From: an uncultured Eubacteriales bacterium
GTDB taxonomy: Bacteria; Bacillota; Clostridia; Lachnospirales; Lachnospiraceae
Assembly: GCA_900314885.1 (NCBI GenBank)
Contig: OMWY01000019.1
Location: 7,297 to 39,296, forward strand
Length of the DNA: 32,000 bases
Reading direction: 5' to 3'
Positions 1-32,000 of the stretch are shown piece by piece. The notes below the pieces were generated by a model. It had not been told where the DNA came from and made no database searches. It worked only from the letters and a program-made list of their open reading frames with translations. How positions within the stretch are numbered: position 1 is the stretch's first letter; every line of letters begins with the position of its first letter. Both the position numbers and the translations under genes were made by a program.

Positions 1-350
1 GGATTACGCCCGAGGAGCTTGACAGGCTTTCATTCGCGGCGAAGGAATTTTCCCACGCCACCGCGAATGGAGATGTGGGTGATATGGCTAAGAAGGATGT
101 TGCCTTTCATGACATCATTTTCAGGGCAACCGACAATGACAGGCTTATCCAGCAGCTCTCGAATCTCTCTGAGCGCATGTACCGTTACAGGGTCGAGTAT
201 CTTAAGGATAAGACCGTGTACGGGAAGCTTGTAGAAGAGCATTCCGAGATAATGGACTGCCTTCGCGAGAACAGGCCTGAGGACGCGAGAAAGGCTGTAA
301 ACAAGCACATCAAGAACCAGGTTGAGGGCGTAGGCAGGGAGCTTACATAA
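1..350 (+). CDS. GntR-family transcriptional regulator, C-terminal FCD ligand-binding domain (5' end lies outside the window)
   Basis: Frame 3 is open from the window edge (ITPEELDRLSFAAKEF...) and runs through the listed 75..350 ORF to TAA at 348-350. DVAFHDIIFRATDNDRL and EEHSEIMDCLRENRPEDARKAV match the FadR/FCD helical-domain pattern. Motif recall only. Confidence 0.75.
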   Translation, partial: ITPEELDRLSFAAKEFSHATANGDVGDMAKKDVAFHDIIFRATDNDRLIQQLSNLSERMYRYRVEYLKDKTVYGKLVEEHSEIMDCLRENRPEDARKAVNKHIKNQVEGVGRELT

Positions 351-351
351 A

Positions 352-765
352 TTGCGAAACGATATAAGAGTAAGGGTCACCGGAATACAGAACGGTGACG
401 AGGACACAAAAAGTGAAGTCTCGGCTAAGGGCACTTACAGAAAAATCGGTGAGAGGCATTTCATAAAATACCATGATGACTCTCTACCGGGGGCTGGCGC
501 TGATGTGCTCCTGCAGTTCGAAGACGGCCATTTTGAAATGAGTAAGCGCGGCGATATCAGCATGCGGCTCATTTTCGAGGAAGGGAAGACATTCAAAGAG
601 AAAATGGCTCTTCCATATGGGAGTTTCATAGTGGAAGTCGAGACGAGGAAACTTACGGTTTCTGTAAATGATACGGACACGAGGGCAGAGATTGACTATC
701 TGCTTAAAATAGGCGAAGAACAGGTCTCTCGCACACATCTTGTGATGGAGGCCTGGGAGGAATAA
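352..765 (+). CDS. DUF1934 (YwiB-like beta-barrel) family protein
   Basis: 137-aa ORF with a TTG start 10 nt after AGGGAG. The layout (VRVTGIQ...KGTYRKIGERHFIKY...LQFEDGHFEMSKRGDISMRLIFEEG...IDYLLKIGEE) fits my recollection of DUF1934 proteins. It abuts tcdA. Confidence 0.65.
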   Translation: MRNDIRVRVTGIQNGDEDTKSEVSAKGTYRKIGERHFIKYHDDSLPGAGADVLLQFEDGHFEMSKRGDISMRLIFEEGKTFKEKMALPYGSFIVEVETRKLTVSVNDTDTRAEIDYLLKIGEEQVSRTHLVMEAWEE

Positions 766-766
766 G

Positions 767-1522
767 TTGTTAAATCAGTTTTCTAGGACGGCGCTCCTTT
801 TTGGAAATGATGGTATAGAGAAGCTCAAGGCTTCGAGAGTTATAGTTTTCGGGCTCGGCGGAGTCGGCGGATACGTTTGTGAAGCGCTTGTGAGAAGCGG
901 CGTCGGTACGCTTGATATAGTCGATGATGACAGGATCTGCCTTACAAATCTTAACAGGCAGATTTTCGCCACGAGGAAGACGATAGGAAAATATAAGGTC
1001 GATGCCTGTGAGGAACGCATGAAGGAGATAAATCCCGATGTGATTATAAATAAGCATCCGTGCTTCTACACTACAGAGACGGAAAATGAGTTTGACTTCT
1101 CAGAGTATGACTACGTCGTTGACGCTATAGATACGGTGACGGGGAAGATTCTTATAATCATGAACGCCCAAAAGGCGGGAACGCCTGTAATCAGCGCCAT
1201 GGGAGCGGGATATAAGCTTGACCCTACCCAATTTAGGATAGCGGATATCTACGATACGAAAATGGACCCCCTTGCGAAGGTAATGCGGCACGAATTAAAG
1301 AAGCGGGGCGTGAAGAAGCTGAATGTGGTGTATTCTGAGGAGAAGCCATTGAAGGTTCGTGACGCAGAGGCAAATTCATGCAGGACCCAGTGCGTATGCC
1401 CTCCGGGAACCGTCAGGAAGTGCAGCGTGAGGCGGGATATACCGGGATCTAATTCATTTGTTCCAAGCGCCGCGGGATTAATAATCGCGAGCAAGGTAAT
1501 AAGGGATATAGTGGGTATGTGA
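767..1522 (+). CDS. tcdA: tRNA threonylcarbamoyladenosine dehydratase (ThiF/E1-like, TcdA/CsdL family)
   Basis: TTG start 5 nt after GGGAGGA. The N-terminus FSRTALLFG..G..KL, the Rossmann loop VFGLGGVGGY and LTNLNRQ are typical of TcdA. Confidence 0.85.
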   Translation: MLNQFSRTALLFGNDGIEKLKASRVIVFGLGGVGGYVCEALVRSGVGTLDIVDDDRICLTNLNRQIFATRKTIGKYKVDACEERMKEINPDVIINKHPCFYTTETENEFDFSEYDYVVDAIDTVTGKILIIMNAQKAGTPVISAMGAGYKLDPTQFRIADIYDTKMDPLAKVMRHELKKRGVKKLNVVYSEEKPLKVRDAEANSCRTQCVCPPGTVRKCSVRRDIPGSNSFVPSAAGLIIASKVIRDIVGM

Positions 1523-1733
1523 CCGGGATGATGTAGAAATTGCTTGAAAAGTGTGTGAATTTTTACAAAAAATCGGCTACAATATCTTGCGTTATTTCTT
1601 CTAATGTGGTACTATTCTTATGGTACTTGTATTTTGAGCGTTTGAGAAATACAAGATGTGGGATGGCAAAGATTGGAATTGTCTCCCAAATATCAACACT
1701 TGAGAAAATATAGATTGAGGATACATAAGAATA

Positions 1734-2825
1734 ATGTCACGTAAACAATATAATAAAGACGACCGCTACGCGGATATGTCTGAAGAGGAAAGAGAATATC
1801 TTCTCGCGAGGAGACGCAGAAGAAAGCAGAGGGAATTAAGACGGAGAATTATCACACTTGATATAGCTCTGGCCGCTGTTCTTGGAGTAGTGGGAGTAGC
1901 ATCAATTATTACCCGGTCTACGAACGCGAAGGCTGAGAATCCGGGCTCAGGTATAGATATTACTTATGAAAACGAGAAGGGCAGCAGCTCTGCTTCCTCA
2001 GAAGGCACGGATGGTGGAGCGGCCGTTGAGAGTAATGAGGCAGCTTCGACTACTGAGAATACAGCTGCCGGAAGCGCCGACAGGTCTTCGACGACAAGTG
2101 AAGTGGCTTCGGAGGTTCCGGTTACTACGGACTTAAATGACGGAGAGGCGCTTAAGGCGGCTTCCGACAGACTTTCATTCATAGAGAACAGCTCCCAGTA
2201 TAAGGAGCTTGTTAAGAATGGGTATCCTATGATTCCGGATACTGTTTCTGACTCCTATACCTGCCTTGTGACGAGAAAATTCAGGCTCCCTTCGGATTAT
2301 ATTCCGGCGGACCTGACTGTTCCCGATGTCGCCTTTTCTTTTAATTATGTAGCCGACAAGCGTAAAATGCGCGAGCTTCCGGCAGCGAAGATGGCTGAGA
2401 TGTTTAACGCCGCTTCGACTGAGGGCGTGGAGCTCATTGCGGTTTCGGGTTACAGGTCATATAAGCGCCAGACTGAGATCTATATGAAGAATGTATCAAA
2501 CGTCGGCGCTGATGAGGCTGACAGCGTATCCGCGCAGCCCGGTGGTTCTGAGCACCAGTCAGGACTTACCATGGACCTGTCCGCTGAGAGCGCTAAGTGC
2601 GACCTGACGCAGGCCTTCGGTGATACCAGGGAAGGAAAATGGCTTGCCGATAACTGCTATAAGTATGGATTTATCATCAGATATCCGAAAGGAAAAGAGA
2701 AGATAACCGGATATGAGTATGAACCATGGCATATCCGCTACGTAGGCGAGGCGTTAGCTACATATTTGCATGACAATAACCTCTGCCTTGATGAATATTA
2801 TGGAATAACTGCTGAGGACGAGTAA
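1734..2825 (+). CDS. D-alanyl-D-alanine carboxypeptidase, VanY / peptidase M15B family, membrane anchored
   Basis: Basic N-terminal tail plus a TM helix (ITLDIALAAVLGVVGVASII), then a Ser/Thr/Ala-rich linker. The C-terminal domain has SGYRSYKRQ, SEHQSGLTMDL and EPWHIRYVG (VanY zinc-ligand motifs). Confidence 0.85.
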   Translation: MSRKQYNKDDRYADMSEEEREYLLARRRRRKQRELRRRIITLDIALAAVLGVVGVASIITRSTNAKAENPGSGIDITYENEKGSSSASSEGTDGGAAVESNEAASTTENTAAGSADRSSTTSEVASEVPVTTDLNDGEALKAASDRLSFIENSSQYKELVKNGYPMIPDTVSDSYTCLVTRKFRLPSDYIPADLTVPDVAFSFNYVADKRKMRELPAAKMAEMFNAASTEGVELIAVSGYRSYKRQTEIYMKNVSNVGADEADSVSAQPGGSEHQSGLTMDLSAESAKCDLTQAFGDTREGKWLADNCYKYGFIIRYPKGKEKITGYEYEPWHIRYVGEALATYLHDNNLCLDEYYGITAEDE

Positions 2826-2826
2826 A

Positions 2827-3564
2827 ATGAGAACTATTTTAATAGTGCTTTTTCTTGTACTTTATGTTATATTTAGTTTAGTGGCTCTTCCGGTGCTTGC
2901 TCTGGTGGGAAAATTTTCACCGAAGAGAAAGCAGCTCATGAGTGAGGCTTGCATTAAATGTGGCTTAAAGATTATTCTTTTCCTTGCGGGAATTAAGAAG
3001 ACAGTAATCGGCCTTGAAAATGTCCCTAAGGACAAGGCGGTTGTATTTGCCATAAACCACAGAGGCTTTTTTGACCTGATACTGTCGCTCTCCCTTATCA
3101 CGGTTCCGTGCGGGGCTGTGGCGAAGAAATCTCTTAATATACCTATTTTCGGTACCTGGGCTAAGAATAAGAAGTGCGTCTTCATAGACAGGGAGAATCC
3201 TCGCGAGGGCATAAAGGCTATCATGGAGGGCATCGAAAATATCAAGGCCGGAACTTCCATGATGATAGCGCCTGAGGGTACGAGAAATCACGGAGAAGGG
3301 CTTCTTCCTTTTAAGCCGGGGTCACTTAAGATGGCCGAGAAGACGGGATGCCCGATAATTCCAATCGCTGTGAACGGTTCCGATGACGTGTGGGAGAACC
3401 ATTTTCCATGGGTTAAGGCTCATCACATGTGCATAGAGTTCGGAGAACCGATTTACCCTCACGATATGAATAAGGAAGAAAAGAAAGAGCTTCTCGATAC
3501 GGTAAGGAACAAGGTTTTAAGCATGTACGAGAAGAACAAGCAGTACGAAGATAAAAAGAAGTAA
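2827..3564 (+). CDS. plsC: 1-acyl-sn-glycerol-3-phosphate acyltransferase
   Basis: N-terminal TM segment, the HX4D acyltransferase motif NHRGFFD, and APEGTR. Confidence 0.85.
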   Translation: MRTILIVLFLVLYVIFSLVALPVLALVGKFSPKRKQLMSEACIKCGLKIILFLAGIKKTVIGLENVPKDKAVVFAINHRGFFDLILSLSLITVPCGAVAKKSLNIPIFGTWAKNKKCVFIDRENPREGIKAIMEGIENIKAGTSMMIAPEGTRNHGEGLLPFKPGSLKMAEKTGCPIIPIAVNGSDDVWENHFPWVKAHHMCIEFGEPIYPHDMNKEEKKELLDTVRNKVLSMYEKNKQYEDKKK

Positions 3565-3577
3565 GTAAATGAGAAAT

Positions 3578-3603
3578 GCCGGGAACCTCCCGGCTTTCTT
3601 TTT
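3578..3603 (+). terminator. Rho-independent terminator after plsC
   Basis: GCCGGGA (3578-3584) / TCCCGGC (3588-3594) stem with a 3-nt loop, followed by TTTCTTTTT. Confidence 0.7.
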
Positions 3604-3617
3604 CATGAGAGGTGCCT

Positions 3618-4748
3618 ATGGAAAAAGAAGAGATTACGGACCTTCTTAAGACACTTTGCGGCATTCCATCGCCTTCGAATCATGAGGAAAAGAGGGCAGA
3701 GTTCTGCAGGAATTTTTTCTTTCAATGCGGCGCTTGTGATGTGTCAGTTGATGACGCCTTGAATGTACGCTGCTTAATAAAGGGAGTCGGTGGCGAGGAC
3801 GGTAAGCGTCCCATTATTGTATTTATGGCCCATACAGATACCGTTTTTCCTGATGATGAACCTATGCCTTATAGGGTATCCGATGGAAAAATATACTGCC
3901 CCGGAGTCGGTGATGATACGGCTAATCTGGCCCTCCTTCTGTTAGTAGCGAGAGGAATACTAAGGGACAATTTAAGGCCTCGCGACAAGGATATATTGAT
4001 AGTTTGTGATGCCGGAGAGGAAGGATTAGGCAATCTAAAGGGTTCCAGAGCCATTATGCGTGACTATGGGAATCGGGTAGAGGAATTCTACGCGGTTGAC
4101 GGAACGGTCCTTATGTATTGCGATTCCGCCGTCGGAAGCCACAGGTACGAGATAACCGTGACTACCGAGGGAGGCCATGCTTACGGGAGCTTCGGCAACA
4201 GGAACGCCATTTACTATATGTCATCCCTTATAACTGACCTCTATCAGATTAAGCTGGACTCCGACGGGCTTGTGACCTATAATGTAGGCTTAATAAGCGG
4301 CGGAACCTCAGTAAATACGATTGCCGATACGGCTACCTGCCTCTATGAATACAGAAGCAACGAGAAGGCTGATCTGGCATTTCTAAAGAATCACCTCTTT
4401 GCTCTCGCTAACGCATACAGGGCAAAGGGAATAGGAGTCTCGCTGAAGCTCATAGGAGAGCGGCCGTGCAGTAAGAAAATCGGGAAAAAGAAATTTTATA
4501 AAATGATGGACAGGGTGATTCCGGTGCTCGCTTATTATTTTAAGGGAGCCTACGATGACCCTGAAATATTTGAGTATAAGCATCCGGGCAGCACAGACTG
4601 CAATATCCCGCTCTCCATGGGGATTCCGGCCATTTCCTTCGGCTGCTATCTGGGAGCGGGAGCCCATACGAGGACTGAGTGGGTCGCTGAAGAGAGTTTA
4701 CTTCCGGGATTTTATGCCCTGAATGATATTGTGAGGTCTTACTTTTAG
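3618..4748 (+). CDS. M20 family metallopeptidase (peptidase T / ArgE-DapE-like)
   Basis: ATG at 3618 lies 5 nt after GAGAGG; the listed ORF begins at GTG 3612. Metal-ligand motifs AHTDTV, GVGDDTAN and AGEEGLGN are present. Confidence 0.8.
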   Translation: MEKEEITDLLKTLCGIPSPSNHEEKRAEFCRNFFFQCGACDVSVDDALNVRCLIKGVGGEDGKRPIIVFMAHTDTVFPDDEPMPYRVSDGKIYCPGVGDDTANLALLLLVARGILRDNLRPRDKDILIVCDAGEEGLGNLKGSRAIMRDYGNRVEEFYAVDGTVLMYCDSAVGSHRYEITVTTEGGHAYGSFGNRNAIYYMSSLITDLYQIKLDSDGLVTYNVGLISGGTSVNTIADTATCLYEYRSNEKADLAFLKNHLFALANAYRAKGIGVSLKLIGERPCSKKIGKKKFYKMMDRVIPVLAYYFKGAYDDPEIFEYKHPGSTDCNIPLSMGIPAISFGCYLGAGAHTRTEWVAEESLLPGFYALNDIVRSYF

Positions 4749-4791
4749 CTCCTACTTGTATTTGATTTTTTCATGAACAGAGGTTATAATT

Positions 4792-5295
4792 ATGTATGAC
4801 AAGCTGACAGAAAATGATGTCAGAAGAATGGAAGAGGAAATAGAGCACCGTAAGCTTGTGGTCCGCCGCGAGGCTATAGATAAGGTGAAGGAAGCGAGAG
4901 CCCAGGGCGATCTCTCTGAGAACTTCGAGTATTACGCCGCGAAGCGTGAGAAGAATAAGAACGAGAGCAGAATCAGATATCTCGAGAGGATGGTCCGGAC
5001 GGCAAAGATTGTTGAGGATAATACCGAGGAAGGTGTAGTCGGACTTGATAATACCGTAACCATCTATATTCCTGATGATGACGAGACCGAGACCTACAAG
5101 CTCGTGACTACGGTAAGAGCTGATTCTCTTAATAACCTCATCACTATAGAATCGCCACTCGGCAAGGCCCTTATGGGTCACCGTGTCGGCGATACGGTAA
5201 CCGTTAAGATAAATGATACGGCAGGCTATGATGTGGTAATAAAGGATATTGAAGCCACTACAGACAAGGGCGAGGAAGAAATAAGGCAGTATTAG
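4792..5295 (+). CDS. greA: Transcription elongation factor GreA
   Basis: N-terminal coiled coil containing GDLSENFEYYAAKRE, followed by a C-terminal FKBP-like domain (SPLGKALMGHRVGDTVTV). Confidence 0.9.
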   Translation: MYDKLTENDVRRMEEEIEHRKLVVRREAIDKVKEARAQGDLSENFEYYAAKREKNKNESRIRYLERMVRTAKIVEDNTEEGVVGLDNTVTIYIPDDDETETYKLVTTVRADSLNNLITIESPLGKALMGHRVGDTVTVKINDTAGYDVVIKDIEATTDKGEEEIRQY

Positions 5296-5335
5296 GAACC
5301 GATGTTGGCACTGTAACATTCGAAGGGATTTGTAC

Positions 5336-7162
5336 ATGTTTAAGACTGACAGGGCAGTTATTTCACTTCTTTTTGATATGCTTGGCGGGAAGACAGGCGA
5401 GATAAGCAAGGTAGATTATGTGCCTCAGAAGCCTGAATTTGACCCGACCATACCTATAGAGCAGGCATTTCCGCGCTCAACGCCTGAAGCTGAAGGAGTT
5501 CCTAGCAAGTTTATCTATGATCTCCTTGCGGAGCTTGCCGTGACTGAGAACGCGAATATGCACCATTTCATGATGCTAAGGCATGATAAGGTTATCTGTG
5601 AGACCAGCTTTGCTCCTTATCGGAACGGAGACTGGCATATAACCCACTCCATGTGCAAATCATTTACGGGAATGGCCATAGGCCTGCTCGTGGATGACGG
5701 AAGGCTGTCTCTCGATGACAAAATTGTCGATATTTTCGACACGGGGTGGCATGTCCTTAACCGCTTCAAGCTGCGCGATCTTACGGTCTGGAACCTCTTA
5801 ACCATGACAAGCGGTTCCGATTTTTACGAGACGGGAGCTATTTCCGGAAATAAATGGGTTGAGACTTATCTGAATGCCGATCTTAAGTTCCAACCGGGTA
5901 CCCAGTTTCACTATAACAGCATGAATTCCTATATGCTGTCGGCTATTGTCACAATAAAAACCGGAAAAACGATGTTTGATTTCCTGAAGGAGCGCATATT
6001 TAATCCTATGGGAATCACCCAGATTTTCTGGGAGGCGAGCCCTGAAGGAATTACGAAGGGAGGCTGGGGTCTCTTCATAAGGCCTGAGGACGCGGCGAAG
6101 CTCGGAAGCTTATATCTCCACCATGGAAACTGGCATGGTACCCGGCTCATTTCTGAGAAATGGGTCGCTGAGGCTACCATGAAGCAGGTGGAAAATAATT
6201 CCGATAAGCTAGGGTACGGTTACCAGCTCTGGCCGGGCGAGCGGCCGGGGAGCTTCGCCTATAACGGAATGATGGGCCAGGATGTATTTGTCTATCCTGA
6301 CCTCGATATGGTATTTACCATAAACGCGGGTGATCCTGAGGTTTTCCAGGATGGTGAGCTTGACCATGTGATTAAGAAGCATATGGTGGGCGCGCCGGTA
6401 TTTCCCGACAAACTCCCGCCTGACCCTGTGGGCTACAGCAATCTCTGCGAAATAGCGGAGCGGCTCCTTGACGGTGAGTATTTCACACCGAAGAATCTGG
6501 CCGGTGGCTGGGGCAGGAGGCAGACAAATTCAAGCGAGGGAAAGCCTCACTATTATTCCTGGAATAAGCCTCATTTCAGCCGCCATGACTTCTTCGTCTG
6601 GCTGAATGGAAGGACCTATGAGCTGGAAATGAAGAGCTGCGGACTTTTCCCTATTACTCTTCAGACCTTCCATAATAATTTTACGGACGGCATTTCGAAA
6701 ATAGGATTTAAGTATTATATGCACCTGCTTCATGTGCTTTTTTATGAAGGCGACTGCGTACAGGATGTTACGGTAGGCTTTCATAAGTCTATCGTTTCAA
6801 CCGTGGATGAGCATGGAGAAAAATATCTTGTCGGGACCGAAGGGGAGTATACCGAGGATGAGGACCATAATCCGGTTCTTAAGCTTCGCATAGCCTTTCT
6901 TGAGGAGGCGAGCAGCAGGAATGTCGTGATTCATTTTACCGGGGATTCGGTACTTGTTGAATTCGATGAGACTCCGGGCAAGCTCTTGATTATGGGTGGT
7001 CTTGACTTCTCGGTAAAGAGCGCCCTTGACAGCAATAAGTGGCTGTCTAATATTTTGGGAAACGGAGCTGAGAAGGTTATTACCGACGCTGTTCTCGCAA
7101 CTATTAGACCGCAGATAAACGGTAAATTAATAAAGGATAACGGAGCGGAAAATGAGAAATAA
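5336..7162 (+). CDS. Serine hydrolase, beta-lactamase/transpeptidase-like family, with a long C-terminal extension
   Basis: ATG at 5336 lies 7 nt after GAAGGGA; the listed ORF starts at TTG 5330. SxxK motif HSMCKSFTG and Y-x-N-like HYNSMN are present. About 250 residues of unassigned C-terminal sequence follow. Confidence 0.75.
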   Translation: MFKTDRAVISLLFDMLGGKTGEISKVDYVPQKPEFDPTIPIEQAFPRSTPEAEGVPSKFIYDLLAELAVTENANMHHFMMLRHDKVICETSFAPYRNGDWHITHSMCKSFTGMAIGLLVDDGRLSLDDKIVDIFDTGWHVLNRFKLRDLTVWNLLTMTSGSDFYETGAISGNKWVETYLNADLKFQPGTQFHYNSMNSYMLSAIVTIKTGKTMFDFLKERIFNPMGITQIFWEASPEGITKGGWGLFIRPEDAAKLGSLYLHHGNWHGTRLISEKWVAEATMKQVENNSDKLGYGYQLWPGERPGSFAYNGMMGQDVFVYPDLDMVFTINAGDPEVFQDGELDHVIKKHMVGAPVFPDKLPPDPVGYSNLCEIAERLLDGEYFTPKNLAGGWGRRQTNSSEGKPHYYSWNKPHFSRHDFFVWLNGRTYELEMKSCGLFPITLQTFHNNFTDGISKIGFKYYMHLLHVLFYEGDCVQDVTVGFHKSIVSTVDEHGEKYLVGTEGEYTEDEDHNPVLKLRIAFLEEASSRNVVIHFTGDSVLVEFDETPGKLLIMGGLDFSVKSALDSNKWLSNILGNGAEKVITDAVLATIRPQINGKLIKDNGAENEK

Positions 7163-7901
7163 TATTAGGTCAGGTCTTTTGTTTTTGCTCACAGCCTTAT
7201 TTGCTTTCGCCCTTGCCGGGTGCGGGGCAGCAGGAAGCTCCGGAAGCTCGTCCGGAAGCGCTTCGTCATCCGCTATAAGCAATGAAAACGCAAGTGGCTC
7301 ATCGGTTGTGAGTGAGGCTTCTGTTGAGATCCCGCCTACAAGCTCACAAGGGAAAATGTATGCTATAGTGCTTGATTCAAGCGACTTCTCCCTTACCGTC
7401 CAGAGCGACCTGGGAGATACGGTTACATTTTCTTATACGAAAAAAACTGATTTATCCGGTCTTTCAAATGGTCTTGCGAGCGGCGCGGCTGTTGAGATAG
7501 ATTATACCGGGAAAATCCAGGGGACAAACGGTAAGAAGGCAAAGGTATCGAAAATCCTTGACAGCAGCAAGCAGCCGACAGCTCCGAGTGATGCTCTGGC
7601 TGCGGCCGGCCAGGTTATTCTTGCCATTGAGAATGGTGATATAGGCGGCTTTTCCGAGTGGTGTTCATTTCCACTTGTATATGACAATGGAAATGATTCT
7701 CGTATAGGTACAAGGCAGGCATTAATATCTATGAAGAAGAGTCACATATTTACAAAAAGCCTTGTGAATGCGGTAAGTAATACGAATCTTTTTATGACGA
7801 CTAATTACGCTGATGGGATTTTATTAGGACGTAGTGAGCCGAATATCGTATTGCAGAATACGAGCGATGGATGGCGGGTAACCGGCATTCACCTGAAATA
7901 A
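7152..7901 (+). CDS. Putative lipoprotein, function unknown
   Basis: Signal peptide with lipobox LLTALFAFALAG|C, then a Ser/Gly-rich linker. The start overlaps the upstream gene by 11 nt. Confidence 0.65.
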   Translation: MRNNIRSGLLFLLTALFAFALAGCGAAGSSGSSSGSASSSAISNENASGSSVVSEASVEIPPTSSQGKMYAIVLDSSDFSLTVQSDLGDTVTFSYTKKTDLSGLSNGLASGAAVEIDYTGKIQGTNGKKAKVSKILDSSKQPTAPSDALAAAGQVILAIENGDIGGFSEWCSFPLVYDNGNDSRIGTRQALISMKKSHIFTKSLVNAVSNTNLFMTTNYADGILLGRSEPNIVLQNTSDGWRVTGIHLK

Positions 7902-7915
7902 AGGAAATATTATTA

Positions 7916-8599
7916 ATGAGCTGTGAGGTAAGACGTTTAGATACAAAAGAGATTTTTTTTGTTTATAGAAGATATGTGGCTAATTTTTTTGAGGACGAAT
8001 TTATTCTCACGGAGGCAGCGTTAAGCAATCTTTTAGCAAGAAAAATTTATATAGGATATGGCCTGTATGACAATAATAATCTGGTCGGTTTTGGATTATT
8101 TTTCACAAACCGGACCGGAAATGTGATGCTTTTAGATTATTACGTTACACTTAAAAAATACAGGCGTCTGGGATATCCGTCAAGGTTCTGGCAGTTGTTA
8201 AAGGAACGGTTAATTAACGGATATGGACCGGAATTAAAGGTTAAATCAATAACTGCCGCCCATAAATATTTTATCAGACCTGAAAATAAGGTAGATCTTG
8301 GCAACAAGGATAATTATTTCGGTGTTGAGGGAATATTTATAGAGCTTGAAGGCGTGCAGGACGCTGACAGGAAGGCGCTCAGGGAAAGAGCGAGGAAGCT
8401 GTTATTTTACAGAAATATAGGTTCATATATGACGGATACGGTTCCAAATTTTATGGACGAGGAATATAATGTAATGTATTTTCCGGTATTTAAGAGTCCG
8501 GGAAGGGAAGAATTAAATAAAATGCTATTGTCCGTCTACATGAATATTCTTCCGTCATTTAAGGACAGAAAAAAATATATACGAAGACTTACGGAATAG
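7916..8599 (+). CDS. Hypothetical protein, possibly GNAT-fold acetyltransferase
   Basis: The internal ATG at 7916 avoids overlap with the upstream gene. LVGFGLFF...MLLDYYVTLKKYRRLGYPSRFWQLL loosely resembles GNAT motif A. The region looks AT-rich by eye. Confidence 0.5.
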   Translation: MSCEVRRLDTKEIFFVYRRYVANFFEDEFILTEAALSNLLARKIYIGYGLYDNNNLVGFGLFFTNRTGNVMLLDYYVTLKKYRRLGYPSRFWQLLKERLINGYGPELKVKSITAAHKYFIRPENKVDLGNKDNYFGVEGIFIELEGVQDADRKALRERARKLLFYRNIGSYMTDTVPNFMDEEYNVMYFPVFKSPGREELNKMLLSVYMNILPSFKDRKKYIRRLTE

Positions 8600-8607
8600 G
8601 TGATTAA

Positions 8608-9039
8608 ATGAAGATTTCTACAAAGGGCAGGTACGCTATCAGACTGCTCGTTGATCTTGGTGAGCATGTCGGAGGCGACTATATTGCCCTGAAGGACATA
8701 GCCGAAAGGCAGAACATTTCTAAAAAATACTTAGAGCAGATAGTTCCGGTATTAAATTCGGCGGGCTTTTTATCTACCAACAGGGGCAACCATGGCGGCT
8801 ATAAACTGGCGGAAAGTCCCGCGAGAATTAAGGTTGGCGATGTATTACGGGTTACGGAAGGAAGTCTCGCACCCGTTGCCTGCCTTGATGATAATTCATA
8901 TTGTGACAGAAAAGAATACTGCCAGACTCTCTTTATCTGGGAGGGTTTATATAAGGTTGTAACTGAATATCTTGACGGAATTACTATTCAGGATATTATA
9001 GACAGGGGACACGCCGGTATGGGTGACTTCGTGATTTAG
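8608..9039 (+). CDS. Rrf2 family transcriptional regulator (IscR/NsrR-like, three-Cys cluster site)
   Basis: Canonical N-terminus MKISTKGRYAIRLLVDLG and a winged HTH. Cys triad CLDDNSYCDRKEYC (C-x7-C-x5-C). Confidence 0.9.
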   Translation: MKISTKGRYAIRLLVDLGEHVGGDYIALKDIAERQNISKKYLEQIVPVLNSAGFLSTNRGNHGGYKLAESPARIKVGDVLRVTEGSLAPVACLDDNSYCDRKEYCQTLFIWEGLYKVVTEYLDGITIQDIIDRGHAGMGDFVI

Positions 9040-9047
9040 GAGGATGT

Positions 9048-9491
9048 ATGTCTGCTAGAAAGAGTGGCTCCGGGAGTATTTCCGCTGTCGTTATGGTTGT
9101 ATTTTTATTTTGCGTTTTTGCCCTTATATTTAACGCGGGGATTCGGCCTTCGGCGATGAATTCACTGCCGGCGTGGCCACAATCGCTTTATACATTTGTA
9201 ATTTATCCGCTTTTATATTATCTAGGCGGATATGTATTTTTTATGTTATTTTTTAAACGGGCCAATTCGAGTATGCCGGGAGCGATACATGTATTTATGA
9301 ATATTGTAGCTATTGCCTTATTCATATTTATACTGTTCAGCTTTTTCCTCTTTGTTCAGAGCAATACCGTGGTTGGAAATGTAATAAGAATTTCCTTATC
9401 CGGAACCTTGATGAAGTGGATGAGGACATTTTTATCCATGCATGTTCTTTTATTTATCGGTGGTATTTTCTTATATGAAATGGCTGCTTAA
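9048..9491 (+). CDS. Integral membrane protein, function unknown
   Basis: 147-aa ORF 8 nt after the Rrf2 stop, preceded by GGAGG. It has about four hydrophobic segments. Confidence 0.6.
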   Translation: MSARKSGSGSISAVVMVVFLFCVFALIFNAGIRPSAMNSLPAWPQSLYTFVIYPLLYYLGGYVFFMLFFKRANSSMPGAIHVFMNIVAIALFIFILFSFFLFVQSNTVVGNVIRISLSGTLMKWMRTFLSMHVLLFIGGIFLYEMAA

Positions 9492-9503
9492 GGAGTAATT
9501 ATT

Positions 9504-10199
9504 ATGGACAAGAAAAACAAGATGGCTGGCTATGCCGCTAAAATCCGGGAACTTGAGAAGGGTGTCAGTACTAATCCTGAAACTCGCGATGAGAAGCTTC
9601 GCTGTAAGGAATGCCTTGAAAGGGAGCAGAAATATTTTATAGAAATAGGAAGACTTTACAGGGCTTTGATTCCTCATATTTACGCGAAGGATAAGAGGGT
9701 TCGTTATGGAGTTGAACCAGTAAATCAGGTTGAAATTCTTAACGGAAAATACAGTGACGATGGAGCTCTTGACACCATTAAGAAAATTATTCCGATTATT
9801 AAGAGTGATACCTTCAGAAGGTCATCGGCCATTACGAGCATTTATTTTTCCTGTGAAATGACTGACGATTTTTCGGGATGTGTTAACACTGTGTCTGTCG
9901 ATGGCGATAATATCGAGCCATCCGCGACAAACCAGGCATGGGGCCGCTATCGGGCGAGATATGACCTTAAGAAAAATAATGTGACCGGTGTCTTTGATTC
10001 GAAGGATACCTTCGAGGATCCTATCCCTGCGGAAATTATTGAGATAGTAAACGCGAGCGAAGAGGAAAATGATGAGCTGACAAGCAATATCAAGGCTCTC
10101 CTTAACGCGAAAAACCGTGGTGTCGATCTCATAAATAAGAACGGCAGAGGAAATGATACCATGACAAGGACTGATTTAATAAAAAATCTGTCCAAATAA
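9504..10199 (+). CDS. Hypothetical cytoplasmic protein
   Basis: 231-aa ORF preceded by AAGGAG. I recognise no family. Confidence 0.55.
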   Translation: MDKKNKMAGYAAKIRELEKGVSTNPETRDEKLRCKECLEREQKYFIEIGRLYRALIPHIYAKDKRVRYGVEPVNQVEILNGKYSDDGALDTIKKIIPIIKSDTFRRSSAITSIYFSCEMTDDFSGCVNTVSVDGDNIEPSATNQAWGRYRARYDLKKNNVTGVFDSKDTFEDPIPAEIIEIVNASEEENDELTSNIKALLNAKNRGVDLINKNGRGNDTMTRTDLIKNLSK

Positions 10200-10226
10200 A
10201 TGCCAATTACTACAGACATTTTTTAT

Positions 10227-10255
10227 TTGCTATTTGAACGCGTTAGGACTATAAT
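10227..10255 (+). promoter_or_regulatory. Candidate sigma-70 promoter for pgi
   Basis: TTGCTA (10227-10232), a 17-nt spacer, then a perfect TATAAT (10250-10255), about 55 nt upstream of the pgi ATG. Confidence 0.4.
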
Positions 10256-10308
10256 GAACTGTGGACCGCATAGCGGTATGGATTATACAATCAGGAGGAC
10301 AGATAATC

Positions 10309-11889
10309 ATGTTAAACTGGAAGAACTTTGACGAGCTTGAGTCTTACAAGGCACTTAAGAGCGTTAAGCCTGTGGAGCTTAAGGAAGTTATGGCAGGAGA
10401 GAGCGGAGCTAAGAGAGTTAAGGAAATGAGCGTTCCTATGGCTGCCGGTTTCTCTTATAATTACGCTGCTAAGGCTGTTGATGAGGATATCCTTAAGGCT
10501 CTTGTCAAGCTTGCGGATGAGGCGCAATTAGCTGAGAAATTCGAAGATCTTTACAACGGTGATGTTATAAATACAGGTGAGAAGCGTATGGTTCTTCACC
10601 ATTTAACAAGAGGTCAGCTTGGGAAGGATGTCGTTGCTGACGGCGTCAACAAGCGTGATTTCTATAAGGAACAGGTTAAGAGAATTGCTGATTTCGCAAA
10701 TGACGTGCATGCGGGAAAAATCGTAAACGAGAAGGGTGAGAAGTTTACGACTGTCTGCCAGATTGGTATAGGTGGTTCTGACCTTGGCCCTAGAGCTATG
10801 TATCTTGCTCTCGAGAACTGGGCTAAGATGGAAGGCTGCTTTAAGATGGACGCGCATTTCATCAGCAATGTAGATCCTGATGACGCGACAGCTGTCCTTA
10901 AGTCTATAGATGTAGCCAAGACCATTTTCATACTTGTATCTAAGTCAGGTACAACTCTTGAAACCCTTACAAATGAGGCATTTGTAAAGGATGCCCTTAC
11001 TAAGGCGGGCCTTGATTCATCAAAGCACATGATTGCGGTAACCAGTGAGACTTCTCCTCTCGCTAAGAATCCGGGATATCTTGCTGCCTTCTTCATGGAT
11101 GATTATATCGGAGGACGTTATTCTTCTACCTCAGCCGTAGGTGGCGCTGTACTTTCACTCGCCTTCGGTCCTGAGGTATTCGAGCGCTTCTTAAATGGCG
11201 CAGCGGCTGAGGATAAGCTTGCGACAGAGAAGGATCCTATGAAGAATCCAGATATGCTTGATGCCCTTATCGGTGTATATGAGAGGAACTTTATGGGTTA
11301 TGGCGCGAGCGCTGTTCTTCCGTATTCTCAGGCACTCAGCAGATTCCCGGCTCATTTACAGCAGCTTGATATGGAGTCAAACGGTAAGAGTGTAAACCGT
11401 TTCGGTGAGCCTCTTAACTACGTAACGGGTCCTGCTATATTCGGTGAACCGGGTACAAATGGCCAGCATTCATTCTACCAGCTTTTACACCAGGGAACTG
11501 ACATCATTCCTCTTCAGTTTGTTGCCTTCAAGAACAATCAGACCGGAAATGATGTAGATATCCAGGGTTCAACAAGTCAGAAGAAGCTTTGCGCTAATGT
11601 CGCGGCCCAGATCGTAGCGTTTGCCTGCGGAAAGCATGATGACAATAAGAATAAGAATTTCGTAGGAAACCGCCCATCAAGTATAATAATCGGTGATCAG
11701 GTTAATCCTGAGAGTCTCGGCGCTCTTCTTGCTCATTTTGAGAATAAGGTTATGTTCCAGGGATTTGTATGGAATGTAAACAGCTTTGACCAGGAAGGTG
11801 TTCAGCTTGGTAAGGTGCTCGCTAAGAGAGTACTTGCCCATGATACTGATGGCGCGCTTGCGGAGTACGCGAGGTTACTGGATATCTAA
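10309..11889 (+). CDS. pgi: Glucose-6-phosphate isomerase
   Basis: ATG at 10309 follows AGGAGG (10293-10298); the listed ORF starts at GTG 10261. Motifs GIGGSDLGPR, SKSGTTLET, ESNGK and GQHSFYQLLHQG are present. Confidence 0.92.
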   Translation: MLNWKNFDELESYKALKSVKPVELKEVMAGESGAKRVKEMSVPMAAGFSYNYAAKAVDEDILKALVKLADEAQLAEKFEDLYNGDVINTGEKRMVLHHLTRGQLGKDVVADGVNKRDFYKEQVKRIADFANDVHAGKIVNEKGEKFTTVCQIGIGGSDLGPRAMYLALENWAKMEGCFKMDAHFISNVDPDDATAVLKSIDVAKTIFILVSKSGTTLETLTNEAFVKDALTKAGLDSSKHMIAVTSETSPLAKNPGYLAAFFMDDYIGGRYSSTSAVGGAVLSLAFGPEVFERFLNGAAAEDKLATEKDPMKNPDMLDALIGVYERNFMGYGASAVLPYSQALSRFPAHLQQLDMESNGKSVNRFGEPLNYVTGPAIFGEPGTNGQHSFYQLLHQGTDIIPLQFVAFKNNQTGNDVDIQGSTSQKKLCANVAAQIVAFACGKHDDNKNKNFVGNRPSSIIIGDQVNPESLGALLAHFENKVMFQGFVWNVNSFDQEGVQLGKVLAKRVLAHDTDGALAEYARLLDI

Positions 11890-11894
11890 ATAAT

Positions 11895-12061
11895 ACTCCT
11901 TCAGTCACGAGCAGAGCTCGTGCCAGCTCCCTCTAAGAGGGAGCCTTATAAGGCGCTGACTTTCATAGCTCCCGACAAGGGAGCTTTATTTATTGCCAAA
12001 TTATAGTTTTCTTTTAGGCTCCCTCTCTGAGGGAGCTGGCGCCGTAGGCGACTGAAGGAGT
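11895..12061. repeat. Nested palindromic intergenic element: two inverted ~50-nt modules flanking a terminator hairpin (MITE/REP-like)
   Basis: ACTCCTTCAGTC (11895-11906) is the reverse complement of GACTGAAGGAGT (12050-12061). GCCAGCTCCCTC (11922-11933) is the reverse complement of GAGGGAGCTGGC (12029-12040). Each module carries its own GCTCCCTC-N3-GAGGGAGC hairpin. Confidence 0.6.
11967..11994 (+). terminator. Rho-independent terminator after pgi (centre of the palindromic element)
   Basis: AGCTCCC (11967-11973) / GGGAGCT (11979-11985) stem followed by TTTATTTATT. Confidence 0.6.
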
Positions 12062-12075
12062 AGGCTTGTGCCATG

Positions 12076-13071
12076 CTATAGTCTTCTTCCCACCTCCCAA
12101 AACCACATCAGCACTTCTCTTGGCATGAGCTTGGCGAAGAGCCGGTGGATGGTGCAGAAGGCTCCCGGAGTTGAGACGGCAAAGCCAAGCCTGCTGTCCG
12201 TGAGGCTCCTGCCTGCTACAAAGCTTGACTTAGCACCACCCGCGAAGTGTCTGATATAAGGCTTTCCATGCTTATCAAGCTTACTTGCGTTAGCAGTTGA
12301 GAGGAATTCCGTATTATTCATCCAGAAAGGGCAGGAAGCCGTTACATTTATCCTCTTAGGCATAAGCTCCATCCTAAGCCCTCTCGAATAGTAGTAGAGG
12401 AAGGACTTGCTCGCGGCGTATACGTTAAAGTACTGGAGAGGCTGGAATGATGCTGTCGAGCATATTTCTATAATTCTTCCGCCTTCCTTCATAAAGGGTA
12501 TCACGGCCCTTGTGATGTTCACGGCGGCCTTGCAGTTTACGTCTATTATTCTGTCTTCTTCTTCCGCGGTAAGGCTCTCGTAGCTTCCTATTTTACCTAA
12601 ACCTGCGCAATTAACAAATAAGGCAAGCTCTCCATCGGCATTACCGAGAGCATCTGTTATTTTATTTATGTCATCGATTTTCGTAAGGTCGGCCGGAATA
12701 ACTCTTGAGGTTTTGCCTAAGGTTCTCGCAAGCTCCAGCATAGGACCTTCACGTCTTGCTGTAAGCCAGATCTCACTTATTTCCGGCTCGTCGGTAACTA
12801 TCTTCCTTGCGAAGTCCTGCCCCAGCCCGCTCGAGGCGCCTGTAATGAGCGCTATTTTTTTGACCGGCGCTTCCGGTATGACATCAGGGATGAAGGCGTT
12901 ATTTACCGCTTCCGCAGCGAGAAAGGTTCCTGCTGTACGGGCCTTCTTCTCCTTTATTTTAAGATATATCATCTCTGATATGCTTATAACTGCCGCCGCG
13001 ATACATGAATAGACGACAGTGTTCTTAGCAAATCCTATAATAAAGCCTATTAATTTCGCTATAAATATCAT
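12076..13071 (-). CDS. Short-chain dehydrogenase/reductase (SDR) family oxidoreductase with an N-terminal membrane anchor
   Basis: TGxxxGxG motif ITGASSGLGQ, NCAG, and catalytic YAASKSF (YxxxK). The N-terminal 40 aa are hydrophobic. Confidence 0.85.
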   Translation of the reverse strand: MIFIAKLIGFIIGFAKNTVVYSCIAAAVISISEMIYLKIKEKKARTAGTFLAAEAVNNAFIPDVIPEAPVKKIALITGASSGLGQDFARKIVTDEPEISEIWLTARREGPMLELARTLGKTSRVIPADLTKIDDINKITDALGNADGELALFVNCAGLGKIGSYESLTAEEEDRIIDVNCKAAVNITRAVIPFMKEGGRIIEICSTASFQPLQYFNVYAASKSFLYYYSRGLRMELMPKRINVTASCPFWMNNTEFLSTANASKLDKHGKPYIRHFAGGAKSSFVAGRSLTDSRLGFAVSTPGAFCTIHRLFAKLMPREVLMWFWEVGRRL

Positions 13072-13148
13072 TTGCGCGCTCCCTTCATTAAAGACAACCT
13101 TAAGATAATTATAAGTAAATGTCCTTCATTTCGCAAGTCCTAAAGGTT

Positions 13149-13176
13149 TAGAAAAAATAAAGTTTTGCCGACATAA
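13149..13176 (+). promoter_or_regulatory. Candidate sigma-28 (FliA/SigD)-type promoter for the flagellar module
   Basis: GCCGACAT (13167-13174) matches 7 of 8 positions of the GCCGATAT -10 consensus. The -35 is weak: TAGA at 13149-13152, spacer 14. Confidence 0.35.
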
Positions 13177-13213
13177 TAAGTAGATTGTAGAAGTCAATTA
13201 TGGGAGAGTGCTT

Positions 13214-16171
13214 ATGACTAATCTTAATTCAGTTGATTATAGTAAACAGGACAACAACGTAAGCGAACTTACTAAGGCAGAAAGCCCTGCCCTTAGAAGT
13301 TTAAAGGATGGTCCTGTTGATGATATACCCCAGGTGAAGAAGTTTGAAACGGTGATAGAGAGACCGATAGAGCTTACAAGGGCTAAGCTTCCTTCATCTG
13401 TAATTGAGAATACCAAGGAGCAGGAACGGGCTTCAAGGGAACTAAAAGAGGAAGCAGAGAATGAGGCATCTGCCTTCAAGGATATCGCAGGGAAGCTTAA
13501 CTCCGATAATCTGAAGGCACTTATGGATGATGGACTTAATGCCGGCGATTCAAAAGCGGACATTATTAAGAAGAGCGTTGATAATTTTAAGGAGCATCGT
13601 GAGAAAAAAAGGGAGTACACCGCGGCGGAGGCGGAACATTTAAAAGAAAGCGCCGAAAATGCTCGCTCTATGGGACTTAACGACGAAGAGCGAGAGATAG
13701 CGGAGAAGCTTGAGCAGTCAGGATTAGCGGTAACAAAGGAAAATATCGAAAAAGTTCAGGGCGCTTTGGAGCTTGCGGGAAACGCAGTTAAGAATCTCAC
13801 TGACAGCGGCAAGAGGTACCTGGTTTCAGAAAATAAGACTCAGTCGATAATAAATATTTACATGGCAGGGCATATTGCAGGCGATGCTTCTTCGATTGAG
13901 AGAAGCGCAGACGGAGACCTGTACACGGAATCTGCCGAGAATGAAAAGGCCTGGCAGGAGGTGCTGCCGCAGGCCCGCAACATTTTAGCGAACGAAGGTG
14001 TGCCGGTAGATGACGAGACACTTGGCGTTTCCAAATGGCTCTTCTTTAACGACATCCCTATAAATGCCGAAAATATCGCTGAAGCTCTCTCTCTTAATAA
14101 CCTTAAGGATGGCGTACCTAAGGATGAAACAGAAGTTAAAATCGTCGATACGATCGCTCTGGGCGAGAAGAGCTATGATGCGATTATCGGTGATGTTGAC
14201 GAGCGTAAGGCTTCTTATGTTGTAAATTATCTTTCGAATGTGAATGCCGACAGCATTAAGGACATTACGGCGAGACGGAAGCTAGAGGAGGCAAGGCTTG
14301 CCCTGACTTATGAATCAGCCCTCGGTATGATTAGGAAGGGGATAGATATTGATCTTAGCAATCTCGAAGGACTGGTTGAAAGTCTTAAGAAAACTGAAAG
14401 TGACTACTACGCAGGTCTCATCGAGAATGCCACTTACGATTCAGAGCTTTCGCGGGAAAATGAGGGCGAGAGCCCCGAAAAGGTACTTGAGAGACCTAAG
14501 CTTAGCCTTAGTGATCAGGTTGCCCTTATGTCGAAGGTTCTCACGGTCAGGAATTATGCTGTAAATATGCCACTTGACAGCGACTACATGACAGGCGCTG
14601 TGGGTGAGAGCGAAAAGAGCAACAATACGATAAACCTTGAGAGGTTCCATGAGGCGGGCCTTGCCTACGAGGCGAGCGGAACCGAGGTTAGAAGGAATCT
14701 CGGCGACAGCATGAGAAAGGCCTTCAGAAATGTTGATGAAATTATTTCTAAAAATGGCCTTACGCCTACTGAAGCGAACAGGACGGCAGTAAAGATGCTT
14801 GCCATGAATAACGCTGATATTACAAGAGCTTCCATCATTTCCATGAGGAGGTCTACTATAATCGCTACAACCGCTCTTAAGGGGCTTAAGCCGGCTACAG
14901 TAGCGGGATTGATAAAGAACGGCAGGAATCCTCTCGATATGTCAATGGAGGAGCTCTTTGAGACCGTGAAGGAGATAAATAATTCAGCGCCACAGTCTGA
15001 TGAAAGCTATGCGGCCTATTTATATAAGATTGAAAACAGGGGCGATATCACTGATGAGGAGCGTCAGGCTTATATAGGAATTTACAGGCTCTTAAATAAG
15101 CTGGAGCAAAATGATGGCGGCGATATAGGCTCGGTTGTCCTTGCGGGACGCGAGCTCACACTCAGAAATATGCTTTCAGCCGTAAGAAGCAGACGGCAGG
15201 CGGGCTTCGATGTCACGGTTGACGAGGACCTGGGCGAGCTTGCTGATTTTACGGAAGCTTCAAACAGGATCGACAGACAGATTGATGGCGCCTTTATTTC
15301 CGACATAGCGGCGAAGCTAAAGGATGAGCTATCTGAAGCGTCAGAGGACTACCTTAAGGATCAGAGCGCAGAGCTTGCTCGCTTCATGAGTGAAAACTCT
15401 GACAGTATGCAGGGTCTCATCACGGAAGGGGCGAAGCTGACGGCCTATAATCTTGCTGCCGAAAGCGACATCAGAAGGGGCAGGAAGTCAATTAATGCCA
15501 TAACCGAAAATCTGTCTGAGGATGATCTTGATGAGCTTGGTGGGAGCTCTGAGAAGTCCGTAGCGGAGATGGATGATCCGGAGAAATTAACTACTGACGT
15601 AGAGGCAATCAATGGAAAATTATCAGATAAGGCCGATGACCTTGCGGCTGCTGACAATATCACCTTTGATCGCTTCGCTGCCCTCCTTGCGGCAAAGAGA
15701 ACGCTTGCCTTATCAAGCGTAAGGATTCGAAGCGGGAAGTTCGATATCCCTGTATTTGTAAATAACAGGCTCGCGAACCTCTCTGTGTCGATAAATGAAG
15801 GAAGCAGCGGTTCAGAGAGGGGAAGCATAGACATTGCAATAGATGGTGACATAAATGGCTCATTTACTGTGAACGGTGATACGGTGAGTGGATTCATGGC
15901 TTCGGAGAATGAAAATATGTTGCAGGCCATGAGCGGAGCTCTGGATATGCTCACTGAAAATATTGAAAATTCGGGATTTCAGGCCGGAGAAATTTCATTT
16001 CACAATGTGAAGACGGTTCAGAATTCCGGAAACAATGTCGATAATAAGGATAGTAATGTTAAAACAAGGAAGCTGTACCGGGCGGCGAAGGTTATCGCCA
16101 CCTTTATGCTAGGGAGAGTAAGGGGTATGGCCGAAAATGGAACGGATTCCATGAGTACAGTTAAGGAGTGA
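13214..16171 (+). CDS. Large acidic, probably helical protein of unknown function with a FliK-like C-terminal region
   Basis: 985-aa ORF from ATG 13214 (GTG 13208 is also possible) after GGGAGAG. It ends 4 nt before the flagellin gene. Residues encoded at about 15740-16009 (FDIPVFVNN...IDIAIDGDINGSFTVNGDTVSGFMASENENMLQAMSGALDMLTENIENSGFQAGEISF) resemble the FliK C-terminal (Flg_hook) pattern. Confidence 0.7.
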   Translation: MTNLNSVDYSKQDNNVSELTKAESPALRSLKDGPVDDIPQVKKFETVIERPIELTRAKLPSSVIENTKEQERASRELKEEAENEASAFKDIAGKLNSDNLKALMDDGLNAGDSKADIIKKSVDNFKEHREKKREYTAAEAEHLKESAENARSMGLNDEEREIAEKLEQSGLAVTKENIEKVQGALELAGNAVKNLTDSGKRYLVSENKTQSIINIYMAGHIAGDASSIERSADGDLYTESAENEKAWQEVLPQARNILANEGVPVDDETLGVSKWLFFNDIPINAENIAEALSLNNLKDGVPKDETEVKIVDTIALGEKSYDAIIGDVDERKASYVVNYLSNVNADSIKDITARRKLEEARLALTYESALGMIRKGIDIDLSNLEGLVESLKKTESDYYAGLIENATYDSELSRENEGESPEKVLERPKLSLSDQVALMSKVLTVRNYAVNMPLDSDYMTGAVGESEKSNNTINLERFHEAGLAYEASGTEVRRNLGDSMRKAFRNVDEIISKNGLTPTEANRTAVKMLAMNNADITRASIISMRRSTIIATTALKGLKPATVAGLIKNGRNPLDMSMEELFETVKEINNSAPQSDESYAAYLYKIENRGDITDEERQAYIGIYRLLNKLEQNDGGDIGSVVLAGRELTLRNMLSAVRSRRQAGFDVTVDEDLGELADFTEASNRIDRQIDGAFISDIAAKLKDELSEASEDYLKDQSAELARFMSENSDSMQGLITEGAKLTAYNLAAESDIRRGRKSINAITENLSEDDLDELGGSSEKSVAEMDDPEKLTTDVEAINGKLSDKADDLAAADNITFDRFAALLAAKRTLALSSVRIRSGKFDIPVFVNNRLANLSVSINEGSSGSERGSIDIAIDGDINGSFTVNGDTVSGFMASENENMLQAMSGALDMLTENIENSGFQAGEISFHNVKTVQNSGNNVDNKDSNVKTRKLYRAAKVIATFMLGRVRGMAENGTDSMSTVKE

Positions 16172-16175
16172 GACT

Positions 16176-17603
16176 ATGAGAATTAACCATAATATGTCAG
16201 CGATTCGCGCTAACATGCATCTTTCCATTTCGAGCGACAGACTCTCTAAGAGCAGCGAGAAGCTTGCCAGCGGCTATAAGATTAATCACGCATTTGATGA
16301 CCCTGCGGGGCTCGCCATTTCCAATAAAATGCGTCTTCAGATAAAGTCACTTAAGAAGGCGACTGAGAATACCGGAAACGGAATCTCGGTTATGCAGATA
16401 GCTGATGGGGCGCTTGAGGAAGTGACCTCCATGATTCAGCGTATGAATGAGCTCTCTGTAAAGGCCGCGAACGGTACAAATTCAAATAACGACAGACAGA
16501 ATATCCAGGATGAAGTGAGCCAGCTGATGTCTGAGATAGACAGAATCGCTGAGACGACCGATTACAATACCATGAAGATTCTTAACGGTGATCTCGACAG
16601 GAGATGCATAACGAACACCGATGGTATAACCATGCAGAATGTCGGCATGGGAGTTGAGGATGGGAAATACCAGATAAAGATAGCAAGTGGAACTGACTTG
16701 AACTATCTGGATAAGAGTAATGTTAGCCTTGTGGATACTGATGCTACAGTCTCAAAATTCACTGATGTGACTCCTAAGCCTGTGATTACGGTAGAAGGCA
16801 CGAATACGAACTTCAAGGAAGAATCTACAACTTCGGAAACTGCGAATGATTCGGACACTTCAAGAACCTATGAGGCGACCGGTGACAGGAAGTTCGTAAA
16901 GGGCCGCATGCTTGATGATCCGAGAGTAGTTGTGACAGGAAAAGACGGATTCAGCATGGAATTCAGGCTGGATCTGGATGAGCTCTATAAGAAGAATAAA
17001 GATAACATTACATTTAAATATGAGTATTTTGATGGAACTGACACTTACACAAAGACAGTGGTGAATGGTGGAACGGCTACTTATACCGATAAGGCTGGGA
17101 ATGCTATTAACGATGCGGATATTAAAGCAAAGTTGGATGCCAGTGAACCAGCAAGCGCTAAGTATACCGGCGCCGACATCACCGTCACCGGTACTGTCCT
17201 TGACGCGGGCTACGCTACCCTCCAACTTGGCGCTAACACAGGCGAGGATATGGACGTCTATATCCCTAAGATTAGCACCGAGACCCTCGGTATAGAGGAT
17301 CTCGACGTCACAACCGAAAACGACGCTACAGAGGCAGTGAGGAAGGTCAGCACCGCCCTTGCGAACGTATCAAGCTTCAGAAGCAGACTCGGCGCCTATC
17401 AGAACCGCCTCGAGAGCACCTTAAGGAACAGCAACACAACCGTAGAGAATATGACCCAGTCACTCTCAAGGGTTATGGATACGGATATGGCTGAAGAGAT
17501 GACGGAATATACCCAGCTCCAGGTACTCGAGCAGGCAGGAACCAGCGTTCTTGCTGAGGCAAATCAGCGCCCTGAGACAATTCTTTCCATACTTCAGAGC
17601 TGA
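16176..17603 (+). CDS. fliC: Flagellin
   Basis: N-terminus MRINHNMSAIRANMHL...KLASGYKIN...DDPAGLAISNKM...NGISVMQIADGAL. C-terminus RSRLGAYQNRLESTLRN...LQVLEQAGTSVLAEANQRPETILSILQS. AAGGAG RBS. The central variable region is about 200 aa. Confidence 0.93.
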   Translation: MRINHNMSAIRANMHLSISSDRLSKSSEKLASGYKINHAFDDPAGLAISNKMRLQIKSLKKATENTGNGISVMQIADGALEEVTSMIQRMNELSVKAANGTNSNNDRQNIQDEVSQLMSEIDRIAETTDYNTMKILNGDLDRRCITNTDGITMQNVGMGVEDGKYQIKIASGTDLNYLDKSNVSLVDTDATVSKFTDVTPKPVITVEGTNTNFKEESTTSETANDSDTSRTYEATGDRKFVKGRMLDDPRVVVTGKDGFSMEFRLDLDELYKKNKDNITFKYEYFDGTDTYTKTVVNGGTATYTDKAGNAINDADIKAKLDASEPASAKYTGADITVTGTVLDAGYATLQLGANTGEDMDVYIPKISTETLGIEDLDVTTENDATEAVRKVSTALANVSSFRSRLGAYQNRLESTLRNSNTTVENMTQSLSRVMDTDMAEEMTEYTQLQVLEQAGTSVLAEANQRPETILSILQS

Positions 17604-17615
17604 TTGAGGTGAGAA

Positions 17616-18098
17616 ATGACCGCTGAAGAAATAAAAAATTTCAAAAATCGTATAACTTCCGCAAACAGGACTGGTCTAACCGTTATCATTTATGATATAA
17701 TAGACACTGACCTCACTGAAGCGGAAGAAAAGATTGCGATATCTGACAAGGAAGGAGCCAAGCATGCCCTTGCCCACGCAAGGAAATTCGTGACGGAGCT
17801 CCTTGTCACGCTCGATATGAAATACGAGCTCTCGTATAATCTCGCAAGTCTCTACATTTACGTAAATAAATGCATAAATTCTGCCTACGTGAGTCTTAAG
17901 GCAGAAAAAGTAACAGAAGCTGCGCGTATTATGAAGAGCCTCGGTGACGCATTCAGAAAGGTGGCCGAGACGGATGATAGCGCTCCCCTCATGGAGAATA
18001 CTGAGTCGGTATACGCGGGACTTACCTACGGAAAGGGAATGGAACCGGATGAGGCTGTGGTTGACGCGAATGAAGCGAACCGTGGCTTCCTGGTTTAG
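17616..18098 (+). CDS. fliS: FliS-like flagellin export chaperone with a C-terminal extension
   Basis: Sits immediately downstream of the flagellin. The pattern ITSANRTGLTVIIYDII...AHARKFVTELLVTLDMKYELSYNLASLYIYVNKCINSAY...LGDAFRKV follows the FliS four-helix template. Confidence 0.72.
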   Translation: MTAEEIKNFKNRITSANRTGLTVIIYDIIDTDLTEAEEKIAISDKEGAKHALAHARKFVTELLVTLDMKYELSYNLASLYIYVNKCINSAYVSLKAEKVTEAARIMKSLGDAFRKVAETDDSAPLMENTESVYAGLTYGKGMEPDEAVVDANEANRGFLV

Positions 18099-18105
18099 AA
18101 AAGGT

Positions 18106-19257
18106 ATGTTATTTTCATTTGATAAGAAGGCTTATGGCCTTATATTAAAAACTGCCGTGATTGTCGCGGCAGCTTTTTTTGCGGTACATTTACCTGAAGC
18201 CTATGCTTCTGAAAATGCGACAAGCGCGAGTCAGCCTGAAAACGCCTCCGGAAGCGCCGTGAAAAAGAAGAGCTTCAAGATAAAAGCATTTACGGCGGAG
18301 GGCGACCTCGTAGAGGTTGATACCGGCGTGACAAGGTCTGCCATAGAGGACTCTGTGCTTACGGCCTCGTGGAAACTGACGGGCTTCAAGGACGATGGGA
18401 AGACTGAGATATCGATTTATGCCGATACCGACAACAAGGGTTATGACGGTGATCTCATATACAGCGGTACGGGTGAAAAGAGTGGCAGCGCTATTTTGCT
18501 TGCCGGAGACCTTGCGACGGACGATTATTATTTTTATATAGAGGCCACAAGAAATGGCGTGACAAAGCGGAAATACACGGGAAAGTCCTTTCCTTTGGTA
18601 AATTATGAGGATATTTTGCCTGATTGCTCAGTTTCATTTAACAATGAAGAAGAGATAACAAATGATGACGTTCTTGCGGCTGATGTCTCCTTCGACGGAC
18701 ATTGCACGGTTACGGCCCTTGTAAATGACAATAAGGTCATAGACGCTTCAGGTGCGGTAGGGCGCTATAATATACCACTTTCAGAGGGTGAGAACAGCGT
18801 AGAGCTTATCGTTACCGGTGAAAATGGCAAGGGGAGGCATTTTACAGAGGATATAACTCTTGACACGGACCCGCCATACCTCCTTGTTTCGACTGATGTC
18901 GATGGGGCGGTTACGAGTGCTGAGACGGTTGATATTTCAGGAAATGTCGAGAAGGGCGCTCTTCTTACCGTAAATGATGAGACTATCCTGTATGACAGCG
19001 ATGGGAATTTCAGTACCACCGTAAAGCTTGACAATGGTAACAACATCGTTGACGTTAAGGCGGAGGATGAGGCCGGAAATATTAATAATTACCCGATGAC
19101 AGTCTACAGACGGCAGATCAGGCAGAACAAGAGAAACAAGAAGGCTGCGATATTTGTCGGGGGGTTGTTCGGCATTATTATTTTCGGGTACATTTTCTTC
19201 TTTATAAAGTGGATTAGAAAACATCGCCGTCTTGACAAAAAGAAGAATAGAAAGTAG
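18106..19257 (+). CDS. Secreted, C-terminally membrane-anchored protein with Ig-like repeats
   Basis: Signal peptide MLFSFDKKAYGLILKTAVIVAAAFFAVHLPEAYA|SE (an alternative ATG at 18070 would overlap fliS). Ig-like repeat pattern (SEGENSVELIVTGENG; GNNIVDVKAEDEAGN). C-terminal TM helix plus a basic tail, with no LPXTG. Confidence 0.68.
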   Translation: MLFSFDKKAYGLILKTAVIVAAAFFAVHLPEAYASENATSASQPENASGSAVKKKSFKIKAFTAEGDLVEVDTGVTRSAIEDSVLTASWKLTGFKDDGKTEISIYADTDNKGYDGDLIYSGTGEKSGSAILLAGDLATDDYYFYIEATRNGVTKRKYTGKSFPLVNYEDILPDCSVSFNNEEEITNDDVLAADVSFDGHCTVTALVNDNKVIDASGAVGRYNIPLSEGENSVELIVTGENGKGRHFTEDITLDTDPPYLLVSTDVDGAVTSAETVDISGNVEKGALLTVNDETILYDSDGNFSTTVKLDNGNNIVDVKAEDEAGNINNYPMTVYRRQIRQNKRNKKAAIFVGGLFGIIIFGYIFFFIKWIRKHRRLDKKKNRK

Positions 19258-19301
19258 AATATAAAGGTCGGACTTTAATAAAAATATTCAGGAGACAGAA
19301 A

Positions 19302-21356
19302 ATGGGAGAAAAAAAACCATACTATATAACCACGGCCATAGCCTATACCTCAGGCAAGCCGCACATAGGCAACACCTACGAGATAATTTTAGCCGATTCC
19401 ATAGCCCGCTTCAGAAGAAAGGAAGGCTATGACGTACATTTCCAGACGGGATCTGATGAGCACGGACAGAAGATAGAGACCCGCGCCATCGAGGCCGGTG
19501 AGACACCGAAGGAGTTCGTGGACGAGGTATCTGCTGAGATTAAGCGACTCTATGATATGGTGAATACCAGCTATGACCGCTTTATAAGGACTACCGACGA
19601 TGACCACACGAAGCAGGTTCAGAAGATATTTAAGAGGCTCTACGATAAGGGCGATATTTACTTAGGCAAATATAAGGGCTTATACTGCTCTGAGTGCGAG
19701 GCATTTTACACAGAGAGTCAGGCCAAGGATGGAAAATGTCCTGTCTGCGGCTCTACCCTTAAGGAAGAGTCTGAGGATGCATATTTCTTTAAGATGAGCA
19801 AGTACGCTCCGAAGCTTATAGACTATATAGAGTCACACCCTGACTTCATCAAGCCTGTAAGCCGTAAAAATGAGATGATGAACAACTTCCTTAAGCCGGG
19901 CCTCCAGGACCTCTGCGTCTCAAGGACATCATTTAAATGGGGTATCCCTGTTGACTTCGACCCTAAGCACGTCGTATACGTATGGCTTGATGCGCTTACT
20001 AACTATATCACCGGTATTGGCTATGACGCTGACGGCAACAGCAGCGATTTATATAAGAAATACTGGCCGGCCGACCTTCACCTTATCGGTAAGGATATAA
20101 TCCGTTTCCATACAATCTACTGGCCTATTTTCCTTATGGCCCTCGGTGAACCGCTTCCTAAGCAGATTTTCGGTCACCCATGGCTTCTTCAGGGCGGCGA
20201 GAAGATGAGCAAGAGCAAGGGAAATGTTATTTACGCCGATGACATGGTAGATCTCTTCGGCGTAGATGCTGTCCGCTACTTTGTTCTTCATGAGATGCCT
20301 TATGAAAATGATGGCGTCATCACCTGGGAGCTTATGGTGGAACGCTACAACTCTGACCTGGCGAATATCTTGGGAAACCTTGTATCTCGAACCATCGCCA
20401 TGAGCAACAAGTATTTCGGTGGCGTTATAGAGAATAAGGGCGCTAAGGAAGCTGTCGATGATGACCTTAAAAATGTGCAGAGGTCTCTTATTGCTACCGT
20501 TAAGGGCAAAATGGGAGAGCTTCGCGCGGCAGATTCACTGACTGAGATATTTAACCTCTTCAGAAGATTAAATAAATATATAGATGAGACCGAACCGTGG
20601 AGCCTTGCGAAGGATGAGGCGAAGCTTGACAGGCTTGCGACAGTCCTTTACAATCTCGCAGACGGTATCATGACAGGGGCTTCGGTCCTCTATCCGTTTA
20701 TGCCTGATACGGCTGACAAGATCGCGTCTGAATTTAACGTAAGCCTACGTGATTTCGACGATCTTTGTGAGGCTGACCTCTTCCCTTCGGGAACGAAGGT
20801 TTCTGAGAATCCTGAGATCCTCTTCGCAAGGAAGAAGGTAGAGGAAGTTCTTGCTGAGACAGGTAAGATAGAAGAGAAGCAGAAGGCTGAATTTAAGGAA
20901 AGTAACATTAAGGCTACGGAGAATCTTCTTGCGGCAGGAAAGATCAGTCAGGAAGAGGCTGACGCAAAGCTGGCTGAACTAGGCGTAAAGGGAGCTGTAC
21001 GAACTGAGATTACAGTTGAGCCTAAGGATGAAATTACTTACGATGATTTCGACAAGTGCCAGTTTGTAGTAGGTGAGGTCCTTGAGTGCGAGGCTGTGCC
21101 TAAGTCAAAGAAGCTTCTTAAGTTTAAGATAAAAATCGGAACCGAGACCAGGCAGATTCTCTCAGGCATTCATCAGTGGTATGAGCCGGACCAGCTAATC
21201 GGGAAGAAGGTTATGGCCCTTATTAACCTTGCTCCTCGTAAGATGATGGGACTTGAGAGCCAGGGTATGCTTCTCTCTGCTGAGGACGCTGACGGAAATG
21301 TATCCCTTATGACACCTATGGACCCTGATATGCCGGGCGGAAGCGGCATCTGCTAA
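19302..21356 (+). CDS. metG: Methionine--tRNA ligase with a C-terminal tRNA-binding (Trbp111/EMAP-like) domain
   Basis: HIGH-type motif KPHIGNTYE, KMSKS motif EKMSKSKGN, zinc knuckles CSECE...CPVCG, and C-terminal FVVGEVLECEAVPKSKKLLKFKIKIG. Confidence 0.95.
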   Translation: MGEKKPYYITTAIAYTSGKPHIGNTYEIILADSIARFRRKEGYDVHFQTGSDEHGQKIETRAIEAGETPKEFVDEVSAEIKRLYDMVNTSYDRFIRTTDDDHTKQVQKIFKRLYDKGDIYLGKYKGLYCSECEAFYTESQAKDGKCPVCGSTLKEESEDAYFFKMSKYAPKLIDYIESHPDFIKPVSRKNEMMNNFLKPGLQDLCVSRTSFKWGIPVDFDPKHVVYVWLDALTNYITGIGYDADGNSSDLYKKYWPADLHLIGKDIIRFHTIYWPIFLMALGEPLPKQIFGHPWLLQGGEKMSKSKGNVIYADDMVDLFGVDAVRYFVLHEMPYENDGVITWELMVERYNSDLANILGNLVSRTIAMSNKYFGGVIENKGAKEAVDDDLKNVQRSLIATVKGKMGELRAADSLTEIFNLFRRLNKYIDETEPWSLAKDEAKLDRLATVLYNLADGIMTGASVLYPFMPDTADKIASEFNVSLRDFDDLCEADLFPSGTKVSENPEILFARKKVEEVLAETGKIEEKQKAEFKESNIKATENLLAAGKISQEEADAKLAELGVKGAVRTEITVEPKDEITYDDFDKCQFVVGEVLECEAVPKSKKLLKFKIKIGTETRQILSGIHQWYEPDQLIGKKVMALINLAPRKMMGLESQGMLLSAEDADGNVSLMTPMDPDMPGGSGIC

Positions 21357-21366
21357 GGAGTAATGT

Positions 21367-22062
21367 ATGAAAATCGGAATTATAGGAGCGATGGGTGAGG
21401 AAGTAGCTAAGCTCATCGCCCGCGTTGAGAATCCTGCTAATAGCGAGATAGCAAAAAGCGTGTTTACAGCCGGGAAACTCGCAGGTCAAGATGTTGTAAT
21501 AGTAGAAAGCGGCATAGGTAAGGTAAATGCCGCCCTTGCGGCCCAGGTTCTTGTGGATAAGTTTGGTGTCGACTGCATCATAAACTGCGGTGTCGCCGGA
21601 GCTATTGATAACAGGCTTAATATAGGCGATATCGTGCTTTCGGAGGATACAGTCCAGCACGATATGGATACGAGCTATTTCGGTGACCCCGTGGGCATCA
21701 TTCCTCGTATGAAGGAGAGCTACTTCAAGGGCGATAAGAAGCTTATTAAGGTTGCTAGCGATGTTTGCCATGAAGTAAATCCTGAAATTAGCATCTATTC
21801 AGGTAGGATAGCGAGTGGCGACCAGTTTATTTCTGACAGTGATAAGAAAAAGTGGCTAAGTGCAAATTTTCACGCTATGTGCGCTGAGATGGAGGGGGCA
21901 GCCGTAGCCCAGGCTGCCTGGTTAAATGATACGCCTTTTCTAATTATCCGTGCCATATCCGATAAGGCTGATGGCAGTGCTGTCATGGATTATGGTGAGT
22001 TCGAGAAGAAAGCCATAGAGCATACCGATAAGCTTGTTATGGGGATGCTTGAGAGATTGTGA
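21367..22062 (+). CDS. mtnN: 5'-methylthioadenosine/S-adenosylhomocysteine nucleosidase
   Basis: MKIGIIGAMGEEV, GIGKVNAA, EMEGAAVAQ and IRAISDKAD. Confidence 0.92.
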   Translation: MKIGIIGAMGEEVAKLIARVENPANSEIAKSVFTAGKLAGQDVVIVESGIGKVNAALAAQVLVDKFGVDCIINCGVAGAIDNRLNIGDIVLSEDTVQHDMDTSYFGDPVGIIPRMKESYFKGDKKLIKVASDVCHEVNPEISIYSGRIASGDQFISDSDKKKWLSANFHAMCAEMEGAAVAQAAWLNDTPFLIIRAISDKADGSAVMDYGEFEKKAIEHTDKLVMGMLERL

Positions 22063-22071
22063 TTTCGCATT

Positions 22072-22103
22072 AAAAAGAGCCGTGCATTGCACGGCTCTTT
22101 TTT
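22072..22103 (+). terminator. Rho-independent terminator after mtnN (copy 1 of a duplicated palindrome)
   Basis: AAAAA-GAGCCGTGCA-T-TGCACGGCTC-TTTTTT: a perfect 10-bp stem at 22077-22086 / 22088-22097 with flanking A and T runs. Confidence 0.8.
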
Positions 22104-22153
22104 GTTGCGAGAAAGATGGTTGGAGGAAATTAAAAAAAATTACAGATATCGGT

Positions 22154-22178
22154 TAAGTTTTTTTGGGGGGGTCGATAT
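22154..22178 (+). promoter_or_regulatory. Candidate sigma-28 (FliA/SigD)-type promoter for the flagellin-pilus operon
   Basis: GTCGATAT (22171-22178) matches 7 of 8 positions of GCCGATAT. TAAG (22154-22157) serves as the -35. The spacer is 13 nt against a consensus of about 15 and consists of T7G6. It lies 35 nt upstream of the ATG. Confidence 0.45.
22158..22171. repeat. Back-to-back homopolymers T7 then G7
   Basis: Read directly from the sequence: ...aagTTTTTTTGGGGGGGtcgatat... Confidence 0.95.
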
Positions 22179-22212
22179 AAATAGTGTAAATGTGATGGAA
22201 GGAGGATGAGTA

Positions 22213-24279
22213 ATGATTGCTATATCGTACAATGCCGCGGCAGCAAACGCTTCGAGGCATTTTAAAGTAAATACGAAAGACCAGTCGAAGAACTTAGAGA
22301 AGCTCTCCTCCGGTTACAGAATAAACAGGTCAGCGGATGACGCGACCGGTCTTTCGATCTCTGAGAAGATGCGTACCCTCATCAGGGGACTCAGTCAGGC
22401 TACAGATAACTGTCAGGACGGAATCTCTATGCTACAGGTAGCTGACGGATCACTTGCTGAAATGACCAGCATGATGCACCGCATGACTGAGCTTTCTGTA
22501 AAGTCAGCGAATGGCACCAACTCTCAAAAAGACCGACAGATACTACAGAATGAGATAAAGCAGCTTAAACTTGAGATAAACGGCCAGGTTGAGAAGACAA
22601 AGTTTAACGATATTAAGATCTTCGATCCATCGGGAATGAACGGTGTGGCTGATGCTTTTATTGGCACTGCCACCGGTACGCCTGCGGATGATTCCATAAC
22701 AAATTATTCGTTCGGAGCGGATGGAAACGGAATAAGTATAAATGGCACAACATTTCCATATGAGGATATAAAGAATTCAGCCGGTGAACCTATGAGCTCG
22801 CTGAAAGATGGAACTTACAAACTGAGGTACAACGGTGTAACATTTCCCTTAACCATTAAGAATGTGAGTGACAGGAGCCAATTGACGCAGCTGGTGGGAG
22901 CGTTTTCGGTTACGAGTGAAAAGAAGGAAGCCCTTCCAGCGAGAAAGGCAGTAGAATCAGCTTCATTTTCTTTTGATCCTGTTGCTGGCGCAGACATCAA
23001 AGATGGCACAAAATTTGTCATAAAGGCTGACAGCGATGGAATAAACGGGAGATTTAAATGGAAAGATCTCTGCCCGGCTTTAGCGGAAGGCAAGGATCTC
23101 GGGGCCAACCAGATTACAATATCTGTTCCTATACAGAAGGGTGTAAGCTTTGACATAAAAGTTAATAATGGCGCCAAGCTTGAGCAAGTGGTTGATTCAA
23201 TAAATAATTTTTCGGCAACGGTGAAAGCAGGGCAGATAAAAGGTATAGACGTTACAAGATTTTTCTCAGGCTATACAATTACAGGAGGCCAGTTGCCGGT
23301 TAATCTTACAAGTAATACCAGTAAGACCTTTGACTGGAGCCTTCCGGGAGATCCTGCAAATGATGATGCTTTAAAGGACATCGCAAAAAAGCTCAATTGT
23401 GACGTGACTGATCTGACAGGCGGTGACTTAAAAATATATTTTCAGAACAAGAATGGATATAATGTACCGACAGCCGTGCTGACCGCAAAAAGTTCAAAAG
23501 GAGGCCAGGGCTCGGTCACTTATACTATGTCTAAGGAAGATAGCGATAGCTTAAAAGCCCTGTTACAGCCGGGAAATGCTTTCCCTATAAAAAGTCATGT
23601 AGCTGATGCTAAGTTTAGTTATAAAGGAAGTTCGTTTGTAGGTCATCTTATCGCAATAAGAGATGTCACCGGAACGGAAATTCCCGGGCGTGGGCCCGGC
23701 ATATTGTTTAACAGCAATAATATTCCTTCGAAGGTGGAATTTAATATTAGTCATGAAAGTGTTCTTAACTCAAATGGTGAAGTGAAGTCAATGGAGGAAG
23801 GAAATATTCTTCCACCCCAGTATAAATACAACTTCGATACATTTGAAAGTGAATCTCTTTATGATCCTGACTATCCTAAGAACAAATGGTGGATTCAGTC
23901 AGGCGAGGGAACCATGAACGGTATGATGCTTTCCGTGGGGCAGGTTAGCTGTAATCTGCTGGGGCTCGACGACATGGATATTTCGACGGAAAACGGAGCT
24001 ACCCAGGGCATAAGACAGACGGGAAAGGCTCTTAAGACTCTTAGTAAGATTCGTTCCGAACTTGGAGCTGAGCAGAACCGCTTAGAGCATACAGTGTTAA
24101 ATAATAAGAACGCGGTAGAAAATACTACTGCTTCCGAATCTCTTATAAGAGATACCGATATGAGTACGGCTATGGTTTCGTTCCACAAGTTAAATATACT
24201 TGAAATGACAGGTGAGAGCATGTTGGCTCAGGCAAATAAAAATCCTGAGGATGTACTGAAGCTCTTGGAGACAAAGTAA
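22213..24279 (+). CDS. Flagellin-family protein with a very large (~400 aa) central insert
   Basis: GGAAGGAGGA RBS. N-terminal D0/D1 region: KLSSGYRINRSADDATGLSISEKMRTLIRGLSQATDNCQDGISMLQVADGSL...SVKSANGTNSQKDRQILQNEIKQL. C-terminal region: IRSELGAEQNRLEHTVLNNKN...IRDTDMSTAMVSFHKLNILEMTGESMLAQANKNPEDVLKLLE. Confidence 0.88.
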   Translation: MIAISYNAAAANASRHFKVNTKDQSKNLEKLSSGYRINRSADDATGLSISEKMRTLIRGLSQATDNCQDGISMLQVADGSLAEMTSMMHRMTELSVKSANGTNSQKDRQILQNEIKQLKLEINGQVEKTKFNDIKIFDPSGMNGVADAFIGTATGTPADDSITNYSFGADGNGISINGTTFPYEDIKNSAGEPMSSLKDGTYKLRYNGVTFPLTIKNVSDRSQLTQLVGAFSVTSEKKEALPARKAVESASFSFDPVAGADIKDGTKFVIKADSDGINGRFKWKDLCPALAEGKDLGANQITISVPIQKGVSFDIKVNNGAKLEQVVDSINNFSATVKAGQIKGIDVTRFFSGYTITGGQLPVNLTSNTSKTFDWSLPGDPANDDALKDIAKKLNCDVTDLTGGDLKIYFQNKNGYNVPTAVLTAKSSKGGQGSVTYTMSKEDSDSLKALLQPGNAFPIKSHVADAKFSYKGSSFVGHLIAIRDVTGTEIPGRGPGILFNSNNIPSKVEFNISHESVLNSNGEVKSMEEGNILPPQYKYNFDTFESESLYDPDYPKNKWWIQSGEGTMNGMMLSVGQVSCNLLGLDDMDISTENGATQGIRQTGKALKTLSKIRSELGAEQNRLEHTVLNNKNAVENTTASESLIRDTDMSTAMVSFHKLNILEMTGESMLAQANKNPEDVLKLLETK

Positions 24280-24289
24280 CGGGGGATAA

Positions 24290-24508
24290 ATGACAGCTAC
24301 TAATATCAAGGATGTCAGCGACCACATAAAGAAAATGAAATTCCGTCGAAAGGTTTTTGGCGGAGTTGATGAGCGAGATGTGTGGCGGCAGATAAAACTG
24401 CTCGATGATGATTACAGGAACCTGTACAGGATCCTCTGTGAAGAATATCAGAAAAACATAGAACTTATGAAGCAGAGGAGTAATGGGGAAGTCAAAACAA
24501 GACAGTAA
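24290..24508 (+). CDS. Small DivIVA-domain protein
   Basis: 72-aa ORF 10 nt after the flagellin stop (GGGGGAT RBS). KFRRKVFGGVDERDVWRQIKLLDDDYRNL follows the DivIVA/GpsB N-terminal pattern F-x4-(R)GY-x3-(E)VD-x-FL-x6-DY-x2-L. Confidence 0.55.
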   Translation: MTATNIKDVSDHIKKMKFRRKVFGGVDERDVWRQIKLLDDDYRNLYRILCEEYQKNIELMKQRSNGEVKTRQ

Positions 24509-25070
24509 AAGCACACGTAAGCCAAGTATATGGGAATGGTGGCCGACTGAGAAAGCCATAGAAGCAAGATATGAGAGAGCGGTCTGGCATGAAGAAATAA
24601 TCTCATTTTTGATGAGATTATTTGCTCTGATAGCTCTGCTTGTGATTCTGTTCCTCATGGTATTTGGTATATTTACCGAAGATGACATGGAAATGTCGCC
24701 TGCGGTGAGAGCCGGTGATCTTGCTATATATCAAAGGGGAATTAAGGAGTTCAGGCTCGAAGATGTGCTCATATATGAGGCTGATGGGAAAGAAAGAATC
24801 GGCAGGGTGGTAGCGAGGCCAACCGACACGGTTGAAATTACCTCGGAAGGCGCCGTAAAGGTTAATGGCTACGTCCAGATTGAGGAGAGAATAACCAATG
24901 GTACTTCTATCGAGCCAGGCGTAAGCTATCCGCTTACACTTAAGGCCGATGAGTATTTTATACTGGCAGATGCGCGCGGAGATGCGAAGGACAGCAGGCT
25001 TTTTGGCCCCGTTAGTAGGGACCATATACTAGGAAGAGTTGCATTTCTTTTACGCATGGATGATTTCTAA
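24483..25070 (+). CDS. Signal peptidase I (S26) homologue with a substituted catalytic dyad; SipA/LepA-like pilus assembly factor candidate
   Basis: AGAGGAG RBS. One TM helix (LFALIALLVILFLMVFGIF). S26 boxes are recognisable: DMEMSPAVRAGD (box B/C), ERIGRVVARPTDTV (box D) and YFILADARGDAKDSRLFGPV...ILGRV (box E). Ungapped alignment puts Glu at the nucleophile Ser position and Gly at the general-base Lys position. Confidence 0.78.
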   Translation: MGKSKQDSKSTRKPSIWEWWPTEKAIEARYERAVWHEEIISFLMRLFALIALLVILFLMVFGIFTEDDMEMSPAVRAGDLAIYQRGIKEFRLEDVLIYEADGKERIGRVVARPTDTVEITSEGAVKVNGYVQIEERITNGTSIEPGVSYPLTLKADEYFILADARGDAKDSRLFGPVSRDHILGRVAFLLRMDDF

Positions 25071-25093
25071 AATATGGAACATGGAGGTGCAGA

Positions 25094-26467
25094 ATGAAGA
25101 AAATCATTCGGAAAGTTATAGTTACCATGGTTATGGCATCTACTATGGTAACTATGCTGTGGACAAGTCCACCGGGTAGAAACGCAGAGGCTGCGAGTGA
25201 TGGATTAAGCTTTGATCAGCAGATAAAAGCCAATGATGTAACCGACGGTAGTCATATAAGCGGAATTACGACGCCGGATTTTAAAGTAGAATACAGGCTT
25301 GATCCCATACTTAACGTTAGTTCAAATGATAAGAGGTATGAAACCGACCTTGCGAATTATCCGGATGGGAGTGTTAAGGATGCTACAGGTGTAATAAATT
25401 ATACCAAGGAAATTACTTCGAAGATCACGGATGCATCAGGTATCGCAAGTGCGGAAATTTCCGCTAATGATATATTTAACGGTAAAAAATTTGCGGAAAA
25501 CAGCAAGGTTTATCGTTATAACGTGAGCATTGTTGGTCTATATGTAAAGGAGAATGATACTACCTGGAGCAGTAGTAACCTGCTTAATTCTCCTGACAGT
25601 GGAATAGTTGTTCCGCATATTACGCCGATTATGGATGTTTCGATAGACAGCGATGGTAAGATAGCTCAGATTGCTATGTGGGATTCTTCAGGAACATCTA
25701 AGACGAGTGGTTTTGTAGCAAGGAACAGTTCCGGGAACGGTAATCCTTTTATTGCTACTGTGTACGCCGATGATGGTTCCGGAGCTATAGAATACAACAC
25801 CAACGATGTAGTAATTACGTCTGATTATATCGGCGGAAATTGGGACAGTATTCATGGCGGTATATCATATTCTGTGACCTTTACCAACCTGCCTTATTAT
25901 CTTGTATCAAGCGATGCTGTATTTGAAAGTCTGATTGTTGGCACGAACGCAAGAAGCTGGAAGGCTGAGAGCGGGAATACAACAGCTAAGGCCGTGGCTC
26001 TAGGTACACTTGATCAAACTGATGAGATTACTTTTCATGGTATTCCGGCTGTCGATGGAGCGGGAAATAAGGTGACTTATTCATCAACCATTCATTTTGA
26101 AAATCTTGATAAGGATGAGTCCTTGAAGAAGCAATATGCTTCAGCCATCTTTTATGGGGCTGTCGCCGACCGTATTTCCTCTGTAAGCTCACTTGCCGAA
26201 TTCGCTTCCTCCGGACAGTCGGTTGGATATGATAATAATGCGTATAAGCAGGGAGAAGATTATCGTACCATAGGCGCTTCTGAAGTTTCTGCAACAAGCG
26301 TAAACGCAAACAGGTTCGTCATTTTTGATCCTGATCAGCTTGTAGTAGTCGGTGTAGTAAAAAATTCTGCTCCTGCCGTATTTATGATAATAGCAGGGAT
26401 ACTGATTCTCATGCTTCTCTTAATAGGAAGGAGACACGAGGATAATTACCATTTTAAAAGGAGGTAA
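25094..26467 (+). CDS. Pilin-like sortase-substrate candidate 1 (non-LPXTG C-terminal sorting signal)
   Basis: Signal peptide ending AEA|AS. C-terminus has the conserved block RFVIFDPDQLVVVGVVKNSAPAVF, then a hydrophobic helix MIIAGILILMLLLIG, then the basic tail RRHEDNYHFKRR. It is a paralogue of the next gene. Confidence 0.68.
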   Translation: MKKIIRKVIVTMVMASTMVTMLWTSPPGRNAEAASDGLSFDQQIKANDVTDGSHISGITTPDFKVEYRLDPILNVSSNDKRYETDLANYPDGSVKDATGVINYTKEITSKITDASGIASAEISANDIFNGKKFAENSKVYRYNVSIVGLYVKENDTTWSSSNLLNSPDSGIVVPHITPIMDVSIDSDGKIAQIAMWDSSGTSKTSGFVARNSSGNGNPFIATVYADDGSGAIEYNTNDVVITSDYIGGNWDSIHGGISYSVTFTNLPYYLVSSDAVFESLIVGTNARSWKAESGNTTAKAVALGTLDQTDEITFHGIPAVDGAGNKVTYSSTIHFENLDKDESLKKQYASAIFYGAVADRISSVSSLAEFASSGQSVGYDNNAYKQGEDYRTIGASEVSATSVNANRFVIFDPDQLVVVGVVKNSAPAVFMIIAGILILMLLLIGRRHEDNYHFKRR

Positions 26468-26473
26468 ATAAAA

Positions 26474-27829
26474 ATGGGAAAGAAATGGACTAAAGTAATG
26501 ATAAGCGTGGCTTCTGCCGGTATGCTTGCCATAAGTATGCTTACGGCGATGCCAGCAAGACAGGTGAAGGCGGCAAGCACAACAAGCTTTAAGCAGGAGA
26601 TTATTGTAAATGATGTAACTGATGGAAATCATACCGCTAAGGTAAAGATGCCAAAGATTACAGTTACGTACCGCCTGACACCTGTTGTAGATAGCGCAGG
26701 CCTGCCTGCTAATGACTCTCGTTACGCGGATAAATTGGATTTATTTATTAACGGCAGCGTAAAGGATTCGACCAAAGTTGTTGAAACATCTGTAGTTATT
26801 GAAGATAATGTAGCATCAGATGATGAGGGCCATTATGTAAAAGACATAACCCCTGATGATATTGGCTTAACCGGATTTGTAAATGCCAGCAGGGTATACA
26901 GATATAAGATAGAGATTTCGGGTGTTTATCGTGGTGACGATACGAAGGATGACGCACATAATCTGTTAAAATTATCTCAGGATGATTTTACTTTCCCTGA
27001 GAATCAGTTAGGAATTCTGGATGTTTCTGTGGATACAGATAAAAAGGTGGCAGCTATCGCCTTCTGGAATTCGACAGGGACCAACAAACTTGATGGATTT
27101 ACCGGTGCTGAAGGTGATGGAGCGGATGCCTTTAAATATAACGTAGCGGATCTCCAGATATCATCGGATTATATAGGTAAGAACTGGGACAGCTTACATG
27201 GCGGTTTCGTCTATACCGTTAAAATTGATAAGCTTCCGAACGATACCTTTAAGCAAGCTAAAGATGTGAAAGATTGCTTATATGATGATGGACGTAGTTG
27301 GGACGTAAGTGCCTCAAATGGCTGGACACCGGGAACGAGTACAAGTACAATAATTCTTGAAGGTACGTTGGATCAGAATTCGCAAATACTGATTGGGGGG
27401 CTTCCTAAAGGCGTTACATACTTAGGCACTATTGATTTTACTAAACTTGAAAAAGCTGTGGTAGGTAATACGACGGAAGATTTGAGAGCGAAATATGGTC
27501 CTGCCATATTCTATGGAGCGAAGGTAAAGCGAGTAGAAGGGATTAATGATATGACTTCTTTTGCCGGAAGCGAATATGCCGGAAAGTATGAGTATAAGGC
27601 CTATGAAACGGGAAAGGATACAAGAGCGCTTGATAATGCAAGCGAGGTAGTACTTGAAAATAATGGTGATTCCAATTCAAGCCGTTTTATTATCTTCGAC
27701 CCATCCGATCTCGTAGTTGTTGGTGTCGTAAGAAATACATTACCGGCTGTAGGGCTTATATGTATCGCCGGAGCTATTGCGATAGCGCTCTTCTTCACAA
27801 GAAAGAAAAAGCTGCCTGTAATTGAGTGA
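26474..27829 (+). CDS. Pilin-like sortase-substrate candidate 2 (LPAVG-type C-terminal sorting signal)
   Basis: Signal peptide ending VKA|AS. C-terminus RFIIFDPSDLVVVGVVRNTLPAVG, then LICIAGAIAIALFF, then TRKKK. It shares blocks with the upstream paralogue (NDVTDG.H, VYRY, DVS.D.D.K.A.IA.W.S.GT, SDYIG.NWDS.HGG, AIFYGA). Confidence 0.68.
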   Translation: MGKKWTKVMISVASAGMLAISMLTAMPARQVKAASTTSFKQEIIVNDVTDGNHTAKVKMPKITVTYRLTPVVDSAGLPANDSRYADKLDLFINGSVKDSTKVVETSVVIEDNVASDDEGHYVKDITPDDIGLTGFVNASRVYRYKIEISGVYRGDDTKDDAHNLLKLSQDDFTFPENQLGILDVSVDTDKKVAAIAFWNSTGTNKLDGFTGAEGDGADAFKYNVADLQISSDYIGKNWDSLHGGFVYTVKIDKLPNDTFKQAKDVKDCLYDDGRSWDVSASNGWTPGTSTSTIILEGTLDQNSQILIGGLPKGVTYLGTIDFTKLEKAVVGNTTEDLRAKYGPAIFYGAKVKRVEGINDMTSFAGSEYAGKYEYKAYETGKDTRALDNASEVVLENNGDSNSSRFIIFDPSDLVVVGVVRNTLPAVGLICIAGAIAIALFFTRKKKLPVIE

Positions 27830-27846
27830 TTATTTTAAGAACTTTT

Positions 27847-27876
27847 ACCGGGATCACGGACTGTCGCGATCCCGGT
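27847..27876 (+). promoter_or_regulatory. Stem-loop between pilin gene 2 and the sortase gene (partial terminator or mRNA-stability element candidate)
   Basis: ACCGGGATC (27847-27855) / GATCCCGGT (27868-27876) with a 12-nt loop, followed by the interrupted T-rich stretch TATGTTATTTAT. Confidence 0.4.
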
Positions 27877-27912
27877 TATGTTATTTATAAGACAGATAAG
27901 GAGATGATGACC

Positions 27913-28677
27913 ATGAGGTTTTTAGCAGGATTATCAAGGACCGGAGATAAATTTATAAGGATAATTCTTGAGATAATAATGGTCATTTTCTTCTTGCTTG
28001 GCGGATATATTTTGTGGCATACGTGGATGGTTTATCATTCAGCTTTTGACCTGTCGGGAGTGGAGCAGTATAAGCCTGAATTAGCGGAAGAGGGTATGAG
28101 CCTCGAAGAAATCAGAAAAATAAATCCAGATGTGATAGGGTGGATATCCATAGATGGCACGCATATAGATTACCCTCTGCTTCAAGGACGCGATAACCAG
28201 GAATATTTAAATAAGGATATTAATGGTGATTTTGCCCTCCATGGATCAATATATCTCGATTCATTAAATAACCGAGACTTTTCTGACAGTTATAATATTA
28301 TTTATGGTCACCATATGGATAATGGTGGCATGTTTGGTGATATTGTAAAATTTAAGGATGAAAAATATTTTGAGAGTCACGAAAGCGGAAACCTGTGGCT
28401 TAAGAATAAGACATATAAACTTGAAATATGCGCAATAATGATGGAAGATGCTTATGACAGGGAGTTTACAGGCCCAAAAGGAAAGGATTCCGATATAACG
28501 GATTTTATGAAAACAGTATATAGCAGGGCGATTTATTCGAGACCTGTCGAGGTAAGTTCAGCTGATCGCTTAGCAGGACTCCTAACCTGCGACTCAGCAT
28601 TTACAAATGGGAGAAATATCCTAGTATGTAAGCTGGTACCGGAAAAAGATGATGATACTGTGCATATATTAAAATAG
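27913..28677 (+). CDS. srtB: Class B sortase
   Basis: ATG at 27913 lies 9 nt after AAGGAG; in-frame ATGs at 27904 and 27907 are also possible, and the listed ORF starts at 27826. There is an N-terminal TM helix. Motifs: INPDVIGWISIDGTHIDYPLLQGRDNQEYLNKD, IIYGHHM (catalytic His), LLTCDS (catalytic Cys) and GRNILV (Arg). The layout closely parallels S. aureus SrtB as I recall it. Confidence 0.88.
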   Translation: MRFLAGLSRTGDKFIRIILEIIMVIFFLLGGYILWHTWMVYHSAFDLSGVEQYKPELAEEGMSLEEIRKINPDVIGWISIDGTHIDYPLLQGRDNQEYLNKDINGDFALHGSIYLDSLNNRDFSDSYNIIYGHHMDNGGMFGDIVKFKDEKYFESHESGNLWLKNKTYKLEICAIMMEDAYDREFTGPKGKDSDITDFMKTVYSRAIYSRPVEVSSADRLAGLLTCDSAFTNGRNILVCKLVPEKDDDTVHILK

Positions 28678-28728
28678 GCATCCAGCAAATAAACAGAGCT
28701 AATATTGGACTAGAGCTTATAAGGGATT

Positions 28729-28759
28729 AAAAGAGCCGTGCAATGCACGGCTCTTTTTT
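28729..28759. terminator. Bidirectional rho-independent terminator between srtB and murG (copy 2 of the duplicated palindrome)
   Basis: AAAA-GAGCCGTGCA-A-TGCACGGCTC-TTTTTT, with the stem at 28733-28742 / 28744-28753. The T-run touches the murG stop codon. Confidence 0.8.
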
Positions 28760-29822
28760 ATTTAGCTGCTTTCTCAATTAGTTCTGTAATAATCTTTATG
28801 GAGTCTGACTGACTGCTTTCTTTCATGTTCCTGATATAGGTGTCGCGGTTGAGGTAGACCTCGGCAACTGCCTTTGTGAGGGTCTCGTTCGTTACATTTT
28901 CCTCAGGAAGCATCTTCGCGAAGCCCTGCTTTTCGAAGCTCTTTGCGTTAAGTATCTGGTCGCCTCGGCTCGCGTCAGCGGCGAGAGGGATGAGAACCGA
29001 CGGAATTTTAAGGGCAGCAAACTCACAAATCGCGTTAGCCCCAGCGCGGGAAACTACGAGATCGGTTATCGCGAAAATGTCCCGCATTTCCTTATCCACG
29101 TACTCAAACTGTCTGTAGCCGATAGTGCCGTTATAGCTCTCGTCAGTTTTTCCTCGACCGCAGAGGTGGACGACGTCAAAGGTTTTAAGAAGCTCAGGAA
29201 GCGCCTTCCTCACTGCCTCATTTACCCTTACGGCGCCAAGACTTCCGCCCATAACAAGGAGTATAGGTTTATCGCCTGACATTCCGGTAAAGCTAAGTCC
29301 TTTCTCGCGACTTCCCATGAAGAGTTCACGCCTTATAGGAGTGCCGGTAAGAACTGCCTTCCCCTGCGGAAGAGAAGCTAGTGCCTCCGGGAAATTCGCG
29401 CACACGTAATCAGCCTTAGGTATGCAGAGCTTGTTCGCAAGGCCCGGCGACATATCGGATTCATGAATTATTGAAGGAATATGTAACTTGCTTGCGGCAA
29501 AAACTACAGGCACTGAGACGAAGCCGCCCTTAGAAAATACCACGTCAGGCTTGATTTTCTTAAGCGCTTCGACCGCTTCGTTGTAGCCCTTGATGACACG
29601 AAAGGGGTCTGAGAAGTTTTTCCAGGAAAAATACCTTCTTAATTTTCCTGAGGAAATGCCCGTATAGGGAATACCAAGTTCCTCTATGAGACCCTTCTCC
29701 ATGCCCTCGTATGAGCCTATATAGTAGACCTCATAGCCTGCCTTCTGAAGTTCAGGTATAAGGGCTATGTTAGGTGTAACATGGCCGGCTGTTCCACCGC
29801 CTGTGAGAACTATTTTTTTCAT
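28758..29822 (-). CDS. murG: UDP-N-acetylglucosamine--N-acetylmuramyl-(pentapeptide) pyrophosphoryl-undecaprenol N-acetylglucosamine transferase
   Basis: ATG at 29822 follows GGAGGG; the listed ORF extends 8 codons further upstream. Motifs MKKIVLTGGGTAGHVTPNIAL and VMGGSLGA are present. Confidence 0.93.
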   Translation of the reverse strand: MKKIVLTGGGTAGHVTPNIALIPELQKAGYEVYYIGSYEGMEKGLIEELGIPYTGISSGKLRRYFSWKNFSDPFRVIKGYNEAVEALKKIKPDVVFSKGGFVSVPVVFAASKLHIPSIIHESDMSPGLANKLCIPKADYVCANFPEALASLPQGKAVLTGTPIRRELFMGSREKGLSFTGMSGDKPILLVMGGSLGAVRVNEAVRKALPELLKTFDVVHLCGRGKTDESYNGTIGYRQFEYVDKEMRDIFAITDLVVSRAGANAICEFAALKIPSVLIPLAADASRGDQILNAKSFEKQGFAKMLPEENVTNETLTKAVAEVYLNRDTYIRNMKESSQSDSIKIITELIEKAAK

Positions 29823-29823
29823 T

Positions 29824-30096
29824 TCAGCCCTCCGGAAGAAGTTCACCTGATTTTATGGCTTTTAATGCGTTCGCAAGCTGGTCGGGACATGAAGTATTCT
29901 TCATGCCGCAGCGAATACCTTCAAGTCTTTCAATTACATCGTCGAGCTTCATGCCTCTTGTAAGTGCGCCAATGCCCTGGAGGTTGCCATTGCAGCCGTT
30001 TGTGTAGGTTACATCCGTAACCACATCGTCGTCAAGCTTGATATTTATAAGTGAACTGCATGTTCCGTGTGTCTTGTAGAGATAGTTCTTAGTCAT
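29824..30096 (-). CDS. TSCPD-domain small protein (TIGR03905-like, four-Cys)
   Basis: 90 aa with HGTCSS...NGCNGNLQGI...IRCG.KNTSCPDQLA. Its stop is 1 nt from the murG ATG. Confidence 0.78.
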   Translation of the reverse strand: MTKNYLYKTHGTCSSLINIKLDDDVVTDVTYTNGCNGNLQGIGALTRGMKLDDVIERLEGIRCGMKNTSCPDQLANALKAIKSGELLPEG

Positions 30097-30102
30097 CTGT
30101 GA

Positions 30103-31050
30103 TTATTCCTCTGTGTGGTCTTCTATAAATTTTTTAACGGCGCTCTCATAGAGCTCAGGATTAACATGGTAGCTCTCAGCGTGCTTTGCGCCTTCGACAA
30201 TTATGAGGGTCTTATCCTCACTGCCGCATGCGTCGTAATTTTCGTATACCATATCGGTAGGTACGAAATCATCCTTGTCGCCATGGATAAAGAGCATAGG
30301 AACGGTAGCGTTCTTAAGGGATTTAACTGAGTCGCACTGGTCAAATGAGTAGCCATCCATCTTATTGGTTACGTGGCTCACAACATTTATAACAGGCTTA
30401 CCGTCAAAGTGGAACATGTTCTTAAAGTTAAATCTAAGCTGGTCGGTGAGTCTGCTGTAACCGCAATCCTCTATGATGCCCTTAACCTGCTCAGGCAGCT
30501 CGTCTCCGGCTGTAAGCATAACCGTAGCGGCACCCATGGATACGCCGTGAAGGAAGATCCTGCAGTCATCACCGAAGCGGACGGTGAGGTATCTGATCCA
30601 GCGTTCTACGTCAAAATGGTCATGCCAGCCGTAGCCTATATAGTCGCCCTGGCTGTCTCCGTGGCCCCTGTCATCGACCATGAGGATATTTACACCGAGC
30701 TTATGGTAGAATGGGAGCATGAGACCGAAGTCCTTCATGCCGCTTGCCCTGTAGCCGTGAACGAGAATGACGGTTGTGGTTGTATAAACCTCTGCCGGGA
30801 TAAATGTGCCGTGGAGTCTGAGACCGTCAAATGAACGGATTTCTACGCTTTCGGTCTGGATATCCTTTATCCATTCCTTGATCTTCTCGTATTCAGCCTG
30901 CTTGTCGGGATCATCTGAATAAACGCCGGGTTCTGGCTTCTTGTTTACTTTGGAGTGTCTGGCTACGCTCATATCGTAGAGATAGCCGATTCCGCCCGCG
31001 GCAGCAGCCACGGTTACGCCAAGGAGTCCGATGACTAATTTTCCTTTCAT
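30103..31050 (-). CDS. Membrane-anchored alpha/beta hydrolase
   Basis: N-terminal TM helix, nucleophile elbow HGVSMGAAT (GxSxG), HGDKDDFVP and GAKHAESY. Confidence 0.8.
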   Translation of the reverse strand: MKGKLVIGLLGVTVAAAAGGIGYLYDMSVARHSKVNKKPEPGVYSDDPDKQAEYEKIKEWIKDIQTESVEIRSFDGLRLHGTFIPAEVYTTTTVILVHGYRASGMKDFGLMLPFYHKLGVNILMVDDRGHGDSQGDYIGYGWHDHFDVERWIRYLTVRFGDDCRIFLHGVSMGAATVMLTAGDELPEQVKGIIEDCGYSRLTDQLRFNFKNMFHFDGKPVINVVSHVTNKMDGYSFDQCDSVKSLKNATVPMLFIHGDKDDFVPTDMVYENYDACGSEDKTLIIVEGAKHAESYHVNPELYESAVKKFIEDHTEE

Positions 31051-31203
31051 ATAAAAACTTCCTTTCTTTGTTGAAGATTAATGTTTCTAAGCTTAGCAGT
31101 ACTTTCGCTGCTTGTACAATTATACCATCCGGAACGCCTAAAGTAAATAAATAGGTTATAAATTTAATAGAAAAACAGATGTAGAACAGTGATAATCGTA
31201 AGC

Positions 31204-31232
31204 TAGACATTTTTATGGATATGTGGTAAAAT
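31204..31232 (+). promoter_or_regulatory. Candidate sigma-70 promoter (extended -10) for def-fmt
   Basis: TAGACA (31204-31209), a 17-nt spacer ending in TGG, then TAAAAT (31227-31232). Confidence 0.5.
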
Positions 31233-31274
31233 AGATAAGATTGTTGTAAAAAAGTAGTTTCGGAGGTTTTACAA

Positions 31275-31841
31275 ATGGCACTTAGGACCGTTAGGAAGTT
31301 TGGTGACGAAATTCTCGAGAAAAAAGCGAATCCTGTGAGGGATAATTCGAAGAGAATCCAGGACCTGATAGATGACATGTTTGAAACCATGTATGACGCT
31401 GATGGTGTTGGACTCGCTGCGCCCCAGGTGGGCATTTTAAAGAGAATCGTCGTTATAGATGTTTCAGAGAAGCGTGATACGCCGCTTGTTCTTATTAACC
31501 CTGAGGTTATTTCGACCGAGGGCGAGCAGACAGGACCTGAGGGCTGCCTCTCATATCCGGGAAAGTCAGGCATAGTTAAGAGGCCGGCTAAGGTTAAGTT
31601 CACGGCCTACGACAGAGATTTTAAGAAATATGATATGGAGGCAGAGGGACTTCTTGCCCGCGCTGTCATGCACGAGACCGACCATCTTGAGGGACACGTC
31701 TACACTGAGAAGGTTATAGGCAAGGTCTATGATTCGGGAGATGAAGAGGCTGAGCATGAGGCAGAGATAGTAGCCGGCATGATTCCTCCGGATGAGGAAA
31801 ATGAAGATAGTGACGGTAAGAAGGGCAGAAAGAGAAGATGA
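31275..31841 (+). CDS. def: Peptide deformylase with an acidic/basic C-terminal tail
   Basis: [18 protein letters not shown] and HETDHLEG. Confidence 0.93.
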
Positions 31842-32000
31842 AAATAATTTTCATGGGAACGCCTGACTTTGCTGAGGCTCTGCTTGATACTCTTATTCAC
31901 TCGGAGCACGAGGTTGTATGCGTTGTAACGCAGCCTGACAAGCCCCGGGGACGTAAGGGGATTCTTACTTCGCCACCTGTTAAGGCCCTTGCTGAGGCAA
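31838..32000 (+). CDS. fmt: Methionyl-tRNA formyltransferase (3' end lies outside the window)
   Basis: ATGA start/stop overlap with def. N-terminus [19 protein letters not shown]...[13 protein letters not shown]. Confidence 0.9.

Follow-up and report, generated by a model that had tools for sequence, protein, structure and literature searches.

Six closely spaced genes on the + strand (22213-28677) of the window, the whole 32,000-nucleotide stretch of DNA analysed here, join a flagellin to a sortase pilus module, and we consider it probable (roughly 60%) that they form one operon in which a specialised flagellin is expressed under sigma-28 control together with a remodelled sortase fibre. The six-gene arrangement claimed in a preliminary description of this DNA is real, each reading frame lying at the position and on the strand it gave, and the pilus reading of the last four genes is well supported. 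Its phrase 'undescribed surface-filament system' was an overstatement, since the module is a derived variant, a sub-clade of the large FctA-type pilus family recognised by Pfam. Its further remark, that it was aware of no described locus with such a module fused behind a flagellin gene and a DivIVA-domain gene, agrees with our literature search, in which no description of a flagellin-headed sortase pilus locus was found.

Results

The genes follow the order flagellin, 72-aa protein, SipA/LepA homologue, pilin A, pilin B and class B sortase (Table 1). The first four junctions, from flagellin to pilin B, measure +10, -26, +23 and +6 nt, exactly as first described. The fifth, given as +75 nt, was slightly off: the ATG at 27913, which is backed by a ribosome-binding site (RBS), leaves +83 nt, and the GTG form overlaps pilin B by 4 nt. 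Both sortase forms occur in public gene calls, the 254-aa form on three independent contigs. A canonical flagellin-FliS pair, absent from the preliminary description, lies 4.6 kb upstream of the module; the module flagellin is a second flagellin gene, and an unusually large one.

Table 1. Features of the flagellin-pilus module, with positions in the window.
Feature	Position	Strand	Basis or remark
Terminator hairpin 3' of mtnN, left copy of 34-nt direct repeat	22073-22106	+	Repeat search, folding
Sigma-28 (SigD)-type promoter candidate	22154-22178	+	TAAG-N13-GTCGATAT, ~35 nt 5' of flagellin ATG
Module flagellin, 688 aa	22213-24279	+	Pfam, NCBIfam
72-aa cytoplasmic protein, predicted partner of SipA	24290-24508	+	Core F-R-R-K-x-FGGVDERDVW; 26-nt overlap with sipA
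SipA/LepA-type signal-peptidase-I homologue, 195 aa, one TM helix	24483-25070	+	PDB, Pfam
Pilin A, 457 aa	25094-26467	+	Signal peptide, two beta-rich domains, TM helix, basic tail
Pilin A K203	25700-25702	+	Invariant lysine
Pilin A LVVVG	26339-26353	+	Putative sorting motif
Pilin B, 451 aa	26474-27829	+	Alignment with pilin A; TM helix, basic tail
Pilin B K205	27086-27088	+	Alignment
Pilin B LVVVG	27710-27724	+	Alignment
G+C-rich hairpin of 9 bp in the pilin B-sortase gap	27847-27876	+	Sequence, folding
Class B sortase, 254 aa	27913-28677	+	Alternative GTG start 27826 (283 aa); N-terminal TM helix
Terminator hairpin common to convergent murG, right copy of 34-nt repeat	28729-28762	+	Repeat search, folding, terminator scan

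The sigma-28-like promoter candidate first noted upstream is present before the flagellin. The pattern by itself is not rare (2 found against 1.2 expected); the element is conserved in other lineages, with a TTAAxT..GGGGGGGTCGATAy block kept upstream of the orthologous lineage B flagellins and ACCGATAA present in L020. As first reported, no hairpin or terminator separates the flagellin stop from the next gene in the window, the 10-nt gap holding an RBS only. The corresponding gap in lineage B is 52-133 nt long and contains a palindrome, so that transcription might end there or start anew from an internal promoter. The strong terminator described at the far end of the module is present (28729-28757). 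A near-identical upstream copy had been missed; the two copies, 94% identical across 34 nt, bracket the module, the left one folding at -30.7 kcal/mol (z -6.7), and the repeat core occurs at only these two places within the window (chance expectation 0). The 9-bp hairpin that follows pilin B was not flagged in the terminator scan of the window; the 101-nt stretch that contains it (27815-27915) folds at -26.8 kcal/mol (z -2.6), and it is a candidate partial terminator or attenuator that might set the pilin:sortase ratio.

Assignment of the first gene as a flagellin was upheld by Pfam (Flagellin_N, 2.5e-36; Flagellin_C, 2.1e-20) and NCBIfam. The N- and C-terminal helical regions are complete, and the centre of ~430 aa is lineage-specific, with no sequence relative in the PDB. 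From end to end, the window flagellin is an orthologue of the flagellins found at the front of the module in other lineages; the central domain is conserved among them (E 4e-75 and 1e-28), and the protein, this unique domain included, co-diverges with the pilus genes.

The 72-aa protein had been labelled a DivIVA-domain protein, which is unproven: it matched nothing in Pfam, NCBIfam or the PDB, and hhalign against DivIVA gave a probability of 25% (P 8e-4). It shares 59% identity with its lineage B counterpart and 47% with that of L012, and the family comprises 95 clusters. SipA directly follows the homologue in 68 of the 77 further loci described below, the other nine contigs ending earlier, and judged by this conserved neighbourhood the protein is a SipA partner across the whole family. 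The signal-peptidase-I (S26) homologue (Pfam, 1.2e-17) found its best PDB matches in S. pyogenes SipA (4n31, 4.8e-20) and LepA (4k8w, 1.3e-18), with SpsB reaching only 7e-5. Alignment with SpsB and SipA bore out the substituted catalytic dyad, with E70 in place of Ser and G107 in place of Lys, where streptococcal SipA has Asp48 and Gly85 (PMC4049620); the dyad is replaced in every lineage. In streptococci, SipA is needed specifically for pilus polymerisation (PMC4049620, PMC7900414).

The two pilin-like proteins are paralogues, as proposed, being 38% identical; each starts with a signal peptide and ends in a TM helix and a basic tail. Structure and profile comparisons both supported their identity as pilins. 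With the AlphaFold (AF2) model of pilin A (pLDDT 77.7, pTM 0.72) as the query, the top 19 Foldseek matches were Spy0128, T-antigens or PitB only (E 7e-11 to 4e-8), and hhalign of the window pilin to Pfam-FctA-positive pilins gave 98.7% (E 3.6e-16). The xVPTG-type motif suggested by analogy with FCT pilins is absent from the window pilins, which at that register read VVVG; V419-G420 and P427 line up with the relatives' invariant T-G and P, and in the model the motif falls in a disordered linker from the last strand to the TM helix. At the place of the pilin's VVG, the acidic protein encoded alongside it in L012 and L022 reads PPLTG or PVNTG. To our knowledge, a Val-Gly scissile bond with neither Pro nor Thr is unprecedented for sortases. 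K203 is the sole invariant lysine in the pilin family, kept in 16 of 16 diverse members. Its loop aligns with a variable, mostly Lys-bearing loop of the relatives just before the F-T-N strand, roughly the placement of K161 relative to N168 in Spy0128. Both isopeptide triads are substituted in the sub-clade pilins (K/E/N to Q/I/A and S/L/I).

The last gene is a class B sortase, as stated, scoring above the TIGR03064 cut-off (5.5e-55; 186 bits against 153.75). Its best PDB match is 4y4q (2.7e-47), with Spy0129 second (3psq, 1e-38); Spy0129, a class-B pilin polymerase (PMC3019223), is the closest characterised match, ahead of anchoring SrtB enzymes. The catalytic motifs (His, YGHHM; Cys, LLTCD at 28579-28593; Arg, NGRN) are kept in all sub-clade lineages. 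The matches to SipA/LepA, Spy0129 and Spy0128/PitB uphold the claim that the last four genes follow FCT/PI-2 logic.

The organisms compared are uncultured and known from MAGs or metagenome contigs alone. A search for flagellin-linked modules showed that, within the window's pilin family, all five lineages whose contigs extend far enough upstream to be informative have a module headed by a flagellin. These share the same head-to-tail order, with pilin identities to the window of 47, 35, 26 and 27%, and the flagellin lies 10 nt from the next gene in the window, 0 nt in L020 and 5 nt in L012. The linked modules occupy at least three distinct chromosomal contexts, and all 23 contigs read with the window's exact MtnN also have the complete module. 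The linked loci constitute one sub-clade with a single divergent pilin family (20 representatives). The wider family, with the order small protein-SipA-FctA pilin-SrtB, comprises 77 further metagenome loci, many labelled human gut; a flagellin was found in none of these, 54 of which have more than 2.5 kb upstream. The flagellin is therefore an acquisition of the sub-clade and not intrinsic to this pilus type. That homologues might never be linked to a flagellin, a possibility raised in the preliminary description, holds for the 77 loci but not for the window's sub-clade. Relative to the wider family, the sub-clade has lost both isopeptide triads and the basal pilin and has VVG for xPTG; within it the tip protein is reduced or lost (absent in the window and lineage B) and the pilin duplicated.

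Discussion

We propose that a dedicated flagellin with a sigma-28-type promoter was placed before an FctA-type pilus operon in a progenitor of several Lachnospiraceae lineages of the rumen, and that the combined operon has been passed on as a whole ever since. When sigma-28 is active, a single transcript would supply the specialised flagellin, exported via the flagellar type III apparatus, and the pilus proteins, of which the pilins would leave by Sec and be retained in the membrane by the C-terminal helix and basic tail they carry. The class B sortase, its His, Cys and Arg intact, would cleave between V and G of LVVVG, at the register of the xPT-G bond in homologous pilins, and join the new C-terminus to K203/K205 of the next subunit, probably with help from the SipA homologue, which is catalytically dead, and from the conserved 72-aa cytoplasmic protein that accompanies it. 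Compared with its relatives, the fibre is remodelled: both isopeptide triads and the basal pilin are gone, and the window also has no tip adhesin. If this holds, a motile cell would produce its variant flagellin at the same time as a surface fibre built by the sortase. Since 77 modules work without a flagellin, it is not needed for such a pilus.

The same distribution would suit neutral linkage, in which a single insertion put a flagellin before a pilus operon and the gene was then simply carried along, the products being independent and sharing at most a promoter: the flagellin never occurs in the wider family, and one sub-clade is compatible with a single founding event. We regard this as rather unlikely, because the link has outlasted divergence to 26% pilin identity and moves among at least three chromosomal contexts, tip, basal pilin and pilin copy number turned over while the flagellin stayed, its junctions remain 0-10 nt in three lineages, and its special central domain is conserved.

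With triads, tip and base all missing, the window pilins may fail to polymerise altogether. Motile cells might instead display them as monomers, anchored to the wall by the sortase or tethered to the membrane by the C-terminal helix, which would fit the replaced triads, the VVG in the stead of canonical xPTG and the lack of a basal pilin and tip adhesin. Wall anchoring by a class B sortase has a precedent in IsdC, anchored by S. aureus SrtB. Such display seems unlikely given a sortase nearer to the Spy0129 polymerase than to anchoring SrtB enzymes, the retention and conservation of SipA, required in streptococci for polymerisation specifically (PMC4049620, PMC7900414), and the lysine invariant in 16/16 members at the expected acceptor position. 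It is more improbable still that the two products make up a single organelle for motility and adhesion, with the fibre or its subunits binding or decorating the flagellar filament via the large outer domain of the flagellin, or with that domain replacing the tip adhesin. The flagellin does sit in the operon slot that the 77 relatives give to their tip adhesin, its gain coincides with loss of tip and base, and its central domain is conserved and module-specific; however, it has neither signal peptide nor sorting signal, it exits by the flagellar channel at the distal tip, far from the membrane-bound sortase, its 'YPKN' is not conserved (YPRQ in L009/L010), and its centre shows no sequence similarity to the pilins or middle ORFs.

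Among known systems, the S. pyogenes FCT-2/3/4 loci (cpa-sipA/lepA-fctA-srtC1/2-fctB) and the PI-2 loci of S. pneumoniae and S. oralis (pitA-sipA-pitB-srtG1-srtG2) share with the window a signal-peptidase homologue that is inactive and carries the box B/D substitutions of SipA (PMC4049620, PMC7900414), a class-B-type sortase adjoining the pilin genes (PMC3019223), and a Spy0128/PitB two-domain backbone pilin with N-terminal signal peptide, C-terminal helix and basic tail. The window differs in its sorting motif (LVVVG against (E/Q/V)VPTG), in the replacement of both Lys-Glu-Asn isopeptide triads, in lacking a tip adhesin and LPXTG basal pilin, in an extra conserved 72-aa cytoplasmic protein before sipA, in the flagellin gene and sigma-28-type promoter at the operon head, and in its host, a rumen clostridial anaerobe rather than a streptococcus. 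The wider clostridial family (Pfam FctA + DUF7601 pilins) shares homologous 72-aa protein, SipA, pilin and sortase genes in the same order and the same G-x6-P register of the sorting signal. It differs in that the upstream position, taken by the flagellin in the window, holds a large VWA/SpaA-type tip protein, in having xPTG/xDTG and intact triads where the sub-clade has VVG and none, and in a basal pilin of KTGD type, lacking in the sub-clade, behind the sortase.

A signal-peptidase-family gene also lies inside a fibre-subunit operon in tapA-sipW-tasA of B. subtilis. SipW, however, is a catalytically active peptidase of the ER type with TasA as its substrate, in a system with neither sortase nor covalent polymer, whereas the window S26 protein is without the dyad and falls with SipA/LepA. 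Ligilactobacillus ruminis, a flagellated Gram-positive gut commensal with sortase-dependent pili, offers a case in which both organelles are genetically wired together through FpsR (PMC12688256). FpsR suppresses flagella and promotes pili (PMC12688256), and this reciprocal control, as opposed to co-regulation, is a point against co-expression. The L. ruminis organelles are encoded at separate loci with class C sortases, whereas the window's gene order implies that flagellin and pilus genes are expressed together from a promoter of flagellar type.

Organisation of the module and its flanks

All six plus-strand open reading frames listed in the preliminary description are present, in the order flagellin, 72-aa protein, SipA homologue, pilin A (457 aa), pilin B (451 aa) and class B sortase, with a G+C content of about 41-44%. 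Four of the junctions (+10, -26, +23 and +6 nt) agree with that description; the last measures +83 nt rather than +75 if the sortase starts at the ATG that is backed by a ribosome-binding site, as gene callers placed it independently on three further contigs; both start forms are present in public data. As had been proposed, no terminator separates the flagellin from the next gene, the 10-nt gap holding a ribosome-binding site only, and a sigma-28-type element (TAAG-N13-GTCGATAT) and a far-end terminator with a 13-bp stem, following the sortase, were both located. The promoter block upstream of the flagellin is kept in lineage B, a second lineage with a homologous locus, and a CCGATAA element was found in locus L020. 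The bare sigma-28-type pattern is neither rare nor significant (2 observed against 1.2 expected), and the count of sigma-70-like internal promoters was uninformative (24 found, 17.8 ± 4.3 expected).

A 34-nt direct repeat of the terminator hairpin AAAAGAGCCGTGCAWTGCACGGCTCTTTTTT stands at either end of the module, the copies being 94% identical and the only ones in the 32 kb window. It looks as if the mtnN/murG bidirectional terminator was duplicated upon insertion of the module. In a test of the mobile-island reading, no empty site was seen among 23 conspecific contigs, the module being present on 23/23 of the exact-MtnN contigs read; there is no integrase within the bracketed module and no flanking repeat in L020 or in L009 of lineage B. 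In addition, pilin B and the sortase are separated by 83 nt that hold a G+C-rich 9-bp hairpin and then a partly U-rich tract, which could lower the sortase transcript relative to that of the pilins.

Positions of the features discussed in the text, on the window or on other contigs
Feature	Sequence	Positions
Canonical flagellar group	window	13208-19257
Canonical flagellin, then FliS	window	16176-18098
Direct repeat, upstream copy	window	22073-22106
Sigma-28-type element	window	22154-22178
Six-gene module (+ strand)	window	22213-28677
Hairpin in pilin B-sortase spacer	window	27847-27876
Sortase start codon (ATG)	window	27913
Far-end terminator	window	28729-28757
Direct repeat, downstream copy	window	28729-28762
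Asp/Glu-rich protein	L012	1209-2138
Asp/Glu-rich protein	L020	5493-6467
Asp/Glu-rich protein	L021	591-2105
Asp/Glu-rich protein	L019	3-1652
Asp/Glu-rich protein	L022	3-737
52-nt repeat, lineage B	L009	12658-13071, 14032-14185
52-nt repeat, lineage B	L001	12616-13158, 13895-14372, 15260-15896
HEPN/nucleotidyltransferase pair	L020	9517-10066
Wider-family pilus locus	L031	4112-10368
Wider-family pilus locus	L038	2886-10734
Wider-family pilus locus	L084	4730-10648
Paired inverted blocks	L093/L100	706-7842

Sortase, SipA homologue and 72-aa protein

The sortase scored 186.2 bits against the class B equivalog TIGR03064 (cut-off 153.75), and its gene adjoins its presumed pilin substrates. Among solved structures it is closest to 4y4q (depositor name 'Sortase, SrtB family'), which may be SrtG1 of PI-2, and to 3psq (1e-38). 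The latter is Spy0129, a pilin polymerase (PMC3019223). The His-Cys-Arg motifs YGHHM, L[LV]TC and GR are conserved across the six lineages compared.

The S26-family protein has a cytoplasmic N-terminus of about 40 residues, and its best PDB matches are S. pyogenes SipA (4n31, 4.8e-20) and then LepA (4k8w); the genuine signal peptidase SpsB matched at 7e-5, about fifteen orders of magnitude more weakly than SipA. In the alignment with SpsB the catalytic dyad is replaced, Ser by Glu70 and Lys by Gly107, and orthologues in other lineages carry Ala or Asp at the Ser position and Gly at the Lys position. These substitutions mirror the Asp48/Gly85 pair of streptococcal SipA, from which the definition of the inactive homologue also comes (PMC4049620).

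The 72-aa protein is the best conserved of the module's products, its family comprising 95 clusters. With neither a signal peptide nor a transmembrane helix it appears cytoplasmic. Its gene and sipA overlap by about 23-26 nt in both the window and lineage B, and its association with SipA is constant; it is a candidate cytoplasmic cofactor of SipA. The DivIVA-domain label originally attached to it found no support from profile models (no Pfam or NCBIfam match at E up to 0.1, and none among PDB sequences at E up to 10); what survives is a weak hhalign match in the expected register (P 8e-4, probability 25%) to the N-termini of DivIVA, GpsB and Wag31. One JGI source name within the family begins 'cell division septal prot'.

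The pilins are divergent FctA-type proteins

No direct match to either pilin-like protein came from Pfam, NCBIfam or PDB sequences. Foldseek was run with an AlphaFold model derived from 16 diverse members of the family (pLDDT 77.7, pTM 0.72), and the first 19 matches were all Spy0128, T-antigens of S. pyogenes or PitB of PI-2 (E 7e-11 to 4e-8), followed by other Gram-positive pilins; target-normalised TM-scores were modest (≤ 0.50) because of inserts and domain orientation. An earlier, shallower model gave the same answer. Profile-profile alignment of the window family with Pfam-FctA-positive pilins (hhalign, 98.7%, E 3.6e-16, 333 columns) shows it to be, as judged from sequence profiles, a divergent branch of the FctA pilins. 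The Spy0128-type resemblance, together with the SipA and TIGR03064/Spy0129 matches, bears out well the original recognition of a SipA-like/class B sortase pilus module.

Both pilins end in a hydrophobic stretch and a basic tail. In place of an LPXTG-like xVPTG motif they carry LVVVG, which lacks Pro and Thr and in which V-G is invariant in 16/16 members. The invariant V419-G420 and P427 of pilin A map onto the invariant T-G of relatives and the Pro seven residues later; the AlphaFold model places VVVGVVKNSAPA in a disordered stretch that links the last strand to the transmembrane helix; and the acidic middle ORF of L012 and L022 has PPLTG or PVNTG exactly at the position of the pilin's VVG. 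On the strength of this register, linker position and counterpart, LVVVG is read as a putative sorting motif, with cleavage predicted between V419 and G420.

The relatives possess two K-E-N sets, the counterparts of the Spy0128 isopeptide triads (Lys-Asn bond, catalytic Glu). Within the sub-clade, that is, the flagellin-headed loci with divergent VVG pilins, the K57-E140-N189 columns become Q42-I146-A209 and the K206-E276-N306 columns become S243-(L/I)333-I410, so that both intramolecular cross-links are gone. The sole invariant lysine of the pilin family, and a candidate acceptor for intermolecular linkage, is K203 (K205 in pilin B). It lies in a loop that precedes an F-x-x strand and that corresponds in the alignment to the omega-loop region preceding the F-T-N strand of relatives; the acceptor lysine of Spy0128, K161, lies at about the corresponding place (PMC7900414).

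A flagellin heads the locus in all five informative lineages

The module flagellin scored well over the Pfam cut-offs (Flagellin_N 125 bits, Flagellin_C 73 bits). It is the second in the window, the canonical one having 475 aa, and the two align end to end over the N- and C-terminal helical (D0/D1) regions, which are kept. Across lineages its central domain (residues ~140-570) shows homology (E 4e-75 and 1e-28), and the canonical flagellin lacks it; the domain showed no BLAST similarity to the pilins or middle ORFs and no match below E 0.1 among PDB sequences. A possible YPKN pilin motif near the C-terminal helices (DPDYPKNKWW) was discarded, the lysine being variable (IPKR in L001/L005, YPRQ in L009/L010).

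The canonical flagellar group lies 3-9 kb upstream of the module and comprises a 987-aa DUF6240 protein, the 475-aa flagellin beginning 4 nt later, FliS, and a membrane protein (383 aa as called on other contigs) that bears a Glucodextranase-B/cadherin-like Ig domain.

The pilin family is small: a word search of 5.8 billion proteins gave 6 clusters, and an exhaustive HMM search of 1.84 billion gave 20 representatives. In lineage B, to which the rumen Lachnospiraceae MAG RUG151 belongs, all six genes recur in unchanged order, with efp as neighbour in place of mtnN/murG. L020 (pilin 35% identical) has a flagellin, a 324-aa ORF, a 71-aa ORF, SipA, pilin and SrtB among unrelated neighbours, while L012 (pilin 26%) and L021 (27%) show a flagellin C-terminus, middle ORF, small gene, SipA, pilin and SrtB. 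A flagellin thus heads the locus in 5/5 informative lineages, four contigs having been left out as uninformative (three break off within the gene that precedes the small gene, and the fourth lacks the length), and the comparative search brought out a conserved flagellin-led neighbourhood. The gap from flagellin to next gene is 10, 0, 5, 52 or 133 nt, and flagellin identity to the window (46, 38 and 29%) falls in step with that of the pilin (47, 35 and 26%), the flagellin co-diverging with the other genes. A basal pilin after the sortase is absent from all sub-clade loci; the window and lineage B have no protein in the tip position and carry a duplicated pilin instead.

In single-pilin members of the sub-clade a secreted, extremely Asp/Glu-rich protein stands between flagellin and small gene, in the position of a tip adhesin. 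In all five examples the C-terminus has a hydrophobic stretch and, at or close to its end, basic residues (a cell-wall sorting signal); two of them carry PPLTG or PVNTG, and none matched Pfam. Four (L012, L019, L021 and L022) share a C-terminal domain of about 150 aa (NVLCV...); that of L020 is weakly related to the N-terminal part of L021's.

Lineage B contains tandem arrays of a 52-nt unit, further copies of which occupy several of the intergenic regions near the sortase, that between pilin 2 and sortase among them. Gene callers turn the unit into an ORF of 158 aa downstream of the sortase; this ORF was rejected as an extra component, being a tandem and dispersed repeat that translates in several frames. 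A 257-aa ORF has no Pfam match and is absent from the window. In L020 a HEPN/nucleotidyltransferase toxin-antitoxin pair lies just downstream of the sortase and convergent with it, and the flagellin is preceded by a radical-SAM/SPASM gene and an HTH regulator.

A wider family of FctA-type loci lacks the flagellin

A metagenome scan with the 72-aa protein profile returned 80 loci, 3 from the sub-clade and 77 others. SipA directly follows the small gene in 68 of the 77 (the other 9 contigs end first), and a class B sortase comes one gene further along in 42, the rest being cut. The order is a large tip-type protein (VWA, SpaA, DUF7601; ...xPTGL...), small protein, SipA, pilin (Pfam FctA and DUF7601; ...[AT]PTG[IV]-x5-P...), SrtB and a short, basal FctA-domain protein with KTGD; tip protein and basal pilin are both found here and neither is found in the window. 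None of the 77 has a flagellin, 54 of them with more than 2.5 kb of upstream sequence. The linkage of pilus homologues to a flagellin therefore holds for the sub-clade (5/5) and not for the wider family (0/77), and since the window pilins branch within the FctA pilins, the flagellin is best seen as an acquisition of the sub-clade.

The wider loci (L026-L102), many on contigs labelled human-gut metagenome, form a large family of FctA-type pilus operons that is apparently uncharacterised. In L093/L100 two blocks of tip protein (711 aa), small protein and SipA are inverted around a spacer of about 0.9 kb that holds inverted copies of a 61-aa ORF; this segment could be invertible or duplicated, perhaps for phase variation.

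Discussion

We propose, with a probability of about 0.6, that one sigma-28-type transcript would co-express a specialised flagellin and a remodelled FctA-type fibre. The class B sortase would polymerise the fibre by cleaving LVVV|G and joining it to K203, and SipA and the 72-aa protein would assist. Expression, cleavage and polymerisation are all inferred from sequence. This reading and its rivals are not all mutually exclusive, and the weights given to them need not sum to one.

The flagellin may instead be a neutral hitch-hiker on the pilus operon, a secondary possibility to be weighed with its absence from the wider family on one side and its constant head position and co-divergence on the other. 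That the pilins are now monomeric surface proteins seems unlikely, the loss of both triads and of the basal pilin standing beside an invariant lysine, a sortase close to Spy0129 and a retained SipA. Physical coupling of fibre and flagellum, to be read with the vacant tip position and the lack of BLAST similarity between flagellin central domain and pilins, we consider improbable. Equally long odds attach to a composite organelle in which the flagellin outer domain replaces the lost tip adhesin or base, with the 72-aa protein and SipA organising assembly close to the base of the flagellum; there the outer domain would, for example, be the attachment or docking partner of an isopeptide-free, VVG-sorted fibre. 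Such an organelle, if real, would be the first link of a type III-exported filament with a sortase-assembled one.

Under the favoured reading of co-expression, the hard-wiring of a flagellin to a pilus gene set within one operon suggests joint use of the two by some Firmicutes of the gut and rumen, and the module offers a concrete locus for testing joint deployment. Sortase pili and flagella are usually seen as separate organelles, reciprocally controlled where tested. In L. ruminis the control of flagella and pili is reciprocal, not joint (PMC12688256), and the proposed joint wiring of the module is therefore unusual. With incomplete literature coverage, we found no paper in which a sortase pilus operon is connected with a flagellin gene and none on FctA-type pili in Lachnospiraceae; no public source names any of the six proteins, and all the loci come from uncultured rumen or gut metagenomes. 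The pilins are a natural experiment, a Spy0128-like fold with a Val-Val-Gly signal and without either stabilising triad. They bear on what class B sortases and SipA recognise, a question left open in the streptococcal literature (PMC7900414). The 72-aa protein is a new candidate SipA cofactor, with loci that include many labelled as human-gut metagenome.

As for known systems, the dyad-less signal peptidase fold, class B sortase and FctA-type two-domain pilin of FCT-2/3/4 and PI-2 pili are all present in the module, whereas the xVPTG motif, the isopeptide triads and, in the window, the tip adhesin and LPXTG basal pilin are absent. The wider family reproduces the S. pyogenes FCT-2 order of tip, sipA, backbone, sortase and base with the small gene added; the FGGVDExDVW protein that this gene encodes is constant in the family and absent from streptococcal systems (S. 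pyogenes pilus components as in PMC7900414 for this comparison). The module is made of known parts, with a pilin family that Pfam recognises, and what is new is the flagellin head, the VVG signal, the lost triads and the missing basal pilin.

Follow-up and report, generated by a model that had tools for sequence, protein, structure and literature searches.

A signal peptidase homologue without the Ser/Lys dyad, probably a SipA-type pilus assembly factor, encoded beside a class B sortase in a Clostridia-type bacterium

Which function can be assigned to a protein that belongs to the signal peptidase I family, when both residues of the catalytic dyad are replaced and the gene lies among genes for pilin-like proteins and a sortase? 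This question is raised by a 195-aa protein encoded in the window (the whole stretch of DNA analysed, 32 kb in length). The gene product has retained the signal-peptidase fold and lost the Ser/Lys dyad, and the gene, which is under purifying selection, shares an operon with genes for a class B sortase and for two proteins of predicted pilin fold (Table 1). In our view the product is likely to be an S26 protein of the SipA/LepA type that is anchored in the membrane, has no catalytic activity and serves as a non-proteolytic pilus assembly factor.

Table 1. Positions of the genes, motifs and signals of the locus within the window.
Feature	Position	Strand	Remarks
Sigma-28/SigD-like promoter, TTAAG-N13-GTCGATAT	22153..22178	+	Ends ~35 nt before the flagellin ATG; consensus match only
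Long flagellin, 688 aa	22213..24279	+	Flagellin_N and Flagellin_C match; 10 nt ahead of the 72-aa ORF
Conserved 72-aa cytoplasmic ORF	24290..24508	+	Motif MKFRxKxFGGVDExDVW; 26-nt overlap with the start of the sipA-like gene
SipA-like pseudo-signal-peptidase, 195 aa	24483..25070	+	Open ORF; PF10502, TIGR02227, PDB matches, AlphaFold2
Box B, E70-M71-S72-P73	24690..24701	+	Glu at the Ser nucleophile position; alignments
Box D, I106-G107-R108-V-V-A-R-P-T-D115	24798..24827	+	Gly at the Lys general-base position; G107 codon 24801-24803
Box E, A-D-A-R-G-D-A-K-D-S-R	24966..24998	+	Degraded, GDNR to ADAR (A162-D163-A164-R165); DSR retained (D170-S171-R172)
Pilin-like protein A, 457 aa	25094..26467	+	Sec signal peptide (...AEA/AS), two beta-rich domains, invariant K203, C-terminal sorting signal
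Pilin A sorting-signal core, R-F-V-I-F-D-P-D-Q-L-V-V-V-G-V-V-K-N-S-A-P	26312..26374	+	Followed by transmembrane helix and basic tail
Pilin-like protein B, 451 aa	26474..27829	+	Paralogue of A (38% identity), same architecture, invariant Lys is K205
Pilin B sorting-signal core, R-F-I-I-F-D-P-S-D-L-V-V-V-G-V-V-R-N-T-L-P	27683..27745	+	
Stem-loop followed by U-rich stretch	27847..27875	+	Between pilin B and sortase genes; RNA fold -21 kcal/mol, z = -2.4
Class B sortase, 257 aa	27904..28677	+	From ATG 27904; TIGR03064, PDB matches, orthologue alignment
Strong terminator-like hairpin	28729..28757	+	13 pairs and T run; ends the operon

The protein consists of an Arg/Lys-rich cytoplasmic N-terminal tail, one transmembrane helix (approximately residues 44-64) and, outside the cell, a domain with the S26 fold, and it scores above the cut-offs of both Pfam PF10502 (64.8 bits, cut-off 22.9, E 1e-17) and TIGR02227 (74 bits, cut-off 47). 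With LepB, SpsB and SipS it shares the family by profile score, the topology and recognisable boxes B to E, but it differs from these enzymes in the replaced Ser and Lys and in the change of GDNR to ADAR in box E, where DSR is kept, as the preliminary description had read from the translation and as the alignment bears out. Of the features of a catalytically competent S26A enzyme, profile match and fold are thus present, while the box B Ser and the box D Lys are missing. Annotation pipelines would wrongly name the gene 'signal peptidase I', because the TIGR02227 cut-off is passed; judging from the aligned sequences, both Ser and Lys are replaced and the protein should not be labelled an active signal peptidase I.

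The dyad positions were set by three independent alignments that agree with each other. In pairwise tblastn alignments with the S26 genes of other genomes, 48 have a Ser facing E70 together with a Lys facing G107. In the family alignment, the sole true peptidase (P0020, with S-M-E-P and I-K-R) has its Ser in the column of E70 and its Lys in that of G107. A gapless alignment with SipA (4n31) pairs E70 with the Asp of D-M-S-P and G107 with the Gly of V-G-R. The earlier assignment of E70 to the nucleophile and of G107 to the general-base position is correct down to the named residues and codons, and the alignment to a SipA structure that had been proposed as a check confirms these columns. A Lys stands in the G107 column in 71 of the 80 genomic S26 loci compared by tblastn, as it does in P0020, while it is missing in 19 of 20 database homologues of the SipA-like protein.

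An active peptidase could nevertheless operate with other residues, either with Ser72 in a shifted register paired with K88 or K103, or by a mechanism based on Glu; its substrates would be the signal peptides of the neighbouring pilins. Fold and substrate-cleft scaffold are retained, Ser72 and several Lys are present in the window protein, and some relatives (P0009, L005, L006) keep a Ser at the nucleophile position. However, the nearest orthologues (58-61% identity) read A-M-A-P in box B, so that Ser72 is replaced by Ala and the nucleophile position holds neither Ser nor an acidic residue, and across the family alignment no column of invariant Ser or Lys was found, with K88 and K103 both unconserved. 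On account of this conservation pattern the idea that Ser72 acts as nucleophile after a register shift of two residues is answered negatively. For the streptococcal counterpart SipA, polymerisation still took place with the mutants D61A/S and K98A, and peptidase activity was not detected (PMC4049620). An active enzyme is very improbable, and we rejected it for want of a conserved Ser or Lys. Removal of the ordinary signal peptides of the pilins, which end in AxA, would then require another, active signal peptidase with its gene elsewhere; no second S26 gene (a separate lepB) is present within the 32-kb window.

The loss of both catalytic residues together with the degraded box E might also be expected of a decaying lepB duplicate without function. 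Against this stand an ORF that is intact in many lineages, down to approximately 33% identity, and strong purifying selection between orthologues (dN 0.10, dS 1.37, dN/dS approximately 0.07). The order of the gene with its sortase and pilin neighbours is strictly conserved, and the same pattern of substitutions is found in the functional SipA. A pseudogene is extremely improbable, and was rejected on the dN/dS ratio and the conservation.

The best solved sequence relatives of the protein are SipA 4n31 (E 5e-20) and LepA 4k8w (E 1e-18), compared to 7e-5 for SpsB. The AlphaFold2 model (pLDDT 73.5) likewise has SipA 4n31 as its first match in a fold search (TM 0.78-0.81 on the target), with the folds of SpsB and LepB also matching. 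S. pyogenes SipA lacks the Ser/Lys dyad, its Asp48 and Gly85 superposing in the crystal structure on E. coli Ser90 and Lys145, and is essential for pilus polymerisation (PMC4049620), in line with what the preliminary description had stated of it. With S. pyogenes SipA1, SipA2 and LepA and with the SipA of pneumococcal pilus islet 2 the window protein has in common the S26 fold, the N-terminal membrane anchor, an acidic residue at the Ser position, a Gly at the Lys position, and a setting among pilin genes beside a class B sortase; identity to SipA is approximately 33% over 134 residues in the gapless alignment. Differences lie in the host, which is Clostridia-type with relatives among Lachnospiraceae and Oscillospiraceae MAGs, in the equivalent of SipA Lys83, which is Arg105 and not conserved, in the client pilins, which have no PxTG, and in the pairing with a conserved small DivIVA-like ORF. 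Moreover, the window protein has a conserved Arg-rich cytoplasmic extension of approximately 40 residues, while the N-terminal segment of streptococcal SipA is short. The SipA family reaches well beyond the streptococci, to gut and rumen bacteria of the Lachnospiraceae and Oscillospiraceae type; nothing specific on SipA in Lachnospiraceae or Ruminococcus was found in a literature search.

The genomic context points in the same direction. Among the 80 genomic S26 loci, all six that are next to a class B sortase are without the Lys; the other 74 have no such sortase, and they keep the Lys except for three with an Arg there. It is the loss of the box D Lys, and not that of the Ser, that reliably marks the pilus-associated clade. 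More than 10 lineages share the order of sipA, sortase and pilin genes, and the window module is a tight operon, with gaps from flagellin through pilin B that are mostly 10 nt or less or are overlaps, and with a terminator after the sortase gene; the best-matching locus among the GTDB representative genomes has 38-43% identity. The PxTG-type relatives show the order known from FCT loci (adhesin, sipA, pilin, srtB, basal pilin), and their loci L001-L006 have adhesins and small pilins with Pfam FctA domains, while no gene for a tip adhesin or basal pilin is found in the window, which has just two paralogous pilins. The clostridial pilus operon of C. perfringens, described by its authors as syntenic with streptococcal pilus loci, shares with the window the combination of a signal-peptidase homologue and a class B sortase. 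There, however, tip adhesin, shaft pilin and base pilin with recognised sorting signals are encoded, in contrast to the two paralogous pilins with L-V-V-V-G and the lack of adhesin and base pilin here, and only the window module is joined to a flagellin gene. With its closest solved relatives SipA and LepA, its neighbours (predicted pilin fold, class B sortase) and the coincidence of Lys loss with a sortase, the role equivalent to SipA that the preliminary description had suggested is supported, as a role that we infer.

The sortase scores 186 bits with TIGR03064 (cut-off 153.75). Its closest solved relatives are 4y4q (E 3e-47), deposited merely as 'Sortase, SrtB family', and then 3psq, the S. 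pyogenes pilus sortase Spy0129 (E 1e-38), by which the shaft pilin Spy0128/T-antigen is polymerised. In alignment with 4y4q the catalytic residues are the His in G-H-H135-137, Cys229 in L-L-T-C and Arg237 in N-G-R. The orthologue alignment also indicates that translation probably starts at ATG 27904 and not at GTG 27826. SipA-like factor, pilin fold and sortase have their best solved matches in two systems, the FCT-2/3 and PI-2 pili, with the reservation that 4y4q precedes the matches of the sortase in these systems; the PI-2 sortase is known as SrtG1. In contrast to the FCT/PI-2 sortases, the window sortase has Leu or Val and not Ser two residues before the catalytic Cys, a difference that extends to nine of nine sortases of the window clade (L/V) and six of six of the PxTG clade (Ser).

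The two pilin-like proteins have no match in Pfam (FctA included), NCBIfam or PHROGs, and their identity as pilins rests on predicted fold and context. The AlphaFold2 model of pilin A (pLDDT 61, pTM 0.63) was built from a shallow alignment of eight rows and is of moderate confidence; its top 18 Foldseek matches are shaft pilins that depend on SipA, namely Spy0128, which is the major pilin of S. pyogenes, T-antigens and pneumococcal PitB, with E-values down to 2e-10 and probability 1.0, but with TM-scores of only 0.25-0.39. In the 18 members of the family K203, in K-x-x-G-F/Y near the end of the N-terminal domain, is the sole invariant Lys, and G206 is invariant too; Lys161 of Spy0128 presumably has a similar place near the end of the N-terminal domain. 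No Lys/Asn pair that could form internal isopeptide bonds was seen to be conserved in the pilins.

The C-terminal sorting signal departs from the canonical form. Its invariant positions among the 18 members are R407, D412, V419, G420 and P427 (pilin A numbering), and transmembrane helix and basic tail are present, but the x-P-x-T-G motif is absent; its place reads L-V-V-V-G, with no Pro or Thr. V419-G420 lines up with the T-G of PxTG, and the pilins of L001-L006, with PxTG-x6-P, show the same G-x6-P spacing. To our knowledge, Pro and Thr define every characterised sortase motif, and the presumed L-V-V-V-G signal, where relatives have x-P-x-T-G, appears to be new. Spy0129, for comparison, recognises (E/Q/V)(V/P)PTG and links the Thr to Lys161 (PMC3019223), whereas the equivalent sorting positions of the window pilins read L-V-V-V-G.

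By analogy with the FCT pili of S. pyogenes and the PI-2 pili of pneumococci, the SipA-like protein would be an assembly factor that works on the outer side of the membrane without proteolysis, and may hold the membrane-tethered pilin precursors or present them to the sortase. This enzyme would cut the C-terminal signal, probably between V419 and G420 of L-V-V-V-G, in register with the cleavage between T and G in PxTG, and would join the new carboxyl group to the invariant Lys of the next subunit (K203 in pilin A, K205 in pilin B). Because the signal has neither Pro nor Thr, cleavage of these pilins is only proposed here. If true, a sortase signal of this kind would widen the known specificity of sortases and could be of use in sortase-based ligation.

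In L081, L084, L086, L088, L089, L091, L092, L093, L001 and L004 a homologue of the 72-aa ORF immediately precedes the sipA-like gene. Resemblance to DivIVA/GpsB is weakly suggested by matches to Pfam DivIVA below the threshold (E 0.012-0.033), and a search of PDB sequences with a profile of the ORF returned no GpsB or DivIVA structure. The presence of such a conserved small DivIVA-like ORF upstream of a sipA-like gene appears to be new. The encoded protein may dock on the SipA-like protein at its Arg-rich cytoplasmic tail, and as a possible cytoplasmic partner might give a hint of how SipA works.

A long flagellin precedes the module in seven of seven lineages. It belongs to a rare subfamily that accompanies the module, with a conserved central domain of approximately 440 aa, for which a database of 5.8 billion proteins holds just three clusters (the window's own, that of the L081 flagellin, and a third). 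This constant linkage appears to be new, and nothing specific on the combination of flagellin, class B sortase and signal peptidase was found in a literature search. The exact sigma-28 pattern TAAA-N-CCGATA has no match upstream of the window flagellin; a scan with a relaxed pattern gave full -35 and -10 boxes upstream of the window and L081 flagellins, and for those of L084 and L091 only -10-like boxes were read by eye. The module is probably co-transcribed with the flagellin from a sigma-28-type promoter. The simple pilus model gives no account of the strict linkage.

The flagellin bears on a further alternative, in which the SipA-type factor serves a product other than a classical pilus, with the two 450-aa proteins as wall- or membrane-anchored monomers or as a structure with a functional tie to the flagellum that the long flagellin forms. 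The V-V-G in place of P-x-T-G, the lack of tip and basal pilins in the window and of an FctA domain match, the presence of the module after a rare flagellin in all seven lineages with co-occurrence of the central domain, and the sigma-28-like promoter of a flagellin that adjoins the module at 10 nt would fit such a product. On the other hand, predicted fold, sortase type and SipA type point to a pilus system of the FCT/PI-2 kind, and a single invariant Lys with an invariant V-G fits a polymerising pilin. Flagellin, moreover, is secreted by way of the flagellar export channel, beyond the reach of a membrane sortase. We regard a product other than a pilus as unlikely, and retain the pilus assembly factor.

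A broader reading of the locus, possible though doubtful, is that of a rare, undescribed six-gene module of a sigma-28-driven long flagellin, an optional acidic surface protein, a DivIVA/GpsB-like protein, a SipA-like protein, one or two T-antigen-like pilins and a class B sortase. The sortase would have switched to a V/G signal without Pro and Thr, along with the change from Ser to Leu/Val near the Cys, and the fibre would be coupled to the flagellum. Such coupling could, for example, take the form of an adhesive fibre and a specialised flagellar filament that are co-expressed and co-localised. As a lead, the locus offers a flagellin subfamily genetically coupled to a sortase-assembled fibre. 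Within the operon, the stem-loop ahead of the sortase gene is possibly an attenuator, which would lower the expression of the sortase relative to that of the pilins.

A conserved, selected protein of the S26 fold that lacks the catalytic dyad is encoded in an operon with a class B sortase and proteins of predicted pilin fold. The open reading frame of this SipA-like protein and the residues named for its boxes B, D and E lie where the preliminary description had placed them, and the proposed exchanges of Ser for Glu and Lys for Gly were borne out by three independent alignments, which put E70 and G107 at the dyad positions. When S26 genes from other genomes were aligned by tblastn, Ser stands opposite E70 and Lys opposite G107 in 48 cases; the database homologue P0020 (S-M-E-P, I-K-R), the sole true peptidase in the homologue alignment, has Ser and Lys in the same columns; and a gapless alignment to Streptococcus pyogenes SipA pairs E70 with the Asp of D-M-S-P and G107 with the Gly of V-G-R. 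Asp48 and Gly85 of SipA are the equivalents of Escherichia coli Ser90 and Lys145 in the crystal-structure paper (PMC4049620). The S26 assignment is likewise upheld by profile scores above cut-off: 64.8 bits against 22.9 for Pfam Peptidase_S26, and 74 bits against 47 for NCBIfam TIGR02227 "signal peptidase I", so that an annotation pipeline would label the protein an active enzyme. Judged from its sequence, it belongs to the S26 family by homology, is without both catalytic features and is not to be filed as signal peptidase I.

Features of the proposed pilus module and of related loci (window positions unless a locus is named; L-coordinates are locus-internal)
Feature	Position	Strand	Remarks
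Long module-linked flagellin	22213-24279	+	directly upstream of module
Cytoplasmic ORF	24290-24508	+	72 aa; overlaps sipA-like start; MKFRxKxFGGVDExDVW
SipA-like ORF	24483-25070	+	195 aa
Box B	codons 24690-24701	+	E70-M71-S72-P73
Box D	G107 codon 24801-24803	+	I106-G107-R108-V-V-A-R-P-T-D115
Box E region			A162-D-A-R165 and D170-S-R172
Pilin A	25094-26467	+	457 aa
Pilin A sorting-signal core	26312-26374	+	L-V-V-V-G
Pilin B	26474-27829	+	451 aa
Pilin B sorting-signal core	27683-27745	+	L-V-V-V-G
Hairpin, then U-rich stretch	27847-27875	+	pilin B-srtB spacer; stable, -21 kcal/mol
Sortase L227	codon 28582-28584	+	two residues before catalytic Cys
Module-linked flagellins elsewhere	L081 5641-7755; L084 5025-7139; L091 3477-5492
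Contig-edge flagellin fragments	L086 3-98; L089 1-1203; L092 1-501
Acidic surface protein	L086 127-2268; L088 3-1652; L089 1209-2138; L091 5493-6467; L092 591-2105; L093 3-737

Among 20 database homologues (25-99% identity) the box D Lys is replaced by G, A or C in all but P0020, and the nucleophile position varies between E, A, D, G and, once, S. A register shift making Ser72 the nucleophile, raised in the preliminary description, is contradicted by conservation: A-M-A-P is the reading in the five orthologue clusters closest to the protein (58-61% identity, from metagenome contigs). Catalysis by Ser72 or another Ser-Lys pair was also rejected, with no invariant Ser or Lys column in the family and neither K88 nor K103 conserved. 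Two orthologues compared gave dN 0.10 and dS 1.37; the gene is not decaying. The best solved sequence relatives are SipA (4n31, E 5e-20) and LepA (4k8w, E 1e-18), with active peptidases far weaker (SpsB, E 7e-5). In an AlphaFold2 model built from 21 sequences (pLDDT 73.5) the membrane anchor forms part of a long N-terminal helix, after which comes a beta-rich domain. The top fold match of the model is again SipA 4n31, at TM 0.78-0.81 on the target, with an rmsd of 3.4 Å and 33% identity; SpsB and LepB rank below it. At the dyad positions SipA carries Asp/Gly and the window protein Glu/Gly. The protein shows each SipA/LepA-type feature that could be tested.

Eighty S26 loci were retrieved from representative genomes, and in six of them the S26 gene is closely followed by a class B sortase gene (MAGs of Oscillospiraceae, Blautia (two), Mageeibacillus, Egerieicola and Lachnoclostridium). 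Exactly these six lack the box D Lys and score above 100 bits to the query; the other 74 keep the Lys, except three with Arg, and none has such a sortase. Their layout of large adhesin, sipA-like gene, ~350-aa pilin and srtB, with a small ~220-aa pilin in four, is the FCT gene order; xPxTG-x6-P(Y/F)-type signals occur in all six, and Pfam FctA, VWA or DUF7601 domains were matched in each of the three loci scanned (L001, L002, L004). A clostridial precedent has already been published. These sortase-linked relatives, from Lachnospiraceae- and Oscillospiraceae-type MAGs, are 37-43% identical to the window protein; the GC content of the window is 45% overall. A different kind of dyad variant, with Lys kept and Glu/Asp at the nucleophile (I-G-E-M-N-P ... 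I-K-R-I-I-G-L-P-G-E), occurs in L022, L024, L037, L041, L051, L057, L072 and L080, mostly Lachnospiraceae (Coprococcus comes, Sellimonas and others); these genes, at about 10001-10500 in most loci, do not adjoin a class B sortase.

Directly downstream of the SipA-like gene lie two paralogous pilin-like proteins (38% identity), each with an ordinary Sec signal peptide (AxA site) and, at the C-terminus, a hydrophobic stretch and a basic tail; Pfam and NCBIfam scans of both gave no match. The model of pilin A is of moderate confidence (pLDDT 61, pTM 0.63; shallow alignment), and its top 18 fold matches are the S. pyogenes major pilin Spy0128, other T-antigens and the PI-2 shaft pilin PitB, with E down to 2e-10 but low TM-scores (0.25-0.39). 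The family is very small (20 cluster representatives among 1.84 billion proteins), and all its C-termini read N-x-R-F-x-x-F-D-P-x-x-L-(V/I)-(V/I)-V-G-V-x5-P before a transmembrane helix and Arg/Lys. In 18 full-length members (32% mean column identity) R407, D412, V419, G420 and P427 are invariant, as is K203 in K-x-x-G-F/Y, the only invariant Lys. The G-x6-P spacing is that of PxTG pilins, and L-V-V-V-G thus stands in place of x-P-x-T-G, with Val, which is isosteric with Thr, at the scissile-Thr position.

The class B sortase following pilin B (TIGR03064, 186 bits, cut-off 153.75) has its catalytic His, Cys and Arg intact. Its best solved relatives, the SrtB-family 4y4q (E 3e-47) and then Spy0129 (3psq, E 1e-38), the S. 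pyogenes pilus polymerase, rank above NPQTN-type sortases. The residue two before the catalytic Cys is Leu/Val in 9/9 window-clade sortases versus Ser in 6/6 of the PxTG clade, a pattern that suggests a co-evolved change of specificity in sortase and L-V-V-V-G signal. GTG 27826, the mechanically listed start, is unlikely to be the true one; ATG 27904 is favoured both by orthologues and by a GGAG ribosome-binding site. The spacer thereby freed holds a hairpin that may reduce sortase expression, and a strong terminator lies downstream of srtB.

By these matches, SipA-like protein, sortase and pilin all have their best solved counterparts in two SipA-using pilus systems. By analogy with S. pyogenes (PMC4049620; PMC3019223), the SipA-like protein would be a non-proteolytic assembly factor that presents pilin precursors, still tethered to the membrane, to the sortase. 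By the same analogy, the sortase would cut the sorting signal, with V419|G420 the likeliest site, and the carboxyl group released would be joined to K203 on the following subunit. Pilin signal peptides would be removed by a separate active peptidase; a search within the window found no active signal peptidase gene. The system would work like the FCT/PI-2 pilus but has no PxTG motif and neither tip nor basal pilin, and is therefore classed as a variant rather than a plain member. Its sorting signal, sortase covariation, small upstream ORF and flagellin linkage are unusual.

The small ORF is kept in all window-clade members and two PxTG loci. It is found together with an Arg-rich cytoplasmic extension conserved at the N-terminus of the SipA-like protein (W-x-T-E-x-A-I-x-R-R), and both are missing from L002, L003 and L006. 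Its Pfam DivIVA matches are sub-threshold only and a PDB sequence search gave no match; its product may be a GpsB-like adaptor, a putative DivIVA-like partner. In a Coriobacteriaceae MAG (L007 979-2323), an S26 gene that keeps both Ser and Lys of the dyad follows the gene of a 268-aa coiled-coil protein, which begins with the same motif as the small ORF product (MxFKRRxxGGLDEEDV). Two candidate sortases, predicted from sequence, and an LPLTG-motif protein are encoded there too.

In all seven lineages with available upstream DNA (window, L081-83, L084-85, L086, L089, L091, L092), the SipA/pilin/sortase module is immediately preceded by a long flagellin of 671-704 aa; the six PxTG loci have no flagellin. 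Flagellin and module are separated by 0-90 nt or by one acidic surface-protein gene, while the outer flanks of the unit vary. These flagellins share a conserved central domain of ~440 aa (27-38% identity, E down to 1e-89), which is absent from the window's other flagellin and forms only three clusters in a 5.8-billion-protein database: those of the window and L081 flagellins, and one whose longest contig equals in length that of a sipA-like orthologue. Sigma-28-like promoter elements precede them, by consensus match only: the pattern is complete before the window and L081 flagellins, and for L084 and L091 -10-like boxes were recognised by eye. The module may be coupled to this flagellin. In more distant clade members an extremely acidic, repeat-rich surface protein with signal peptide, conserved C-terminal domain, transmembrane helix and basic tail lies between flagellin and small ORF; that of L089 carries P-P-L-T-G, and it is missing from the window, where the second pilin paralogue is present instead. 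A second flagellar sub-locus of the window (13208-18098) encodes a DUF6240 protein of 987 aa, a 475-aa flagellin and FliS; the organism is probably motile, and the module-linked flagellin would be an additional, specialised copy. The listed start of a 437-aa protein (17944-19257) with signal peptide, glucodextranase-B/cadherin-like Ig domain, C-terminal transmembrane helix and poly-basic tail overlaps the fliS end.

Follow-up and report, generated by a model that had tools for sequence, protein, structure and literature searches.

A SipA-type pilus operon of a Lachnospiraceae bacterium encodes two pilins with a non-canonical C-terminal signal and a candidate all-aliphatic sortase motif

A pilus operon downstream of a flagellin gene

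The window analyzed here, a stretch of 32,000 nucleotides from an uncultured Lachnospiraceae bacterium, contains a pilus operon of the streptococcal FCT/PI-2 type, which encodes a SipA-like inactive signal peptidase, two pilins of the T-antigen/PitB fold, and a class B sortase. The features of this locus are as follows.

22074 to 22100, no strand assigned: left copy of a 27-nt palindromic terminator hairpin; the two copies bracket the flagellin-to-sortase block
22213 to 24279, + strand: flagellin of 688 residues, in the tip-adhesin slot of related pilus loci
24290 to 24508, + strand: DivIVA-like small protein of 72 residues (KFRxxxFGGVDExDVW), its gene overlapping the SipA-like gene
24483 to 25070, + strand: SipA/LepA-like signal-peptidase homologue without the Ser/Lys dyad (Glu70, 24690-24692; Gly107, 24801-24803)
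25094 to 26467, + strand: pilin A, 457 residues, with a signal peptide (predicted cleavage after AEA33), candidate pilin lysine K203 (25700-25702), and sorting signal
26474 to 27829, + strand: pilin B, 451 residues, with a signal peptide (predicted cleavage after VKA33), candidate pilin lysine K205 (27086-27088), and sorting signal
27826 to 28677, + strand: class B sortase (186 bits against TIGR03064; PDB matches 4y4q and 3psq)
27847 to 27876, + strand: stable hairpin between pilin B and the sortase, with a U-rich tract after it (predicted free energy -20.9 kcal/mol, z = -4.2)
28730 to 28756, no strand assigned: right copy of the palindromic terminator hairpin, at the end of the operon

The window contains the palindromic hairpin twice, against no match in 100 shuffles; the repeats span 33-34 nt and are at a distance of 6656 nt from each other. 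The flagellin gene ends 10 nt before the next open reading frame, the first terminator-like site is found only at 28729, and the flagellin is probably cotranscribed with the pilus genes. The hairpin at 27847-27876, which none of 200 shuffles matched in folding, is possibly an attenuator. The flagellin carries the Pfam domains Flagellin_N (residues 4-138) and Flagellin_C (602-685), and its AF2 model from a single sequence was unusable (pLDDT 34.6). A flagellin of roughly 700 residues occupies the tip-adhesin slot of every locus of this pilin family that has an upstream gene on its contig (L001-L006, L011, L013, and L016). The 72-residue protein has homologues of 71-78 residues, encoded in the same slot of family loci and canonical pilus loci alike (E values of 1e-14 to 1e-33); it has no Pfam or NCBIfam match, while the L011 copy weakly resembles DivIVA (E = 0.03).

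The signal-peptidase homologue matches Peptidase_S26 and TIGR02227, and its best PDB match is S. pyogenes SipA (4n31, E = 4.8e-20), with MEMSPAV aligned to NDMSPAL and RIGRVVA to KVGRIAA. The catalytic dyad of S. pyogenes SipA is replaced by Asp48 and Gly85 (PMC4049620), and the Glu and Gly residues of the window protein align to these two positions.

The adjacent sortase is intact and of class B, as the sequence-only reading had held, scoring 186.2 bits against TIGR03064 (cutoff, 153.75). Its catalytic triad is retained, with His in YGHHM (28303-28317), Cys in LLTCDS (28579-28596), and Arg in NGRN (28606-28617), and its best PDB matches are 4y4q and the pilus polymerase Spy0129 (3psq), to both of which YGHHM, TC, and NGR align. 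Homologues and the local sequence indicate that the true start is likely the ATG at 27905-27914, which follows AAGGAG. Two residues before the catalytic Cys, the window sortase has Leu rather than Ser: all family-linked sortases read [L/I/V]-T-C-[D/E], whereas 103 of 104 other homologues read S-T-C. The Ser of S-T-C lines the binding groove of Spy0129, at the position where SaSrtA has Ile182 (PMC3019223), and the equivalent S231A mutation abolishes the activity of BaSrtB (PMC11987632). In every family locus examined, the sortase lies next to the pilin with its triad intact.

Two divergent pilins and their C-terminal ends

Pilins A and B have no family in Pfam or NCBIfam, and sequence searches of the PDB returned noise only, whether the query was the single protein or the family profile; the fold search alone gave matches. 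With the AF2 model of pilin B (pLDDT 74, pTM 0.70) as the query, the top Foldseek matches were the S. pyogenes T-antigens and PitB (6n0a, 3b2m, 4s3l, and 7w7i), with E values of 1e-10 to 1e-8, a probability of 1.0, and modest TM scores (0.26-0.33 on the query). The family profile also aligned to that of the DUF7601 pilins, referred to here as canonical, with an hhalign probability of 98.2% (E = 5e-14), and both comparisons uphold the earlier view that the proteins are pilin-like. The family is rare (1.8 billion proteins yielded about 20 cluster representatives), and among the GTDB representatives, a search with the alignment of close members found related loci on only two Lachnospiraceae MAG contigs. 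K205 of pilin B is the sole invariant Lys of the family and aligns to the conserved Lys of the canonical DUF7601 pilins. Judged by sequence conservation only, isopeptide triads are not conserved in the family: no Glu or Asn is invariant, nor is any Lys other than K205. Canonical pilins have invariant K46, E167, E332, and N387 (numbering of P0158), and because these triads are without invariant counterparts, the family is not a typical T-antigen.

Both pilins terminate in the tripartite arrangement that had been read from the letters alone: a shared block, RF(V/I)IFDPxxLVVVGVV(K/R)N(S/T)(A/L)PAV(F/G), then a hydrophobic segment, here 18 residues (26375-26428 in pilin A and 27746-27799 in pilin B), and a basic tail (RRHEDNYHFKRR in pilin A and RKKKLPVIE in pilin B). 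The two proteins are paralogues with 36% identity overall and 17 of 24 identical residues in the C-terminal block; the shared block thus reflects homology together with an extra constraint and not chance. None of the other open reading frames of the window has such a C-terminal signal. Regex scans over the full length of both pilins found no LPxTG, NPxTN, or xVPTG, in agreement with the previous statement, and likewise no PxTG or PTG.

The description of the signal as non-canonical also holds, since no curated sorting-signal model was matched. The pilin A and B C termini gave no match to TIGR03065, the sorting domain of QVPTGV-class sortase B substrates (cutoff, 21.35 bits); the best family score was 14.5 bits (P0026), below that cutoff, while canonical controls reached 22.6 and 31.2 bits. 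Against TIGR01167, the LPXTG anchor (cutoff, 15.9 bits), pilin A had no match and pilin B scored 13.9-15.2 bits, with only profile positions 11-33 covered, i.e., the hydrophobic segment and the tail. Weak matches of PEP-CTERM, PGF/Loki-CTERM, GVDTG-CTERM, and Rumino_NPXTG to the hydrophobic segment occurred in distant members only, and these models were rejected because the locus encodes a sortase and the matches do not cover a motif.

The sequence-only reading had singled out APAVF (26369-26383) in pilin A and LPAVG (27740-27754) in pilin B, both at exactly these codons, as a conserved recognition motif. Homologues sustain the conservation in part. The Pro is present in all 27 unique C termini of the family and is followed only by Ala or Gly (17 and 10 ends, respectively), but the position of the Val is taken by V, I, A, M, or L; the close clade reads [ST]-x-P-A-[V/A/M/L]. 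Upstream of it, V-G-V is invariant (27/27) at a fixed spacing to the Pro, and this element, the spacing, and the pilin Lys persist despite an overall identity of 22-30%. The R, D, and P of the RF(V/I)IFDP block are kept in 25-26 of the 27 ends, while the two residues after D-P are variable.

Register of the signal and its proposed processing

A register HMM was built from 70 canonical Lachnospiraceae pilin signals (…VTPTG-VAMDIAPY…). All 33 family C termini aligned to it in one register, with T→V, G→G, V→V/I, P→P, and Y→G/A, so that the canonical T-G falls on the invariant V-G of L-V-V-V-G-V and the canonical A-P-Y falls on x-P-A. Scores of 9.6-23.5 bits were obtained for 24 of the 33 ends (best of 1980 shuffles, 9.1 bits); pilin A alone scored 5.3 bits, under the shuffle maximum, yet in the same register. 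TIGR03065, which scores above its cutoff on canonical pilin ends, also puts the "VG" glycine of P0026 on the G of QVPTG (profile position 5). The matched elements in the window are as follows.

26339 to 26356, + strand: pilin A L-V-V-V-G-V, residues 416-421, proposed counterpart of V-T-P-T-G-V, predicted scissile bond V419-G420
26366 to 26383, + strand: pilin A S-A-P-A-V-F, equivalent of the (I/V)-A-P-Y element with which the membrane segment begins
27710 to 27727, + strand: pilin B L-V-V-V-G-V, residues 413-418, proposed sortase motif, predicted scissile bond V416-G417
27737 to 27754, + strand: pilin B T-L-P-A-V-G, start of the predicted membrane helix

The pilins of the nearest non-family sortase loci end in …VTPTG(V/I)(A/V)M(D/N)(I/V)APYAL…, and T-G is present in 80 of 81 canonical pilin ends. 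These relatives have both VTPTG and a conserved A-P-Y, the latter six residues past the G, where the hydrophobic segment begins. The invariant family Pro sits 16-18 residues before the basic tail, and the canonical A-P-Y proline 16 residues before it. Because the canonical relatives carry this Pro in addition to T-G, at the same distances to the G and the basic tail, the Pro of x-P-A is a feature of the membrane segment and not part of the pentapeptide. The PAV block had been placed where QVPTG stands in streptococcal pilins; the unanimous register assigns that place to V-G instead. From the aligned sequences, the likely cleavage motif is the all-aliphatic LVVV-G, seven residues upstream of the P-A-V block. 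AF2 models LVVVGV of pilin B as part of a coil of low confidence (415-422, pLDDT below 50) that connects the last strand (402-408) to the helix (422-443). In distant family loci, the accessory proteins carry T, S, N, or C ahead of the equivalent G, which weighs against a firm P1 preference of these sortases.

We lean towards the view that the family carries a QVPTGV-class signal in which TPT has turned aliphatic, which would be cut at V↓G for attachment to the conserved lysine of the pilins. Pilins A and B would then be the backbone subunits of a SipA-dependent pilus assembled by a class B sortase, as in S. pyogenes FCT and S. pneumoniae PI-2, with the pentapeptide (V)T-P-T-G changed to L-[I/V]-[V/I/L]-V-G (LVVVG, residues 416-420 in pilin A and 413-417 in pilin B) and P-A(-V) corresponding to the conserved A-P-(Y/F) element that opens the membrane-spanning segment. 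After Sec export and removal of the signal peptide, each pilin would be held in the membrane by its hydrophobic segment of 18 residues together with the basic tail. There the adjacent sortase would cut the V-G bond and link the Val through its carboxyl to the conserved lysine of the following subunit (K203 in pilin A and K205 in pilin B), with help from the catalytically dead SipA homologue. A cut by this protein at the A-x-A-like "APA" was considered and rejected because its catalytic dyad is absent.

Other readings of these ends were weighed against the aliphatic V↓G motif. The most serious is that the pentapeptide has decayed and that the pilins are only anchored in the membrane by their C-terminal helix, with the sortase idle or acting on other substrates. 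The loss of both Pro and Thr at the motif position, the failure of every curated sorting-signal model, and the unconserved isopeptide triads all fit such a decay, and distant loci encode a second secreted protein, one with PLTG, that could be the real substrate. Nevertheless, we consider it unlikely: the window locus offers no other candidate substrate, the sortase keeps its triad and its place beside the pilin, and the change in its substrate groove is clade specific and does not resemble decay. In addition, plain anchoring would not need an invariant V-G-V, its spacing to the Pro, or the pilin Lys at such low overall identity. LVVVGVV could also be a structural or membrane-interface strand, a region in which AF2 confidence is low.

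It is still less probable that the sortase recognizes x-P-A-V-x itself (family-wide, x-P-[A/G]-h) and cuts after the Ala or Gly or nearby, as the sequence-only reading had proposed. That proposal draws on the invariant Pro with its small neighbor, on the position of the block directly before the hydrophobic segment, like that of QVPTG-type motifs, and on the precedent of an Ala at P1 in LPLAG of FctB (PMC7900414). It is contradicted by the canonical relatives, which have the same Pro besides their VTPTG, by the register found in 33 of 33 ends, and by the variable Val; moreover, the AF2 helix begins at residue 422, which would bring the bond within the membrane or to its interface, and the invariant V-G-V would be left unexplained. 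A processing site in R-F-V-I-F-D-P, through Asp-Pro autocleavage or as a sortase site, appears very improbable. The retention of its R, D, and P and the distance of about 31 residues to the basic tail, a typical sorting-signal length as in LPXTG signals, would suit it, but the block forms the last beta-strand of the C-terminal domain in the AF2 model (402-408; block pLDDT, 84) and the residues after D-P vary.

Comparison with related systems and sortase specificity

The S. pyogenes FCT-2/3/4 loci (Spy0128/FctA, SipA/LepA, and SrtC1/Spy0129) share with the window a dyad-less SipA-like S26 protein, a class B pilus sortase, and the backbone-pilin fold. Their pilin lysine also lies outside any YPKN motif (PMC7900414), and their motif likewise runs straight into G-V-A-M…A-P… (peptide KDFEVPTGVAM; PMC3019223). 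They differ in the motif itself, (E/Q/V)(V/P)PTG against LVVVG, and in the sortase Ser, which is Leu here, while their isopeptide triads are unconserved in the window pilins; the window has neither a Cpa-like tip nor an FctB-like base pilin and has a flagellin upstream instead. The PI-2 loci of S. pneumoniae and S. oralis (PitA, SipA, PitB, and SrtG1/2) have a comparable order of a large first gene, sipA, the backbone pilin, and a class B sortase, and PitB structures are among the top fold matches of pilin B. The S. pneumoniae PI-2 pilus is built of the backbone pilin alone (PMC3178606). PitB has VTPTG and PitA has VPETG (PMC3178606), whereas the window motif contains no P or T, and a flagellin takes the place of the PI-2 vWA adhesin.

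The Lachnospiraceae DUF7601 loci (e.g., L015 of Oribacterium sp. WCC10 and the metagenomic L014) encode the nearest non-family sortases (41-47% identical). Their order is tip adhesin, 76-78-residue protein, S26 protein, pilin, and SrtB, so that a DivIVA-like gene and an S26 gene lie upstream of the pilin, as in the window; the pilin profiles are homologous, and the signal past the G is nearly identical (GVAMDIAPYALMV versus GVAMDFLPGILMV in P0032). In contrast, these loci have VTPTG, S-T-C sortases, a vWA tip adhesin, and an FctA-like base pilin. The TIGR03065 QVPTGV class has the same architecture as the family signal and the same register downstream of the G. The heme-uptake class B sortases (NPQTN in S. 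aureus and NPKTG in B. anthracis) and C. difficile SrtB ((S/P)PXTG) belong to the same enzyme family and fold class, but their motifs are polar, with P and T, and they serve wall anchoring and not pilin polymerization. These enzymes bind the P4 Asn through the Ser two positions ahead of the Cys (PMC11987632), where the window sortase has Leu.

More tentatively, a small clade of sortases in rumen and gut Lachnospiraceae may have switched from (V)TPT↓G to L-V-V-V↓G, with the enzyme Ser changing in step to Leu, Ile, or Val and a giant flagellin, apparently cotranscribed, replacing the tip adhesin. The literature searched held nothing that ties sortases, flagellins, and Lachnospiraceae pilins together and no description of such motifs. 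To our knowledge, every characterized sortase substrate has the Pro or a P1 Thr, Ala, or Ser, which counts against the V↓G reading. If the sortase cuts after the Val of LVVVG, it would form with its pilin a natural enzyme/substrate pair without the Pro and P1 Thr of the described motifs known to us. According to one proposal, the hydroxyl of the P1 Thr aids formation of the oxyanion hole (PMC11987632), a role that such a pair would put to a direct test. It would also point to the position two residues before the Cys, Ser in other homologues and Leu, Ile, or Val here, as determining specificity, and would supply an orthogonal motif for sortase-mediated ligation. Such proteins escape motif-based substrate searches with LPXTG and its variants. 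That a large flagellin is constantly linked to these loci points to an unstudied coupling of motility and adhesion organelles in gut Lachnospiraceae, and transcription together with the flagellin gene would, if it occurs, couple the production of pilus and flagellum.

Components of the pilus locus

A flagellin gene on the + strand of the window is followed by genes for a 72-residue protein, an S26 homologue, two pilins and a class B sortase:

22213-24279, +, flagellin
24290-24508, +, 72-residue protein
24483-25070, +, S26 signal-peptidase homologue
25094-26467, +, pilin A, 457 residues
26474-27829, +, pilin B, 451 residues
27826-28677, +, class B sortase as called (186 bits against TIGR03064, cutoff 153.75)

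The nearest solved structure to the S26 homologue is S. pyogenes SipA (4n31, E 4.8e-20), and a Glu and a Gly align with SipA Asp48 and Gly85, the residues that stand where the Ser/Lys dyad was lost (PMC4049620). The sortase retains His, Cys and Arg, and its nearest structures are 4y4q and the pilus polymerase Spy0129 (3psq). For pilin B, modelled with AlphaFold2 (pLDDT 74, pTM 0.70), the top structural matches are T-antigen major pilins of S. pyogenes and PitB from pilus islet 2 (E ~1e-10, probability 1.0). Given these matches of S26 homologue, sortase and pilin fold, every component of the locus is therefore that of the streptococcal SipA-dependent, class-B-sortase pili (PMC7900414; PMC3178606). 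The system probably works like FCT/PI-2-type pili and descends from them, but two of their defining features are missing, an x-x-P-T-G motif and conserved isopeptide triads, and neither the tip nor the base pilin of those pili is present in the window; it is therefore a variant and not a plain member of that group. Searches of Pfam, NCBIfam and the literature returned no description of such a system.

Homologues and an AAGGAG at 27899-27904 suggest that the true sortase start is the ATG at 27905-27914, and the call from GTG 27826 probably overextends the ORF by about 26-29 codons. The gap from the pilin B stop to the probable sortase start contains a stable hairpin (27847-27876; -20.9 kcal/mol, z = -4.2) with a U-rich tract after it, which may be an attenuator setting the pilin-to-sortase ratio.

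C-terminal signal of the pilins and its register

Pilins A and B are paralogues (36% identity overall, with 17/24 residues identical in the C-terminal block). Pilin A ends in …RFVIFDPDQLVVVGVVKNSAPAVF, 18 hydrophobic residues and the tail RRHEDNYHFKRR, and pilin B in …RFIIFDPSDLVVVGVVRNTLPAVG, 18 hydrophobic residues and the tail RKKKLPVIE. This tripartite end of conserved block, hydrophobic segment and basic tail had been recognized in the sequence-only reading, and none of the remaining ORFs of the window has one. Also as that reading stated, APAVF and LPAVG are encoded at 26369-26383 and 27740-27754, and LPxTG, NPxTN and xVPTG are absent from both proteins. PxTG and even PTG are absent as well.

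The family of pilins sharing this aliphatic signal is very small. Word-indexed searching of 5.8 billion proteins gave 20 family matches, as did a profile run exhaustively against 1.84 billion cluster representatives, and among GTDB representative genomes the family occurs in two Lachnospiraceae MAGs only. Columns were counted over 27 unique family C-termini, anchored on the proline as position 0. V-G at -8 and -7 and P at 0 are present in 27/27, R at -20 and D at -15 in 26 each, and P at -14 and V at -6 in 25 each. The conservation of P-A-V among homologues, on which the proposed xPAVx motif (S-A-P-A-V-F, T-L-P-A-V-G) depended, holds for the proline and, as A (17) or G (10), for the next residue, but not for the V, which is V, I, A, M or L at +2. 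Distant members read NTAPGVI, NLLPGIV, HALPGII, NYIPGII, DFLPGIL or similar. These spellings and the variable +1 and +2 columns indicate that "PAV" is only a clade-specific form of P-[A/G]-h.

The nearest sortases outside the family, 41-47% identical to the window sortase, are in two loci, L014 and L015 (the latter from Oribacterium sp. WCC10), with the gene order vWA tip adhesin, 76-78-residue protein, S26, DUF7601 pilin, SrtB and base pilin. Their pilins end in …NNKDAVTPTGIVMNVAPYALLVVV…RKRR and …NNRENVTPTGVAMDIAPYALMVAL…RKR, and 70 unique relatives give the canonical consensus V-T-P-T-G-[V/I]-[A/V]-M-[D/N]-[I/V]-A-P-Y-A-[L/A]-M. T-G is present in 80/81 canonical sequences, the lone exception being a fragment, and the TPT proline is V, I or A in some (ITVTG, IAVTG, IAITG). 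Canonical signals thus have two elements: the pentapeptide and, at six residues past its G, a proline that stands 16 residues ahead of the basic tail. In the family, the invariant P is likewise six residues past the invariant G, and 16-18 residues ahead of the tail (family member P0032, IVVGVAMDFLPGILMV, versus canonical L015, TPTGVAMDIAPYALMV).

Two profiles served to test the register, NCBIfam TIGR03065 (QVPTGV class) and an HMM of the 70 canonical ends. TIGR03065 scored canonical ends at 22.6 and 31.2 bits, above its cutoff of 21.35, and family member P0026 at 14.5 bits, below it; the "VG" glycine of P0026 aligns to position 5 of the profile, where QVPTG has its G. The canonical-end HMM aligned 33/33 family ends in one register (T to V, G to G, V to V/I, P to P, Y to G/A); 24 of the 33 scored 9.6-23.5 bits, against 9.1 for the best of 1980 composition-preserving shuffles. 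Pilin B scored 11.7 bits and pilin A only 5.3 bits, in the same register. The last strand of the pilin B model (402-408, RFIIF) is followed by low-confidence coil at 415-422 and a helix from 422 (T-L-P), consistent with a flexible motif and then a proline-capped helix. Spacing, both profile registers and the layout of the model together mark L-V-V-V-G as the predicted counterpart of xVPTG. The earlier placement of the xPAVx block at the QVPTG position is contradicted by this register, which puts the block seven residues downstream.

Sortase change and proposed sorting reaction

Family-linked and other class B sortases were aligned. All family-linked enzymes have [L/I/V]-T-C-[D/E] (LLTCDS in the window, LITCDS in L001 and L004, LVTCEN in L010-L013, LVTCER in L016), and the other homologues with a readable motif have S-T-C in 103/104 and T-T-C in one. 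Aliphatic-signature homologues outside the aligned loci are all 59-99.6% identical to a family-locus sortase, and the aliphatic-signature homologue P0069 was found on look-up to adjoin a family pilin. The S-T-C serine is Ser219 of Spy0129, a polar groove residue in place of SaSrtA Ile182 (PMC3019223), and S231 of BaSrtB, a predicted P4 binder whose S231A mutant is inactive (PMC11987632). A second clade-specific change, W-[H/Y] instead of W-D in the N-terminal segment, is less specific because some non-family sortases have it too. Judged from these alignments, the sortase is altered alongside the pilin signal in family loci.

A single Lys, K205 of pilin B (K203 of pilin A; G-T-x-K-x-x-G-F/Y), is invariant in the family. 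When the family profile is aligned with that of canonical pilins (98.2%, E 5e-14), this residue coincides with the conserved Lys that precedes their N-D-Y-G segment; its positional counterpart in Spy0128 is K161 (PMC7900414). The isopeptide triads, invariant in canonical pilins, show no sequence conservation across the family.

In the proposed pathway, the pilins would be exported and their signal peptides removed, with predicted cleavage after AEA33 in pilin A and VKA33 in pilin B, and the P-capped 18-residue helix and the basic tail would retain them in the membrane. The sortase would then attack the V-G bond of LVVVG and join the Val carboxyl to K203 or K205 on a second subunit, assisted by the inactive SipA homologue. 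We lean towards attack at V-G with transfer to these lysines, at somewhat better than an even chance. The pilins might instead go without any processing, a reading compatible with the missing x-x-P-T-G motif and set against the co-altered sortase and the invariant Lys; we consider it unlikely. A sortase site at P-[A/G], as first proposed, would draw on the invariance of its proline, but the canonical-end HMM matches that proline to the second canonical element and not to the pentapeptide, and such a site is quite improbable. Processing at the D-P at -15 and -14 would fit the near-constancy of both residues; we give it very little credence.

Flagellin, possible cassette and accessory genes

Where the nearest canonical loci have their vWA tip adhesin, family loci have a flagellin of ~700 (about 670-710) residues, found in the window, L001-L006 and L013; the contigs of L011 and L016 include only its C-terminal part. 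In all family loci with an upstream gene on the contig, the gene immediately preceding the pilus genes encodes this flagellin, and the pilins of flagellin-bearing loci share only 24-47% mutual identity. The window flagellin has no sorting signal and ends 10 nt ahead of the next gene, and no terminator-like site was found from it to the sortase end.

Coordinates of flagellin and accessory genes in other loci
L001: flagellin 3371-5497
L004: flagellin 4894-7008
L010: acidic secreted protein 3-1652
L011: flagellin (C-terminal part) 1-1203; acidic secreted protein 1209-2138; small gene 2135-2353
L013: flagellin 3477-5492; acidic secreted protein 5493-6467; small gene 6457-6672
L014 (canonical): small gene 4053-4283
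L015 (canonical): small gene 4503-4739
L016: flagellin (C-terminal part) 3-98; acidic secreted protein 127-2268; small gene 2265-2498

The flagellin-to-sortase block of 6.6 kb is bracketed exactly by two copies, 6656 nt apart, of a 33-34-nt palindromic terminator hairpin, AAAAGAGCCGTGCA(T/A)TGCACGGCTCTTTT, with no further copies in the window:

22069-22106, terminator hairpin, upstream copy
28729-28762, terminator hairpin, downstream copy

In relatives, the block lies between different neighbouring genes. The bracketing hairpins and differing flanks suggest a mobile cassette inserted into a bidirectional terminator.

The sigma-28/SigD consensus is TAAA-N15-GCCGATAT. A sigma-28/SigD-like promoter, TAAG-N13/14-(G)TCGATAT, was identified by eye at 22140-22190, ~30 nt upstream of the flagellin ribosome-binding site; if real, it would place the pilus genes in the late flagellar regulon. 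The region 13208-17603 encodes a 987-residue DUF6240 protein (13208-16171) and, after it, another and shorter flagellin (16176-17603, 475 residues); the organism thus has at least two flagellin genes within 8 kb.

The 72-residue protein has no signal peptide and carries a DivIVA-like motif, KFRxxxFGGVDExDVW; its gene precedes and overlaps the SipA-like gene. Such a ~72-residue DivIVA-like gene is common to family loci and canonical Lachnospiraceae pilus loci, and we know of no description of its product as a pilus-assembly component.

Distant family loci have, between flagellin and the small gene, an extra gene for a very acidic, low-complexity secreted protein that is absent from the window. 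In three of the four proteins the C-terminus consists of x-G, six further residues, P-[F/G], a membrane segment and the basic tail RR, with T, S or N before G; the fourth (L013) has C before G and Arg instead of Pro six after G. The residues ahead of G read PLT-G, ADS-G, SDN-G and, in L013, VPC-G. Such proteins could be base or tip subunits, or could serve a different sortase as substrates. In L016, one of the distant loci, the sortase is followed by a sigma-70-family gene (Sigma70_r2, 5752-6471).
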